The notes below the pieces were generated by a model. The model searched no databases. It worked only from the letters and a program-made list of their open reading frames with translations, and was not told the origin of the DNA. A DNA stretch of 62,184 bases, counting the filler, from Deltaproteobacteria bacterium (GTDB lineage Bacteria; JAUYMQ01): NCBI GenBank assembly GCA_030698575.1. It is 8 parts of 8 records of this genome, joined end to end, with 100 filler letters (N's around TTAATTAATTAA, not from the genome) between each part and the next. Parts side by side here need not be neighbours in the genome. Positions count along the whole stretch, not along the records: positions 1 to 17,025 come from JAUYMQ010000435.1; 7 more parts are not named here. One strand, given 5' to 3'. This document shows, piece by piece, positions 1 to 62,184 of the stretch. A program made the translations under genes and the position numbers. Numbering within the stretch: position 1 is the stretch's first letter; each line of letters begins with the position of its first letter.

Positions 1-28
1 AGGAGTGGGGTACGGGTCATCTCGGGAG

Positions 29-964
29 TCAAGGTACCAACGAATATACCGGGGTCAAAGGGGGTCCGCCGCTCAGCACCGATTGCACGTTTGCGAGGGC
101 GATCGCGGCCATCTTGCGGCGCGTCTCCACCGTGGCGCTGCCGATGTGCGGCAGCAGCACCGTCCGCGGGGCTGCCAGGAGCCGCGGGTGAACCGCCGGC
201 TCCTCCATGTAGACGTCGAGGCCGGCGGCGCCGAGGGTGCCGGCCTCGAGGGCGGCGGCGAGCGACTCCTCGCGCACGAGATCCCCGCGGGAAGTGTTGA
301 TCAGGATCGCGCCGCGCTTCAGGCGAGCGAGCGTCTCGGGACCGATCACGCCCTTCGTATCCGGCGTCGACGGCGCGTGGAGGCTCAGCACGTCGCTCTC
401 GGCGAACAGCCGCGAGCGATCGACGCGCACGGCGCCGGTCTCGCGCTCGAACTCCGGCTTGGCGGTGCGCGCCGTGTAGACGATGCGCATGCCGAACGCC
501 AGCGCGCGGCGCCCCACCGCCTGGCCGATGCGCCCCGCTCCGAACAGTCCCAAGGTGCGCCCCCGCAGCTCCATGCCGAGCAGCTGCTCGGGATGCCAGC
601 CGGCCCAGGCGCCGGAGCGAACGAGGTCCACGCCTTCGACGAGACGACGGGCACAGGCCAGGATCAGCGCCCACGTGAGATCGGCCGTCGCCTCGGTGAG
701 CACGTCGGGCGTATTGGTGACGATCACCGTGCGCATCTCGGCCGCGACGAGGTCCACGTTGTCGTAGCCGACGGCGACATTCGCGACAATGCGCAGCTTG
801 GGCAGGTGCTTGAACTCCGTGCCCCCCACCCAGCGCGTGAGCAGCGGGACGAGGGCGACCCACTCGCCCTTGGGAGTCGGCGCGGTGGCGGGAATCCAGG
901 TGACGTCGAGACCTGCGAGCTGGGCGGGCTCCAGGAGCTGGCGGAGCTCTTCGGCCACCAACAC
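29..964 (-). CDS. D-2-hydroxyacid dehydrogenase (glyoxylate/D-glycerate reductase family)
   Basis: VGYDNVD, TNTPDVLTEATAD, Rossmann GxGRIG, INTSRG, GLDVY, LPHIGSAT motifs. Confidence 0.9.
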   Translation of the reverse strand: MLVAEELRQLLEPAQLAGLDVTWIPATAPTPKGEWVALVPLLTRWVGGTEFKHLPKLRIVANVAVGYDNVDLVAAEMRTVIVTNTPDVLTEATADLTWALILACARRLVEGVDLVRSGAWAGWHPEQLLGMELRGRTLGLFGAGRIGQAVGRRALAFGMRIVYTARTAKPEFERETGAVRVDRSRLFAESDVLSLHAPSTPDTKGVIGPETLARLKRGAILINTSRGDLVREESLAAALEAGTLGAAGLDVYMEEPAVHPRLLAAPRTVLLPHIGSATVETRRKMAAIALANVQSVLSGGPPLTPVYSLVP

Positions 965-972
965 GAGGTGCG

Positions 973-2862
973 TCAGCGCAGCACCTCGTCGCGCTCGTGT
1001 CCGTGCGACGCCATCTGGCGCCGCACCATGTCGTGATAGGTGCCGCGCTTCTCCATCAACTCGGCGTGCGTCCCCCGTTCGACGATGCGGCCCTCCTCCA
1101 TGAGGAGAATCATGTCGGCGCGCCGGATCGTCGACAGGCGATGCGCGATCACGAACGTGGTCCGGCCGGCGAGCAGCGTGGCCATCGACGCCTGAATCAG
1201 CTGCTCGCTTTCGGTGTCGAGGTTGCTGGTCGCTTCGTCGAGGATGAGGATCTGCGGCGCGGCGGCGAACGCGCGGGCGATCGCGAGCCGCTGTTGCTGC
1301 CCGCCGGAAAGCTTGACGCCGCGCTCGCCGATGATCGATGCATACCCCTGCGGCAACCGCGCGATGAACTCATGCGCGTTGGCGCGCTGGGCGGCGTCCT
1401 CGATTTCGGCGTCGGTCGCGGCATGGCGGCCATAGCGGATGTTTTCGCGCACCGTGCCGTCGAAGAGAAAGACCTCCTGCTGCACGATCGCGAGCAGGTC
1501 GCGGTAGGAGCGCAGCTGGAAGTCGCGGATGTCCGAGCCGTTGAGCAGGATGCGCCCCTGCGTCGGATCGTGAAAGCGCGCCACGAGGTCGGTCACCGTG
1601 GTCTTCCCCGCTCCACTGCGCCCTACGAGCGCCACGACGGAACCGCCCAGGACGGTCACGTGGAACTCGCGGACGACCGGCAGGCCGGGGCGGTATTCGA
1701 ACGACACGTCCTCGAAGTGAATCTCGCGGACGGCGCGCGGCGCCTCCCGGGCGTCCGGGCGGTCCGGCTTATCCGGCTCCATCGCCAGGACCTCGAACAC
1801 CCGCTCCATCGCGGCGAGCGAGCGCTGCAGCTCGGAAAACGAGTTGACGATGTTCCAGACGGGATTGAGCAGCAGGAAGGTGTACCACTGGAACGCCATG
1901 ATGTCGCCGATCGAGGCACGGCCCATCAGGTTCAGGTAGCCCCCGAACCAGACGATGACGACGGCGATGCCCGCTTCGAGCAGTCCCCACGAGGTCCACA
2001 GCACCAGCTCGCGGCGGTGCGCGAACAGCTCCTTGCGCAGTACCGTGTGGCGGCCGACGAGATAGCTCCACAGCTCCTGCACTTCCTGGCGAAACGCCCG
2101 GACCACGCGGATGCCCGAGAACGCCTCGCCGACGCGCCCGTCGACCAGCTCCACATCGCCGCGCACCGAGCGGTAGATCGGCCGGACGCGCCGCGCGAAC
2201 ACGAGGCTCAACACCATGACGCCGGGGATGATGGCCAGCGCCGTGAGCGCGAGCCGCCAGTTGAGCAGCAGCAGGACGACGATGGCGATCAGCAGGCGAA
2301 TCACCGAGATGGCGGGCGACACGATCGCCATCTGGAGGAGACCGGTCGTCGTCTCGATGTCGCCGGTGAGCCGCGAGAGAATGCCGCCGGTCTTCATCTC
2401 CCAGAGGCGCGGCAGTGGCAGATGGAGCAGCCGGTGGTACAGCGCCCGCCGCAGCGACAGCATGACGCCGACGTTCAGGAGGCGCTGGCGGTAGTCCTTG
2501 AAGGCGTTCAGCAGGTGCGACACGACGACCACGCCGACGAAGATGCCGCCCACGAGGTGCAGCATGGAGAGCCGGGTGGGCGTGTCGAGGCCCGTGCGGA
2601 GCAGGATCCGATCGACGATAAACCGCATGAACAGCGGCTCGATCATCTGGATGGCGGCGACGAGGAGGGCGAGGAGGAAGACGCCCGCGAGCGCGCCCCG
2701 ATGCGGCGTCAGCCAGCGGAGGTAGTCACGCAGGAATTGGCGGCGCCTGCCCTTCGGACCGTCCTCGGCCTTCGGCTGGGCACCATCCGTGGCTTCATCG
2801 AGCCGGCCCTGCTTGTATTGCTTGACGAACTCGCGGTAGCGCTGGCGCGACGACCGACTCAC
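973..2862 (-). CDS. ABC exporter, fused TMD+NBD (MsbA-like)
   Basis: N-terminal TM helices; Walker A GRSGAGKT, signature LSGGQQQR, Walker B ILILDEATS, AHRLST. Confidence 0.92.
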   Translation of the reverse strand: MSRSSRQRYREFVKQYKQGRLDEATDGAQPKAEDGPKGRRRQFLRDYLRWLTPHRGALAGVFLLALLVAAIQMIEPLFMRFIVDRILLRTGLDTPTRLSMLHLVGGIFVGVVVVSHLLNAFKDYRQRLLNVGVMLSLRRALYHRLLHLPLPRLWEMKTGGILSRLTGDIETTTGLLQMAIVSPAISVIRLLIAIVVLLLLNWRLALTALAIIPGVMVLSLVFARRVRPIYRSVRGDVELVDGRVGEAFSGIRVVRAFRQEVQELWSYLVGRHTVLRKELFAHRRELVLWTSWGLLEAGIAVVIVWFGGYLNLMGRASIGDIMAFQWYTFLLLNPVWNIVNSFSELQRSLAAMERVFEVLAMEPDKPDRPDAREAPRAVREIHFEDVSFEYRPGLPVVREFHVTVLGGSVVALVGRSGAGKTTVTDLVARFHDPTQGRILLNGSDIRDFQLRSYRDLLAIVQQEVFLFDGTVRENIRYGRHAATDAEIEDAAQRANAHEFIARLPQGYASIIGERGVKLSGGQQQRLAIARAFAAAPQILILDEATSNLDTESEQLIQASMATLLAGRTTFVIAHRLSTIRRADMILLMEEGRIVERGTHAELMEKRGTYHDMVRRQMASHGHERDEVLR

Positions 2863-3698
2863 GGACGCCGGCCGCCCAGTCTCCGCAGCTCTACCTCAGA
2901 CACGATGAACCCAAATGCCGGCCAGCCGCCGGACCGCACCGAGCGCTCGAACCAGGTCCGCGCCCGCGCGGTATCGCCGCGCACCAGGTGCCAGTTCCCC
3001 ACCCCATACGCCAGCGTGGCGACGGCGATGTCGCCCGTGTCCGCCGGGGTGAGCACCGAGTCCGGCACGATCTCCCCACGATAGAGTCGCAGTCGCTGGA
3101 CGTAGGCGTTGGCGCCCGGGATCGAGTCGGGGCGGCCATCGAGCAGCGCCTGCGCGTCAGCTTTGCGCCCGGCGCGCGACAGCGACATCCACAGCCAATC
3201 GGTCGACGCGGCGCGCTCGCCCGAGTCCGGGGCGATCGGCAACGCGCGCGTGAACGCCTCGACGGCCGCGGCGAAATCACCCTTGGCGTGCCGCACGATG
3301 CCGAGGTGATACCAGATGCCGTAATTGGTGCTGTCGAGCTGGCGGCCGCGCGTCAGGTCGTCATGGGCCTGATCGAGCTCGCGCACCGAAAGGTGACGAT
3401 GCCCGCGCCAGCGATAGAGCAGCGCGTGCTGTGGCGCGAGCGCGAGTCCGCGAGTGAAGGTCGCGATGGCCTCGCGATACTGCCGGACGCCGGACTGGGC
3501 CACGCCGAGGGCGATGATCTTGTCCACGTTGCGCGGGTCGGCGGCGAGGGCGCTCTCGGCGCGCGCGACGGCGCCGCCCCCGGTGTCGCGCTGAGCGCGG
3601 TATTCGACGCCCGCAGGAGAGCGATACTGGACGGACTGGGCGAAGGCGGCCGCGGGAAGCAATGCCGCGAAGACGGAAACGGCGAGTCGTGTGGGCAT
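2859..3698 (-). CDS. secreted tetratricopeptide-repeat protein
   Basis: signal peptide ending AAFA-Q; TPR-like helices (YREAIATFTRGLALAP, WYHLGIVRHAKGDFAAAVEAF); overlaps ABC start. Confidence 0.75.
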   Translation of the reverse strand: MPTRLAVSVFAALLPAAAFAQSVQYRSPAGVEYRAQRDTGGGAVARAESALAADPRNVDKIIALGVAQSGVRQYREAIATFTRGLALAPQHALLYRWRGHRHLSVRELDQAHDDLTRGRQLDSTNYGIWYHLGIVRHAKGDFAAAVEAFTRALPIAPDSGERAASTDWLWMSLSRAGRKADAQALLDGRPDSIPGANAYVQRLRLYRGEIVPDSVLTPADTGDIAVATLAYGVGNWHLVRGDTARARTWFERSVRSGGWPAFGFIVSEVELRRLGGRRP

Positions 3699-3710
3699 GC
3701 GGAATTCTAT

Positions 3711-4475
3711 TTAGCGCACGGCGTCCTTCAACTGGTAGGCGATCCAGGCGCCGGCGGTGCCGAGGCTCGCGATCCCCAGGATGCCGAGGGCGAAGACCGG
3801 CGCCAGGCGGCGATCGAGCTCAGGGATCTCGTCCCGAGGGGCGGTACGAAGCAACAGGGCGTACGCCAGCAGGGCCAGGAGGGCTCCCGCGACGACGTCG
3901 AGAATGTAGTGCTGCTTGATGAACAGCGTGGACAGCCCCACCAGCGCCGCACAGACGAGCGCGATGATGCCGACCGTGCGATGCACCCGATAGGCGGCCA
4001 AAGCCCCCACACAGGAGTGCGCCACGTGGAGCGAAGGAAAGCAGTTGTACGGCGGATCGGCATCGTACAGAAACCGGAGGCTCCAGACCGCGAATCCCTC
4101 GCCGCTCAGCGTCTCGGGGCGCGGGGCGGCGGTCGGATAGAAGAAAAAGAAGACATAGGCGGTCGTCCAGACCAGCAGATACGCCAGCACGGTCCGGCGG
4201 AGGTGCTCCGGCGCACGGACGGTAAACACGGGCAGCAGAATCAAAAAGAGATACAGCGCTCCGTATATCAGTCCCCACACCGGCTGCAAGGGCAGCAACC
4301 GATCCCACGCCACTTCCGGGACGTAGACCGCCCGGCCGGTCGCGAACCCGGGGATGAATACGTAGACCGGCACCATCCCGACGAGGACGACCATCGGCAG
4401 GCTCACCCGGTACGGGCGCCTGAGCGACTGCACGACGAGCCTCCAGGTGGATGGCGCGGGGTCGGGCGGGCTCAA
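3711..4475 (-). CDS. PAP2 / inositol-phosphorylceramide-synthase-like membrane protein
   Basis: multiple TM segments; YNCFPSLHVAHS and KQHYILDV motifs. Confidence 0.8.
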   Translation of the reverse strand: MSPPDPAPSTWRLVVQSLRRPYRVSLPMVVLVGMVPVYVFIPGFATGRAVYVPEVAWDRLLPLQPVWGLIYGALYLFLILLPVFTVRAPEHLRRTVLAYLLVWTTAYVFFFFYPTAAPRPETLSGEGFAVWSLRFLYDADPPYNCFPSLHVAHSCVGALAAYRVHRTVGIIALVCAALVGLSTLFIKQHYILDVVAGALLALLAYALLLRTAPRDEIPELDRRLAPVFALGILGIASLGTAGAWIAYQLKDAVR

Positions 4476-4495
4476 CCGAGGGGCCGCTCGCTCGC

Positions 4496-6016
4496 TCAGG
4501 GGCGTTTGAATCGAATCGGCGGCAGCCGCACCCGCTCCGTCAGTCCCGAGTCGCCGCGCAGAAACGCCCGCATCGTCGCCAGAATCTCGGGCGACGAGAG
4601 CAACAGATCGTCGTCGTGCGAGCCGCCCTCAATGATGAGATGATGGCTGCTCGGGAACCCCGCGCGCACCTCCACCGCGTTGCTGGGCGGGGTGTGGATA
4701 TCGAGCGTCCCGCTGATGAACAGCACCGGCACGTCCGACGTGACGGGACTGCGGAAGGCATCGCCGAGATCCTCGACGGGCCACTCGGGGCACCGCGCCT
4801 CGAGGCCGAGGTTGCCGGCGTCACCCAGGATCGCCGTCCGTGCCTGCGACCGGATGAGGGCGCGGCGCTCGGCGGAGGCGCCGGAGCTGCAGTCCATGGC
4901 GATCGTCATCGCCAGCTCGCGGGTGCCGCGCCGCGCCCGGGCGACGAGCGGCGCGACCGCCGTCCAGTCGCCGCGCAGAATCGGAATGATACGGGCCGGA
5001 AACTCCGCGATGTCCTCACGCTCGCCGAGCTGGTTCAGGATCCCCCGGCGCAAGTCGTCGGCACCCACGACCACCCCCACCGTATCCCCCGTCTCGCGGT
5101 CCACGAAGGCGAGGCGTTCCGGCTCGGTCTCGAGACGGGCGAGCAGCCGCCGCAGATCGCCGGGCAAGTCGGGCACGGCCGCCCGCAGCGCAGGATCGGC
5201 CTGCATGGCGCTGTCCACGCGCAGAAGGATCCGGTCGAGGTTGGCGGGGAGCTTGTAGGTGTGATCGGGCCCTTCGATGCCCGCGAGGATCGCCGCGGCG
5301 GCCCGATCGGGGAACTGGCGCAGGTACGCCAGCGCCAGGTGCGTGCCGTAGCTGATGCCCCACAGGACTAGGCGCTCGGCGCCGAGGGCGACGCGCAGCG
5401 CGTCGAGGTCGGCCGCGCTTTCGCGCGTGGTGAATGCCTGGAGATCCACCGAGTCCGACCAATGCGCGGAGCAGGACTCGAGGAACGGGGTGATCGCCTG
5501 CCGGACGACGGATACGCCCGTCGGTTGATCGAGGGGGTGATCCCAGCTGTTTGGGCAGACGAGGTACGGACGGGTCAGGTACGCTCCGCGCTGGTCGAGG
5601 GCGATCACGTCGCCGTGGGCGCGCAGGGCTTGGAAGAGATCGTAGCGGTCTCCCGCCGAGGACAGCGTGCCGGAGCCGCCGGGGCCGCCGGCGAGGTACA
5701 CGATGGGGGGGCCAGGAGTTTCGCTCGTGCTCTTGAAACGGACGAAGTGGATCTCGATGGAATCGGCGCCGGGGGTCGCGTGGCGCATGGGGACCCGCAG
5801 GCGGCCCTCGTCTGCGTCGACAGTCCGCGGGCCGGGGATCAGCCGGCGCGGCGTGGGGATCATCCAGTACTCGGTCTCGGCAAACTCGATCGGTGAGAGT
5901 GTGAGGGCGCCCGTGGTGACCGACGGGCCGCGGGCTTCGCGGATGGGCCCGTCTCCCCAGCCGCAGGCCGTCATGGTCATGGCGAGCAGCATTGCGGAGC
6001 GACGTGTCAGTGCCAT
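4496..6016 (-). CDS. alpha/beta hydrolase lipoprotein (TAP-like peptidase)
   Basis: GGPGGSG, DQRG, nucleophile WGISYGT, SGTLDIHTP, GGSH; start reassigned to ATG 6016 (MALTRR...MTAC) because the longer ORF runs into an attC remnant. Confidence 0.8.
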   Translation of the reverse strand: MALTRRSAMLLAMTMTACGWGDGPIREARGPSVTTGALTLSPIEFAETEYWMIPTPRRLIPGPRTVDADEGRLRVPMRHATPGADSIEIHFVRFKSTSETPGPPIVYLAGGPGGSGTLSSAGDRYDLFQALRAHGDVIALDQRGAYLTRPYLVCPNSWDHPLDQPTGVSVVRQAITPFLESCSAHWSDSVDLQAFTTRESAADLDALRVALGAERLVLWGISYGTHLALAYLRQFPDRAAAAILAGIEGPDHTYKLPANLDRILLRVDSAMQADPALRAAVPDLPGDLRRLLARLETEPERLAFVDRETGDTVGVVVGADDLRRGILNQLGEREDIAEFPARIIPILRGDWTAVAPLVARARRGTRELAMTIAMDCSSGASAERRALIRSQARTAILGDAGNLGLEARCPEWPVEDLGDAFRSPVTSDVPVLFISGTLDIHTPPSNAVEVRAGFPSSHHLIIEGGSHDDDLLLSSPEILATMRAFLRGDSGLTERVRLPPIRFKRP

Positions 6017-6127
6017 GCCAGCCTCGGTCGTGGAGAGCGGACTCCGTTCGCTTGGGCGGGGAGCGGAGTCTGTCGTGTTGGACGGTGGTGAGTTGGAGAT
6101 GGTGGTAGGCTGGCCCGCCCGCGACCA

Positions 6128-6193
6128 CGGCGCGCTGAAGAACGATTCATTCCACAATCTACGCGCGCCGCCAGCTTCAAGCGCGTGTTAGGG
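6128..6193 (-). repeat. truncated attC site (R''/L'' half only)
   Basis: matches about two-thirds of the 90-bp array repeat (minus: CCCTAAC ACGCG CTTGAAGC...CAGCGCGCCG) but lacks the GCTTAAG...GTTAGGC half. Confidence 0.8.
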
Positions 6194-6427
6194 ACCGGCC
6201 GCACCAAGGCTTCCAGCCAAGATTAGCGTCGTGTAAAGACGAATTGAGCGAGGTGGAAGCGAGGTGGTGATCTGGATAATGTGACGCTTACCTGCCCGCG
6301 AGAGGAATCACTCTTTCGCATGTCGAACGTCAGGGCACAGGACGAAGGCTCATACTGCCAACGAGTCGGCACGCCAAGTCGCGGCGCGGATGTGTGAGAC
6401 ACACCGACGGAGCCGTCGGCGACTAAC

Positions 6428-6691
6428 GTGAATCCGTATGGATTGCGAGACTCGCCCTGGGCTTCCCAATCGCCAACGAGAGAATCGCTGGACGAGGGGC
6501 ACCAGGCCGTGGACCCCGGCGGCGCCGAACTGGACCTGGATGCGGGTTCCGCTGGGAGACGCGCCCTCGAGCCCGGCGTATTTGCGGAGGCATTGCTGCT
6601 CGACGGAGATGGGTGGAAGCTCTCGCTGCCGGCGGGCTGGCGCGTGGTGCGGGTGGGCGGGCGATTCGACCTGATGGCGCCACGCCCCTGA
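6428..6691 (+). pseudogene. probable C-terminal remnant of a hypothetical protein
   Basis: 3' part looks coding (DGDGWKLSLPAGWRVV) and converges on the serine hydrolase; no credible start or RBS. Confidence 0.3.
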
Positions 6692-6753
6692 ACGGGGGCA
6701 GATCAGGGCAGCATGCGCGATGCGCTCCTCCGACCCTGTTCAGGGCGGTACGA

Positions 6754-7821
6754 CTACGGAGTCGGCTCGAACACCGCGTGCAGGAGCTCGCGAGCCCGCG
6801 CGAGCGCGATGCGCTGTTCGAGGCCTCCGGTATTGGAGAGGATGACGACCGCCATCCGTGCGTTGAGATCCGCGAGCGCCACGGCTTCGCCGCCGGGACC
6901 GCTGCCGCCGGCGGTGAACACATCGCGACCACCGAGCAGTTGCCGCACGGCCCGCATCGGGACGAGCGTCTCCCCCAGCACCGCCATGTAGAACCGCGCG
7001 ACATCCTCCGCCGAGCCGATGTAACCGCCCCCACCCATCTTGCAGCTGTTGTCGAGCCTCGGCGTGCGGCGCAGCGCACCCGTACTGTCGACATCGTAGT
7101 GGCTCACGCGGTCCGTGCTGTCGGCCGGCGTGTCCCGCGCGGTGTGGATCATGCCGGCAGGCATCCGAAGTCGGGTCGCGAAAAGACTGTCGAACGACAT
7201 CCCGGCGGCGCGCTCCAGCACGGCGCTCGCAAGGACGAATCCCCACGTCGAGTACGACTCCTCCGAGCCAGGCGTGGCGACCAGCGAGTCCTCGACGAAG
7301 AGCGGGAGCGCCTCCGCGGCCCGCGCGCAGGCGACGCTCGACGAGGCCTCGACGGCATCCCGGTAGTGCCGCACGCCGGCGCGGTGGGCGAGGAGTTGCG
7401 TGAGCGTCACTCGGTCGTAGTGCGCCGGCAGGCTTGGCAGCACGTTCCTCACCGGATCGTTCAACCGGACCTCGCCGCGCGCCGCGGCCTGGAGCGCAAG
7501 CACCGCCGTCACGGGTTTCATCAAGCTGTACAGGCGGAAGCGCGCCGCCGGTGACACCGCCACCGTGCGTTCACGCGACGTGTGACCGAACCCCTCGGAC
7601 CACACGATCCTCCCGTCGATCGCCACGGCCACGGCAACCCCTGAGCCTCGCCGTACGAGGGGACGCACGATGTTCCGTCCGCGGACGATCGCCACGGCAT
7701 GTTCGGACGACACTACGCCAGGTGACTGGCCCGGGGAGGGAGCCGGCGCGCATCCCTGCGAGAACAGCGCGGCCGTGACCAGCAGGGGGAGGCGGGTTCT
7801 GCGAATCATGGAGCTGGTCAT
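6754..7821 (-). CDS. serine hydrolase, beta-lactamase class C / PBP family lipoprotein
   Basis: SxxK (YSLMK), LLAHRAG, YSTWGF; lipobox-like SQGC; start at MTSSMIRR. Confidence 0.82.
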   Translation of the reverse strand: MTSSMIRRTRLPLLVTAALFSQGCAPAPSPGQSPGVVSSEHAVAIVRGRNIVRPLVRRGSGVAVAVAIDGRIVWSEGFGHTSRERTVAVSPAARFRLYSLMKPVTAVLALQAAARGEVRLNDPVRNVLPSLPAHYDRVTLTQLLAHRAGVRHYRDAVEASSSVACARAAEALPLFVEDSLVATPGSEESYSTWGFVLASAVLERAAGMSFDSLFATRLRMPAGMIHTARDTPADSTDRVSHYDVDSTGALRRTPRLDNSCKMGGGGYIGSAEDVARFYMAVLGETLVPMRAVRQLLGGRDVFTAGGSGPGGEAVALADLNARMAVVILSNTGGLEQRIALARARELLHAVFEPTP

Positions 7822-7822
7822 C

Positions 7823-8458
7823 TCATGTCCCGAGCAGGAGGAAGAGCAACGAAAGCAGCAGCAGCGCGAGCGCACCGCGACGAAAGAGCTGATGGAGCCG
7901 GCGCATCGCACCCTCACCGAGCAGCACCGCGCTGCCATACGCGAGGGTCGGGTGTCGCCGCGTCCATCGCGCGCCGAACATCCACCATGCCGAGGCAACG
8001 ATCCCGGCGCCGCTCCACACCACCGCCCAGTACGCCGGCGTGCCGATCGACTCGGCCAGCCCGCGTTGCTCGAGATACGGCAGCGCGATCCCACCCGTGG
8101 CGAAGAGTGGCAGCACCGGCGCGAACGGCAGGAAGGCGAACAGGAGGATGGTGCCGAGTGTGAGCACCGAACCCACGAATCCCGCGGCGAGGTGAAGGGA
8201 CGGTTGTGACTGGGCCGCCGCCCCCGGAGGCGTGGCGGTCGCCGCCACCGCGATCGCTACGGGATGGCCCAGTCGCGCGATGAGGGCGTCCACGGAGAGC
8301 CCGGACCCGTCCGCTCGGCGTCCTTCGTCGGCGTACTCCTCGAGCCCCTCGATCACCTCGGACACGTCCGGTGCGTCCACCGCCGTGAGCGCCGCGTGAA
8401 CACGACGCAGGTAGTCCGCCCACCTCTCTTGCTCCTCGGGTGTCCACGAGTCCCTCAC
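7823..8458 (-). CDS. HAAS/DUF1700-like membrane protein (PadR partner)
   Basis: YLRRVHAAL...EVIEGLEEY...LGHPVAIA pattern followed by TM helices; GTGA overlap with the PadR stop. Confidence 0.7.
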   Translation of the reverse strand: MRDSWTPEEQERWADYLRRVHAALTAVDAPDVSEVIEGLEEYADEGRRADGSGLSVDALIARLGHPVAIAVAATATPPGAAAQSQPSLHLAAGFVGSVLTLGTILLFAFLPFAPVLPLFATGGIALPYLEQRGLAESIGTPAYWAVVWSGAGIVASAWWMFGARWTRRHPTLAYGSAVLLGEGAMRRLHQLFRRGALALLLLSLLFLLLGT

Positions 8459-8799
8459 GACCGCCTCCCGGCGATGCCATCCACGCTGGCGGCGAGCGCG
8501 CGCCAGAGCCGGTTCATCGAAGCGCACATCGCCTCGCCCTCCGCGCTGAGTGTGTAGTACTTCCGTGCCGGGCCCACGCGGGACTCCTCGAGAGTGGAGA
8601 TGAGCAGTCCCTCGCGTTTCAACCGTGCGAGCACGGGATACAGGGTCCCACCTCCCGCCTCGAGTCCGCCGACCTCGTCCAGCACGGCCGCGATCTCGTA
8701 GCCGTACATGCGACGACGCCGCAGGGTATTGACCACGCAGAGCTCGAGGAGCCCTTTCCGCGCCTGCGTCTCCCAGTTGGACAGAAAGGCGGTGGACAC
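8455..8799 (-). CDS. PadR-family transcriptional regulator
   Basis: RKGLLELCV, YGYEI, GTLYPVLARL, GPARKYYTLS motifs. Confidence 0.92.
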   Translation of the reverse strand: MSTAFLSNWETQARKGLLELCVVNTLRRRRMYGYEIAAVLDEVGGLEAGGGTLYPVLARLKREGLLISTLEESRVGPARKYYTLSAEGEAMCASMNRLWRALAASVDGIAGRRS

Positions 8800-8805
8800 G
8801 CGCGA

Positions 8806-8834
8806 AGTATTATGCTATACCAGCTAGCTGTCAA
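8806..8834 (-). promoter_or_regulatory. sigma70 promoter, probably leaderless, for padR operon
   Basis: minus strand TTGACA-17 nt-AATACT, followed 6 nt later by the GTG start. Confidence 0.6.
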
Positions 8835-8949
8835 TACCACCTTGCAGCCGACACGCCGTGCGGAACAGGTCGATCGGTGCAGGATGCGGTCGCGCGCGTG
8901 GGCGGCGATGGCGCGGCATGCCACACGCGCCCGTGGTTGCCGCGGCCCC

Positions 8950-9030
8950 TCAGGGCCGCATGCGCGATGCCGTCGTCCGGTCGATGTAGATGATCCCGTC
9001 GAACTCGAGCCGCATCCACCGCCAGCCGGT
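8950..9030 (-). pseudogene. C-terminal remnant resembling an erythromycin-esterase-family protein
   Basis: minus frame reads ...MRLEFDGIIYIDRTTASRMRP*; the 5' end runs into a broken attC. Confidence 0.35.
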
Positions 9031-9039
9031 CAGTGCGAC

Positions 9040-9107
9040 CCTTGGCTCGCGGCTGCGAAGCGGCCGCCATCCCCAGCTCGCTCGGCAGCTTCAACCCCAC
9101 GTTAGCC
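9040..9107 (-). repeat. truncated attC of the HNH-RecQ cassette (divergent type)
   Basis: minus GGCTAAC GTGGG GTTGAAGC; TAA of the RecQ gene lies in R''; GGCTGGCTAAC is complementary to GTTAGCCAGCC at the cassette start (10899-10889); the L'/R' half is missing. Confidence 0.7.
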
Positions 9108-10811
9108 AGCCGGCGCAACAAACTTTACCTTGAGTCCTGTCGATCCCCAAATGCGAGCAGCCCAACCGATGACGCTGTCGACTCGAACCTGGTCGCATTT
9201 GTCACAGCAGCCGTGCGCGCGCGCGATCTGATTGGAACGGGAGAAGAGCCACTCCACAATCCTGACGGCCAGCGTTTGTCGTCGCTGCGTCTGCTCCTCG
9301 CCAAAGTAGCGCACAATGGCTGCTCGAAAACAGACTTCTCGCGCGGTTGCTTGCGCCTGCATCTGGGTGATGCCGTCGTATTTTGCTTGGAGAGCAACGG
9401 TCTTTCCCGCCGGATCGAGATCAGATTTCTCGACCGTCAGGTCTGCCATAAATGTGAGCAACCCAGCGTCCTTAGGTCCCGTGAACAAGACTGCAACCGA
9501 CGGCGCGCCGTCTCGTCCTGCGCGCCCGAACTCCTGCAGGTAGTCCTCTACCGAGGCGGGGTGCTGCCAGTGAACTACCAAGCGCACATTCGGCAGATCG
9601 AGTCCCATTCCAAACGCGTTTGTGCAGATAACAACGCGCGCGGCGGGCTCAAGGCGGCCAGTAAAACGTCCGAGTACCATATCGCGATCATTGGCCGTGC
9701 CGAGTTTGGAGTGAAAGAATGGAACATCCAAACCCAAGGAGCGCAGGCCTTGTTGGAGTTTCTCTCCAATCTTGACGGTAGGCACGAACAGCATGGCGCG
9801 ACCGGGCGGCATGATGCCCAGAAGGGAAATGATCACTGAATACCGCTTCTCATCGGCCACGCCATCAAGGCGCGCGAGAGCAATGTTCGGGCGATTCACT
9901 CCGGTTACAACAACTCGGGCAGTCGGTATCCCGAGTGATTGCAGAATCCGCTTTTGGCTCTCAACTCCAGCAGTGGCAGTAAACGCCAGCAGCGGAGGGT
10001 CGCCGAGAGCAGTACGCACTGCGCGCAATCTGCCGTAGTTCGGGCGAAAGTCCCGTCCCCAACGATCGATACAGTGTGCTTCATCGACCACCAAGTAGCT
10101 CGGCCTAGCCCGCGTGATCTCCTCGACCTCGGCTGGACGTACCATCGCGGAATCGAACCGCTCCGGAGTGCAAAAAAGAAACTTGATCGCGTGATCCCGG
10201 AGAAGCGCGTACCTGATTTCCTTCTCCATGGGTCCGAGATCGCCGTTGATGAATGTTCCTGGGATCTTCCAGGAGTGGAGGTCAGCCACCTGTTGGCTCA
10301 TGAGAGCCTTCAGCGGCGATATGATGAATCCACATCCCCGACCCAGCAGGATCGGCACCTGAAAACAGAGCGATTTGCCCGATCCGGTCGCGCTCACCAG
10401 CAGCAGTGACTCCCCGCGGAGCGCTGCGAGCACGACCTCCAACTGAGGGGTGCGAAAGCGAGTCACGCCAAGCAAGCGCAAAGTCGCTCCCAGTGACTCG
10501 TCGAGACCTGTCAGGTCACCTCGACGATCCAGCCACTTTGCAAGTCGCAAACCCCAACGTTCGATCACCCTGCGAGCGAGCGTGCCCTGCAAGTTGGGAT
10601 GGCGCGCCGCATGGCAACCGTCGCACAGTGTGATCAGATTCGCTGGGTCATCCATGCCCCCAGCTGCACGCGGAACCAGATGGTGTACGTCCGCTTCACC
10701 TTCGGCGCAGAGCTCACCGCACTGCTTACAACGTCGGTTGTCACGAGCGAGAACAACGGCCCGCACCTCGTGCCAGTGCTGTGTACTCGCACCGGAGCGT
10801 GAAGGGCTCAA
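9102..10811 (-). CDS. HNH endonuclease-RecQ helicase fusion (gene cassette)
   Basis: N-term CKQC...VHHLVP...NLITLCDGCH; RecQ motifs TGSGKSLCFQ, SPLKALM, VDEAHC..WG.DFRP, TATA, TNAFGMGLD, QEFGRAGRDG; Zn module CFRAAIVRYFGE...CCDKC. Confidence 0.9.
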   Translation of the reverse strand: MSPSRSGASTQHWHEVRAVVLARDNRRCKQCGELCAEGEADVHHLVPRAAGGMDDPANLITLCDGCHAARHPNLQGTLARRVIERWGLRLAKWLDRRGDLTGLDESLGATLRLLGVTRFRTPQLEVVLAALRGESLLLVSATGSGKSLCFQVPILLGRGCGFIISPLKALMSQQVADLHSWKIPGTFINGDLGPMEKEIRYALLRDHAIKFLFCTPERFDSAMVRPAEVEEITRARPSYLVVDEAHCIDRWGRDFRPNYGRLRAVRTALGDPPLLAFTATAGVESQKRILQSLGIPTARVVVTGVNRPNIALARLDGVADEKRYSVIISLLGIMPPGRAMLFVPTVKIGEKLQQGLRSLGLDVPFFHSKLGTANDRDMVLGRFTGRLEPAARVVICTNAFGMGLDLPNVRLVVHWQHPASVEDYLQEFGRAGRDGAPSVAVLFTGPKDAGLLTFMADLTVEKSDLDPAGKTVALQAKYDGITQMQAQATAREVCFRAAIVRYFGEEQTQRRQTLAVRIVEWLFSRSNQIARAHGCCDKCDQVRVDSVIGWAARIWGSTGLKVKFVAPAG

Positions 10812-10892
10812 GGGCGCTTGAGGGTTGTGTGATCTGCGCAGCGAGGTAATGCCGCTCGTGAAGGGCTCAACCTACCAGCAACGCCCGTGGCT

Positions 10893-10982
10893 GGCTAACG
10901 GGGTGCGCTTAAGCTGCGGCGCGCTGAAGAAGAAGTCATTCCTTAATCTACGCGCGCCGTCAGCTTCAAGCGCGTGTTAGGC
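10893..10982 (-). repeat. attC site
   Basis: 90 bp, RYYTAAC...GTTAGCC; L'' CTTGAAGC vs L' GCTTAAG with an extrahelical base. Confidence 0.92.
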
Positions 10983-10984
10983 GG

Positions 10985-12069
10985 CGCGGATTCATATAGT
11001 AAGTGCAACACCGCCGCCGACGGAAACGGTGACCTGGCGATACGATAGGCAACCAACTCCGCCAAGAGAAGGAAGCCTACCAATGCTGTACCGCCAGATC
11101 ACCTTCGAGGAAAGGTACACCGTGGGGCTGTTGCGGCAGCAGGGTCTCTCCCCCGCCGCCATCGCTCGCACGCTCGGCCGCCACCGCAGCACGATCGGCC
11201 GCGAGGTGCGGCGCAATCGAGCCCACAGTGATGGGACCTACCGGCCCCCGCTCGCCGACTGGTACGCCCGCGGTCGGCGTTCGCGCTCCCGGCGCAATCG
11301 GCAGTTCTCGCCTGAGGAGTGGACGCAGATCCAGGAGCTGCTGCGCGAGGATTGGAGCCCTGAGCAAGTAGCCGGGTGGCTGCGCCGCCACCGCGTGCTG
11401 CGGGTCAGCCACGAGACGATCTATCGCTACATCTGGGCCGAGAAGCGCGCCGGCGGCACGCTCTACCGGCATCTGCGCGGCGCACGCAAGCAGCGCCGCA
11501 AACGCTATGGCCGCTACGACAGCCGCGGCCGCCTGGCCGGCAAGCGCCCGATCACCACGCGGCCCGCGGCGGTCGAGACCCGGCGCGAGCTCGGACATTG
11601 GGAAGGCGACACGATGCTCGGCGCGAGCCAGGCCGGCCCGTGTGTGCTGAGTCTCGTTGAGCGGAAGACCGGCTACTTGCTGCTCGGCCAGTTAGACCAA
11701 CACACCAGCGCGGCGGTGAATCAGCGCGCGCAGCGATTGATTGCTGCGCAGTCCCACCCGGTGCGGACCATCACCGTGGACAACGGCACCGAGTTTCACG
11801 AGTACGCCGCGCTCGAGCGAGCAACCGGGACAGCGTTCTACTTCGCCACGCCGCATCACGCCTGGGAACACGGCACTAACGAAAACACCAATGGCCTGGT
11901 GCGGCAGTACCTACCCAAGCGCCAGAGTATGGCCCACCTCACCCAACACGATTGCAATCGGATCGCTGCGAAACTGAATCGCCGACCACGGAAGCGACTC
12001 AGCTACCGCACACCGGAGGAATGCTATGCGGGATAACGCTCAGTGTTGCACTTCAAAGTTGATATCAGA
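10985..12069 (+). mobile_element. IS30-family insertion sequence
   Basis: imperfect terminal IRs with core AAGTGCAACAC (11001-11011) / GTGTTGCACTT (12043-12053); probable 3-bp CGG target duplication; exact ends inferred. Confidence 0.85.
11083..12036 (+). CDS. IS30-family DDE transposase
   Basis: HTH (IARTLGRHRSTIGREVRRN), WSPEQ, SHETIY, GHWEGDT, TVDNGTEF, GTNENTNGLVRQYLPK. Confidence 0.95.
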   Translation: MLYRQITFEERYTVGLLRQQGLSPAAIARTLGRHRSTIGREVRRNRAHSDGTYRPPLADWYARGRRSRSRRNRQFSPEEWTQIQELLREDWSPEQVAGWLRRHRVLRVSHETIYRYIWAEKRAGGTLYRHLRGARKQRRKRYGRYDSRGRLAGKRPITTRPAAVETRRELGHWEGDTMLGASQAGPCVLSLVERKTGYLLLGQLDQHTSAAVNQRAQRLIAAQSHPVRTITVDNGTEFHEYAALERATGTAFYFATPHHAWEHGTNENTNGLVRQYLPKRQSMAHLTQHDCNRIAAKLNRRPRKRLSYRTPEECYAG

Positions 12070-12077
12070 CGGCACGA

Positions 12078-12716
12078 TTACGGCGCTGCCTTGAGTTCAC
12101 GACAAGAACCTTTCGCGACGTAGCCTGAGACATCCCGCACATTAGGCAGCGGGGCCGGACGGTCGCGCGCCCGCAAGGTATCCGACACGACGTCAATCAC
12201 ATGCACTTTCGAGAGCCAGGTGGAACCATCCCGCTCGGTCGCGAACCACACGATACCAACAGTCATGTTGGTGAGACACGTTCCAACAAAGACGCGCGCA
12301 CGAACGATCGGAATAGTGTCCTCGAGATCAGAAGAGTAGCCGATACCTGGTGTGGCATATGGCTTCTGGGTTGGATAATAGACCGGCCCATCGGCGGGCG
12401 ACTGAATGTAGATCAGGGGGACCGCATCACACTCGACGCACCCTATGCCCTCGAGTACGAAGAATGGCGGCTTGTTGGAACGGGGCAGGATATCTAGGAC
12501 ACGGACGTGGTAGAGACCAGTGGCGAAGCGTGTGCCATTGGCGAGAACGAGAGTGTCTTGAGCCGTCGCCAGGCCATTGGGTAGTCTCGGTGCAACGACT
12601 GAAAGAACTCGCCAGTGGCGTAGAGTCGTTGAATCCGATGGGGATTGCGCGGCGGCGGACGCGACGAAAACTGCAGCAAGTAACGTAACCATTTCACCGC
12701 GAAAGGACGTCCTCAT
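12078..12716 (-). CDS. secreted hypothetical protein (gene cassette)
   Basis: signal peptide ending SAAA-Q; CxxC (GCVEC); fills the cassette between attC sites. Confidence 0.7.
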   Translation of the reverse strand: MRTSFRGEMVTLLAAVFVASAAAQSPSDSTTLRHWRVLSVVAPRLPNGLATAQDTLVLANGTRFATGLYHVRVLDILPRSNKPPFFVLEGIGCVECDAVPLIYIQSPADGPVYYPTQKPYATPGIGYSSDLEDTIPIVRARVFVGTCLTNMTVGIVWFATERDGSTWLSKVHVIDVVSDTLRARDRPAPLPNVRDVSGYVAKGSCRELKAAP

Positions 12717-12727
12717 CTTTGTGTGCC

Positions 12728-12817
12728 GCCTAACGGATCGCGCTTAAGCTGCGGCGCGCTAAAGAAAGATTCATTCCTTAATCTACGCGCGCCGGCAGCT
12801 TCAAGCGCTTGTTAGGC
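12728..12817 (-). repeat. attC site
   Basis: GCCTAAC...GTTAGGC, 90 bp, near-identical to the other array repeats. Confidence 0.93.
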
Positions 12818-12823
12818 GGCAGG

Positions 12824-13492
12824 CTATTTGAAGCGTGGTCGCCAAAGACCATGGCCGCCGCGACGTTTCTCGTCTGCCTCGAGCCCGCTGTCGAGATACC
12901 ACAGGAGCATATAGGCGCCATCTCCCGCGCGCGTTGCGTCGGCATACGCAACCTCGCCCTTTTGATAGTGACCCTCGATGAGATTCATCAACCAGCGCAG
13001 TGACGCGAGTGCCTCTTCCACTTTTGCCCGACTTGCTGGCTCCAGCGGACGCGCTGATGGAGTGGCAGCATGCTCCAGGTCGCGGTGCGCATAAAGGCGG
13101 TGCCGCCAGTCTCGAGCAAACCGGGTCTTGTCCTCGAAATCATCCAGCCCGCGATTCAGCTCACCTCGAAGACCGCCTACGACTAGGGGCGTCAGGCCAC
13201 GGACCGAAACATTGCGCTGGCCCCCGGTTCCAGGCGGGTCAGAGAGGCGGCTCAGGTGAAGGAGTACATCCTGCCACAACACTCGTTCCAGGTTCGAGAA
13301 GAACTCGGGCGCCGTTTTATTCATTAAGGCGATTCGTGATTCGCTCGTCGCGAATAGTTCTCGGAACTCCTGCCACTTGAGGTGCAGCCAGGCCACATCG
13401 TGCCAGAGGAGGAAGTGCAGCTCACCAAGCTCCAGACCCATCGCGGCGATCTTGGCAGCGCGGACTTCCTCTTGAGTGCTAGATGTTGCCAT
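12824..13492 (-). CDS. HEPN AbiU2-like protein (gene cassette)
   Basis: helical protein with LLHLSRLSD...NVSV and RDWRHRLYAHRD (Rx4-6H HEPN motif). Confidence 0.7.
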   Translation of the reverse strand: MATSSTQEEVRAAKIAAMGLELGELHFLLWHDVAWLHLKWQEFRELFATSESRIALMNKTAPEFFSNLERVLWQDVLLHLSRLSDPPGTGGQRNVSVRGLTPLVVGGLRGELNRGLDDFEDKTRFARDWRHRLYAHRDLEHAATPSARPLEPASRAKVEEALASLRWLMNLIEGHYQKGEVAYADATRAGDGAYMLLWYLDSGLEADEKRRGGHGLWRPRFK

Positions 13493-13506
13493 GGGGCTGA
13501 GCTGCC

Positions 13507-13596
13507 GCCTAACGGATCGCGCTTAAGCTGCGGCGCGCTGACGAAAGACTCATTCCACAATCTACGCGCGCCGCCAGCTTCAAGCGCTTGTTAGGC
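13507..13596 (-). repeat. attC site
   Basis: GCCTAAC...GTTAGGC, 90 bp. Confidence 0.93.
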
Positions 13597-13719
13597 GGCG
13601 CGCCAGAGTCGCTTGACGGGGGCTTGACGCTTGTCGGGCACTCTACTGGCATTCGAAACGCGAGCGCTTGATGGCGTGGCGTAGGAGGACGTTCGCCACA
13701 GTGGCTGACAGGAGGCGTT

Positions 13720-13929
13720 ATGCGAAAGCTCAAATGGCTTAGCCTGCTGTTTCCCCTGCTATGCGCTGGAGCTCTCCCGGCGATCACAGCCGGGTGTGAC
13801 GGGTTTGGACTCACCGAACCGGCGTGCCGGAAAGTAGGACAGGAGTGTGGCACCTTTGTGGGATCTTGCTGTGACGGCCCGCATTGGTGCAGGGACACGG
13901 TGAGCGGTCTGGTCTGTCAGGGGCCGTAA
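13720..13929 (+). CDS. small secreted/lipoprotein cysteine-rich (knottin-like) peptide in inverted cassette
   Basis: RBS AGGAGG just upstream of ATG; signal peptide with TAGC lipobox; C-x6-C-x6-CC-x5-C-x8-C. Confidence 0.7.
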   Translation: MRKLKWLSLLFPLLCAGALPAITAGCDGFGLTEPACRKVGQECGTFVGSCCDGPHWCRDTVSGLVCQGP

Positions 13930-13971
13930 ACGTGATGGAAGCTGCCTGCGTTTTAAGTCGGTTTACGCGCC

Positions 13972-14061
13972 GCCTAACGGATCGCGCTTAAGCTGCGGCG
14001 CGCTAAAGAAAGATTCATTCCACAATCTACGCGCGCCGCCAGCTTCAAGCGCTTGTTAGGC
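13972..14061 (-). repeat. attC site
   Basis: GCCTAAC...GTTAGGC, 90 bp. Confidence 0.93.
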
Positions 14062-14085
14062 GGCGCGGACACCGAGGCGAGTCCT

Positions 14086-14547
14086 CTATAGCTGGGAGCG
14101 ATGTTCGTAACGGAAGAGTCGTCCAGCATACACAGGGCGCTCCAGCAGCACTGAGTCTCGTGAGAAAACGCCAAACTCCGGCAACGGACAGAGAGCGTTC
14201 GGAGGACACGTGAAATGTCCGATCATGAGGCTATCTGCGCGCACGCGATACCCTGAACGATGTGTCACGGTTTGCGCCGCAACCCCGATGATGTCAAGAC
14301 TGTCGCGCCGCCAACTGAATACGCGCGTCGCCGCCCCCTGGCCATCAAACCCGATGGTCTCAGATAGCAACCATAGTGTCTGTCCATTCTCGCTCCAGAG
14401 TAGTACAGGCAGTGGCTGCGCGTCGACGCTTGTGAGCGCATATGAGCCCTGCAGCTCGGATTCCGGCCCTAAGGTCGTTTCCCCACAGGCAGCCAGCACC
14501 AACGTGGTCATGAGCATCGATCGAGCACGAACGGAGGTGTAGGCCAT
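14086..14547 (-). CDS. lipoprotein, lipocalin-like beta protein (gene cassette)
   Basis: lipobox LAAC; GSYALTSVDAQPLP; RBS GAGG upstream. Confidence 0.72.
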   Translation of the reverse strand: MAYTSVRARSMLMTTLVLAACGETTLGPESELQGSYALTSVDAQPLPVLLWSENGQTLWLLSETIGFDGQGAATRVFSWRRDSLDIIGVAAQTVTHRSGYRVRADSLMIGHFTCPPNALCPLPEFGVFSRDSVLLERPVYAGRLFRYEHRSQL

Positions 14548-14573
14548 GGCTTACCTCACTTTGTTTGCGTGCC

Positions 14574-14663
14574 GCCTAACGGATCGCGCTTAAGCTGCGG
14601 CGCGCTGAAGAAAGATTCATTCCTTAATCTACGCGCGCCGCCAGCTTCAAGCGCTTGTTAGGC
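14574..14663 (-). repeat. attC site
   Basis: GCCTAAC...GTTAGGC, 90 bp. Confidence 0.93.
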
Positions 14664-14670
14664 GGCGGAC

Positions 14671-14940
14671 TCAAGAACCGGAAGCCTGCGCGAAGCTGCG
14701 AATCATCCACCCGAGCGCGACGATCGCTAGGATGAGGACGATGCGAACCCAGGTTAGGAGACCTTGGCCGCCCTCATCATAAGTATCGCGAGATAGGAAC
14801 TCGGTGATGGGTGCTGGTGCGGCGAAAATGCCGTCCCCGTTTTGCCGATCTCGCCGAAATGCGCTCAGGCGCAAGAGCGAGATGATGTAGACAAGACTGA
14901 GGCCGAAGGCAACGTAGAACGCCTGCGGGACATCTTGCAT
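14671..14940 (-). CDS. small two-TM membrane protein (gene cassette)
   Basis: MQDVPQAF... with two hydrophobic helices; the upstream ORF extension lies inside the attC and is spurious. Confidence 0.65.
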   Translation of the reverse strand: MQDVPQAFYVAFGLSLVYIISLLRLSAFRRDRQNGDGIFAAPAPITEFLSRDTYDEGGQGLLTWVRIVLILAIVALGWMIRSFAQASGS

Positions 14941-14964
14941 GTCGAACCCTCGGTCGAATCCGCC

Positions 14965-15057
14965 GCCTAACGGATCGCGCTTAAGCTGCGGCGCGCTGAA
15001 GAAAAAGTCGTCATTCAATATCCTGTGCGCGCCGCCAGCTTCAAGCGCTTGTTAGGC
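14965..15057 (-). repeat. attC site (93 bp, variant loop)
   Basis: same arms as the other copies; central loop differs (AAAAAGTCGTCATTCAATATCCTG). Confidence 0.92.
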
Positions 15058-15082
15058 GGCACCATACCCACCGGAATACCTC

Positions 15083-16042
15083 CTAGCGTCGGAACCAGGG
15101 CTGAAGGTCGACGCCGGTGTGTTCGTACGCTCGTGAAAGCAGCTCCTCTGTGTTCAGCCTGCGATCCACCTGCCACACCGCGCGAAACCACGCTCGCATC
15201 CGGTCCAGCCCGGCAGTCTTCTCCAGCATCTCGAACAAGGCCAGCGATGCGCCGTAACGTGCGAGCGCGTTCGATTCGTCACTGATCATATCACCAGAGC
15301 CGAACCGGAAGGGTCCCGGAGGCGAGTAACTCGGATCGGTCTCCATTCGCGCGCGTTGCTCGGGTGTGACCTGTCGCAGAATGGCCTCTCGCTTCACGGT
15401 GACACCTCCCCATCCAGAGAGGTTGAGCGGTTCGCTCAGCGACTCATAGGCGTTCCTGAGTTCGGTACGCCTCTCCTGCGCCAGAACCGGTGCTCTACGT
15501 TGCGTCACATGCAGGCCGGCCCATTCGGCCATACCTTCGGCGAACCAACGAGGCGGCTCGGAGCCGAGCGTACTTTGGATTGCGTGTACCTGCTCGTGGG
15601 GGAGCGTCTGGTACAAGTCCCTCTCCCCCACAGGACCGAGGTGCCGAGACGGATCAACAAGAACATTCCAGCGCACCTCGCCGCTGCGGCGCGGCGGAAC
15701 GTAGCCGGAGTCCTGAACGAACGCGACAGCGGACCAATCAACCAAGCCAGGATCGACAGCCACCAACATGGCGGCTTCGCGACACAGGGCAGCGATCGTC
15801 GGAATGTACGTTCGGGCAACGTGCTCTACCGCGGCATCGTAATAAGCCCGGAATACGAGTCCGGTGGCGAGATCAACTGCACGGAGCACCGGAAGGTCCT
15901 CCGGCTGAGGACGGAGCTGAGCAATCTTCAGCGACGCCCGCTGTTCCTGTACGAGGGCGGCACGCCCGGAAGCACAAGCCGCAACAAGAGTCGACCCAAG
16001 CTGGACGGCCAGGCTCAGGCCCACCGCCGTGGATCTTGTCAT
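15083..16042 (-). CDS. gluzincin/peptidase MA-like lipoprotein (gene cassette)
   Basis: lipobox VAAC; HEQVH and PRWFAEGMAEW motifs. Confidence 0.75.
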   Translation of the reverse strand: MTRSTAVGLSLAVQLGSTLVAACASGRAALVQEQRASLKIAQLRPQPEDLPVLRAVDLATGLVFRAYYDAAVEHVARTYIPTIAALCREAAMLVAVDPGLVDWSAVAFVQDSGYVPPRRSGEVRWNVLVDPSRHLGPVGERDLYQTLPHEQVHAIQSTLGSEPPRWFAEGMAEWAGLHVTQRRAPVLAQERRTELRNAYESLSEPLNLSGWGGVTVKREAILRQVTPEQRARMETDPSYSPPGPFRFGSGDMISDESNALARYGASLALFEMLEKTAGLDRMRAWFRAVWQVDRRLNTEELLSRAYEHTGVDLQPWFRR

Positions 16043-16081
16043 CTGGTACGTCCCAGCTAAGGGGCCATGGTGTTGTGTGCC

Positions 16082-16171
16082 GCCTAACGGAGTGCGCTTA
16101 AGCTGCGGCGCGCTGAAAAAAGATTCATTCCTTAATCTACGCGCGCCGTCAGCTTCAAGCGCTGGTTAGAC
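16082..16171 (-). repeat. attC site
   Basis: 90 bp; R'' GTCTAAC contains the stop of the DUF2238 gene and is complementary to that cassette's GTTAGAC start. Confidence 0.93.
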
Positions 16172-16795
16172 AGCGGCGACACCCTCGGGCTGGCCCAGCA
16201 GTCTCCTCAGGGCGCGGTCATGCACTTTGCTGAGCACGAGCTGCGCGGTAATCGCCCCGATCAACGCGAGGAACATATCCCATTGCGTGTCCCACACGTC
16301 GCCTTGCGTCCCAAGGAAGGCCTCGGCGCTCTCCCCGCCGGCCAGCGCGGACCACCACTCGATGAATTCGTAACACGCACTGAAGGCCAAACACACTGCC
16401 GTGACGAGCACGAACAGCCAGCGGCCAGGGCGGAGCGGCGAGGTCCGTACGAGAATCTCGCGTACGAGCATGGCCGGGATGAAACCCTGGGCAAAGTGCC
16501 CCAGGCGATCATAATGGTTCCGTGCAAAGCCGAAGAGGTCCTGGGCCCAGAACCCGAGCGGCACGCGGGCGTACGTGTAATGCCCGCCTACCATGAGGAT
16601 GAGCGCATGGACCGCCAATAGCGTGTACAAAAGGGGGGTGAGAGGAAAGCGGCGATAGATGGCCACCAGGATCGGGGCCCCGATCAGGATGGGAAAGATC
16701 TCCAGCCACCACGTGGTACGGTCGTACGGCGCGAGTCCCGACAGCGCGAGCGCGACCGCGATCAGGATGAGTAGAGTGAGGGGATAGTGCTTCAT
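16166..16795 (-). CDS. DUF2238 (YjdF-like) membrane protein (gene cassette)
   Basis: GGHYTYARVPLG, RNHYDRLGHFAQG, YEFIEWW, FLGTQGDVWDTQWDM. Confidence 0.88.
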   Translation of the reverse strand: MKHYPLTLLILIAVALALSGLAPYDRTTWWLEIFPILIGAPILVAIYRRFPLTPLLYTLLAVHALILMVGGHYTYARVPLGFWAQDLFGFARNHYDRLGHFAQGFIPAMLVREILVRTSPLRPGRWLFVLVTAVCLAFSACYEFIEWWSALAGGESAEAFLGTQGDVWDTQWDMFLALIGAITAQLVLSKVHDRALRRLLGQPEGVAAV

Positions 16796-16839
16796 CGAAG
16801 ACCCCGTCAGTCGGGGGACAGGACCGGTTCGTAGCCGCT

Positions 16840-16929
16840 GTCTAACGGATCGCGCTTAAGCTGCGGCGCGCTAAAGAAAGATTCATTCCACAATCTACGC
16901 GCGCCGCCAGCTTCAAGCGCTTGTTAGGC
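16840..16929 (-). repeat. attC site
   Basis: 90 bp repeat copy; the next cassette is cut by the contig end at 17025. Confidence 0.92.
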
Positions 16930-17025
16930 GGCAGATTGCGCCGATACGTGTCATGGCCCCTGCTCCAGCACGATCCGTGCTGGAATCTGGGTCGTGTCGC
17001 CATAGGTGAACCTAGTCACGTGCGG

Positions 17026-17125
17026 NNNNNNNNNNNNNNNNNNNNNNNNNNNNNNNNNNNNNNNNNNNNTTAATTAATTAANNNNNNNNNNNNNNNNNNN
17101 NNNNNNNNNNNNNNNNNNNNNNNNN
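17026..17125. other. artificial contig linker; the same linker occurs at 25914-26013, 29313-29412, 34787-34886, 49259-49358, 52169-52268 and 57677-57776
   Basis: N runs flanking TTAATTAATTAA (stops in all six frames), 100 bp each. Confidence 0.98.
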
Positions 17126-18334
17126 GAGCCGATCTACCTCGACCACAACGCCACCACCCCCGTCGACGACCGGGTGTTAGAGGCTATGCGCCCCTACTTC
17201 TCCGAGAAGTTCGGGAACGCCGCGAGCCGCACGCACCGCTTCGGCTGGGAGGCCGAGGAGGCGGTCGAGAATGCCCGCAAGCAGGTGGCCGACCTCATCG
17301 GCGCCGACAGCCCCAAGACCATCATCTTCACGAGCGGTGCCACCGAGAGCAACAACCTCGCCATCAAGGGGGTGCTGGCCGCTCAGAAGCGCGAGCGCGC
17401 GCACGTCATCACCGTGGCCACCGAGCACAAGTGCGTGCTCGACTCTTGCGGCGAGATGGAAAAGCAGGGGCACGAGGTGACGGTGCTGGGCGTCGACAGC
17501 AACGGCCTGGTCGATCCCGAGGACATCCGGAAGGCGCTGCGCGAGAACACGGTGCTGGTCAGCATCATGTGGGCCAATAACGAGATCGGAACGATCCAGA
17601 ACGTGGCGGAGATCGGGAGCATAGCGCGCGAGCACGGCGTCCTGTTTCACTCCGACGCGGTGCAGGCGGTGGGAAAGATTCCGGTGGACGTGCGAGCGGT
17701 GGGTGTCGATCTATTGTCGATCTCGGCGCACAAGATGTACGGCCCGAAGGGCGCCGGCGCGCTTTACATCGCGAGGCGACACCCGCCCGTCGCGCTGAAG
17801 CCGCTCTTTCACGGCGGCGGCCACGAGCGCGGAAAGCGCTCGGGCACGCTGGCGGTGCCGAACATCGTGGGGCTCGGGAAGGCCTGCGAGGTCGCGGCCG
17901 GGGACCTCGCCGCTGAAGGCGCCCGCCAGACCGCGCTGCGCGATCGGCTGTGCGAAAACATTCTTGGAAAACTCGACCACGTCGAGCTGAACGGCCACCC
18001 GACCGAGCGGCTTCCGAACAACCTGAACCTCTCGTTCCGCTACATCGAGGCCGAGAACCTGGTGATGGGGATGCAGGACATCGCCGTCTCGACCGGCTCG
18101 GCCTGCACCTCTGGCAGCAACGAGCCCTCCTACGTGATCAAGGCCCTGGGCGGCGACGCCGACCGCGCCTACGCCTCCGTCCGCTTCGGCATCGGCCGCT
18201 CGACCACCGAGGCCGAGATCGACTTCGCCGCCGACACCGTCGTGAAGACCGTCCAGCGCCTCCGCGCCCTCTCGCCCCAGTTCGAAAAGCTCAAGAAAAA
18301 GGCCGCCGAGGCGGCGGCTGCAAGGAACGTCTAG
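17126..18334 (+). CDS. iscS: cysteine desulfurase (5' end at contig edge)
   Basis: IYLDHNATTP, FTSGATESNN, HSDAVQ, SAHKMYGPKG, STGSACTS. Confidence 0.92.
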   Translation, partial: EPIYLDHNATTPVDDRVLEAMRPYFSEKFGNAASRTHRFGWEAEEAVENARKQVADLIGADSPKTIIFTSGATESNNLAIKGVLAAQKRERAHVITVATEHKCVLDSCGEMEKQGHEVTVLGVDSNGLVDPEDIRKALRENTVLVSIMWANNEIGTIQNVAEIGSIAREHGVLFHSDAVQAVGKIPVDVRAVGVDLLSISAHKMYGPKGAGALYIARRHPPVALKPLFHGGGHERGKRSGTLAVPNIVGLGKACEVAAGDLAAEGARQTALRDRLCENILGKLDHVELNGHPTERLPNNLNLSFRYIEAENLVMGMQDIAVSTGSACTSGSNEPSYVIKALGGDADRAYASVRFGIGRSTTEAEIDFAADTVVKTVQRLRALSPQFEKLKKKAAEAAAARNV

Positions 18335-18426
18335 ATTCGCGGGGTTCCGTTCGGCTCATATGCGATCGATCTTTGACCTTCTGGCACTTCTTCCCGCGGC
18401 CTTGGCAGAGGATGGCAAGCGGCCAT

Positions 18427-18828
18427 CTATACCTGCCGCTCCGCCATTTGTCGTCTTCTTCGGACAGATAGAACGATGGCGGCGCCGATCAGGAATGCCC
18501 AGCACAGCAAGATGAAGGACAGGCGGGAAAATACCGCGGAGAACTGGGCCCTGGCCCAGCTCTCGATGAGGGCATTATCGGCGGCGATCTCCGCATAGGT
18601 CGGGTTGAAGGAGCATCCGCGGACGTTAACGCCAAAGAAAGCCATGAAGGCGATGAGCATCAGTGTCGGGTACAGAAGCCGGTGAAAGAGGCTCAGCAGA
18701 CGGCTGGGTGCGAGTGCCGCGACCACCTCCGAAAGGCTTACCCGGAGCCACAGATAGCTGACAGTCGCAACGAGAAACGTTACGACGATGCCGGTGTAGT
18801 AAACCGTTTTTAGGAATGCGTCATCCAT
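18427..18828 (-). CDS. hypothetical membrane protein
   Basis: three hydrophobic helices; overlaps the upstream small membrane gene. Confidence 0.6.
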   Translation of the reverse strand: MDDAFLKTVYYTGIVVTFLVATVSYLWLRVSLSEVVAALAPSRLLSLFHRLLYPTLMLIAFMAFFGVNVRGCSFNPTYAEIAADNALIESWARAQFSAVFSRLSFILLCWAFLIGAAIVLSVRRRRQMAERQV

Positions 18829-19180
18829 CGCGGCGGTGCCTCAGCGCACCGACGAGGAGTGTGGCAAGGACCAGGAACCCGAACAGGTAAACAGATAGAT
18901 TCTCGAGCGTCTCCGAAAATCCATAGGTGAACTTCCAGACGTACTCCAGGAAGGGGGAATCTGGTTTGAGGTCGAACTGGACTTCGAGGGCGGCGCTGAG
19001 CGCTGTGAAGAGAAGCACGAGAAACAGCACTCGGGTGAAGAATGTTGATGCGGCGTCCAGCCCCACGGCTTGATCGATCACATCGTGGACGATGCCGCGG
19101 AGCCAATAGTAGATCGAAAGAGCGAGAATGGCGGCGGTGGCCCACAGAAGGATAGCCCCCATGAAGTTTGGCTGAGACAT
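18821..19180 (-). CDS. hypothetical membrane protein
   Basis: three TM helices; GGAGGG upstream. Confidence 0.6.
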   Translation of the reverse strand: MSQPNFMGAILLWATAAILALSIYYWLRGIVHDVIDQAVGLDAASTFFTRVLFLVLLFTALSAALEVQFDLKPDSPFLEYVWKFTYGFSETLENLSVYLFGFLVLATLLVGALRHRRDG

Positions 19181-19183
19181 GCT

Positions 19184-19662
19184 TCACCCCTCCCTTGAGT
19201 TGAGCTGCTTCCGATGCGCCTGCACCAGATCCTCCACGCTCTCCCCATCGAGACGCATGGCCACGCGGCACCAGGTGCGGCCGGGCTCCGATTGGGAGTC
19301 GAGCACCACGAACTGCCCTCCGGCGCGGCGAAGCACCTCGCGATCGAACTCCATCATCCGATAGCAGGCGTCAACATCGCCCGTGCCCCGAAGCGGACAG
19401 GGGGTGTGGATCTGGGCGTAAACCGTGTTGCCCTCGACTTTCTCGATGGGCACCTGCTTCTTCGCCGGAAAGGCCCGCTGCCACGATGCGCCCAGTTCCT
19501 CGACCGACCCCGCTCGGCGAATGCCCTTCGTGCGCACAGTCATGCGCGCCAGGCCCCGGGTGAGGAAGTTCGAAACGGACGTCAGCGCGGGGGCCGCCGC
19601 GCGAAGAACGCCAGCGTACCCAGCACGGCCTGCATGCCCGCCTTGATGAAGCGTTTGCTCAT
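19184..19662 (-). CDS. hypothetical protein, apparently frameshifted near 19590
   Basis: MSKRFIKAG... from ATG 19662 stops early; a shifted frame continues ALTSVSNFLTRGLARMTV...HTPCPLRG...CYRMMEFD. Confidence 0.45.
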
Positions 19663-19697
19663 CGGAACCCCGGCAGGGATCGCGCCAGCCGATCCCG

Positions 19698-20645
19698 TCA
19701 CCCGTCGGACGCCTTCGCCCCGGCCGCCTCGATCCCCTCTCTGAAGCGCAGGTAGTCCCGCGCCGAATCGCCCGGCGCCTCGACCATCGGTATGTGGCCC
19801 ATGTCGTCTATCAGGAGCACATCCGCGTTCGGCATGAGGGCCTTGACCGCATCGGCCCCTTTGGGGTTCAGCGCGCGGTCCTGCTTCCCCCAGACCACCA
19901 GCGCGGGCGTGTCGAGCCGCGTGACAATGCTCTCGATCCGGGGTCCATCGACTATCTGATCGAAGATGCGGCTGTGAAGGTCATAGTCTGCAATGCCGCG
20001 CTCGGCCAGCACGTATTTGACCGAGTGAGGGACCCACGGGTGGCGGAACATGACGAAGCGTTCCGTCCTCGCGAAATCCTCGTGGGACCGCATGAGAAGA
20101 AAGTTCTCGCCCGTTTCCTTTATGCGCCGGGTCAGCTCCGAATCGAAAGCCGCTTCCGTGCCCGCGGGCGCCAGCAGCCAGAGGCTCGCTACCTCGTCCG
20201 GGTACTTGGCGGCATAAGCCATGGCGATCCCGCCGCCCATCGAGTTGCCGCCGAGATGCATGCGCGTGATCCCGAGCTGCCGGGCAAAGGCGCGCACGCG
20301 CTCGATCTGCTCGTCGATCGTATAGGTCACGTTATCGGGCCGGCTGCTCTCGCCGAAGCCGGGGAGATCGGGGATGATCACGTGATAGCGGCCGGTTAGC
20401 TTGGCCGAGACGCGCGTGAAATGATCCTTGTCGCCGCCGAAGCCGTGGATGAGCATGAGCGGCTCACCCTTGCCGCCTTCCAGGTAGGCGATCTCGAAGC
20501 CGGGGATCGCGGTCTTCTTCGCGGTCAGGCCGCACCGCATGCGCTCCAGGGTGAGCCCGATGCGCGCGGCCGGGTAGGGCGCCAGATAGTCGAAGGCCAC
20601 GAGGATCAGAACGATGACAACGAGCGCGATGAGATAGGGGGTCAT
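19698..20645 (-). CDS. alpha/beta hydrolase (lipase-like), N-terminal membrane anchor
   Basis: HGFGG, DLPGFG, GNSMGG, WGKQD, GHIPMVE. Confidence 0.88.
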   Translation of the reverse strand: MTPYLIALVVIVLILVAFDYLAPYPAARIGLTLERMRCGLTAKKTAIPGFEIAYLEGGKGEPLMLIHGFGGDKDHFTRVSAKLTGRYHVIIPDLPGFGESSRPDNVTYTIDEQIERVRAFARQLGITRMHLGGNSMGGGIAMAYAAKYPDEVASLWLLAPAGTEAAFDSELTRRIKETGENFLLMRSHEDFARTERFVMFRHPWVPHSVKYVLAERGIADYDLHSRIFDQIVDGPRIESIVTRLDTPALVVWGKQDRALNPKGADAVKALMPNADVLLIDDMGHIPMVEAPGDSARDYLRFREGIEAAGAKASDG

Positions 20646-20684
20646 ACTCAAATCTCCTGTGAACAAACGAGGACGAGTGCGAGG

Positions 20685-20856
20685 GGGATTGCTTCGTCGG
20701 GCCTAAAGACCTTCTCGGCCCGCGCTTCGCGCGGGACCTCGGGCGGCCCTCCTCGCAATGACATGCGGTGGGGGGTGCCTTGCGCGGGACCTCGGGCCTC
20801 GCAAAGGGTACATTTTGCGCGTGTCATTGCGAGGAGCGAAGCGACGAAGCAATCCC
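20685..20856. repeat. REP-like palindromic elements (GTCATTGCGAGGAGCGAAGCGACGAAGCAATCCC family)
   Basis: GGGATTGCTTCGTCG...CCTCGCAATGAC at 20685-20762 and the inverted unit at 20823-20856. Confidence 0.7.
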
Positions 20857-21034
20857 CTGCGATCTCGGCATAGCTGGCACCGGCCCGGGCGCGTCCCATA
20901 TTATATTTCTTTCGGGCTTGAAAGAGAAACCTGGCGCCCCATCCCGGGAGAAAGCCCCGCTTTGATAGGGCCGCGAGCCGGTGCTAAGATTGGGCGGACA
21001 ACAGGCAGCGAACACCCCCGGAACGAGGCCAACC

Positions 21035-22186
21035 GTGACGATTCCGATCGAGATGTTCAACGAAGAGCACGAACTTTTCAGGGCGCAGTGCCGGCGCTTC
21101 ATCGAATCAGAGCTGGCGCCCAACGCCGACGCGTGGGAGACCGCCAAGGACTTCCCCGACGAGGTTTTCCGCAAGGTGGGCGCGGCGGGCTTCTTCGGCA
21201 TCCGCGTGCCCGAGCAGTACGGCGGCGCGGGGGGCGATCACCTCATGGCCTCGGTCTGGATCGAGGAGTGCTCGCGGGCCGGCTCGGGCGGCGTGGTCGC
21301 GGGCATCAACATGCACGGGCTCATCATCCTGCCGGCCCTCGCGCAGCTCGCCAATGAAGAGCAGAAGCAGCGCTTTCTCGTGCCCGGCGTGCGCGGCGAG
21401 AAGATCGGCGCCCTGGGGCTCACCGAACCCGGCGTGGGCTCCGATCTGTTCAACTGCGCCAGCATCGCAAAGCGCGACGGCGACGACTGGGTGCTGAACG
21501 GCGCCAAGATGTTCATCACCAACGGCTGCCGCGCCGACTTCGTGCTGGTGCTCTGCAAGACCCGTCCCGAGGACGGGCACGGCGGCTTCTCGACGCTCAT
21601 TGTCGAGAAGGGGATGAAGGGCTTCGACCAGGGCAAGCGCCTCGAAAAACTCGGCTGGCACGCGAGCGATACCGCCGAGCTGGTCTTCGACAACGTCCGT
21701 GTGCCGTCGGCGAACCTGATGGGCCAGGAAGGGCAGGGCTTCTACAACGCGATGGCCAACCTCGAGTGGGAGCGTCTCATGATGGCGCTCGGCTCCATCG
21801 CGGCCTCGCAGCTCGTCTGGGATCGCACAATGGAGTACGTGCAAACGCGCCAGGCCTTCGGCCGCCCCATCGGCCGCTTCCAGGTGAATCGCCACAAGAT
21901 GGTCGACATGGCGACCGGGATCGAGGCCGCGCGGCAGCTCAACTATCATTGCCTGCGGCTGCTCCTGGCCGGGCGGCCGTGTCTCAAGGAAGTGAGCATG
22001 GCGAAGATTTTCGCCTGCGAGGTGACCGATAGTGTGGCAACGACGTGCCTGCAACTCCACGGCGGGTACGGCTACATGAAGGAGTACAAGGTCGAGCGGT
22101 TTTTCCGTGACGCGCGGCTCAACACCATCGGCGGCGGGACCACGGAGATCATGAAGGAGATCATCGGGAAGCTGATCGGGCTCTGA
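21035..22186 (+). CDS. acyl-CoA dehydrogenase
   Basis: LTEPGVGSD, LNGAKMFITNG, RQAFGRPI, QLHGGYGY, IGGGTTEIM. Confidence 0.93.
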   Translation: MTIPIEMFNEEHELFRAQCRRFIESELAPNADAWETAKDFPDEVFRKVGAAGFFGIRVPEQYGGAGGDHLMASVWIEECSRAGSGGVVAGINMHGLIILPALAQLANEEQKQRFLVPGVRGEKIGALGLTEPGVGSDLFNCASIAKRDGDDWVLNGAKMFITNGCRADFVLVLCKTRPEDGHGGFSTLIVEKGMKGFDQGKRLEKLGWHASDTAELVFDNVRVPSANLMGQEGQGFYNAMANLEWERLMMALGSIAASQLVWDRTMEYVQTRQAFGRPIGRFQVNRHKMVDMATGIEAARQLNYHCLRLLLAGRPCLKEVSMAKIFACEVTDSVATTCLQLHGGYGYMKEYKVERFFRDARLNTIGGGTTEIMKEIIGKLIGL

Positions 22187-22646
22187 CCGGAAGCCAGCGG
22201 GGCACGCGCGCGCGGTAGAGATCGTAGGCATCGCCGAAGGCTCGCCGCAGCCGAGGCTCTTCGACCCCGACCACGAACAGGTGCATCACGATCGCCAGCC
22301 CCACCCCATACATCCCCAGAGCCGCCGAGCGCCAGACCAGCGCCTCGCCCGCGACCATCATCAGGATGCCCAGGTAGAAGGGATTGCGCGCGCGACCGTA
22401 GGGGCCCTGCAGGAGCAGGCGCCGCGGTGTAGCGAAAGGGTGGAGCGCCGTTTCGCCGAAGCGCACGAAGCGCGTGGCGGCGGTCACGCAGATCAGGGCG
22501 CCGAGAAGCCCGACTGCCATGCCCGCCAACCCCGTCACCGAGAGCAAACATGCCCGCGGGCCACAGCCTGCAATCCAGCCGGGGATCGCGCCCGCGAGCA
22601 GGAACGCGACGAGAACGGGCGGGCCAAAAAAGCGAACGCTCACCAT
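22161..22646 (-). CDS. isoprenylcysteine carboxyl/phospholipid methyltransferase family
   Basis: GPYGRARNPFYLG, EEPRLRRAFGDAY, VPRW. Confidence 0.85.
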   Translation of the reverse strand: MVSVRFFGPPVLVAFLLAGAIPGWIAGCGPRACLLSVTGLAGMAVGLLGALICVTAATRFVRFGETALHPFATPRRLLLQGPYGRARNPFYLGILMMVAGEALVWRSAALGMYGVGLAIVMHLFVVGVEEPRLRRAFGDAYDLYRARVPRWLPVRARSASR

Positions 22647-22647
22647 T

Positions 22648-25600
22648 TTACGGCAGGCCCTTCACGAGCTGGCCGAGGACGCTGAAGGGCGTGAATCGGG
22701 AGAGGCGTGCGGTCTCGATCTCGGCGCGGTCGCGCGCGAGCCGTTCGAAGATTCGCGCGTTCCGCCGCCGGTAGCCGAGCCAGCAACTCTGCCAGTTGAG
22801 CCCGGGCTTGGCGCCGGAGATGATGCCGGCGACAATCGCGTGCTGCTTGCGAATGAGTTCACCGCGTAAATTCCCGTAGGCAATATTGTCCCACTCAGCC
22901 GGCTTGGGCGCCTCGGCCATCTTGAGCAGCATCCAGTCAAGTTGCGCGGCTTCGCCGAGCGCGTAGTACAGCTGCCCAACTTCGGCAATCGACCAGCCCG
23001 CCGGCTCGCCCGCCTCGCGCGCGATCCGCCCGATGTCCACCCAGCGCAGCTGCCCGCGGAAGACCGCCACCCGCCGGGCCAGCGCCTCCGGCAGCCCGCC
23101 CTCGCAAAGCTGCACGAAGCGCTGCTCCGAGAGCGCGCGCCGGCTGGGCGAGAGGATGCCCTGGAGCTGCGGGCTGGCCTCGGCGATCATCGTCCGGTAC
23201 TCCTCCACAATGTCACGCCACCGCTCGGGCGCGCCGATGGTCGGAAGCACCCACCGCACCGCTTCGATAAGTGTGTCCTCGATGAGCAGGAACGCCTCGT
23301 AACGCGTGGTCACGGGCGAATCGAAGCCCGTCGCCTCGAGATCGCGTCGGAGCGGCGCTGCGCCCAGCACCTCGTCGGCCATGATGTAAGCGGCGGCGAT
23401 CTCGCCCGGATCGCGTCCGGTCTCATTCACCAGCTCGTGCATGAATGTAGTACCTCCCCAGTCGACAATGAGATTCGCGAGCTGTGTCGCCGTGATCTCG
23501 CGGCGGAGGGGATGAGCCCGTAGCGCGACGGGATCGAGACGACGAACCGCCTCGGGGAAGTAGGCCTCGAACATCGGCTCGAAGGCGGATGAATCGATGA
23601 ACTCACTCGCGAGCAGCATCTCGTAGGCGTCGAGCTTGGCGTGCCCGAGGAGCACCGAAATCTCGGGCCGCGAGAGGGTCTGGCCGTTGTCACGGCGCTT
23701 GAGAAGCGCCTTGGCGGAAGGCAGGCAGTCCTCCGCCCGGCTGATCTTCCCCTCGGACTCGAGCGCATCGATGAGCCAGATGAACTCCTCGATACTGCGC
23801 CGGCTGCGCATCTGATCAAGCGAGATGAGCCGCGACTGGCTCCAGTTGTGCTCCGTGACCATCTCGCAGACTTCTGCCTTGATCTCCGTCAGCAAACGGT
23901 TGCGGGCCTCGAAATCGAGGCGCTTCTCGCGCACGAGCGGCTGAAGCCCGATCTTCAGGTTCACCTCGTGGTCCGACAGATCGACGCCCGCCGAGTTGTC
24001 GATGGCGTCACTGTTGAGCCTCACGCCGCGGAGGCTGAGTTCAATGCGCCCCCGCTGCGTGATGCCGAGGTTGCCCCCCTCGCCGATCACCTTAGCGCGC
24101 ACCTCGGGCGCCTTCACGCGCACCCGTTCGTTCGCCTTGTCGCCGACCTCGAGGTCGGTCTCGTCGGCGCCCTTGATGTAAGTGCCGATGCCTCCGTTCC
24201 AGAGGAGGTCGAACTCGGCGCGAAGCAGCGTGCGGATGAGCTCCTCGCCCCCCAGGCTCCCGGCCTCGACACCGAGCATGACCTTCACGGCCGGCGGGAG
24301 CGGGATGGCCTTGGCCTGCCGCGGGAACACGCCGCCCCCCTCCGATATGAGCGCGCGATCGTAGTTGTTCCAGGTCGAGCCGGGTGTGTTGAACAGCCGC
24401 TCGCGCTCGGCGAAACTCTTCTCCGGGTCGGGATCGGGGTCGAGAAAAACGTGCAGGTGGTTGAAGGCCGCCACGAGCTTCATGTGCCTCGACAGCAGCA
24501 TGCCGTTTCCGAAGACGTCGCCGCTCATGTCGCCGATGCCGAGCACACGGATGGGCGCCTTGTCGACGTCGATGCCCATCTCGACGAAGTGGCGCCTGAC
24601 GCAGGTCCAGGCGCCCTTGGCGGTGATCCCCTCCTTCTTGTGGTCGTAGCCGTGAGAGCCCCCGGACGCGAAGGCGTCGCCCAGCCAGAAGCCCGCCTCC
24701 TCCGAGATGCGGTTGGCCGTGTCGGATAGATGGGCCGTTCCCTTGTCGGCCGCGACGACGAAGTAGGGGTCGTCGCCGTCGTAGGCGACCACATGCCTTG
24801 GCTTCAGGATCTTGCCGTCCACGCGGTTGTCGGTCACATCGAGGAAGCCGCGAATGAGTATTTCGTAGCGGGCGTCGGCGAGCTTTCTCGCCTCGTCCCG
24901 GGGGAGTGGCTTTGTCTTCAGGATGAACCCGCCCTTGGCGCCCACGGGCACGATGAGCGCGTTCTTCACCTGCTGTGTCTTCATGAGGCCCAGAATTTCG
25001 GTGCGGTAGTCCTCGAGGCGGTCGCTCCAGCGGAGCCCCCCACGCGCTACGCGCCCGCCGCGAAGGTGCATGCCTTCCATCTGCGGGCCGCGCACGAGCA
25101 GCTCGAAGGCCGGGCGTGGGAGGGGCAGGTTCTCGACCTGGGCGCCATCGATCTTGAGAGTGAGGAAGTAGGGATTGGCGCGATGCCGGTAGTAGTTCGT
25201 CCGTAGCGTCGAGTCGACAAAGTTCCTGAGCGTGCGAAGCACGCGGTCATCGTTGAAGTCCGGAATCTCCTTGAGCTTCTCCTCGAAAGCCTCGCGGCTC
25301 GCCGCGGTCTGCTTCTCCCGCGCCTCGGGTGAATGCTTCGGATTGAAACGCGCGTCGAAGATCGCGAAGAGCGCAAGGCTCGCCCCCACGTTCCGGATGA
25401 GCACCTCGCGATAGAATTGGATGGAAAAGGGAGTGCCGATCTGCTTCGCGTAGGTGATGTAGGCCCTTATCACATCCACCGCGCGCCAGCCGATCCGGGC
25501 TTCCGTCACCAGCCGGTTCAGCGGATCATCGTCAACGGCGCCGCTGAACACCGCGCGAAGCGTCTGTTCGAGGAGGATCGCCAGGGGGCCCAGATCCTTC

Positions 25601-25911
25601 TCGTCGGGCCAGGCGTTCTCTATCTCGAAGACGTCCATGTAGAGCGGAGCGGTACCAGCCGGCCGGACGTCGGTCGGCACCTCGCTGACCACGCGCAGGC
25701 CAAGGTTGCCGAGGGCGGGCATGCTGTCGGCGAGCGTCACGCGCTCCATCGCGTACATGCTGAGATGGAGGGCTGCCGCTTTGCCTTCCTTCGCGCGCCG
25801 GCTGAGCGATACCTGGAGGTCTCCTGATTTCAGGAGTTCCTCGATTCGATCGATGTCGTCGGCCCCCATCGCCGCGGTGCTGCTCACCTCGTAGGACTCG
25901 GGGAAGGCCTC
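22648..25911 (-). CDS. gdhB: large NAD-specific glutamate dehydrogenase (5' truncated by gap)
   Basis: RGGLRWSDR, IVPVGAKGGF, VVAADKGTA, DAFASGGS, GDMSGDVFGNG, DNSAGVD. Confidence 0.92.
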   Translation of the reverse strand, partial: EAFPESYEVSSTAAMGADDIDRIEELLKSGDLQVSLSRRAKEGKAAALHLSMYAMERVTLADSMPALGNLGLRVVSEVPTDVRPAGTAPLYMDVFEIENAWPDEKDLGPLAILLEQTLRAVFSGAVDDDPLNRLVTEARIGWRAVDVIRAYITYAKQIGTPFSIQFYREVLIRNVGASLALFAIFDARFNPKHSPEAREKQTAASREAFEEKLKEIPDFNDDRVLRTLRNFVDSTLRTNYYRHRANPYFLTLKIDGAQVENLPLPRPAFELLVRGPQMEGMHLRGGRVARGGLRWSDRLEDYRTEILGLMKTQQVKNALIVPVGAKGGFILKTKPLPRDEARKLADARYEILIRGFLDVTDNRVDGKILKPRHVVAYDGDDPYFVVAADKGTAHLSDTANRISEEAGFWLGDAFASGGSHGYDHKKEGITAKGAWTCVRRHFVEMGIDVDKAPIRVLGIGDMSGDVFGNGMLLSRHMKLVAAFNHLHVFLDPDPDPEKSFAERERLFNTPGSTWNNYDRALISEGGGVFPRQAKAIPLPPAVKVMLGVEAGSLGGEELIRTLLRAEFDLLWNGGIGTYIKGADETDLEVGDKANERVRVKAPEVRAKVIGEGGNLGITQRGRIELSLRGVRLNSDAIDNSAGVDLSDHEVNLKIGLQPLVREKRLDFEARNRLLTEIKAEVCEMVTEHNWSQSRLISLDQMRSRRSIEEFIWLIDALESEGKISRAEDCLPSAKALLKRRDNGQTLSRPEISVLLGHAKLDAYEMLLASEFIDSSAFEPMFEAYFPEAVRRLDPVALRAHPLRREITATQLANLIVDWGGTTFMHELVNETGRDPGEIAAAYIMADEVLGAAPLRRDLEATGFDSPVTTRYEAFLLIEDTLIEAVRWVLPTIGAPERWRDIVEEYRTMIAEASPQLQGILSPSRRALSEQRFVQLCEGGLPEALARRVAVFRGQLRWVDIGRIAREAGEPAGWSIAEVGQLYYALGEAAQLDWMLLKMAEAPKPAEWDNIAYGNLRGELIRKQHAIVAGIISGAKPGLNWQSCWLGYRRRNARIFERLARDRAEIETARLSRFTPFSVLGQLVKGLP

Positions 25912-26013
25912 CGNNNNNNNNNNNNNNNNNNNNNNNNNNNNNNNNNNNNNNNNNNNNTTAATTAATTAANNNNNNNNNNNNNNNNNNNNNNNNNNNNNNN
26001 NNNNNNNNNNNNN

Positions 26014-26516
26014 TCGCAGATGAGCCGGCGGCGTAGAGCGCTGAGCAGCTTGAAGTCACGGTTGAGGTACTCCGGAAGGTAGATGGCTTCTACTCCCAGG
26101 TTCTCGAAGTACAGGGCCTTGTCCACGTCGTCGACGTTCGCGAGCGTGGAAACACACACCCGGAGCTCCGGGAAGCGTCGCTTCACCATTTCGACGACAT
26201 AGGGACTGGTCGCTACCACTCCCTCCGCGCCGGACTCGGTCAGCCAGCCCAGTCGTTCGGCCAGGGCTCGCTGGCCTTCGGCCGTCTGCTCGCGGTTGCC
26301 GCTGCACGATGCGTTCAGCGTGTACATGAAGCCGATACCGCGTTCGCGTGCATCGGCAATCCGCTGGCCGAATCCTGCCAGGTCCACGGAGGGGAGCCAG
26401 GCACGCGGTCGCCCGCCCGGCTCCTCCGGCAGCGAGCCGTACATCCAACGCACCGGGTCGGGCGCCAGGTCGTCGAGGAAGCCCTCGCCGAACATGGCGG
26501 GAATAACGAGTTTCAA
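26014..26516 (-). CDS. U32 peptidase-family protein (3' truncated)
   Basis: MYGSL...GGRP, FMYTLNASCSGN, VSTLANV, LPEYLNRDF; TTGA overlap with the upstream gene. Confidence 0.75.
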
Positions 26517-29311
26517 GCGGCCACCTTCCGTACGTCCACCCTCGTCCCCCGGTCGTTGAGGCCCGGGTAGTTGCTCATGGTGATCGGCCGAATATGGAAG
26601 TAGTCACCGGCCAGTTCGACCGGGTTCATGGGCGAAGCCATCACGCTCTTAAAGTGCTGCCAACCTTCGAACTGGTAGTTCTCCCAGGAGTGATAGACGA
26701 TCACCTGTCCGGGGCGCACCGCCGGCGACACCATACCCTGGATGTGGAACGACGCGATGTCGTTGAATACCTCGACCACGTCGCCGTCGTGGATACCCCG
26801 CTCGGCCGCGTCGCCAGCGCTGATGAACATGGCGGGTTCGCCGCGTTGGAGCTGGAGCAGGATTGAGTCGTCAACCCACGCGCTGTGGATGCTCCAGCGC
26901 GCGTGGCCGCTGGTCGTCTGCAGCGGGTAATCGCCGCCGGCCCTCGGGGGCTCTTTGTGTACGGGGAGATCCTCGCCCAGTTCTCGGAACAGGTCATGGT
27001 CCAGGAGGAATTGGATGCGCCGCGTGAGTGTTGGGTACGGCTGCTTCTTGTCCGTATGCCAGGTCAGCGGCACCACGGGCTCACCAGGCTCGATCTCGCA
27101 GGCGTTCCCGATCGAGCGCATTCCCGTTCCTACCCCGGTGTAGTGCGCGATCCCGCGATCCTGGAATTCTTCCCAGTCGATGTGTTCGACATTGCTGGCA
27201 TTGACGAACGCGTCGCGGGCGATGCCTTCCTCGTCGCCTTCGGTGTAGAGACCGCCGAACGTGACTTTGTCCTCGAGGCCGGCGAGACGGTATTCGACAT
27301 TCTTTGCGTCCTTGTAGCCGGCGATACCTCGTTCCTTGGCCCGCTTTTCCAGCTTGCGCGCCAGAAGCACGAACACGTCCCACTCGCTCTTGGCCTCGTA
27401 CAGGGGGTCCACCGCCCTATTGACCGCGTGGACGAATGGCGCCACGGGCATCCCCATCAAGAACGTGGAGTTGCGCTCGTACCAGCCGGTACAGGGGAGG
27501 ACAATGTCCGAGTACATGGCGGTCGAGCTCCACCGCCAGTCGAGCGTGACAAAAAGGTGGAGCTTCGGCAGCAGATGGCTGAGCAGCTGGTTGGTGGCCC
27601 GCGCCCGCCGCAGGAAGTTGCCGCCGATGGAGAAGAGGATCCGTGGCTCTTTGCCCCCGGCGGGCGAGGGTGTTTGCCAGCCCTTGTCGAAAGCCTCCTG
27701 GACGTACTCGCGCAATGGTCGCTTCAAGTACGGATCCCAGCTCTGATGCTTCTCGCTCAGATCCAGAATGCCTCCGTGCAGGAAGTACATCATGGAGGTC
27801 GCGGTCACTCCGCTCGATGCGAAGGCCTGGTGGACGTATTCGTACAGGATCATCTCGTCCGTGAAGCCGTCTTCTTTCCATTGGGCGTAGCGCGGGTCAG
27901 CCCCCTTGGCCGACAGAATGATCTGATCGCCCCGTTTCTCAAGGCCGCCAATAGCGGTGTCCAGGCCGAGCATGGGAAACGCGCTGAACGTAGCCCCCTT
28001 GCGGCCCATGTGCCCGCAGAGCGCGAACACCAGGATGATGGCCCGCTCGATCAGATCCCCGTGGTAGAACTTGCCCCAGTTGGCGGTGCTAATGTTGACC
28101 ACCCCCCGGGACGTCGCGACCTCCCGCGCCAGTCGCTCGATCAGCCCGGCTTTCACGCCCGTGGCGGCGCTCGCCTGATCGGGCGTGTAGCTCGCGTCCA
28201 GGTGGCGCCGCAGAAGCTCCATGACGGGAACGACGCGCGTCTTTCCCTGGAGCGTCTCGACCTCGTAGGAGCCCTCGAGCGAGGGGTCGATGGCTCCTAG
28301 CGCCAGGCTGTGGCGAGACGCCTCTGCCGCGCGCCCCGTGGCGCGGTCATACACGTAGAAGACATCGTCTCGGCCACCGCGTTTTAGATTCTTCTCCCTG
28401 AGAAATCGTCCGGTGGACTCGACCACCAGGAGAGGCAGGTCGGTCTGCTCGCGTACGAAAGCCTCGTTGTACAGCCGCTCGCGAATGATGACCTGGGCCA
28501 TTCCGAGCGCTAACGCGGCGTCCGAGCCAATGTTGATTGGCACCCAGAGATCGGCGTGGATGGCCGACGGATTGTAATCGGGAGCGATGGCCACCACCTT
28601 CGTACCGTTGTACCGAGCCTCCGCGATGTAGTGGTAGTTCGGGATGTTGGTGTAGGCCGGATTCCCACCCCAGATGAGGATCATGTTCGAGTAGAACCAG
28701 TTATCGGCTGAGTCGCCGACGATCACTTTGCCAAGGGTAATCGCCGCTCCCTGATGGTCGTCGCCGTTGTCCGCGGTCACGTTGGGCATGGGTGCGCCCA
28801 GCGCGCTGAAGAAGGCCGATACACCCGTCCCTTCGGTAGCCACGTTCTGCACCTGGGTGCCCCCACCCCCGACGATGACTTCCGGGCCCTCGGCGGTAAG
28901 TGTGTCGAGCATCTTGTCGGCGATTTCCGACAACGCCTCGTCCCAGCTCAGCCGCTTCCACCGACCGGCCCCACGCTCGCCCGTGCGCTTCACCGGATAC
29001 TTGACGCGCGTAGGATCGTAGGTGCGCTGGGCGTAACAGACGCCCTTCTGGCAGCCGCGCGGATTGAAGTCAGGCACCGCGGGGTTGTTTGGGGCGGGGT
29101 AGTTGCCTACCTGTTCTTCACGAAGGGCGATGCCGTCCTTGACGTAGACGTTGAAGTTGCAGGCTTGCTGGTACCAGCAGTTCACCAGGTGGGAGGCTTT
29201 GACCACTCGGTCCCACTTCCACTTGCGCTGGCGGAGCGCGCTGAGATCGTAGTCGGCGACGGATGAAAGCTCCCCATTCGTCGCCAGACGCGTTAGTCCG
29301 AGAGTCACGCT
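26513..29311 (-). CDS. type II DMSO-reductase-family molybdoenzyme alpha subunit (EbdA/steroid C25 dehydrogenase-like), may be 5' truncated
   Basis: FS0 motif HLVNCWYQQAC...NPRGCQKG, WGGNPAYT, EARYNG, HARWSIHS. Confidence 0.85.
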   Translation of the reverse strand, partial: SVTLGLTRLATNGELSSVADYDLSALRQRKWKWDRVVKASHLVNCWYQQACNFNVYVKDGIALREEQVGNYPAPNNPAVPDFNPRGCQKGVCYAQRTYDPTRVKYPVKRTGERGAGRWKRLSWDEALSEIADKMLDTLTAEGPEVIVGGGGTQVQNVATEGTGVSAFFSALGAPMPNVTADNGDDHQGAAITLGKVIVGDSADNWFYSNMILIWGGNPAYTNIPNYHYIAEARYNGTKVVAIAPDYNPSAIHADLWVPINIGSDAALALGMAQVIIRERLYNEAFVREQTDLPLLVVESTGRFLREKNLKRGGRDDVFYVYDRATGRAAEASRHSLALGAIDPSLEGSYEVETLQGKTRVVPVMELLRRHLDASYTPDQASAATGVKAGLIERLAREVATSRGVVNISTANWGKFYHGDLIERAIILVFALCGHMGRKGATFSAFPMLGLDTAIGGLEKRGDQIILSAKGADPRYAQWKEDGFTDEMILYEYVHQAFASSGVTATSMMYFLHGGILDLSEKHQSWDPYLKRPLREYVQEAFDKGWQTPSPAGGKEPRILFSIGGNFLRRARATNQLLSHLLPKLHLFVTLDWRWSSTAMYSDIVLPCTGWYERNSTFLMGMPVAPFVHAVNRAVDPLYEAKSEWDVFVLLARKLEKRAKERGIAGYKDAKNVEYRLAGLEDKVTFGGLYTEGDEEGIARDAFVNASNVEHIDWEEFQDRGIAHYTGVGTGMRSIGNACEIEPGEPVVPLTWHTDKKQPYPTLTRRIQFLLDHDLFRELGEDLPVHKEPPRAGGDYPLQTTSGHARWSIHSAWVDDSILLQLQRGEPAMFISAGDAAERGIHDGDVVEVFNDIASFHIQGMVSPAVRPGQVIVYHSWENYQFEGWQHFKSVMASPMNPVELAGDYFHIRPITMSNYPGLNDRGTRVDVRKVAA

Positions 29312-29661
29312 TNNNNNNNNNNNNNNNNNNNNNNNNNNNNNNNNNNNNNNNNNNNNTTAATTAATTAANNNNNNNNNNNNNNNNNNNNNNNNNNNNNNNN
29401 NNNNNNNNNNNNTCGCCCTGAAGAACCCTTCGATCCTGCAAGGATTCATCGGCGGGAGCCGGGGCGCGTGCAAGATCGCGGTGGGAACCGAGGGGAAGCC
29501 CGGGGCCGAACTCACGAAGATCGTCCTCAAGGGTCGCGCCGGAACCGCCGGCGCCCGCCCCTACTGCGAGAAGGACCTCGAGAAGATCCTCAGGTACGGG
29601 CGGGGCGAGTTGAGAAACCGGCCCGACAGGCGCGAGCGGGCAAAGCCGCCCTGGGTGAGAG

Positions 29662-30138
29662 ATGTCGAGCCCTAGACGAACCATTCCGGTCGCACTCCTG
29701 CCGCTCCTTCTGGCGGGGTGCCTGCACGGCAAGTCGCTCCCCGTGGAGGTGCGGGCGCAGAGCCTCGGCAACCCGGGGCTCGTGCTCTCCCGTGCGCTGA
29801 CCCGCGTCCAGGTGTTGGGCTACACGGTCGACACGATCGACGCCGAGGGCTCCCGGTTCAGCGCGACCCACTCGGGCAGCTCCTTCGCCAGCCTGTTCGG
29901 GAGCGACAGCAACTGCGAGATCGAGGTGGCCACCACGCCCGCCGCGCGCCCGGAAACATCGGAGGTATTGATCAACTGGCAGGCCCGCAACGCGGGGTCA
30001 CTCGCGGGGTGCCGGAAAGACGCCGAGTCGGTGCTGCGCTACGCCACCGGGGAGCAGCGCCCCCCGATCCTCGATCCCGATCCGCCGCCGCCCATCGATC
30101 CGCAGAAGGTGCTGCACGGGGGAATCTACGGAAACTAG
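29662..30138 (+). CDS. hypothetical lipoprotein
   Basis: lipobox LLAGC; Pro-rich C-terminus. Confidence 0.65.
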   Translation: MSSPRRTIPVALLPLLLAGCLHGKSLPVEVRAQSLGNPGLVLSRALTRVQVLGYTVDTIDAEGSRFSATHSGSSFASLFGSDSNCEIEVATTPAARPETSEVLINWQARNAGSLAGCRKDAESVLRYATGEQRPPILDPDPPPPIDPQKVLHGGIYGN

Positions 30139-30194
30139 ACGATCGCGGCGCCGGGCGGGCGATAGGTGATCGCCTGACGCGGCCCGGAAAGCAA

Positions 30195-30222
30195 AAGGCC
30201 GGACCCGAGAGGGTCCGGCCTT
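30195..30222 (-). terminator. rho-independent terminator
   Basis: AAGGCCGGACCC-gaga-GGGTCCGGCCTT hairpin with a T tract on the minus strand, between convergent genes. Confidence 0.7.
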
Positions 30223-30248
30223 CGCCGTTCACGATATGCCTGCGCTTG

Positions 30249-31490
30249 TCAGCGCGGGCGGATGCGGCCGTCCATGTCCGGGATCACGAATGCCGGATCG
30301 TAGCGGCAGGGGCCACCAACACCCGGCGCGATCGCGTTGCAAAGAGCCTGGATGCTGGCCGCCGAGGGCTGAGGCGCCCCGGCCACCCAGCCCCGCAGGC
30401 TTTCCCAGCCCGAGATGAGCTCGGCGTTGCTGAAACCACAGTGCGTGTTGCCCGCCTCGTTGACGATCGCGGTCGTGAGGTTCCCGGCGGGAACGACGTC
30501 GGCGTACTCCCTCTCGTTCTCGACGATGACCAGGCCGTCGCCGTCGGTGTGGACCGAGACGATCTTCACGCTGCCGACCTGCCCCTTGGGCGTGAAATTT
30601 TTGCCCAGGCGGGTGGCGGCGCCGTTGTTCACCGCGACGCGCTGGATGGTCGTATCGATGACGCCGCCGTTGTCATAGTTGACATTGACGTTTCCGACAC
30701 CCTGCCCGCCGTTGAGCTTCGCCGGATCAAAGATCACGTTCGACATGGCGAAGAGACCGTATCCCAGGTCGGTCAGGAGAAAGCTCGGCGGAAGCTGCGT
30801 GATTGTCAGGTATTGAACCAGCCTGGCGGTCTGCGCAACAGTCGCCCCTCCAAAAATCCCGAAGCAGGCGTGGGCCGCAAACGCCATCTGTGTCTGGCTG
30901 TAGGGGTAGGTCGGGAAGCCAGGGGCCGGAAGGCCCGTGGCGCCGCCTGGAATCGCCGCGCCCGGCACGGCCGAACAGATAGCGTCATAGGTCAGGCGCA
31001 GGTCGAGCGCGCCGTCCCAGTTGCGGCTGCCGGCCACCGCGCCGCAGAAGGGGTAGGCGCCGACCAGATTGCCGACGTTGGCCTTCTCGACGCCCTGGGC
31101 CGTCACGATGCCGCCCAGCGATCCGCCGTTCAAGAGCACGTTGTTCGGCGTGCCGAAGTTCGCCTTGAAAGCAGCAACCATGTTCTGGAGATCGTTCTTG
31201 GTCTTGAAGAGCGCCCAGCCGATCTGCTGGTAGCTCGAGGCCGCAACGGCGTACCCCTCGCTGAGCTGCACGGCGGCCAGCGGCCCGAGGTCGGACACCG
31301 GCCCGACCGGGCTCAGGCTGAAGCCGTGGTTCCAGATGACGAGATCACCGTTCCAGACGGTGGGAACGACGATCCGGAAGAAGGCGCCGCCGTCCGTGGT
31401 GCCCGTGAGGACGGTGTCGGCATGGGCCGCCGGGGCTGAAATCCCGACGAGCGCGGCGACGAGCGCCAGCGCAAGAAGTGTTCGCTTCAT
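30249..31490 (-). CDS. secreted alpha/beta-hydrolase-like protein
   Basis: signal peptide ending AHA-D; WNHGFS, GGSLGG, HTDGDGLV, THCGF. Confidence 0.75.
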   Translation of the reverse strand: MKRTLLALALVAALVGISAPAAHADTVLTGTTDGGAFFRIVVPTVWNGDLVIWNHGFSLSPVGPVSDLGPLAAVQLSEGYAVAASSYQQIGWALFKTKNDLQNMVAAFKANFGTPNNVLLNGGSLGGIVTAQGVEKANVGNLVGAYPFCGAVAGSRNWDGALDLRLTYDAICSAVPGAAIPGGATGLPAPGFPTYPYSQTQMAFAAHACFGIFGGATVAQTARLVQYLTITQLPPSFLLTDLGYGLFAMSNVIFDPAKLNGGQGVGNVNVNYDNGGVIDTTIQRVAVNNGAATRLGKNFTPKGQVGSVKIVSVHTDGDGLVIVENEREYADVVPAGNLTTAIVNEAGNTHCGFSNAELISGWESLRGWVAGAPQPSAASIQALCNAIAPGVGGPCRYDPAFVIPDMDGRIRPR

Positions 31491-31727
31491 GGGTGAAACC
31501 CCCTTGGTTGGTTGGCGAGTCTTGCTGGCCCTGGATCGGGCCGTGCGGATGAGGACGCCGGGCGGCGGGCCCCGGCACAAACTAGATCACTTTCATGAAC
31601 AGCAATTTTCGTGCCTTCCACCATGCTCTGTGCCAGATTTTCAACATCCCGAAAATGCAGAAGATTCCAATATTTGCGCAGTGCGTAGAACGCGGTACAC
31701 CGCCCTTTTCAGAAAGACTTTTCCTTA

Positions 31728-32393
31728 TTAGGGAAAAACTTTTCCTCCCTCCAGGACCCACAACTGGGTCTCCTCGTCACGGACCATGGGACGGCCACCG
31801 GCCAGCTTTTCCGCCTTTTCACGCGCGTAGGCGGCCCGCTCCAGCAGGATGTCGCGCTCGTAGAGGTTCACGAGATCGACCCACACCTGCGGATCGTTTG
31901 GCGCCAGCTCAGCGGCGCGCTTCAGGTGCGGGTAGGCCTTCGGGTAGTCGGTCATGAGCGTGAGCAGCCGCCCGTAGTCCGATCGCGGCGCGGGATCCTC
32001 GGGATCGGCTTCGATGGCTTGCTCGAACAGGTCGACGGCCTGCTCCAGCTCCCCTTGTCGCCAGGCATTGAGCGCCTGCGTGTTGAGGGTCCGCGCCGCT
32101 TCCGTTTGCACACCCGGCGGCGTGGCGCGGGGGGCCGGCTGGGGCAGGACCTCGTCGGAGAGCTTCTCGCGCGGAACGATCTTCTTCGTCAGCGTCCACT
32201 TTTCGGCCTCGCCCTCGGCACCGGGAAGGTACTGCGTCACGGACTTGCCGAGCGGAACCGGCTGCGCGCCGACCTCGGGCGACGGTGGAACCGCCGGCTT
32301 CTCATCGCGGGACGTAACCAGGAACGCGCCGACCCCGGCGACAAACACGATCAGGAGTGCAACCAGAGAACGTCTCACAAGCCCCTCGAGCAT
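31728..32393 (-). CDS. membrane-anchored TPR protein
   Basis: N-terminal TM; TPR repeats (GELEQAVDLFEQAIEADP, AYPHLKRAAELAPND). Confidence 0.72.
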   Translation of the reverse strand: MLEGLVRRSLVALLIVFVAGVGAFLVTSRDEKPAVPPSPEVGAQPVPLGKSVTQYLPGAEGEAEKWTLTKKIVPREKLSDEVLPQPAPRATPPGVQTEAARTLNTQALNAWRQGELEQAVDLFEQAIEADPEDPAPRSDYGRLLTLMTDYPKAYPHLKRAAELAPNDPQVWVDLVNLYERDILLERAAYAREKAEKLAGGRPMVRDEETQLWVLEGGKVFP

Positions 32394-34225
32394 CCGGCCG
32401 CGCCAAGGCGCGCCCGACGCAGGCGCCATGCGCCCAGGGAGAAGGAGAGAAGCAGGAAAAGAGCGAAGCCCTCGGGGGAGAGCGCCGGCACACCGCCGCC
32501 GCCCCCGCTCTGGGCGGGCGGGAAGGCGAGATCGACCGGAGCGTCGAGACCGCCGCTTCCCGACGATACAAAGGTGTCGATGAAGGCGCCGTTCGCGCCA
32601 TCGTAGCGCTTGATCGAATCGTTCTCCTTGCTCACCACGTAGAGGTCCCCATCGGGCCCGAATTCGATGCCCGTCGGGCCGTCGAGGCCGCCCGACCCCG
32701 CCGTCACGAAGGTCTGCACGAAGGCACCCGTCGTGCCGTTGAACTCCTTCACATCGTCATATACCCACGAAGACACGAAGAGGTTGCCGGTGTGGAAGGT
32801 GATTGCCCAGGGCGCGATCGGATCCATCCCCGTGTTCCCGAGGGAGTCGACGAAGACGCCGACAAAGGCGCCCGTCGTACCATTGAATTCCTTGATGTTG
32901 AAATCCGGGAATCCACCGGCAACAAAAAGGTTCCCGTTCGGCCCGAAGGACAGGCCTTGCGGATTCACCAGGCCCTGAAGGCCAGTGACGAAGGGCCCCA
33001 TCGGATCGCCGGTTACACCATTGAAACGGTATATCCCGTCGGAGGCGGGGCAAGAGATGTACAAGTTTCCGTCTGTGCCGATCACCTGATCGAACGGGAA
33101 AGCGAATGAGGTCGGGCAGGCATCGAAGAACTTCCGCACCTCCGTCCCGATCTGCCCGCTGTACTCGACGACGTCGTTGTCGGGCTGGCTGCCGACGATG
33201 ATGTTCCCCGCGGCCGTGAAGGTCATGCCGCTGTCGGCCGGGGTCGATATGCCGCGCGCCAGCGTGCCCGTGGGCGTGCCGGCGCTGTCGTAGTAGATGA
33301 TCGCGTTCGTCGAGAGGCTCGAGACGAGGAGCGTGCTGCCGTTCCAGGCCACGCTACTCGGCGTGCTGAGGCCTCCGGCGCCCGGCGAGACCAGGGTCGT
33401 GACGGCGAGCGTGGTCAGATCGACTGCGACGACGTTGTTGGTGAACTGCCCCGCCACCGTGAGCTTGCCGTCGGGCGCCAGGGCAATTCCCATGGGGCCG
33501 TCAACTCCCGCGCCGCTCGCGAGCACCACGCGGTCGAAGACCCAGCTCGAACCGTTGAAGGTGTACTCGAGGACGCGATCCGTGTCCATGTCGGCCACCA
33601 GCATGTCGGTGGACGACCGGAACAGGATCCCCGCCGGTGACGAAAGTCCCGAGCTGATCACGTTCGTGCCCGAGCCGCCCGAGTCCGGCACGCGCTTCAC
33701 GAGGTTGTTGAAGGCGTCGCTCACGTAGAGATCGGAGCCGTTCAGCGCGATGAAATTGAAGTTCGCCGTGCCGTCGGTCGCGAGCGTCGAAACGCTGCCC
33801 GACGAAACGACCATCTTCTTGACGGCATCGGTGCTGACGCTAAGGACGGTGTCGGAGGCCAGGAAGTAGATGTTCGCGCCGGTTCCATCAAAAGTGAGGG
33901 CACCGGGCGTGAGAAGGCCGGTCTTCGCAACGGGTGTGATGACGGCACCAGTGGCCGTCGTGTATTTCCAGAACTCGCTTGTGGCCGTGCTGGAGACCCA
34001 GAGCACGCCGTCGGAGGGGCGGATGGCCATGCCGCCGGGTAGCTGGAATCCGCTTGTGACGGGCGAGATGAAGGTGCTGACGAAGGCGCCGGTGGTGCCG
34101 TCGTAGCGCTTGACCTCCTGCGTGGCCTGGCTCACGACAAAAAGGTCCTGGGCGGCCGAAATCGAAGGCCACGCCAGGACCAGCAGGAACACACCTAGAA
34201 TGAACAGCCGCCCGCGGGCAGCCAT
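32375..34225 (-). CDS. secreted NHL/Vgb-like beta-propeller protein with IPTL-CTERM sorting signal
   Basis: repeats of PxGxxFGPDGxLYV / YDGxTGAF; C-term VPALSPEG + TM + basic tail. Confidence 0.8.
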   Translation of the reverse strand: MAARGRLFILGVFLLVLAWPSISAAQDLFVVSQATQEVKRYDGTTGAFVSTFISPVTSGFQLPGGMAIRPSDGVLWVSSTATSEFWKYTTATGAVITPVAKTGLLTPGALTFDGTGANIYFLASDTVLSVSTDAVKKMVVSSGSVSTLATDGTANFNFIALNGSDLYVSDAFNNLVKRVPDSGGSGTNVISSGLSSPAGILFRSSTDMLVADMDTDRVLEYTFNGSSWVFDRVVLASGAGVDGPMGIALAPDGKLTVAGQFTNNVVAVDLTTLAVTTLVSPGAGGLSTPSSVAWNGSTLLVSSLSTNAIIYYDSAGTPTGTLARGISTPADSGMTFTAAGNIIVGSQPDNDVVEYSGQIGTEVRKFFDACPTSFAFPFDQVIGTDGNLYISCPASDGIYRFNGVTGDPMGPFVTGLQGLVNPQGLSFGPNGNLFVAGGFPDFNIKEFNGTTGAFVGVFVDSLGNTGMDPIAPWAITFHTGNLFVSSWVYDDVKEFNGTTGAFVQTFVTAGSGGLDGPTGIEFGPDGDLYVVSKENDSIKRYDGANGAFIDTFVSSGSGGLDAPVDLAFPPAQSGGGGGVPALSPEGFALFLLLSFSLGAWRLRRARLGAAGCSRGL

Positions 34226-34364
34226 GAAAAAATTCGTCGCCAAGACTTGCATCCTCGACCCGAAGGTTCCGGGGCCGGAGATGCCAACCTGAGTTCTCTG
34301 CCCCCACGGCACGGTCATCCTATCGGCGGCACCGGATCAAGTCAAGCAAGGGGGTGGAGCCCCA

Positions 34365-34421
34365 CGCATGTCATTGCGAGGAGCGGAGCGACGAAGCAAT
34401 CCCACCTCGCAATGACATGCG
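34365..34421. repeat. REP-like palindrome (same family as 20685-20856)
   Basis: perfect 17-bp IR CGCATGTCATTGCGAGG / CCTCGCAATGACATGCG enclosing AGCGGAGCGACGAAGCAATCCC. Confidence 0.75.
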
Positions 34422-34436
34422 AAGGTGGCCTGCGCC

Positions 34437-34786
34437 CTAGTATCCGATGACCAGAAGCGAGGTAAGTGTGCGGGGACTGACCACGTCGGCGTCAATCGTG
34501 CCCAGTTCGCAACGCATGCGTTCGATGCAGTCGTCGAGGTAAGCAAGGCCCGCCGGACGCACCCCGGGGTCGAGCCGTTCCGCCCAGCCGGCAAGGGCGC
34601 CGTGAAGGCGCGTCCGGACCCCCTCGGCGAGGGCCGGTTCTGCGCAGTTCGCGCCGAAGGCACTGAAGAGCGCGCGCTGCAGGGTGGCGATCCGAGCGAC
34701 GGGAAGAGGCCGAAGCTCCGCCTTCGCCTCCAGCAGTTCCCATGCGAAGAGGGTATTCACCAGCACCGGCAATCGGATGGGGGCAC
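34437..34786 (-). CDS. hypothetical protein, C-terminal part
   Basis: open frame running to the gap; coding-like composition. Confidence 0.45.
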
Positions 34787-34886
34787 NNNNNNNNNNNNNN
34801 NNNNNNNNNNNNNNNNNNNNNNNNNNNNNNTTAATTAATTAANNNNNNNNNNNNNNNNNNNNNNNNNNNNNNNNNNNNNNNNNNNN

Positions 34887-35081
34887 GCAGAGTTCCTCCG
34901 CCTCGCCATACGTCCGCTCGCCCAGCGCCAGCGCAAGGCCCAGGTAGGAGAGGCAGACCGGGTTCGTCGGGTCCTTTTCATAACTCGCCCGGAGGTTGCG
35001 CGCGGCGTCCGCGTAGTGATCCGCCTCGAGGAGGCGGAGCCCCCGGTCCAGTAGTTCGCTTGCCGTCGAATTCGAGCTCAT
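34887..35081 (-). CDS. TPR protein (3' truncated)
   Basis: TPR-like helices; follows coaX in the operon. Confidence 0.6.
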
Positions 35082-35121
35082 TCATCCCCTCCCGCCGGCG
35101 CGCCGGATGCCGGCCCGGCCA

Positions 35122-35898
35122 TCAGCACTTTTCCTCGCAGTTGCGGTCATGAAGGATTCGCAGCCCGTCGAGGGTGAGATTCTCGTCCACGAGCGAGATC
35201 GTGGACGACTCGGAAGCAATCAGCGTCGAGAAGCCTCCCGTCGCGATGACCTTGGGCGGCGTCTCGTACTCGGCGCGGATGCGCTCGACGATCCCGTCCA
35301 CCAGGCCCACGTAACCGAAGAGAATGCCCGATTGCATCGAGTTCACCGTGTTCTTGCCAATGACGTTCTTCGGCCTGACGACCTCGATGCGCGGCAGCTT
35401 CGACGCCCTGCTGAAGAGAGCCTCGACGGATATCATGATGCCGGGCGCGATCACCCCGCCCAGGTACTCACCCCGCGACGAGATACAGTCGAAGGTGGTC
35501 GCGGTTCCGAAATCGACCACCACCACGGCCTGTTGGTACTTCTCGAAGGCCGCGACGGCGTTCACGATTCGATCGGCGCCAACCTCCTTCGGATTGTCGT
35601 AGAAAATCGAGATGCCGGTTTTTATTCCCGGGCCCACGACCATGGGCCGGCGGTTGAAGTAGCTCTCGGACATCCGCGTGAGCGCGTGGACGGTGGGCGG
35701 GACCACGCTGGCGATGATGATGGCGTGGACCTCGGACAATTCATAGCCGGCCATCGAGAAGAATCCCCGCAGCAGCACCGCGTACTCGTCCTTGGTCTGC
35801 TCGCTGCGCGTGGCGACCCGCCAGGTCCGGAGGAGATCCTTCCCCTCGTAGAGCCCGAAGACGGTGTTCGTGTTGCCCACGTCGATGGCCAGCAGCAT
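35122..35898 (-). CDS. coaX: type III pantothenate kinase
   Basis: [31 protein letters not shown]. Confidence 0.95.
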
Positions 35899-35942
35899 GT
35901 CTTTCCCCGTGGCGGCGCGGCCTCCGGCCGCCGACCGCTATT

Positions 35943-36983
35943 CTACCTGAGAAGTTGCACGTCCCCGGCGAGAATTCTCTCGCTCGCGCCGCCGGCCAGG
36001 CTCACTCGCAGCGCCCCGTCGCTATCGAGCCCCTCGGCGGTCCCCTCGATCACCCCCTCCGAGAGCGTGACCCGGACCTGCCGGCCCCAGATATCCGATA
36101 GCGCGGCGTACTCCCCTGAAAGCTTCGCGAATCCCTCGGCGCGGAAACGCTCGTAGGTGGCCTCGATCTCCTCGAAGAGCGCGCAGGCCAGGGTCTTCCG
36201 CGAGACCTTCCGGCCCCCCGCGATGAGCAGCGAGGTAGCCGTCGCCGCCAGCTCGGTCGGGAGATCCTTCTCTTCGAGATTCACGTTCACGCCGATGCCG
36301 AGGACGACGTAGTCGAGCATCTCGCCGAGCGAGGCGGCCTCCACGAGGGTTCCCGACACCTTTCGCCCCCCCATCAGGATGTCGTTGGGCCACTTGATCC
36401 GCGGGCCCAGCTCGCCGGGGCCGTTGTACACCCGGCCGATGGCGCGGCAGGCGGCCACGGCTCCCACGAGCGTCAGCTGCGGGACGCTCGGCATGGGGAT
36501 GCGGGGCCGCAGGATGATCGATGCGTAAAGGTTCGTCCGGGGCGGGGAGAACCACGTCCTCCCCAGTCGCCCGCGTCCCCGGGTCTGCGCCTCGGCGATC
36601 ACCGTCGTTCCTTCCGGCGCGCCCTTCGCGGCCAGATCCCGCGCTACTCGGTTCGTGCTGTCCGTCGAGAGAAGATGATGCAGCTCCCGCGCCACGAAGC
36701 GCGTCTGGAGCCCCTCCTGCAGATCGGCAGGCAGGAGCAGGTCCGGCTCCTCCGTCAAGCGGTATCCCTGCGAGGGGTGCGCCTCGATTGAGAATCCGGC
36801 CGAACGCAGCGATCCCACGTGCTTCCAGACCGCAGTGCGCGAGACGCGGAGGGCGCGGCTGATCTCGGCGCCGGAGATGAACCGCTCGTGATGCTTCCGC
36901 AGGAAACCGAGAATCTCCATCGCCCTGGCTCCCAGTGAGAGCGTGACGTCGGCGCCCGCAGCACGTGAACTGGATTGCGTCAT
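35943..36983 (-). CDS. birA: bifunctional biotin-protein ligase/repressor
   Basis: N-terminal HTH (SRTAVWKH), DSTN, QTRGRGRLGR, KWPND, GIGVNV. Confidence 0.95.
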   Translation of the reverse strand: MTQSSSRAAGADVTLSLGARAMEILGFLRKHHERFISGAEISRALRVSRTAVWKHVGSLRSAGFSIEAHPSQGYRLTEEPDLLLPADLQEGLQTRFVARELHHLLSTDSTNRVARDLAAKGAPEGTTVIAEAQTRGRGRLGRTWFSPPRTNLYASIILRPRIPMPSVPQLTLVGAVAACRAIGRVYNGPGELGPRIKWPNDILMGGRKVSGTLVEAASLGEMLDYVVLGIGVNVNLEEKDLPTELAATATSLLIAGGRKVSRKTLACALFEEIEATYERFRAEGFAKLSGEYAALSDIWGRQVRVTLSEGVIEGTAEGLDSDGALRVSLAGGASERILAGDVQLLR

Positions 36984-37003
36984 CCTGTCGCCTCGCGAAT
37001 GCC

Positions 37004-37858
37004 TCAGGGCCGCGTGATCTCGAGCGAGAGATCCGCCGCCGGTGTCGAGTGTGTCAGAGCACCGACGGATATGAAATCAACCCCCGTCTCGGCCACGCTG
37101 CGCACGGTCTCGAGGGTCACGCCGCCGGAAGCCTCGAGCTGTGCGCGGCCGGCGGTCACCGCCACGGCCTCGCGCAATGCATCGAGTCCCATGTTGTCCA
37201 GCAGCACCCGTTTCGCGCCGGCGTCGAGCGCCTCGTGCAGCGCGGATATCGACTCCACCTCGACCTCCACAGGCAGTTTCCGGCAGGCTTCCCACGCTCG
37301 ATCGAGGGCCTTGGCAACCCCGCCTGCCGCCCGGATGTGGTTGTCCTTGATCAGTATCGCGTCGTGAAGCCCCATCCGGTGGTTCGTCCCGCCGCCGCAA
37401 CGAACGGCGTACTTCTCCATTGCGCGCCATCCGGGAGTCGTCTTCCGGGTGTCGAGAATGCGCGCCCGCGTGCCCGCAACAGACTCGACGAACCGGGCCG
37501 TCTCGGTCGCTATCCCCGAGAGGCGCTGCAGGAAGTTCAGCGCCGTGCGTTCGGCCGCGAGGATTGCGCGCAGAGTGCCATCCACGATCAGGACGAGGTC
37601 GCCGGCGCCCAGACGATCACCGTCGGCGGCCCGTTCCACGAAGGCGATGCCGGGGTCGAGCGCGCGGAAGGTCCGCCGGGCCGCCTCGAGCCCGGCCAGG
37701 ACAATCGGCGCCTTCGCCCGGATCTCGGCAGCGCCTGTCGCATCCTGATCGATGATTGCCTCGCTCGTCGCATCAGAGGGCGGGCGCCCGAGATCTTCGG
37801 CCAGCGCCTCCGTGATGAGCCGGTCGAGCGACCCCCAGGGGTCGCCTCCCATTGTCAT
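37004..37858 (-). CDS. nadC: nicotinate-nucleotide pyrophosphorylase
   Basis: ERTALNFLQ, DTRKTTPG, HRMGL, IKDNH, EASGG. Confidence 0.95.
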   Translation of the reverse strand: MTMGGDPWGSLDRLITEALAEDLGRPPSDATSEAIIDQDATGAAEIRAKAPIVLAGLEAARRTFRALDPGIAFVERAADGDRLGAGDLVLIVDGTLRAILAAERTALNFLQRLSGIATETARFVESVAGTRARILDTRKTTPGWRAMEKYAVRCGGGTNHRMGLHDAILIKDNHIRAAGGVAKALDRAWEACRKLPVEVEVESISALHEALDAGAKRVLLDNMGLDALREAVAVTAGRAQLEASGGVTLETVRSVAETGVDFISVGALTHSTPAADLSLEITRP

Positions 37859-40638
37859 GAGCCGGCTCCTCCGTTGCGAATCTTGGCCAGCCCCTCCTCG
37901 AGCTTCGCGCGCGTTTCGAGGGCCGCGGCGTGGCGGCCGCGCGCCTCCGCAACGACCTCGCGCGGCGCGCGATCGACGAACGCCGGGTTCTCGAGTTTCT
38001 TCTCCAGCGCCGCGATCTCGGGTTGCAGCTTGGCCAGCGATTTTTCCAGACGCTGTGCCTCCCCCGCGCGGTCGGCCTCCGGCAGCGCCACGTGCACCTC
38101 GATCTTGCCGGCGACCGCCATCGACGAAACGGAGGGGCGCCGGTCCAAACCGCCGAAGGTGATTTTTTCAGCCCCCCCCAGGCGGCTGATGTGCTCCTCG
38201 CCCTTCTTCAACGGGGCCAGCGCGGCGTCGTCGTCGGAGAGCAGGAAGACCTCCACCCGCTTGCCCGGTGGCACGCCCATCTCCCCGCGAACATTGCGGA
38301 TGCGCGTGATGGCCTCGATGATGGCGTCGAGCTGCGCAACCTCTTCGTCGCCGGCGTAAGCGTCGAAGGGAGCGGGGTAGGGCGCCACAGCCACGTGTTC
38401 GGGCTCTCCGCCTGCCCGGGGCAGGGCGCTCCACAGCTCCTCGGTTACGAAAGGCATGACCGGGTGGAGCGCCTTCAGGATCTCTTTCAGGACGTGCAGC
38501 AGGGTGTGCCGCGCACCCGCGCGCCGCTCCGGATCGGCCAGCGCGGGCTTGGCCAGCTCGATGTACCAGTCGCAGTAGACGTTCCAGATGAACTGGTAAA
38601 GGGCGAGGGCGGCGTCGTTGAAGCGATAGCTCGAGAATCCCGCATCGACCTCGCCGAGCGCAATGCCGAGGTGGCGGAGCACCCAGCGATCAGCCGGCGC
38701 GAGATCGGCCGGGGCGGGCGCCTCGGGGTCGTGATCCTCCAGGTTCATCAGCGCGAAGCGCGCCGCGTTCCAGATCTTGTTGACGAAGTTGCGGTAGCCC
38801 TCGATGCGCTTCTCGCTGATGCGGATGTCGCGCCCCTGGGCTGCCAGCGCCGTCAGCGTGAACCGGAAGGCGTCGGCGCCGAACTGCTTCGAGATGACCA
38901 GGGGATCGATCACGTTCCCCTTGGATTTGCTCATCTTCTCGCCGGTCTCGGTCCGGACCAGGGCGTGGATGTAGACGTCACGGAAGGGCACGTCATCCCG
39001 GAAACGAAGCCCCATCATCATCATGCGGGCGACCCAGAAGAAGATGATGTCGAAGCTGGTGACCAGCGCGCCCGTCGGGTACCAGGCGCGAAGCTCCGGC
39101 GTCTCCTCCGGCCACCCCATTGTCGAGAAGGGCCAGAGCGCGGAACTGAACCAGGTGTCGAGGACGTCGGGATCCTGAACGAGATTCCCCTGGCCGCACC
39201 GCGGGCAGCGCCCGGGATCCTCGGCGGCCACGATCGGTTTGGCGGCGAGATCGATGCGATCCGATCTGAGTTCCACGCCCTCCTCGTTCTGGATGGCGTC
39301 GCGATCGCAGTCGAGGCAGTACCAGGCTGGAATGCGATGACCCCACCAGAGCTGGCGCGAGACGCACCAGTCGCGGATGTTCCGCATCCATTCGAAGTAG
39401 GTGTTTTCCCAGTGGCGGGGATGGAAGGTCGTGCGCCCTTCCTCCACGGCCGTGATGGCGGGCCGCGCCAGGCTTTCGACCGCCACAAACCACTGCGGCG
39501 AGAGGAACGGTTCGATGACCGTGTGGCAGCGATAGCAGGTGCCGACGGCGTGGGCGTGGGGATCGACGCGCTCGAGGAGCCCGTCTTCTTCGAGCATGCT
39601 GACGACGCGCTTCCTTGCCTCCTCGCGCGAGAGCCCGACAAGGGCGGCGGACCGGGCGTTCTCGATCGGCCGGCCCTCGGCGTCCACGAGGAACGCGTCG
39701 TTGATACGTCCGCTAACCGTCAGGATCGAGAGGGCGGGCAGCCCGTGGCGCTTGCCGACTTGGAAGTCGTTCGGATCGTGACCCGGAGTGATCTTGAGCG
39801 CTCCCGTGCCCATTTCGCGGTCGACATACTCATCGGAGATGATGGGAATGGAACGCCCGACGAGCGGAAGGACCACCCGCTTGCCGACGTACGCGCCATA
39901 GCGCGGATCCTCGGGATGCACAGCGACCGCCACGTCGCCGAGCATCGTCTCGGGCCGGGTGGTGGCCACTGTCACGTGCCCCTTCCCGTCCTCGAGGGGG
40001 TAACGGATGAGCCACAGGTGGCCCCGGGTGTCGCGGTGTTCGACCTCGATGTCCGAGAGCGCGGTATGGCAGCGCACGCACCAGTTCACGAGCTGGCTGG
40101 CGGCGCGATAGATGAGGCCGTCGGCATAAAGCCGCGCGAAGACCTCGCGGACCGCGCGGGAGAGCCCCTCGTCCATGGTGAAGCGCTCGCGCGACCAGTC
40201 GCATGATGCGCCGAGCTCCTTCAGCTGCTCTATGATCCGCCCGCCCGACTTCCGCTTCCACTCCCAGACTCGCTCGACGAACTTCTCCCTGCCGAGCGTC
40301 TCGCGGTTAATCCCCTCGGCCGCAAGCTGTCGCTCCACCACGTTCTGGGTGGCGATGCCCGCGTGATCGGTTCCCGGGATCCAGACGACGTTCCTGCCCT
40401 GCATCCGCCGCCAGCGGACGAGGACGTCCTGGAGGGTGTTGTTGAGGGCATGGCCGATGTGGAGAGAGCCGGTGACGTTGGGGGGCGGGATGACGATGGA
40501 GAAGGGCTCGCCTTCCCTGGAGGGATCGCCGCGGAAGTAGCCCTTCTCCTCCCAGACGGCGTACCACCGCCCCTCGGCTTCCGCGGGGGCGTATTGCTTG
40601 GGGAGTTGGCGCGGGGTGTCCGTCACGCGCTGGCTCAA
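37855..40638 (-). CDS. valS: valine-tRNA ligase
   Basis: PPPNVTGSLHIGH, DHAGIATQ, DWCVSRQLWWGH, KMSKS, C-terminal coiled coil. Confidence 0.97.
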   Translation of the reverse strand: MSQRVTDTPRQLPKQYAPAEAEGRWYAVWEEKGYFRGDPSREGEPFSIVIPPPNVTGSLHIGHALNNTLQDVLVRWRRMQGRNVVWIPGTDHAGIATQNVVERQLAAEGINRETLGREKFVERVWEWKRKSGGRIIEQLKELGASCDWSRERFTMDEGLSRAVREVFARLYADGLIYRAASQLVNWCVRCHTALSDIEVEHRDTRGHLWLIRYPLEDGKGHVTVATTRPETMLGDVAVAVHPEDPRYGAYVGKRVVLPLVGRSIPIISDEYVDREMGTGALKITPGHDPNDFQVGKRHGLPALSILTVSGRINDAFLVDAEGRPIENARSAALVGLSREEARKRVVSMLEEDGLLERVDPHAHAVGTCYRCHTVIEPFLSPQWFVAVESLARPAITAVEEGRTTFHPRHWENTYFEWMRNIRDWCVSRQLWWGHRIPAWYCLDCDRDAIQNEEGVELRSDRIDLAAKPIVAAEDPGRCPRCGQGNLVQDPDVLDTWFSSALWPFSTMGWPEETPELRAWYPTGALVTSFDIIFFWVARMMMMGLRFRDDVPFRDVYIHALVRTETGEKMSKSKGNVIDPLVISKQFGADAFRFTLTALAAQGRDIRISEKRIEGYRNFVNKIWNAARFALMNLEDHDPEAPAPADLAPADRWVLRHLGIALGEVDAGFSSYRFNDAALALYQFIWNVYCDWYIELAKPALADPERRAGARHTLLHVLKEILKALHPVMPFVTEELWSALPRAGGEPEHVAVAPYPAPFDAYAGDEEVAQLDAIIEAITRIRNVRGEMGVPPGKRVEVFLLSDDDAALAPLKKGEEHISRLGGAEKITFGGLDRRPSVSSMAVAGKIEVHVALPEADRAGEAQRLEKSLAKLQPEIAALEKKLENPAFVDRAPREVVAEARGRHAAALETRAKLEEGLAKIRNGGAGS

Positions 40639-40960
40639 GAGAGCGCCCCCCGTTCACCCGGCGTGGGCCTCTCGCGGGAAAGGGATGGCGCCATGCCTGA
40701 TCCTTTCAAGCGTGTGTCGAGCGCGTGCGCCTCCCGGACGTGTGGCGAACCGGGTGACGGAGCCCCGCCGCGGCGGCGAAGCATGCGCGCCCGAGGGCCC
40801 GGTGAGGCGGGAACGCATTGAAACTCGGACGGTTTTTCGATGTACCGGGAGTATACCGAAACCCCTCTCGCCTTTTCAAGGCAAGGCCGCGCAGCGCATG
40901 CTGCGGGCGTGAGCGGGGCAGGTTTGCCTGGGCCGGGGGCCTGGGTCAGAGGCGCGTGCC

Positions 40961-42406
40961 TTACTTGTCTTCGTCTTTCAGTTTGCGAATCTCTTCCTTG
41001 ATGATGGTCTCGGCCATCTGGGGAATGACCTCCCAGGCGATCTTCTCGACCTTCTCCTGCACGGCTCGCACCACGGTCTCGGAGAGATCGCTGAAGGCTT
41101 CCCAGGTGACTTTCTCGACGGCGTCCCTGACGGCCTCGCGCACGATGTCCGCCGACTTTTCGCTGGACAGTCCGGCGAGGGGCGCCTCCGGCTCGGTCAC
41201 AGCCTGGGGCGGCACGGCGCCTTGCGGCACGGCGGCGAAGTCCTCATCCTCCGGGATCTCTTCGAGGGTCAGCTCGTCGAGCATGCCTCCGCCTTCCAGA
41301 ATCTCGCGGCCGATTTCGCCGCCGCCGCCGGAAGCCTTCGGCTCGGGTGTGTCGAGGTCCAGGATCGATGAATCAAAGCTCGCAGCTTCATCGGCTGGCG
41401 ACAGATCGAACTCGTCGAACTCGTTTTCGCCGACGATCTCGGTCGGGTTCTCGCTGGTCTCGATGCCCGCCGCTGCCCCATCGTTCGCCGTCGCCCGGTC
41501 GATGGGCTCGTCGAATGGTTCTGGCGACGCTTCCAGAAGAGTCGACGCCTCCGTCAGGGGGCTTTCGTTCTCCATGTCGAGATTCGTGCTCTCGACGATG
41601 TCGATCGCCTCCGCGGCCGCCTCGTTCCACAGGGTCTCGGGCTCGTCCGCCGAAGCACCAGCCTCGTCATCGCCGGTCGACGCTTCCTCGACGGCCTCGA
41701 AGTCGGATAGATCCCATACGTCCTCGTCCTGCGGCAGAGCGCTGGCCGGGGGCGCCTGCGCGTCCTCTTCCTGCACATCCTCTTCAGGGGCGGCCAGCCA
41801 GTCCTCGCCGGCCCCTTCGCCGGCAGTCTGGGGAACATCCAGCCCCTGGCGATTGAGCGCGGTCTCGGGATCCCTGCTGAACTGGAACGCCTCGATCCTG
41901 AGATCAATATTGTCATCACCGCCGCCGATGCTCGCCTCGAAGGCCAGCGCCCCGGCTGTGTCAGGGGCGAGCGCGGCCTCGACGGACTGGGGCGGGGAGA
42001 TTGCGGGTGGAGCTTCGGCCGGTGCGGCCCTTTGGCAGGGGCGGTCGAGCAGTTCGCGCACCTGCCGGATAAGCGTCTGCGATTCGAAGGGTTTGGTGAT
42101 CGTTCCGTCGGCGCGCACCTGCGCGCAGCGATCGGCGTCGAACGGTTCGAAGGTGCCGGTCAGGAGCAGCACGGGCGTGTGACGAAGATCCGGATCAGTC
42201 TTGACGAACTCGCAGACCTCATAGCCGCTTCGTCCGGGCATGAGCACGTCGGCCAGGATCAGATCGGGACGGAGCTTCCGGGCGAGTGTGATCGCATCCT
42301 CGCCGTTGTCGACGAACGAAAGCTCGATATCCTCGTTCGCGAAGGTGAGTCCCACCACCTTCTGGATCGTCACGCTGTCGTCAGCCACGAGAACTTTTCG
42401 CGCCAT
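40961..42406 (-). CDS. romR: RomR-like polarity response regulator
   Basis: N-terminal receiver, long acidic linker, C-terminal EKIAWEVIPQMAETIIKEEI helix; adjacent to valS as in Myxococcus. Confidence 0.78.
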   Translation of the reverse strand: MARKVLVADDSVTIQKVVGLTFANEDIELSFVDNGEDAITLARKLRPDLILADVLMPGRSGYEVCEFVKTDPDLRHTPVLLLTGTFEPFDADRCAQVRADGTITKPFESQTLIRQVRELLDRPCQRAAPAEAPPAISPPQSVEAALAPDTAGALAFEASIGGGDDNIDLRIEAFQFSRDPETALNRQGLDVPQTAGEGAGEDWLAAPEEDVQEEDAQAPPASALPQDEDVWDLSDFEAVEEASTGDDEAGASADEPETLWNEAAAEAIDIVESTNLDMENESPLTEASTLLEASPEPFDEPIDRATANDGAAAGIETSENPTEIVGENEFDEFDLSPADEAASFDSSILDLDTPEPKASGGGGEIGREILEGGGMLDELTLEEIPEDEDFAAVPQGAVPPQAVTEPEAPLAGLSSEKSADIVREAVRDAVEKVTWEAFSDLSETVVRAVQEKVEKIAWEVIPQMAETIIKEEIRKLKDEDK

Positions 42407-42873
42407 GGTCTCTCCCGTCATGCGCCCGACGCCTGCTCTACGAATTTAACGCAGTTGCGCTATCGGAGAACCTTCGGTCGTCGGCCGGCGGCTCCAGGCC
42501 CCGAGCGGGGGAACGGGGGAGGAGCGGATAATCCATTCTAGTCAAACAGGTCAAATGAAACGCGGATCGGCCTCCGGGGCCCTCCGTCAGCGGGTCCCCG
42601 AGGGGAGGCCCATTGTGCCGGTGGCGGGGGTGCCCCCTGCAGCTTGCTTATCGTCCTTCAGCGCGTGAGGATTGAGTTTTTCTTCCGCGGGGGCAGGGCC
42701 GCCCGGATGGGCCGATGGAACCGTGCTAGCACGCTGAATTTTCGGCTGTCAAGCTGTCGGCCTGAGCGGCATGCCTTGATCCCGGCGCGGCCGTCGCCGG
42801 GCCAGGAAGAGGCCAAAAAGAGGCTGAAGCACAGGGATTTTCGCCCGCAAGGGCCCCCCACCGGGGAACGAGG

Positions 42874-43134
42874 ATGGAGCGTTTCGTCGACATCTACACG
42901 GCAGCAGAGTCCTGGGCGGCCCCGCTCGTCCGGGACTATCTGGCCCAGTTCGGCATCGACGCCCTCGTCCGAAGCAACGTGGTGAGCGTCTACCCCATGG
43001 CAATCGGGCCGCTTTCAGGATTCCGGGTCGGCGTGCGGGCGAACGACATGCGTGCAGCTGTCAGGCTGCTCGAACAAGCCATTTGCGACGGCGTGATTCC
43101 GGGCGAAGTTATCGCCCAGGGAGAGGATTCCTGA
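42874..43134 (+). CDS. DUF2007-like small protein
   Basis: IYTA...LAQFGIDALV...VGVRANDMRAAVRLL; GAGG RBS. Confidence 0.65.
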   Translation: MERFVDIYTAAESWAAPLVRDYLAQFGIDALVRSNVVSVYPMAIGPLSGFRVGVRANDMRAAVRLLEQAICDGVIPGEVIAQGEDS

Positions 43135-43145
43135 GGAGCGGCCGG

Positions 43146-43487
43146 TCAGATGTCCCGCAGAAGGCCCTTGCGAATCATCCGCTCGGCGATTTCCTCGGGG
43201 TCGGGGTGATACCGCCCCTCAGCGATGATCTGGCGGTAGTGCGCGACCAGGTCCTCGCGGACGTCGGGCGCGCTCCTCGCCGTTTCGCCGGCCCGCTTCT
43301 GAAGGCCTTTCTCGAAGGCGCCGTTGCCGTTGGCAGACCCGTTGGTGGGCCGTGCCTCGCCGGCGCCGGCAGATCCGAGGTGCCAGCCGTTTCCGTTCCC
43401 GCCGTTGGCCTTGCTCGGATGAGGTGTATGGGACGACGCTGGTTTCGGGGAATTTGGGCCCCGCCGTGGCTTGGATCGATGGCTCAT
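43146..43487 (-). CDS. flgM: anti-sigma-28 factor FlgM-like
   Basis: disordered N-term; C-term DVREDLV..YRQIIAEGRYHPDPEEIAERMI; directly downstream of fliA. Confidence 0.75.
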   Translation of the reverse strand: MSHRSKPRRGPNSPKPASSHTPHPSKANGGNGNGWHLGSAGAGEARPTNGSANGNGAFEKGLQKRAGETARSAPDVREDLVAHYRQIIAEGRYHPDPEEIAERMIRKGLLRDI

Positions 43488-43549
43488 TTCGTGGCTCCGT
43501 GTGTCGGCGGTCGACTATACGCCCCCCCGGGCGAAGACCGCCAATCCAG

Positions 43550-43577
43550 TCATCGGTGCGGTTGTAGCATGACTTGA
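43550..43577 (-). promoter_or_regulatory. putative sigma28 promoter for flgM
   Basis: minus TCAA-N16-ACCGATGA (consensus TAAA-N15/16-GCCGATAA). Confidence 0.5.
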
Positions 43578-43663
43578 ACGCAAAAAAAAGCCGGCCGCCG
43601 GGGGGGAATGCCCCCGGGCCGGACTGCGTCTTGAGCGATTTTTAGCAGGAAATCGGGCAGCCT

Positions 43664-44422
43664 CTACTTGTCGAGTGAGCTCTTGAGCTTTCCGCGCAGC
43701 CGGAGGATCGCCTTCGTGTGAATCTGGCAGACGCGCGACTCGGTGATGTCGAGGATCTTGCCGATCTCCTTCATGTTCAGCTCGTCGTAGTAGTAGAGCG
43801 AGATGACGAGCCTCTCTTTGTCGGGCAGCATCCCGATTGACTCTGCGACGATCTTCTTCATCTCCTCGACGTTGAGGGCCATCGCGGGGTCCTCTCCCGT
43901 CGTGTCCTCGAGGACGTCGATCAAGTTTTTCTTCTCGAGGTCGCTCGCGCTGCGCACCTCGTCCAGGTTCACTACGGAGATTCCGCGAACCTGGTTCAGC
44001 ATCTCGTGGAACTTCCTGATCTCGACTCCCATCTCGTCCGCCACTTCCTCGTCCGAGGCGGCTCTTCCGAGCCGTTGCTCCATGTTGCTGTAGGCAGCCT
44101 CCATCTTGCGGCTCTTCTGCCGGACGGAGCGGGGAACCCAGTCGAGGGAACGGAGTTGATCGAGAATGGCGCCCTTGATCCGGAACTCGGCGTAGGTCTT
44201 GAATTTGCAGTTCTTCTCGGGATTGTACTTCTCGATGGCATCCATGAGGCCGATGACGCCGGTGTTGATGAGATCATCGAGATCAACGTGCGATGGAAGG
44301 CGCTGGGCGATGCGGTTCACGATGTACTTGATGAGGGGGGCGTGCTCCATGATGAGCCGGTCTCGCGTGGTCTGGCTCATGCTCTCCGTCTCTGACCGGT
44401 GGCGCTTGGGCTCAGCGTTCAT
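43664..44422 (-). CDS. fliA: FliA/WhiG-family sigma factor (sigma28)
   Basis: DLINTGVIGL, FKTYAEFRIKGAILDQLRSLDWVPRSVR, ITESRVCQIH. Confidence 0.93.
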   Translation of the reverse strand: MNAEPKRHRSETESMSQTTRDRLIMEHAPLIKYIVNRIAQRLPSHVDLDDLINTGVIGLMDAIEKYNPEKNCKFKTYAEFRIKGAILDQLRSLDWVPRSVRQKSRKMEAAYSNMEQRLGRAASDEEVADEMGVEIRKFHEMLNQVRGISVVNLDEVRSASDLEKKNLIDVLEDTTGEDPAMALNVEEMKKIVAESIGMLPDKERLVISLYYYDELNMKEIGKILDITESRVCQIHTKAILRLRGKLKSSLDK

Positions 44423-44586
44423 CGTGTCTCTCCGAACCAGGATGCAGTGTTCGGCGCGAACGCCGAACTGGATTGCCGGACCGCGTCGTCCCGCTCTCGG
44501 GATTGCGGATGCCGTCCGGCGGAGCGGCTCCCCCCTCGGGGGGCGGCCTCTCCTGGGGGCCTTTGGGCGCGTGCGAAGGCGAAGGT

Positions 44587-44602
44587 TGCAATCGGTATGC
44601 CA
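44587..44602 (-). promoter_or_regulatory. sigma54 -24/-12 promoter upstream of fliA
   Basis: minus TGGCAT-ACCGA-TTGCA. Confidence 0.75.
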
Positions 44603-44792
44603 ATGAACGACGCGGGCTTACGGGCGGGCCGAATCAGGGAAACCCGGTTGCCGGGACCCGGCGGGAGCCACCCCGAATTTCCGTTTGATTACGGGATTGT
44701 TCCCCGCAGCGCGGTTGGTGAGTCCGGTTCCCGAACGGGAGACAGAGCGGCTGAAAAAATGACGGCGGGCGGCCCAGGGGACAACAATCTGT

Positions 44793-44806
44793 GTCATCGA
44801 ATTGAC
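44793..44806. promoter_or_regulatory. putative FleQ-type enhancer site
   Basis: GTCATCGAATTGAC (GTCA-N6-TGAC), about 190 bp upstream of the sigma54 promoter; a related GCTGAAAAAATGAC lies at ~44750. Confidence 0.5.
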
Positions 44807-45016
44807 GAATTTTGGCGCTGAGGTACGAGATTGTACCGAAATGACCTTTGGCGAGTTCAGCCTTGTACCGGGGAGCCCCGACGTGTTCCCGGAGCTGGGC
44901 CGTTCTCCCGTCTGCGGGATGAAATCCCGATCACGGGGTCGTAACCGGCTGGTGCAACCAGATGGGGTGCAGGGTCGGCGATCGCGGGGCGGAACCCCGG
45001 GCGGGAGCGAGCGACG

Positions 45017-46480
<1,464 letters not shown>

Positions 46481-46713
46481 GAACGACTCCCGGGGGCGAT
46501 GGATAGAGAGCACGGGCGCTTGAGGAAGCCCGAGTATAGGGGGGGGATCGCGCCAGATCAAGCAACCTGTCCTGAATCCGGGAAGTCGTTACGGCGGGCT
46601 CAAGGCGAGCCCCCGATCAGCCGAAAAACCCTCCAGGAAAAAGCTCCCGCGGAAACGCCCGGCCTGGCCGCCGGAGCCAGTTCTCGTTTGCCGGGAGCCG
46701 GGGCCATAAGGAC

Positions 46714-48129
46714 ATGATCAAGAAAAGCTCGACAAACGCGCCGCCCGATCGGGGGCGCTTGCTGATTTCCGGTGGAGAAGCGGCGTGGGCGAGCGCGCTC
46801 GCCGATGCGCTTTCCGCGGAAGGTCACCGGGTCATCCCTGGCGAGGGATCTGTCGACCTCTGCGACGCCGTGCGCGTGAAGAACCCCGACGTGATCATCT
46901 TATACGCCGGCAGCAAGGCTGCGGAGGGGCGCGCCCTCATCAGCGAGCTGCGGGCGCTTCAACCCGACCTGCAGATCGTTCTCGTCTCACCCTCCGATTC
47001 ACTCGGCAACGCCTTCGCCTGGGCGACGGCAGGCGTGATCGATTTCGTCGAGCCTTTCGCCGCACCCTCCGAATCTATCCTTTTGACCACCCGGCGGGCG
47101 GTCGAGCGGCGCTGGCTCCTCGGCCGGTTGCGCCAGCTCGACATTGAGTCCGGGGAAGGGGACGGGACAGGAGGTCTGGTCGGCACCTCGAACGCGATGC
47201 GCGAGATCCTGCGTCGCGTTGCGGAACTGGCCCGGACGAATGCCTACGTGCTGATCGAGGGCCAGGAGGGAACCGGCCGCGGGACGATGGCCAGGGCCAT
47301 GCACCTGGCCGGGCCGAGGCGGGACGAGCCGTTCATCCGCGTCCACTGCATCGAGATCCAGCCGTCGGGGGCCGCGGGAGCCGCGGCCGGGAACGGCGAG
47401 CGGTCCGGCGCGGGCGCAACGTCGATCGAGGACGTCTTCGCCCGGGCGGGCCGCGGAACCATCTTCTTCGAAGCGATCGACAGGCTGAGGGGGGACGCCC
47501 AGCGGGAGATGCTGGCCCGGCTCGAAGCCCAGGAGGAGGCGCTCATGCAGGGCGCCGGCGCACGAACCGAACAGCCCCGGATCATCGCGTCCACGAGCAA
47601 CGATCTCGATCTTCAGGTTCAGCAGGGGAAATTCGAGGGGGACCTGTACCGGCGGCTGAAGGCCGACTCGTTGAGACTCCCCCCGTTGCGGGATCGCCGC
47701 GAAGAGATCCCTGCGTTCGTTCGGCACTTCCTCCGCGGTTTCGGGACGGACGGGACGGACGCGAAGGGGATGGACAGGGCCGCGCTGAATCTGCTCTGCC
47801 GGTACGAATGGCCCGGCAATCTGCGAGAACTGGAGGACTGCTTGCGCTACGCCGTGGCGCTGACCGGTGGTGCGACGATCGGAACGGACGATCTGCCGGA
47901 GAAAATCGTGGAGTCATCTCGCCAGGAAGCACTCGGAGCGGGCGGCGGCTCACTCTCGCTGAAGGGCTGTGAAAAGCACACGATCGAACAGGCGCTCTCG
48001 CTGTGTGACGGTGACGTCATCGCGGCGGCCACCATGCTTGGGGTAGGCCGGAGCACCTTGTACAGAAAGATGAATTCACATGGCGTCCACCGCCGCGCGT
48101 TCCGGCGCGGACGGAGAACAGGCGCCTGA
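46714..48129 (+). CDS. degenerate sigma54-activator-like protein
   Basis: bEBP architecture (WPGNLREL, HTH GRSTLYRK), but Walker A is GQEGTGRG, there is no GAFTGA, and Walker B is FFEAID. Confidence 0.8.
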   Translation: MIKKSSTNAPPDRGRLLISGGEAAWASALADALSAEGHRVIPGEGSVDLCDAVRVKNPDVIILYAGSKAAEGRALISELRALQPDLQIVLVSPSDSLGNAFAWATAGVIDFVEPFAAPSESILLTTRRAVERRWLLGRLRQLDIESGEGDGTGGLVGTSNAMREILRRVAELARTNAYVLIEGQEGTGRGTMARAMHLAGPRRDEPFIRVHCIEIQPSGAAGAAAGNGERSGAGATSIEDVFARAGRGTIFFEAIDRLRGDAQREMLARLEAQEEALMQGAGARTEQPRIIASTSNDLDLQVQQGKFEGDLYRRLKADSLRLPPLRDRREEIPAFVRHFLRGFGTDGTDAKGMDRAALNLLCRYEWPGNLRELEDCLRYAVALTGGATIGTDDLPEKIVESSRQEALGAGGGSLSLKGCEKHTIEQALSLCDGDVIAAATMLGVGRSTLYRKMNSHGVHRRAFRRGRRTGA

Positions 48130-48173
48130 ACCGCCTCTGGGCATCCCGCTCTTCGGCGCCCCAAGGGGAACTC

Positions 48174-49258
48174 ATGAAGCCAGGTGTGCTGTTCGTCGAT
48201 GACGAACCGAACATCCTGAAGGCGATCCGCCGCCTGTTCAGGGGGGAGGACTTTGATCTCTATACGGCCGAGAGCGGCGCCGCAGCCCTCAAGCGAATGG
48301 AGGAAGGTGGCATCGAAGTCGTCGTGAGCGATCATCGGATGGCCGGCATGACTGGCGTGGATCTTCTCTCCACGATGAGGGAGAAGTGGCCGGAAGCCAT
48401 CCGCATACTCGTGACCGGAAATTCGGAAATGGCTATCGCGGTGGAAGCCATCAACCGGGGAGAGATATACCGGCTCATCACCAAACCCTGGAACGACGAC
48501 GAGATCCGTGCGACCGTCCGGGAGGCGCTCGACCTGTACGCGCTCAAGGGCGAGATCAAGCGCCTGAACCATCTCACTCATGAGCAGAACCTGCAGCTCA
48601 AGGACCTTCACCAGAATCTCGAAGCAAAAGTGGCGGAGCGGACCGAGGAACTGTCGAGAAGGAACGCCGAACTCGGCGTCGCCTACATCGGGACGCTGAA
48701 AGCCCTCATGAGCGCAATAGATGCCCATCACCAGTGCGCCGCCAATCATTCCGAGCGGGCGGCAATCTACACGGGGCTGATCGCCCGGCGCATGGGGCTG
48801 GAAGAGGCGCAGGTCAGGCGCCTGCACGTCGCCGGACTCCTCCACGACGTCGGCAAGATCGGGATCCGTGCAGAAATATTGAACAAAAGGGGGCCGCTCT
48901 CGGACGAGGAGAGGCGCGGGATGCAGCGCCACCCCGTGATTGCAGCGGACATGCTGGCGGGCGTGCCGTGGCTCCGGGACATCCTGGCGATGATTCGCAA
49001 CCACCATGAATGGTTCGACGGGGATCCGCGCGGTTATCCGGATAACCTGAAGGGAAGCGAGATCGACCTGGGCGCCCGGATCATCGGCGTGGCGGACGCG
49101 ATCGAAGCGATGGCGAACGACCGCCCCTTCCGGAGCGCCTACCCGCCCGATCGGGTGATCGCCGAGTTGCGGAGATGCGCCGGGACGCAGTTCGATCCGG
49201 AAGTCGTGGCCTGCGCGATCGCACTCCTGGAGGAAGGCGGCGAGGATTTCCTCCTCTC
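48174..49258 (+). CDS. response regulator with HD-GYP c-di-GMP phosphodiesterase domain (3' end at gap)
   Basis: VDDE...SDHRM receiver; LHDVGKIG, HHEWFDG..RGYP. Confidence 0.9.
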
Positions 49259-49358
49259 NNNNNNNNNNNNNNNNNNNNNNNNNNNNNNNNNNNNNNNNNN
49301 NNTTAATTAATTAANNNNNNNNNNNNNNNNNNNNNNNNNNNNNNNNNNNNNNNNNNNN

Positions 49359-49808
49359 GTACATACGGATGCAGCCGGCAGAAACGAAACCGCCAATCGT
49401 TTCAGGCCTATTGGTTCCGTGAATTGCGTATGAGCCCCCGGCCAGCGTCATGGCGGCAGCGCCCATCGGATTCGATGGCGAACCGCTGAGGATCACCGCC
49501 GGAAGCTGCGGCCGGTTGCGCCTAAGCTGCGGCGGCGGAGCCCAGTGGGGACGGATGAACTTGCCCTCAATGGAGGACGCGCCGGTCCATTGCGCCCCCT
49601 GTCGCCCCACACCGACGACATAGCGCAATGCCTGTCCGTCGCCGAGCACGAGGTAGAGACGACGTTCGCCGGTTCGCACGATGATCGTTCCCGGCTCAAC
49701 ATTGTCTTGGAACGGCACAAGTTCGGAAGCGCTCGCGGCGGTAATGGCGGCCAGGCCAAGCCCGCCAACTATGACCATGACAAGAGAGCGGCAGACAGCC
49801 CGCATGAC
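49359..49808 (-). CDS. L,D-transpeptidase (ErfK/YbiS family, 3' truncated)
   Basis: NPMGAAAM, YAIHGTN, VSAGCIRM. Confidence 0.88.
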
Positions 49809-49840
49809 ATTCCCTCGCGTTCGCTCTCGACGAGGTGGCG

Positions 49841-51910
49841 CTACCAAGTGTAGCCCAGCTTTATCGCACCGCCATAAGTGTACGCATTGCTTGCAAAACT
49901 GCTGTTGAGCGATCCAGCAACATAGAACCCATCGCGCGTTCTGACTTCAGCGCCCGCGGACAGCAGAAGCGAGTCCCTGTCCGGCTTGGCTCCGGCCACC
50001 GTGAAGCTGGGGCCGGCCACCCTCTGGAACGAGGCGTTGACGTCTGTTTTGGAACTCAACTCATGCGCCCATGCGCCACGCAGGCGCAACACCAGCGTCG
50101 TATCCTCATTTACGGTATCGGACCATTCCACTTCCGCACCCAGTTCGCTGCGCAGTGAGGTCGCCGTCCGCGCCGCGTAGTCGAGGGCGAAGGTCGACGC
50201 ACCGGCGACCGTCGTTTCGCTGTAGGCAGGTGTTCGCAGCGACTGTCCCCGCAGGGCCGCGTATGGAGTGATCCAGCCGAGCCTGTATCCGGCCTCGATA
50301 TGCCCGCCAACGTTGTGCGCATCGAAATCCGCCGCGAAGCGGTCGATGCCTGCAATGGTCACCGTGCGATGGGTCGATACATCACTGTAGCCATAGGCGA
50401 GCGCCCCGGCGAGATAGGCGGCATCGAATTCCCGGCGGGCATGAATGCCTGCATGATAGGTGGTCATGGTGCCGCTGCCGAAATCGTCGCTCAGACCAAA
50501 GCGCGTGCCGCTCACGCCCACGGCAAATCCAATGGTGGTGTCAGGATCCAGATAGTAGTCGACGCCCAGCGCGCCGCCGAGCAGTTCGGATGTACGCCTA
50601 TGGGTTCCAAGCGTGGCGCTGCCCTTGGTCACGCTGCGTTCGCCAAACCCGGCCACCCATATGCCCCAGGTCTGCTGGGGCAATGCCGTGTACGAACCGG
50701 AGAAAGGTAGATTACTGGCAGGAACGTCTCCCGGTCCGTAGCCCAACACGCTAACCGTTGCGGGGGGCGCTGGCTGCGGTGGTATCGGCGGCGGCGCGAT
50801 CGTCATCATCGGACCGCTTCTATCGCTGAGCGTGAGATCAATGAAGGCGTTCATGGCTTGCATTCCCGATGGCGATACCCCGGTACCGACCTCGCCGGAG
50901 AGCTCCGCCAGCACGTCCGCCAGTTCGGTCGGGGTCAGGACCAGCGGCAGGATTGCGATGCCAGGCGGCAGGGTGCCGCCACCTGCAACGAAATCGTCAA
51001 GCGCCTCGGCGACGACCACGGGGTTGGCCGGCGGGATGGCCACCGGCGTCGTCGGCGGGGTGACCCCCGGCGGCGTCGGCGGGGTGACCACCGGGGTGAT
51101 CACCGGGATTATCGGCGGGGTTATCGGTGGGGCCGCTAGATCGCATATCTGGATCGTGTTTGTATCGAGTGTGACCGAGCCATTGCGTGCAAGGGCAGCA
51201 CCGCAGTCGATCACAGCGCCGGTCAGCAGCGAGATGCTTGTCAGCGCAACGATCTGTCCCTCCATGACCGAGGCCGTTCCCAGGGTCGCCGAACTGCCCA
51301 CCCTGTAGAATACATTGCTTCCTTCGACACCACCGACGAGTTGTACCGTCGACCCGGTCCCAAGCGTCAGCGTGGAGCCTATGTTGAAGATGAAGACCGC
51401 ATTCGGATCGCCGTTGCCGTCAAGTATGAGGGTCTGGCCAACGGAAAGTCCGGCCGAGGTGTCGAAATTGTAGACGCCGGGCTGCAGGGTGAGTCCGCCA
51501 AGTTCCTGGCCTGTCAGGTTGCCGCCCGCCGAAGTGGGTCGCCCCGCCAGCACGTTGTAGAGAGTGGTCAGGTCGTCCTGCATGCGCCCGGCCAACGCGG
51601 TGGCGAGATAGGTCTCGCCGGTCTGCGTGACACTTCCGGCTCCCGTGAAGGTACTGCCGGGAAAGACGCCGATATTGCCGAGGATGGTGGTTGGGCCCGT
51701 GTTGGTGATCGTTTGCCCGCTGAGTATCGCGAAACTCTCCAGCTCCTGCGCGACCACGTCCGAGGCATTGAAGATCCCGATGGGAACCAAGGCAAGGGCC
51801 GCCACTGTCGCAGCAAGCGAGCGGGAACGCTTTGTCCAGAATCGGGGCATCGTGCGCCAATGCCGATCGGCGAGAATGATTTCGTTGGGCGTGTAAGCAT
51901 AGGAGTCCAT
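49841..51910 (-). CDS. ice-binding (DUF3494) domain autotransporter
   Basis: FAILSGQTITNTGPT, TLQPGVYNF, FIFNIGSTLT, VGSSATLG, ALARNGSVTLDTN; Pro/Thr linker; beta-barrel ending LGYTW. Confidence 0.85.
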   Translation of the reverse strand: MDSYAYTPNEIILADRHWRTMPRFWTKRSRSLAATVAALALVPIGIFNASDVVAQELESFAILSGQTITNTGPTTILGNIGVFPGSTFTGAGSVTQTGETYLATALAGRMQDDLTTLYNVLAGRPTSAGGNLTGQELGGLTLQPGVYNFDTSAGLSVGQTLILDGNGDPNAVFIFNIGSTLTLGTGSTVQLVGGVEGSNVFYRVGSSATLGTASVMEGQIVALTSISLLTGAVIDCGAALARNGSVTLDTNTIQICDLAAPPITPPIIPVITPVVTPPTPPGVTPPTTPVAIPPANPVVVAEALDDFVAGGGTLPPGIAILPLVLTPTELADVLAELSGEVGTGVSPSGMQAMNAFIDLTLSDRSGPMMTIAPPPIPPQPAPPATVSVLGYGPGDVPASNLPFSGSYTALPQQTWGIWVAGFGERSVTKGSATLGTHRRTSELLGGALGVDYYLDPDTTIGFAVGVSGTRFGLSDDFGSGTMTTYHAGIHARREFDAAYLAGALAYGYSDVSTHRTVTIAGIDRFAADFDAHNVGGHIEAGYRLGWITPYAALRGQSLRTPAYSETTVAGASTFALDYAARTATSLRSELGAEVEWSDTVNEDTTLVLRLRGAWAHELSSKTDVNASFQRVAGPSFTVAGAKPDRDSLLLSAGAEVRTRDGFYVAGSLNSSFASNAYTYGGAIKLGYTW

Positions 51911-52320
51911 TAATCAAGCTCACTTTTGTCGCTGTTCTGGCGGCTTGCCCTAGCCGCTAGGGAACCGCAAAAAACGGTACAGAAAACGGCATAATAAACT
52001 GCATTACTTGGCGATTGGACGACACGACTTATCATGTTGACTTAACACAGAAATAACAAATATAAATATGTATGTCAACGCCGGGAAAAAGTACGTTAAT
52101 CAGTCCAAATAATACCAATGAACCGGAGTAATAATGCATCACTTGCACCCGAGAGGAGCTCCTCTCGGNNNNNNNNNNNNNNNNNNNNNNNNNNNNNNNN
52201 NNNNNNNNNNNNTTAATTAATTAANNNNNNNNNNNNNNNNNNNNNNNNNNNNNNNNNNNNNNNNNNNNGGCTCGTGCGAACTTTGTCAGCCAGAGACTTC
52301 CCGACCGGGAGGGTTTGCAA

Positions 52321-52767
52321 ATGCCGAAGGGCGGCGCAAGAAACAACAAGCCGACGCATTTGCACATTCTCGAAGGGACGGCGCGCAAGGATCGCCACTC
52401 CAAGAGCGAGCCCAAGCCCAAGCCCGTTGCCGGAGAGACACCGAAAAGTCTGGACCGTTACGGCAAAGAGGCGTGGAAGCGGCTCGCGCCGATTCTGGAA
52501 CGGATCGGCACACTAACCGAAGCCGACAGCGAACTGTTCGCGACCTTCTGCGATGCTTACAGCCAGTGGCGCCGAGCCACGAAGACGCTTCGCAAGCTGC
52601 AACCTCTGGACGATGACTACCGCAAGGTCTCGATCACCGTGGAGAACGCCCGTAAGGACATGCGCCTGATCGGCGGGGAGTTCGGTATCGGGGCCGCGTC
52701 TCGTGGCCGGATCACTGTCAAGGGCGAGACAACGAAAGACGACATGGACGCACTACTCGGTGGGTGA
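52321..52767 (+). CDS. terS: phage terminase small subunit (P27 family)
   Basis: KPTHLHILEG, WKRLAPIL, FCDAYSQW, EFGIGAASRGRI. Confidence 0.85.
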   Translation: MPKGGARNNKPTHLHILEGTARKDRHSKSEPKPKPVAGETPKSLDRYGKEAWKRLAPILERIGTLTEADSELFATFCDAYSQWRRATKTLRKLQPLDDDYRKVSITVENARKDMRLIGGEFGIGAASRGRITVKGETTKDDMDALLGG

Positions 52768-52772
52768 AGTGA

Positions 52773-54323
52773 ATGCCCTACAGCGAGGCCCATGCTGATA
52801 GGGCCGTAGCCTTCTTCCGAAACCTCAAGCACACGAAGGGGCGCTGGGCGGGCGTCCCTTTCGATTTGCTGCCATGGCAAGAGCAGATCGTCCGCCCGCT
52901 GTTCGGCACGCTGCGAGACGACGGCACGCGCCAGTATCGCCGGGTGTACGTCGAGGTCCCGAAGAAGCAGGGTAAGTCGGAGCTCGCGGCCGGCATCGCG
53001 CTTTACGCCCTGTTCGCGGACAGCGAACCGGGTGCTGAGTGCTACAGCGCAGCAGCTGATCGGGACCAGGCGAGCATCGTCTTCAACGTGGCGGCGCAGA
53101 TGGTTCGGCAATCCCCCGCGCTGGGCAAGCGCTGCAAGATCATCGACAGCCAGAAGCGCATTGTGGTGCCGGGCACGGCGAGCGTCTACCGGGTTCTCTC
53201 GGCGGAAGCGCACACGAAGCACGGCTTCAACGTCCATGCGGTGGTGTTCGACGAGCTGCACGCGCAGCCCGATCGCAACCTCTACGATGTGCTGACCGAA
53301 GGCAGCGGTGACGCCCGAACCCAACCCATCTTCTTCTTCATCACGACGGCAGGCTACGACCGGAATTCGATCTGCTGGGAGGTCCACGACTACGCCCGCA
53401 AGGTGCGAGACGGCGTGATCGAGGACCCCGAGTTCCTGCCGGCGATCTATGCCGCCGACGAAAAGGACGACTGGCACGATGAGGCGACGTGGCGCAAGGC
53501 GAATCCGAGTCTCGGGATCACGGTCAGTATGGACGCGTTCACGGCAGCTTACAAGCGGGCCGCAGAGGTCCCGGCGTTGGAGAACACGTTCAAACGCCTG
53601 CGCCTGAACCTCTGGACCGAGCAGGAGACACGTTGGCTGACCATGGAGTCGTGGGACGCCTGCGACGGCCCGGTGGACGCGGCGGGACTGACCGGCAGGC
53701 GATGCTACGGCGGGCTCGACCTTGCGACGACGACGGACATTGCTGCGTTCGTGCTGGTGTTCCCTCCCGAAGAGGACGGCGAGTTGTACAAGCTGGCCCC
53801 TTACTTCTGGATCCCCGAAGAGGCCATGAAGAAGCGCTCCGAGCGGGACCGCGTCCCCTATGACGTATGGGTGCGGGAGAAGCTGATCGAGGCCACCCCT
53901 GGCAACGTGATCGACTACGGCGCCATCATGCAGACCATCGACATGGCGGCGCAGCAGTTCGACATCGCCGAGGTCGCGTTTGACCGCTGGGGCGCCACGC
54001 AGATCAGCCTGGACCTGGCTGAGCAGGGCATGACGGTCGTCCCGATGGGGCAGGGGTTCGCCAGCATGAGCGCCCCGACCAAGGAACTCGAAAAGCTGGT
54101 CCTCGGAAAGCAACTGGCGCACGGCGGCAACCCGGTGCTACGCTGGATGGCGTCAAACGTCATGGTCGAGCAGGATGCAGCGGGCAATCTGAAGCCGAGC
54201 AAGAGCAAGAGCCGGGAGAAGATCGACGGCATTGTGGCGAGCGTGATGGCGCTTGACCGAGCCGTTCGGCACGAGAAGCCGAAGCCGTCGATCTACGAGA
54301 CGCAGGGTTTCTCGGCCATCTAA
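52773..54323 (+). CDS. terL: phage terminase large subunit
   Basis: LLPWQ, VPKKQGKSE, VFDELH, GGLDLA, KIDGIVA. Confidence 0.95.
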   Translation: MPYSEAHADRAVAFFRNLKHTKGRWAGVPFDLLPWQEQIVRPLFGTLRDDGTRQYRRVYVEVPKKQGKSELAAGIALYALFADSEPGAECYSAAADRDQASIVFNVAAQMVRQSPALGKRCKIIDSQKRIVVPGTASVYRVLSAEAHTKHGFNVHAVVFDELHAQPDRNLYDVLTEGSGDARTQPIFFFITTAGYDRNSICWEVHDYARKVRDGVIEDPEFLPAIYAADEKDDWHDEATWRKANPSLGITVSMDAFTAAYKRAAEVPALENTFKRLRLNLWTEQETRWLTMESWDACDGPVDAAGLTGRRCYGGLDLATTTDIAAFVLVFPPEEDGELYKLAPYFWIPEEAMKKRSERDRVPYDVWVREKLIEATPGNVIDYGAIMQTIDMAAQQFDIAEVAFDRWGATQISLDLAEQGMTVVPMGQGFASMSAPTKELEKLVLGKQLAHGGNPVLRWMASNVMVEQDAAGNLKPSKSKSREKIDGIVASVMALDRAVRHEKPKPSIYETQGFSAI

Positions 54324-54334
54324 GGAGGCACCCC

Positions 54335-54601
54335 ATGCTGCGCCGCATCGGCAGATCAGCCAAGGGTCTCCTCCTGTTCCTCCTGCTCGCGCCCGGAGTG
54401 ATCTCGCGCCACATCATCCGTGCCGTCTCCATCGCCGATCTGCTCATTCTCGCGGGTCTGGCCGGCGTCTTCTACGGCCTGCACCATGAATGGCCGTGGT
54501 TGGCGTACGCGGGGACGGGCGCGATCTTCCTGCTGCTGGGGGTCGTTGCGGCGAACCGCGAGGCGGCTCGGGAAGTGGCGCGGCGAAAGGAGGGGCGGTA
54601 G
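54335..54601 (+). CDS. small phage membrane protein between terL and portal
   Basis: AAGGAGG RBS; hydrophobic helices. Confidence 0.7.
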   Translation: MLRRIGRSAKGLLLFLLLAPGVISRHIIRAVSIADLLILAGLAGVFYGLHHEWPWLAYAGTGAIFLLLGVVAANREAAREVARRKEGR

Positions 54602-54604
54602 CGG

Positions 54605-55960
54605 ATGGGGATTTTCGCCAGCTTGCTGGAGACGCGGGACGACATCGGCTTCCAGCCCTGGCCGCGCGCCTGGCTTACCGGCCTTCTTGGCGGCGAGGAG
54701 ACCGAGGCGGGCAACAAGATCGATGAGGAATCTTCTCTCTCGTCGACGGCGGTGTGGGCGGCGGTGACGTTCTACGGCCAAGCCGTCGGCGGCCTCCCCC
54801 TCAAGTTGCAGCAGGCAATGGGCGAGCGGCGCAAGCGGGCCGCGCGGGAGAAGCCTCTGTACAACGTTCTGCAGCGCATGGGTAACAGCGAAATGACGGC
54901 CATGTCACTGCGGGAGACGTTGCAAGCCCACGCGCTCCTTTGGGGCACGGGATACGCCGAGAAGGAGTTCAACGGCGCGGGCGATGTGGTGGGTCTGTGG
55001 CCGCTGAATCCCGCTCTGACACGAGCCGAGCGGAACAAGGAAACGGGCGAGCTGCAGTATCGAACCCGCATCCCCAGCAAGGGCATCGAGGCGGTTCTGC
55101 CCGCCAGGAATGTCTTTCGCCTGTCTGGGTTCTCGCTCAATGGCTTGGTGGGCCTGAGCCCGATACAGACGAACCGCGACGCCATTGGTCTCGGCAAAGC
55201 GATGGAGACCTACGGGAGTCGGTTCTTCTCCAATGGGGCGCGGCCGGCAGCGGTGTTGAAGCATCCGGGCGCGGTGAGTGATCCCGCCAAGAAAAACATG
55301 CGCGAGTCGTGGCAGGAGATATACGGCGGCCTGAAGCGTTCTCACCGCATCGCGATCCTCGAAGAAGGCGTGGACTACCAGTCCATCGCCGATAACAACG
55401 AGGCCAGCCAGTTCCTGGAGGGCAGGACGTTCCAGGTGGTGGAAGCGGCGAGAATCTTCAACGTCTCGCCGTACATACTGCAAGATTATTCCAGGGCAAC
55501 TTTTTCCAATGTGGAACATGCTGCCATTCACACCGTTGTTCATAGTTTGCGTCCTTGGTTCGTGCGGTGGGAACAAGCCATCGAAATGCAGCTCCTGTCC
55601 GAGAGAGAGAGAGCAGAAGGCTACTTCGTCCGGCACATCGCCGAAGGACTTCTCCGGGGCGATACGCTCTCTCGCTACCGTGCCTACGCCATCGGCCGCA
55701 ACTGGGGTTGGCTGAGCGCGAACGATGTGCGCGATCTTGAAGATCAAGATGACATCGGCCCGAGCGGCGATCTCTACCTGATCCCAGGCAACATGACGTT
55801 GGCAGAGGAAGCCGGTTCGCTGGGTATGGACGAACCGGGCGGCGATGATCCGGCGACTGAACCGACAGACGAAGGCAGCCCGAACAATCGCGCTCACACG
55901 AACGGGCACGCGAACAGAGTGGCTATCGCGGGCGGTTTCCGCTGGCCTGCTGGGGAGTGA
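54605..55960 (+). CDS. phage portal protein, HK97 family
   Basis: GLVGLSPI, FFSNGARP, ILEEGVDY, ATFSNVE, LLRGD, NDVRDLED. Confidence 0.93.
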   Translation: MGIFASLLETRDDIGFQPWPRAWLTGLLGGEETEAGNKIDEESSLSSTAVWAAVTFYGQAVGGLPLKLQQAMGERRKRAAREKPLYNVLQRMGNSEMTAMSLRETLQAHALLWGTGYAEKEFNGAGDVVGLWPLNPALTRAERNKETGELQYRTRIPSKGIEAVLPARNVFRLSGFSLNGLVGLSPIQTNRDAIGLGKAMETYGSRFFSNGARPAAVLKHPGAVSDPAKKNMRESWQEIYGGLKRSHRIAILEEGVDYQSIADNNEASQFLEGRTFQVVEAARIFNVSPYILQDYSRATFSNVEHAAIHTVVHSLRPWFVRWEQAIEMQLLSERERAEGYFVRHIAEGLLRGDTLSRYRAYAIGRNWGWLSANDVRDLEDQDDIGPSGDLYLIPGNMTLAEEAGSLGMDEPGGDDPATEPTDEGSPNNRAHTNGHANRVAIAGGFRWPAGE

Positions 55961-55964
55961 CGAC

Positions 55965-57374
55965 ATGAACCGATGGTGGGAAGTGCGCCAGGCCGAAGGC
56001 GACAGTTCGGTGGGCGAGCTGTACCTGTACGACCCTATCGCCAGCGACGGCTCGCTCTGGGCATTGTTTTTCGACGACATCACGCCCAAGCAGATCAAGC
56101 GGGAGCTGGACGCGCTGGGGGACATCAGGCGTCTCAACGTGTTCATCAATTCGCCTGGCGGCGAGGTGTTCGCCTCCAACGCCATCCACAACCTGATTCG
56201 CCGCCACAAGGCCGAGACGTGGGTCTACATCGACGGTCTGGCCGCGTCGGGCGCCTCTATCGTCGCGGTTGCCGGAGATCACGTCATCGCCTACCCCAAC
56301 AGTATGGGTATGCTCCACAACGCGTGGACGTGGGCCATGGGTGAGGCGAAGGACTTCCGCAAAGAGGCCGACACGCTGGATGAGATCCAGAAGTCGATCA
56401 TCGGGGCCTACAGCGTGAAGATGGGGCTCCCCAAAGACGAGATTGCGCGTCTCATGAACGAAGAGACCTGGATGGACAGCGAACGCATGCTAGAACTGGG
56501 GTTCGTTGACGAGATCGACACGTCCAAGGAGATCGACGTTCGCTGCGAGGACCACGCCCTGGTGGTCAACGGTCGCAGCTTCGATGTGCGCGCCTACCCC
56601 TACTTGAAGAACGCACCGGCCTGGGAGCGGCGCAACACTTCGCTCGATCTCCCCGAGCGCCGCTCGCCCGAGTCCGATTCATCCTATCCCCTCACCTTCG
56701 ACCTCCGAGACGCCCTGCGCGCCGCTCTGGACCGTGCCGAGGAGAGAGAAGAGGAGAAGGTCGAGCGCCGGCAGGTGGCGGGTGTGGAAGTGCGGGTTGT
56801 ACCCGGCGAAAACGGGGCCCCCGCCCGCATCGAAGGTCACGCCGCTGTCTTCGACAAGTGGAGCGTCGTCATGTTCGATCCCGTTCGCCGGGTACGGTTC
56901 AAGGAGAAGATCCACCCCGGCGCGTTCAAGGACGCCATCGAGAGCGACGACGTCCGCTGCCTTTGGAACCACGACCGCAACCTCGTGCTCGGCCGCACCA
57001 AGAACCCCAAGGGCAGCACCCTGGAGTTGCGAGAGGACGGCACGGGCCTGTTCTTCTCGGCGTCTCCCCCCGACTGGTCGGGATGGATTCAGGAGACTAT
57101 CGACCGGGGCGATGTGGACGGTGGCAGCTTCGGGTTTGCCGTCACCGACCCAGACGGCGAGAAGTGGAACTTCAAGGCCGAGATTGCGGAGAGGGAAATC
57201 TTCTCGGCCCGTCTTTACGATGTATCTCCCGCTACATACCCCGCCTACCAAACGACGGAGGTTTCTGCCCGGTCTGATCCGGGCCATGATGACACAATTC
57301 CCGCAGAGGAGGATGATGCTGTGAACGACCTCTCGCTGCTGGAGAGAGAGTTGGAGCTGGCACTGTTGGAGTAG
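55965..57374 (+). CDS. fused ClpP-like (S14) + HK97-family prohead protease
   Basis: N-half INSPGG, GLAASGAS, MLHNAW, ETWM..GFVDEI; C-half IEGHAAVFD, LWNHD..VLGRT, GSFGF, DVSPATYPAY; one uninterrupted frame. Confidence 0.88.
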   Translation: MNRWWEVRQAEGDSSVGELYLYDPIASDGSLWALFFDDITPKQIKRELDALGDIRRLNVFINSPGGEVFASNAIHNLIRRHKAETWVYIDGLAASGASIVAVAGDHVIAYPNSMGMLHNAWTWAMGEAKDFRKEADTLDEIQKSIIGAYSVKMGLPKDEIARLMNEETWMDSERMLELGFVDEIDTSKEIDVRCEDHALVVNGRSFDVRAYPYLKNAPAWERRNTSLDLPERRSPESDSSYPLTFDLRDALRAALDRAEEREEEKVERRQVAGVEVRVVPGENGAPARIEGHAAVFDKWSVVMFDPVRRVRFKEKIHPGAFKDAIESDDVRCLWNHDRNLVLGRTKNPKGSTLELREDGTGLFFSASPPDWSGWIQETIDRGDVDGGSFGFAVTDPDGEKWNFKAEIAEREIFSARLYDVSPATYPAYQTTEVSARSDPGHDDTIPAEEDDAVNDLSLLERELELALLE

Positions 57375-57454
57375 GGGCCGGCGACCACCCGCATTATCGA
57401 CCAGAAGCCGCCTCTTGGCGGTTTCTTCGCGTGTAGAGAAGCCGAAAGGGGCAG

Positions 57455-57676
57455 ATGAACATGCCTGTTGCGACGATGGATGCAACCGAACTGCGGCAGA
57501 AGCGGGCCGAGAAGCTCACCGCTGCCGGGAAGATTCTCGAGAAGGCCCGCGCCGAGGGCCGCGCGCTCACCGCCGAGGAGACGCAGAGTTACGACGTTCT
57601 CCGCGACGAGGCAAAGGCTCTGAAGGCCACGATTGACCGGCTGGAGGAGCAGGAGAAGCTCGACGAGGAGATGCGG
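57455..57676 (+). CDS. major capsid protein N-terminal delta/scaffold region (truncated)
   Basis: coiled coil ELRQKRAE...RALTAEE..YD; position after the prohead protease. Confidence 0.75.
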
Positions 57677-57776
57677 NNNNNNNNNNNNNNNNNNNNNNNN
57701 NNNNNNNNNNNNNNNNNNNNTTAATTAATTAANNNNNNNNNNNNNNNNNNNNNNNNNNNNNNNNNNNNNNNNNNNN

Positions 57777-58086
57777 CGCGGCGGAATGCGACGCGCTGGT
57801 CGGCGACGTGGTGAACGTGGCCTACGGGCAGGAAGTGTCGATCCTGCAGATCGCCGAGATCCTGGCGGAACTGATGGGGCACAAGGACAGAGGCGTGAAG
57901 CGCGCCGAACCCCGCCCCGGCGACGTGCGCCGCCATTTCGCCGACATCGCCAGGGCGCGCGCGCTTTTCGGCTTCGCCCCGCAGATCGGCATCCGGACCG
58001 GGATCGGCCGCACCCTCGAGTGGTTCGAATCGAGCGGCATCGCATCCCGGGCGGATCCACGCGCGTCGGGTCTGCCCAACTGGTAG
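57777..58086 (+). CDS. NAD-dependent epimerase/dehydratase, C-terminal part
   Basis: VNVAYGQEVSI, RPGDVRRHFADI, LFGFAP, GIGRTLEWF. Confidence 0.8.
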
Positions 58087-58094
58087 GGGCAACG

Positions 58095-59893
58095 ATGGCA
58101 GAGATCATTCGCGCCTGGACAGCCGAAGAGCCGCTCGCCGACCTGTCGCTTCATCACGACTGGGACTACATGGCGGGCATGATCAGCTCGCTGCGCATCT
58201 ATCTGTTCGAGCATGGAACCGTTCCCACCTGGAACTACCTGTTCTGCGGCGGGCGCCCGGAGCTGGCCATCCCCTCGAGCTGGGCGTACACCTGGCCCAG
58301 CCTGTTCGTCTATCTGCTCCCTCCCAACCAGGCCATCATCGCAGTCTGGATCACGCTCACCGCCGTGGGTTTCGCAGCCTCCTTCGTGTTGCTGCGGAAC
58401 TGGACCGGAAGCCGCCTTGGGGCCTTCACCGGCGCGTGGATCTACACGCTCAACGGCTACTTCTCCATGCGGTTCAACGTCGGGCAGGTCACCTTCGCCT
58501 TCTTCCACCTGCTCCCGCTCATTATGCTGCTGTTCGAGCGGGCCCTCGACACGCGCCTCGCCGGAGGTCGGGGGCTGGGCGCTCTGGCCGGCCTCACGCT
58601 CGTTTCCTTTCTCTTCTTCACCGCGGGACTGCCGCACGGCGTTTTCTTTTTCTACCCGGCGTTCGCCCTGCTGGCGCTGTTCCGGCTCGTGAGCGCGGCG
58701 CGCGGCTTCGGCGCCGCCCGTTGCATGGGGGCGGCGGGCGCGGTCGTCGTGGCGCACGGGCTCGGGCTCTGGCTTTCGGCCTACCGCATCCTGCCGCCGT
58801 TGTACTGGCAGCTCGCCCATCCGCGCGAGGGCGTGCTTCCCGAGAGCTTCACACTCTCGCGCGGGTGCTTTTCAACACCGTGAGGCTGATCCCGGACAAC
58901 TTCGGCCCCTACACGACCGAGCCCTGGGAGGTCTACGCCGCGGCCGGTTACAACGCTTTCGTAGGGCCCGTGCCGTGGCTCCTGGCGCTGGGCGCCCTGG
59001 TCCTGCTGAGGAGTCACGGGGCGGGACCGAAAGGCGCGCCGCGGCCCGGCGCGACCGTGGGCTACGCTTCGCTCCTCGTCCTGGCCGGTGTCACGCTAGC
59101 CCTTGGCAACAATCACCCCTGGGGGCCCGGATCGCTCTTTCCGCACGTCCCCGTCGTCAACGGGGTGCGCGCCTTCGACCGCTACCACGTGCTGACGCTC
59201 TTCGGCCTGGCGATCCTGAGCGCCTGCGCTGTGGCCTGGACGCGGCAGGGGACCGCGCGCCTTCGGAAGCCCTTTGGCGCCCTGCTCGCGATGCTCGCCT
59301 GCGGGCCGATCCTGGTACAGGCCGCGCTGATGGTCTGGAACATCGAGGCGCTCCCCCGATCGCAGGGGCTCGCCATCTACCCGCCGCTGCCGCGCCCGGA
59401 TCCTCCGGAACTGGTGTGGGTGAAAAGCGGTCTGATCATATTCACGAAACCCGAGGACCGGGCCCTGCTCCTCCGGCAAGGCTACTGGATCGCGAACTGC
59501 CTCGAAGACATCGTGATTCAGAACGCGCTCGAGAACGGCCCGGCCGGCATGCGGCGGTCGATCACCACGCCGCCGCCCGAGCGCCTGGTTGCCATGACCG
59601 GCGACAGTCTCGTTCTCGCCTACCCGCCTGCGGGTCCGGCGGCGACGGTGCGCCTCAATCTCCCCCACCTCCCCGCCTTCCGGTACAACGCACCCATCCG
59701 CGCTGGCGCGGCGCAGGGGGACGTCGAGTTCAACCGCGCCGATCTCCCCGGGGGAATGCTTGCCATCGAAGCGCACTACCCCGGCCCCCGCGAGGGGGCC
59801 TGGGCGACCGCTGCGGGAATTGCGGCGACGCTGATCTTCTTTCTGCGGATGCGAGGAAGCGGCAATCGTCGGAGGGCGCAAGCGAAAGAGTAG
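58095..59893 (+). pseudogene. YfhO/GT-C-like polytopic membrane protein, frameshifted near 58855
   Basis: PTWNYLFCGGRP motif and many TM helices; frame 1 ends ...ESFTL-SRGCFSTP* while frame 2 continues ARVLFNTVR; removing 2 nt from ACTCTC restores one ORF. Confidence 0.65.
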
Positions 59894-59945
59894 ATATCCG
59901 CATTCCCGGTCCCATGACGGGGAGGGCGGCTGGCGCAGGGGCGAG

Positions 59946-60908
59946 TCAGGGCGTTCGCGGTGGACGGGGTTCGAGCCCCAGGCCCTTCAGCGATGGAACG
60001 AAGCTGGCGTCGTTCATCTCCCAGTACTTCAGTCGTTCGCTCGCGATCAGATCGGCATGCTCTCCGTCGTTCGTCTCCCAGCGCAGAACGCGATGCGCCC
60101 CGCCCTGCTCGACGTAGAATGTCCACTTACGCCCCGCCTCCAGGCTGACCGTGAGCACGTCGGCCTGGAAGGTGCCCGCCGGCACGGTGACCTCGCGTGA
60201 TTTCGCGGAGCGGCTGAAGATCGCCTTCGACCAGCCGGCTTTCTTGTGGGCGAAGCGCGCGACGCGGGCCGACGTGAGGACGGGCGCCTCGACCTTTTCA
60301 CCGGGACCCACCCGTGGCGCGGCCCAGCCGCGCGCCCAAAGAAGCAGCGCGTCCTCCGAGACCCCCGCCGCCGGGTAGGAAAGCGTCCCCGATTCGTCCG
60401 CCTCCCCGTCGAAGTAGCTGTGCCCCTCGAACCGTACCGATCCGGCGTCGAACAGGAACTGGCTCCAGGCGTGCCCGCACCACTCCTGGGCGCTGAAGCT
60501 TACCTTGCTGGGGGATCCGGCGGGGCGCCCGTCGACGGGCGCCATGGTGGTGAAGGCGGTGGTCATCAGGTTGTAGTCGTAGACGCCCGTCGGGAAGTCC
60601 TCGATGAGGTTGATCTTCAGAACGGGAAACTCGTCCTGGGCAGGGTGCTTTCCGCGATCGGCCTTCACACGAAGGCTTTTCAAGAAGGTTTCCGGAATGA
60701 CGATTGAGACGGCCGTGCCCCGGCGCTTCTCGCCGTATCGGGGAATGATGAGTTCGTAGGTCGCCAGCTCGGCGCGCCCGTCTCCCCACTGCTTCCAGAA
60801 CGATTTGCCAAACGAGATGTTCCCGGCGATCTCTCCGGCGCCTGCACCGGGTGCAAGGGTGAGAACGAAAAGGGCCAGGGCAGTGGTGAATGCGGCAGAG
60901 CTTCTCAT
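59946..60908 (-). CDS. secreted hypothetical protein
   Basis: signal peptide; W.DGRAEL..Y, GVYDYN.M, SAQEWCGH motifs; GAGGAG RBS. Confidence 0.7.
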   Translation of the reverse strand: MRSSAAFTTALALFVLTLAPGAGAGEIAGNISFGKSFWKQWGDGRAELATYELIIPRYGEKRRGTAVSIVIPETFLKSLRVKADRGKHPAQDEFPVLKINLIEDFPTGVYDYNLMTTAFTTMAPVDGRPAGSPSKVSFSAQEWCGHAWSQFLFDAGSVRFEGHSYFDGEADESGTLSYPAAGVSEDALLLWARGWAAPRVGPGEKVEAPVLTSARVARFAHKKAGWSKAIFSRSAKSREVTVPAGTFQADVLTVSLEAGRKWTFYVEQGGAHRVLRWETNDGEHADLIASERLKYWEMNDASFVPSLKGLGLEPRPPRTP

Positions 60909-61042
60909 GGGCTCTCACTCCTCTGTTCGAGGAAAGGCTGCCGGGCGCGCGGGAGCGGCCGGGAGGCTGGACGCGGGATGGGCGCTGGACTAGATTCTAG
61001 CAGACCCCCTTCCCTTCTTGATCCCCCGAGAGGAGACTCTCC

Positions 61043-61327
61043 ATGCCGAAAGCGAGCTGGAACGGCGCCGTCATCGCGGAGAGCGATGAGACGGCCGTCG
61101 TCGAAGGCAATCACTACTTCCCCGCAGCGTCCGTGAACCGGAGCTTCATTCGCGAAAGCGACACCCATACCGTATGCCCCTGGAAGGGAACGGCCAGCTA
61201 CTTTTCCATCGAGGTCGACGGGAAGATCAACAAGGACGCTGCCTGGTACTACCCCGAGCCCAAGGAGGCGGCCAGCCAGATCAAGAATCACGTGGCGTTC
61301 TGGCGCGGTGTGACGGTCGAACCCTGA
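61043..61327 (+). CDS. DUF427 protein
   Basis: VEGNHYFP, CPWKGTASY, AAWYYPEP, IKNHVAFW. Confidence 0.92.
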   Translation: MPKASWNGAVIAESDETAVVEGNHYFPAASVNRSFIRESDTHTVCPWKGTASYFSIEVDGKINKDAAWYYPEPKEAASQIKNHVAFWRGVTVEP

Positions 61328-61359
61328 TCCGGTGACGTAGGCTCCCGGAGGGCGCCTGG

Positions 61360-61995
61360 TCAGTCCTCGAACAGATAGCGGGAGATCAGATCGGTGAGCT
61401 GCGTGGTGAGGCGCTTCGGATCGATCGGCGATTCAGCGATCATGACGCGCGCGGCGAGGGCGTCGACGGTCGCATAGATGACGAACGCCGCCGCTTCCCG
61501 ATCCCGCACGCGAAGTCTGTCCGAAAGCGTATCCATGAGGCCCAGGATGGCCTGCACGCCTTCCTGTAGCATGGCGTCCATAGCCGTCTTTATCGCGGGA
61601 TCCTTGAAGTAGCGCTCATGAAGAATGCGCTGGATGCCGGGTCGCACATCCCGGCTGTCGAGCACGCCGGCGATGAGCGCCCCGATGCCCTCCCGCAGAT
61701 CCGCCTTTTCCCAGTATTCCGGTTTCAGCCCTTCCATCGCCCGGCCGAAGATCTGATCGACGGCCTTGTGGAAAATCTCGGTCAGGACCGCGCGCTTGTC
61801 CGGAAAGTAAAGGTAGAAGGTGCCCACGGAAGCCCGGGCCCGGCGGGCAATCGAGTTGGTCGTCGTCGCCTCGTAGCCCTTCGACTCGAAGAGATCCTCC
61901 GCCGCCTGGACAATTTTTTCGCGGGTCTTGCGCGACCGCGCCTGCTGCGGCTGGCGGAGCGGGGTGGCCGCGGCGGATGGCTTGCCGGATGCCAT
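61360..61995 (-). CDS. TetR/AcrR-family regulator
   Basis: PQQARSRKT, GYEATTTNSIA, SVGTFYLYFPDK. Confidence 0.92.
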   Translation of the reverse strand: MASGKPSAAATPLRQPQQARSRKTREKIVQAAEDLFESKGYEATTTNSIARRARASVGTFYLYFPDKRAVLTEIFHKAVDQIFGRAMEGLKPEYWEKADLREGIGALIAGVLDSRDVRPGIQRILHERYFKDPAIKTAMDAMLQEGVQAILGLMDTLSDRLRVRDREAAAFVIYATVDALAARVMIAESPIDPKRLTTQLTDLISRYLFED

Positions 61996-62184
61996 GGCTG
62001 CCTCCCGGAGCGAAGGACGAACGTGAAAAACTATTTAAAATCAAGGAGTTCCGTATTGAACGCCACTATAGTGCACGGGCTTGACGGTGTCCAGCGGAAA
62101 CTGAAGTCAATCTCGAATTCACCTTGACATCCGGTGCCCGCCCTGTAAAATCCGGACAGAAACTGAAATTGAATTCATATTTCA

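Follow-up and report, generated by a model that had tools for sequence, protein, structure and literature searches.

Knottins, or inhibitor-cystine-knot (ICK) peptides, are prized as drug and imaging scaffolds, and the great majority of those known come from animals, plants or fungi. They are domains of 30-50 aa with six Cys and short loops, in which the disulfides pair I-IV, II-V and III-VI and the last of these threads the ring made by the other two. In the arthropod ICK toxins (Xt3a, 7rz3; agelenin, 2e2s; J-atracotoxin, 1dl0; Toxin_7, PF05980) the cysteines follow the order C-C-CC-C-C with first loops of x6 and x6, and the motif C-x2-G-x2-C ... CC-x-G-L-x-C belongs to a compact fold with a C-terminal beta-hairpin that is made from a signal-peptide precursor. 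A conserved signal with variable mature loops is typical of venom peptide families. There are also knottins that are not toxins, such as the asteropsins (2n3p, 2lzy), Ep-AMP1 (2mfs), gurmarin (1c4e) and the alpha-amylase and protease inhibitors 1clv and 2mm6; these are eukaryotic, soluble and secreted, and they act as stable binders or enzyme inhibitors and not as pore blockers. Sponge knottins have been reported to inhibit a bacterial sialidase (PMC13418204). Knottin sequences occur in bacteria as well: the available text of the KNOTTIN database paper names "bacterial knottins", given there without an experimental structure (PMC5753296). A bacterial knottin is thus not a new idea in itself, and a sequence-only reading of the locus described here, in which the framework was called rare in bacteria, overstated the point.

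On the side of the integrons, the closest described case is that of the parDE toxin-antitoxin cassettes of the Vibrio cholerae superintegron, which are reported to bear their own promoters and to face against the array (10.1101/2023.11.21.568050). The gene that we analysed likewise lies inside a cassette, runs in reverse to the array and would depend on a promoter of its own; unlike parDE, it encodes a single exported mini-protein and no toxin-antitoxin pair. With the arthropod toxins its family shares the cysteine order, the x6/x6 first loops, the motif and the signal-peptide precursor, and the predicted fold is also compact with a C-terminal beta-hairpin; unlike them, the family is bacterial and acidic or neutral, with a lipobox-like Cys straight after the signal and no propeptide, and the candidate is borne by a cassette. 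The non-toxin knottins are similar in size and in predicted fold, whereas the candidate family is predicted to consist of bacterial lipoproteins. Like the "bacterial knottins" of the KNOTTIN database, these are predicted ICK sequences from bacteria, and the available text of that paper mentions neither a lipobox nor an integron context (PMC5753296). Overall, we consider it moderately probable that the locus is a reversed cassette gene whose product is a tethered, knottin-like binding module, perhaps a protective one.

The window (the whole stretch of DNA analysed, 62,184 nucleotides with filler) comes from the metagenome-assembled genome of an uncultivated soil or groundwater bacterium (653 contigs and 4.13 Mb, 91.6% complete); the candidate is on the contig at positions 1-17025 (C50), and the other parts are further contigs of the same genome. 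Eight near-identical repeats of 90-93 nt, with GCCTAAC-like starts and GTTAGGC-like ends, span 10893-16929, and their motif was seen 7-8 times against 0-0.5 expected by chance. Folded as single-stranded DNA, the repeats form long imperfect hairpins (z -5.2 to -6.6), and they carry the RYYYAAC / GTTRRRY boxes together with extrahelical bases, namely two bulged bases on one arm. These repeats are attC sites, and the DNA between them consists of integron cassettes. Two of the cassettes gave Pfam matches, DUF2238 at 16166-16795 and AbiU2/HEPN at 12824-13492, both on the minus strand. An integron integrase is encoded in the same assembly on a different, short contig, C206 (TIGR02249, 451 bits against a cut-off of 265), where a cassette-like gene and a related attC follow on the same strand, the cassette gene being on the minus strand; apparently, the integrase is co-oriented with its cassettes, a layout that matches the arrangement described as an "inverted integron-integrase" (PMC4889954). 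The same attC type is common in metagenome contigs from soil and groundwater, with many different cassettes attached to it; on the attC flanks lie hundreds of such contigs, whose loose ends are diverse. A match to Rfam Ysr276 over attC and spacer (25.6 bits against a cut-off of 100) was taken as chance.

The cassette that carries the candidate is delimited as follows:

13504..13599, no strand assigned: attC of the candidate's cassette, core 13507-13596 (GCCTAAC...GTTAGGC), DNA fold -35.6 kcal/mol, z -6.3
13969..14064, no strand assigned: attC of the neighbouring cassette (upstream in the minus sense), repeat 13972-14061, oriented as all others
13513..13977, minus in cassette sense: gene cassette of 465 bp, with the canonical crossover in the AAC of R' at both attC sites

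The stretch 13597-13971 thus comprises all of the unique sequence, and nothing else, that separates the two 90-nt attC repeats. In an attC site the recombined bottom strand is described as having the RYYYAAC box (R') at its 5' end and the extrahelical bases near L'' on its 3' arm, and a correctly oriented cassette as having its gene on the top strand (PMC5027507). In every attC of this array, that at 13504..13599 included, two one-base bulges lie on the 3' arm of the plus strand, so the plus strand is the bottom strand and the cassettes are read on the minus strand. In agreement with this, the genes of the six other cassettes of the array lie on the minus strand, and so do four more that adjoin this attC type on C364 and C308, two further contigs; the candidate is the sole plus-strand gene, one of the 11 found beside this attC type. 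The sequence-only reading had noticed that the gene opposes all other cassette genes, which holds for six of six in the array and for the four on C364 and C308. It had also spoken of an inverted cassette, and this part has to be corrected: both flanking attC sites share the standard orientation of all the others, so that the gene alone is reversed and the cassette is not. The possibility that the whole cassette was placed upside-down by top-strand recombination is ruled out by the same orientation of the two sites. The candidate gene consequently lies on the bottom strand of attC, opposite to the top strand on which a gene is expressed from Pc.

Within the cassette, we distinguished the following elements:

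13597..13719, plus: 123-nt spacer from the gene's own attC to its ATG, the only room for a private promoter
13710..13715, plus: Shine-Dalgarno-like AGGAGG, 4 nt before the ATG
13720..13929, plus: gene for the 69-aa precursor, stop included, ATG at 13720 and TAA ending at 13929, with 20 homologues
13720..13794, plus: predicted signal peptide, residues 1-25, the most conserved part of the family
13795..13797, plus: codon of Cys26, the proposed lipidated +1 residue, Cys in all 21 aligned rows
13825..13917, plus: six-Cys core C36-x6-C43-x6-C50C51-x5-C57-x8-C66, predicted ICK-like domain
13509..13898, minus: antisense open frame of 129 aa, rejected as a shadow ORF

The open frame, its AGGAGG, the two TTGACG hexamers of the spacer (13613-13618 and 13624-13629), the signal-like N-terminus and the Cys spacing were all found where they had been placed from the sequence. 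The candidate had further been called the only credible ORF of the cassette. A second ORF does exist, the antisense frame of 129 aa, and it was judged a shadow: about 90 nt of it run into attC, it has no Pfam match and it is absent from the protein collection. When the six frames were compared by codon usage, the candidate's plus frame ranked best, weakly (-0.065), and the antisense frame worst (-0.32), the training set being contaminated by shadow frames, so that the score serves to rank frames only. GC content by codon position was uninformative. A soil metagenome contig of 151 nt covers 13686-13836 with two differences, 13740 T>C and 13806 T>C; both are synonymous third-position changes, in a small sample in which these are third positions of the antisense frame too.

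In a collection of 15 billion proteins the exact 69-aa protein is absent, whereas two others from its 17,025-nt contig, AbiU2 and DUF2238, are included with NCBI as source; hence the gene was apparently left uncalled in the deposited annotation. The expectation that gene callers would miss such a gene is borne out for this contig; it does not extend to the homologues, since JGI, ENA and others did call these, under the label of hypothetical proteins.

Since the gene faces against the array, it would have to be transcribed from a promoter of its own within the 123-nt spacer. The leader is long in comparison with the 11-44 nt of the six forward cassette genes, and it holds a second AGGAGG at 13683-13688. 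In a sigma-70 scan of 13597-13719 no promoter was called; inspection by eye gave TGGCAT (3 of 6 positions) as the best -10 candidate behind the second TTGACG, and neither TTGACG has an acceptable -10 partner. The description of the gene as self-expressed therefore goes beyond what the spacer displays. No RNA run was listed with the sequence, the matching contigs being all DNA. The absence of a promoter match and the antisense position, along with the apparently uncalled status and a codon score of that size, are what would be expected of a silent passenger or spurious ORF, that is, of a cassette stored, inactive or decaying and unexpressed in this organism. We regard this as very improbable, because the frame is intact, a strong Shine-Dalgarno sequence stands directly upstream, the two listed variants are both synonymous and, as described below, the protein has 20 homologues in its length class that share its start, its signal peptide, its lipobox Cys and its pattern of Cys.

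The search with phmmer against 1.84 billion representatives gave 12 matches at E<=1e-3, 11 of which are true small relatives of 60-98 aa. The remaining one, P0010 (566 aa), matched over only 17 signal-like residues of a repeat; it was considered an artefact and kept out of all alignments. With a profile, 19 matches were obtained among 5.8 billion clusters, and the union of both searches amounts to 20 homologues of 60-132 aa with 32-70% identity. None of the 20 has a recorded Pfam domain or any name beyond "hypothetical protein", and their sources are metagenomes or assemblies throughout. L13, C26, C36, C43, C50 and C51 are invariant in the alignment of 21 rows, so the CC pair is present in every row; C57 is found in 20 rows, C66 in 19. 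The number of Cys after C26 is exactly six in 18 of the 21 rows, and three homologues have lost one of them. The retention of the Cys framework by 20 homologues places the ORF beyond chance, and ORF 13720-13929 is a real gene. Conservation is uneven along the protein, with a mean pairwise identity of 53% in the signal region versus 33% at the mature non-Cys positions.

The family is rare, with 20 clusters among billions of proteins. Pattern scans of limited sensitivity did not find it in 185,579 species genomes or in viral contigs, and two other genomes of the phylum (of three compared; 72% and 90% complete) were without a match. Two apparent hits were set aside: the metagenome locus L002, an alternative-frame chance match in an anellovirus-like contig, and L010, a 13-residue pattern match in a Meiothermus contig that was treated as chance. 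A scoring of 8,000 candidates of 232-2000 aa showed no longer or fused form, a result that speaks weakly against such forms. In the ESM Atlas the nearest clusters, unnamed bacterial proteins of 62-68 aa, scored 0.85, below the lead threshold, and the mature part alone had no usable match. PHROGs, NCBIfam and PADLOC returned nothing at E below 0.1.

With regard to the fold, the candidate has the knottin Cys order C-C-CC-C-C in a short domain, and the six-Cys spacing given in the sequence-only reading is correct. The AlphaFold model of the full-length protein was mediocre (pLDDT 64.9) and contains a helix at residues 3-17; that of the mature part, made with the 21-row alignment, reached pLDDT 76.8, with 80-87 over residues 11-44. 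A C-terminal beta-hairpin is predicted at residues 56-60 and 63-67. A structural search without prefilter (VIA) returned 52 of 48,161 representative chains at Z>=2, where a Z under 8 may reflect a common arrangement. Since a domain of 34 residues hardly reaches a higher Z, the composition of the list is the main signal, and its first 11 rows are all ICK peptides, superposed nearly end to end at 1.5-2.6 A. The top match was agelenin (33 of 35 residues, 1.8 A, Z 3.8), and asteropsin G aligned over 32 of 32 residues at 1.5 A. Of the 44 PDB matches that Foldseek gave at E<=10, not one reached E<=1e-3 (E at least 0.7); about 36 of the 43 rows listed are ICK peptides, assigned partly by reading entry titles, with TM up to 0.71 and rmsd of 1.6-3.3 A over some 34 residues. 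In another list of predicted-fold matches ICK peptides make up most of the 38 entries.

Sequence comparison pointed in the same direction. Of the 37 PDB chains matched by the family profile at E<=10, 34 are ICK peptides, headed by Xt3a of a remipede (E 0.01); against this toxin, Cys I-V align free of gaps and the G and GL positions are in register, which would fit the knottin pairing of the disulfides. Pfam Toxin_7 was weakly matched by 12 of the 21 members (best E 4e-4), at 11.3-15.7 bits in the members listed, below the gathering cut-off of 27, and the Pfam ICK families as a whole, to which Toxin_12 (PF07740) also belongs, gave 11-16 bits against cut-offs near 27. Matches to Pfam Conotoxin (PF02950) had E 0.12-0.59, and the candidate scored 11.6 bits there against a cut-off of 25.1. 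The knottin-type framework of the original description is thus sustained by the spacing and by match lists made up mostly of ICK peptides, and its label "conotoxin" has to be reduced to a likeness in Cys pattern. Judged by these scores, the family protein is a member of no curated venom family.

These weak statistics (Foldseek E, Z and Pfam bits alike) suit a small disulfide-rich lipoprotein or exported protein with no true knot, of a colipase/Dickkopf-like or IGFBP-N-like kind for example. In such an ordinary envelope protein the six Cys would pair differently or the fold would be unthreaded, and the likeness to toxins would be convergent. IGFBP, Dickkopf, colipase and Bv8 chains do occur in the fold match lists, the loss of one Cys is tolerated in three of the 21 members, and AlphaFold may reproduce an ICK fold merely from the Cys pattern. 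Nevertheless, we find a knotless protein unlikely given the uniform head of the unbiased structural list and the gap-free correspondence of Cys I-V with a solved ICK toxin. Furthermore, ICK peptides have characteristic ranges of loop length, and the family's loops (x6, x6, x0, x3-5, x3-11) lie within or close to them. From the models and these comparisons, the family protein probably folds like a knottin. Its resemblance to the arthropod toxins is compatible with homology and convergence alike, with scores under every family cut-off, and a true evolutionary relationship to the arthropod/remipede venom ICK peptides seems to us rather doubtful. If it held, the venom knottin scaffold would also exist in bacteria, as a surface module anchored by lipid and carried by integrons from one soil or groundwater bacterium to another. 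The module would then act as a hypervariable shield, or as a weapon, directed at phages, grazers or competitors, and bacteria and animals might have exchanged it horizontally, with this family as a possible source or sink.

As for export, the N-terminus begins with MRKLKW and continues with a hydrophobic core and the residues I-T-A-G before C26, and every member of the family shows a basic N-terminus, a hydrophobic core, small residues and the invariant Cys. The classical lipobox reads [LVI][ASTVI][GAS]C, with the Cys at +1. Position -1 is Gly in 13 rows and Ala in eight, and -2 is small; at -3, Thr takes the place of the classical Leu in 15 of the 21 rows, the candidate among them. When the lipobox is defined more broadly, by a pattern in PROSITE style, 20 of the 21 rows fit. 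The TAGC motif of the signal peptide, given as a lipobox in the sequence-only reading, can be called lipobox-like, with a Thr at -3 that is not classical. The genome encodes Lgt (214 bits) and LspA (143 bits) side by side on contig C380 and DsbB (39 bits) on C576, all above their cut-offs; VKOR was not found in this genome, at its 91.6% completeness. There are seven Cys after the hydrophobic core, an odd number, which would leave C26 free for acylation, and lipidation of C26 would explain both the odd count and the invariance of this residue. On this sequence evidence we regard the family protein as fairly likely to be a lipoprotein. The term "secreted" used in the first description is probably wrong, since the invariant lipobox Cys points to a protein tethered to the membrane.

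Cleavage by signal peptidase I after T-A-G is nonetheless possible, and it would release a free knottin of 44 aa, a toxin or bacteriocin directed at competitors, at protist or invertebrate grazers, or at ion channels. Small residues at -3 and -1 are the rule for signal peptidase I, and here T and G stand at these positions; the combination of a conserved signal with variable mature loops is also that of a toxin precursor, and there is a resemblance to arthropod venom ICK toxins in the arrangement of Cys, in the CxxGxxC...CCxGLxC motif and in predicted fold. On the other hand, the released peptide would hold seven Cys, and Cys26 falls exactly at +1 of the lipobox-like motif in all 21 rows. Antimicrobial or channel-blocking peptides are mostly neither acidic nor neutral, and the mature parts of this family are one or the other in all 20 rows computed (net charge 0 to -7; P0001 on a truncated part). 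In addition, the cassette holds a single gene, with no immunity, export or maturation gene beside it. Taken with these points, a released toxin appears unlikely to us.

Returning to the tethered binder, the precursor of 69 aa would consist of a Sec-type signal peptide, the lipobox-like I-T-A-G-C26 and an acidic six-Cys domain of 43 aa. Lgt and LspA would process it, and the acylated Cys26 would hold the domain on the extracytoplasmic side of the membrane, where the Dsb system would form three disulfides in an inhibitor-cystine-knot (knottin)-like arrangement. The product would be a small and very stable binding module, tethered at the surface or in the periplasm, with a fixed scaffold and fast-changing loops. 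Its role may be protective: it may bind or block a protein outside the cytoplasm, for instance a hydrolase or toxin that comes in or a receptor exploited by phages, to the benefit of the cell that makes it. Small envelope lipoproteins with protective roles are known in the receptor blocker Llp of phage T5 and the lysozyme inhibitors MliC/PliC. As proposed, the candidate would resemble these tiny, tethered, disulfide-stabilised shields, which bind an envelope or incoming protein, purely by analogy of mechanism. The adjoining cassette encodes a protein of the AbiU2/HEPN abortive-infection type, and sedentary integron cassettes have been reported in a preprint to encode anti-phage systems often (10.1101/2024.07.02.601686). 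The acidic or neutral charge, the predicted tether, the varying loops, this neighbour and this report lead us to favour, tentatively, a protective envelope binder or inhibitor over a released toxin. None of the PHROG, NCBIfam or PADLOC comparisons ties the family to defence.

The family is without a name in Pfam, NCBIfam, PHROGs and PADLOC, and no paper on a bacterial family was among the matches listed in the literature on knottin or ICK together with bacteria or prokaryotes. A family with venom-like motifs and a probable lipobox anchor, of which one member is borne by an integron on the reverse strand, therefore appears to be undescribed. If it is borne out, a compact bacterial family packaged as a mobile cassette of 465 bp would offer an easy experimental entry to prokaryotic knottins, and a natural surface-display format made in the oxidising periplasm and probably anchored by lipid. 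It would also assign a concrete function within the mostly unannotated cassette pool of environmental integrons, where such functions are hidden. Should the fold or the expression fail, the locus would be one more small hypothetical lipoprotein. The locus also shows that a cassette gene may be genuine although it lies on the "wrong" strand, and that annotation can overlook it.

Finally, five of the homologues have conserved C-terminal tails (RNGAS...PGG...), and for these tails we considered a read-through into attC.

Only positions 1-17025 of the window are contiguous with the putative knottin gene, so neighbourhood arguments end at 17025; positions 17026-62184 hold several further contigs of the same assembly, and paired 44-nt N runs, at 17026, 25914, 29313, 34787, 49259, 52169 and 57677, separate the contigs. 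The features considered here, on the array contig and on two other contigs of the assembly (C206 and C364), are the following.

Cassette and neighbouring features
9102-10811, minus: HNH-DEAD/RecQ-like helicase gene, 569 aa, directly beyond the last attC (10893)
11029-12036, plus: IS30-type transposase gene, HTH_38 and rve domains
12824-13492, minus: AbiU2-type HEPN protein gene (Pfam E 2.7e-21), in the cassette adjoining the knottin cassette
14086-14547, minus: cassette gene for a small protein with a lipobox-like N-terminus (LAAC)
C364 413-844, minus: cassette gene for a small protein with a lipobox-like N-terminus (GAGAC)
C206 992-1984, minus: integron integrase gene, within locus L004 (C206 1-1984)
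C206 112-801, minus (integrase strand): 229-aa gene, next after the integrase gene
C206 about 65-132: attC-like hairpin, shorter form

The cassette with one attC at 10893 and the other at 12728 contains the transposase gene, owing to which the gene at 12078-12716 is separated from its attC by 1,095 nt. The helicase gene may represent either a terminal cassette or the chromosomal flank. The AbiU2-type HEPN gene is a candidate abortive-infection or defence gene, and proteins near-identical to its product are encoded on other metagenome contigs. The products of the two lipobox-type cassette genes are weakly similar to each other (30.6% over 49 aa, pairwise E 0.004), and exported and lipoprotein-type products seem to be frequent in the cassette pool.

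On C206, the 229-aa gene and the attC-like hairpin come after the integrase gene on its strand. The integrase thus seems to point the same way as its cassettes, an arrangement called 'inverted integrase'. At its right end, the array contig may border directly on C206.

The attC flanks of the knottin cassette (13560-13607 and 13960-14010) were matched by hundreds of contigs in three metagenome runs, one from groundwater and two from soil. Beyond the flanks these contigs run on into numerous sequences with no relation to one another, and the environmental cassette pool served by this attC type is therefore large and diverse.

In the leader that precedes the knottin gene, AGGAGG(A)CGTT occurs in two copies (13683-13694 and 13710-13719) located 27 nt apart, and a start codon follows the second copy only. 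Five homologues of the knottin-like protein (P0004, P0006, P0013, P0016 and P0017) have in common a conserved Pro/Gly/Ala-rich tail past the last Cys, which comprises the C-terminal 25-35 residues and carries the motif RNGAS...RA.PATPGGG...; this tail may serve as a propeptide or as a linker, or may instead come from an open frame that runs on into a conserved attC.
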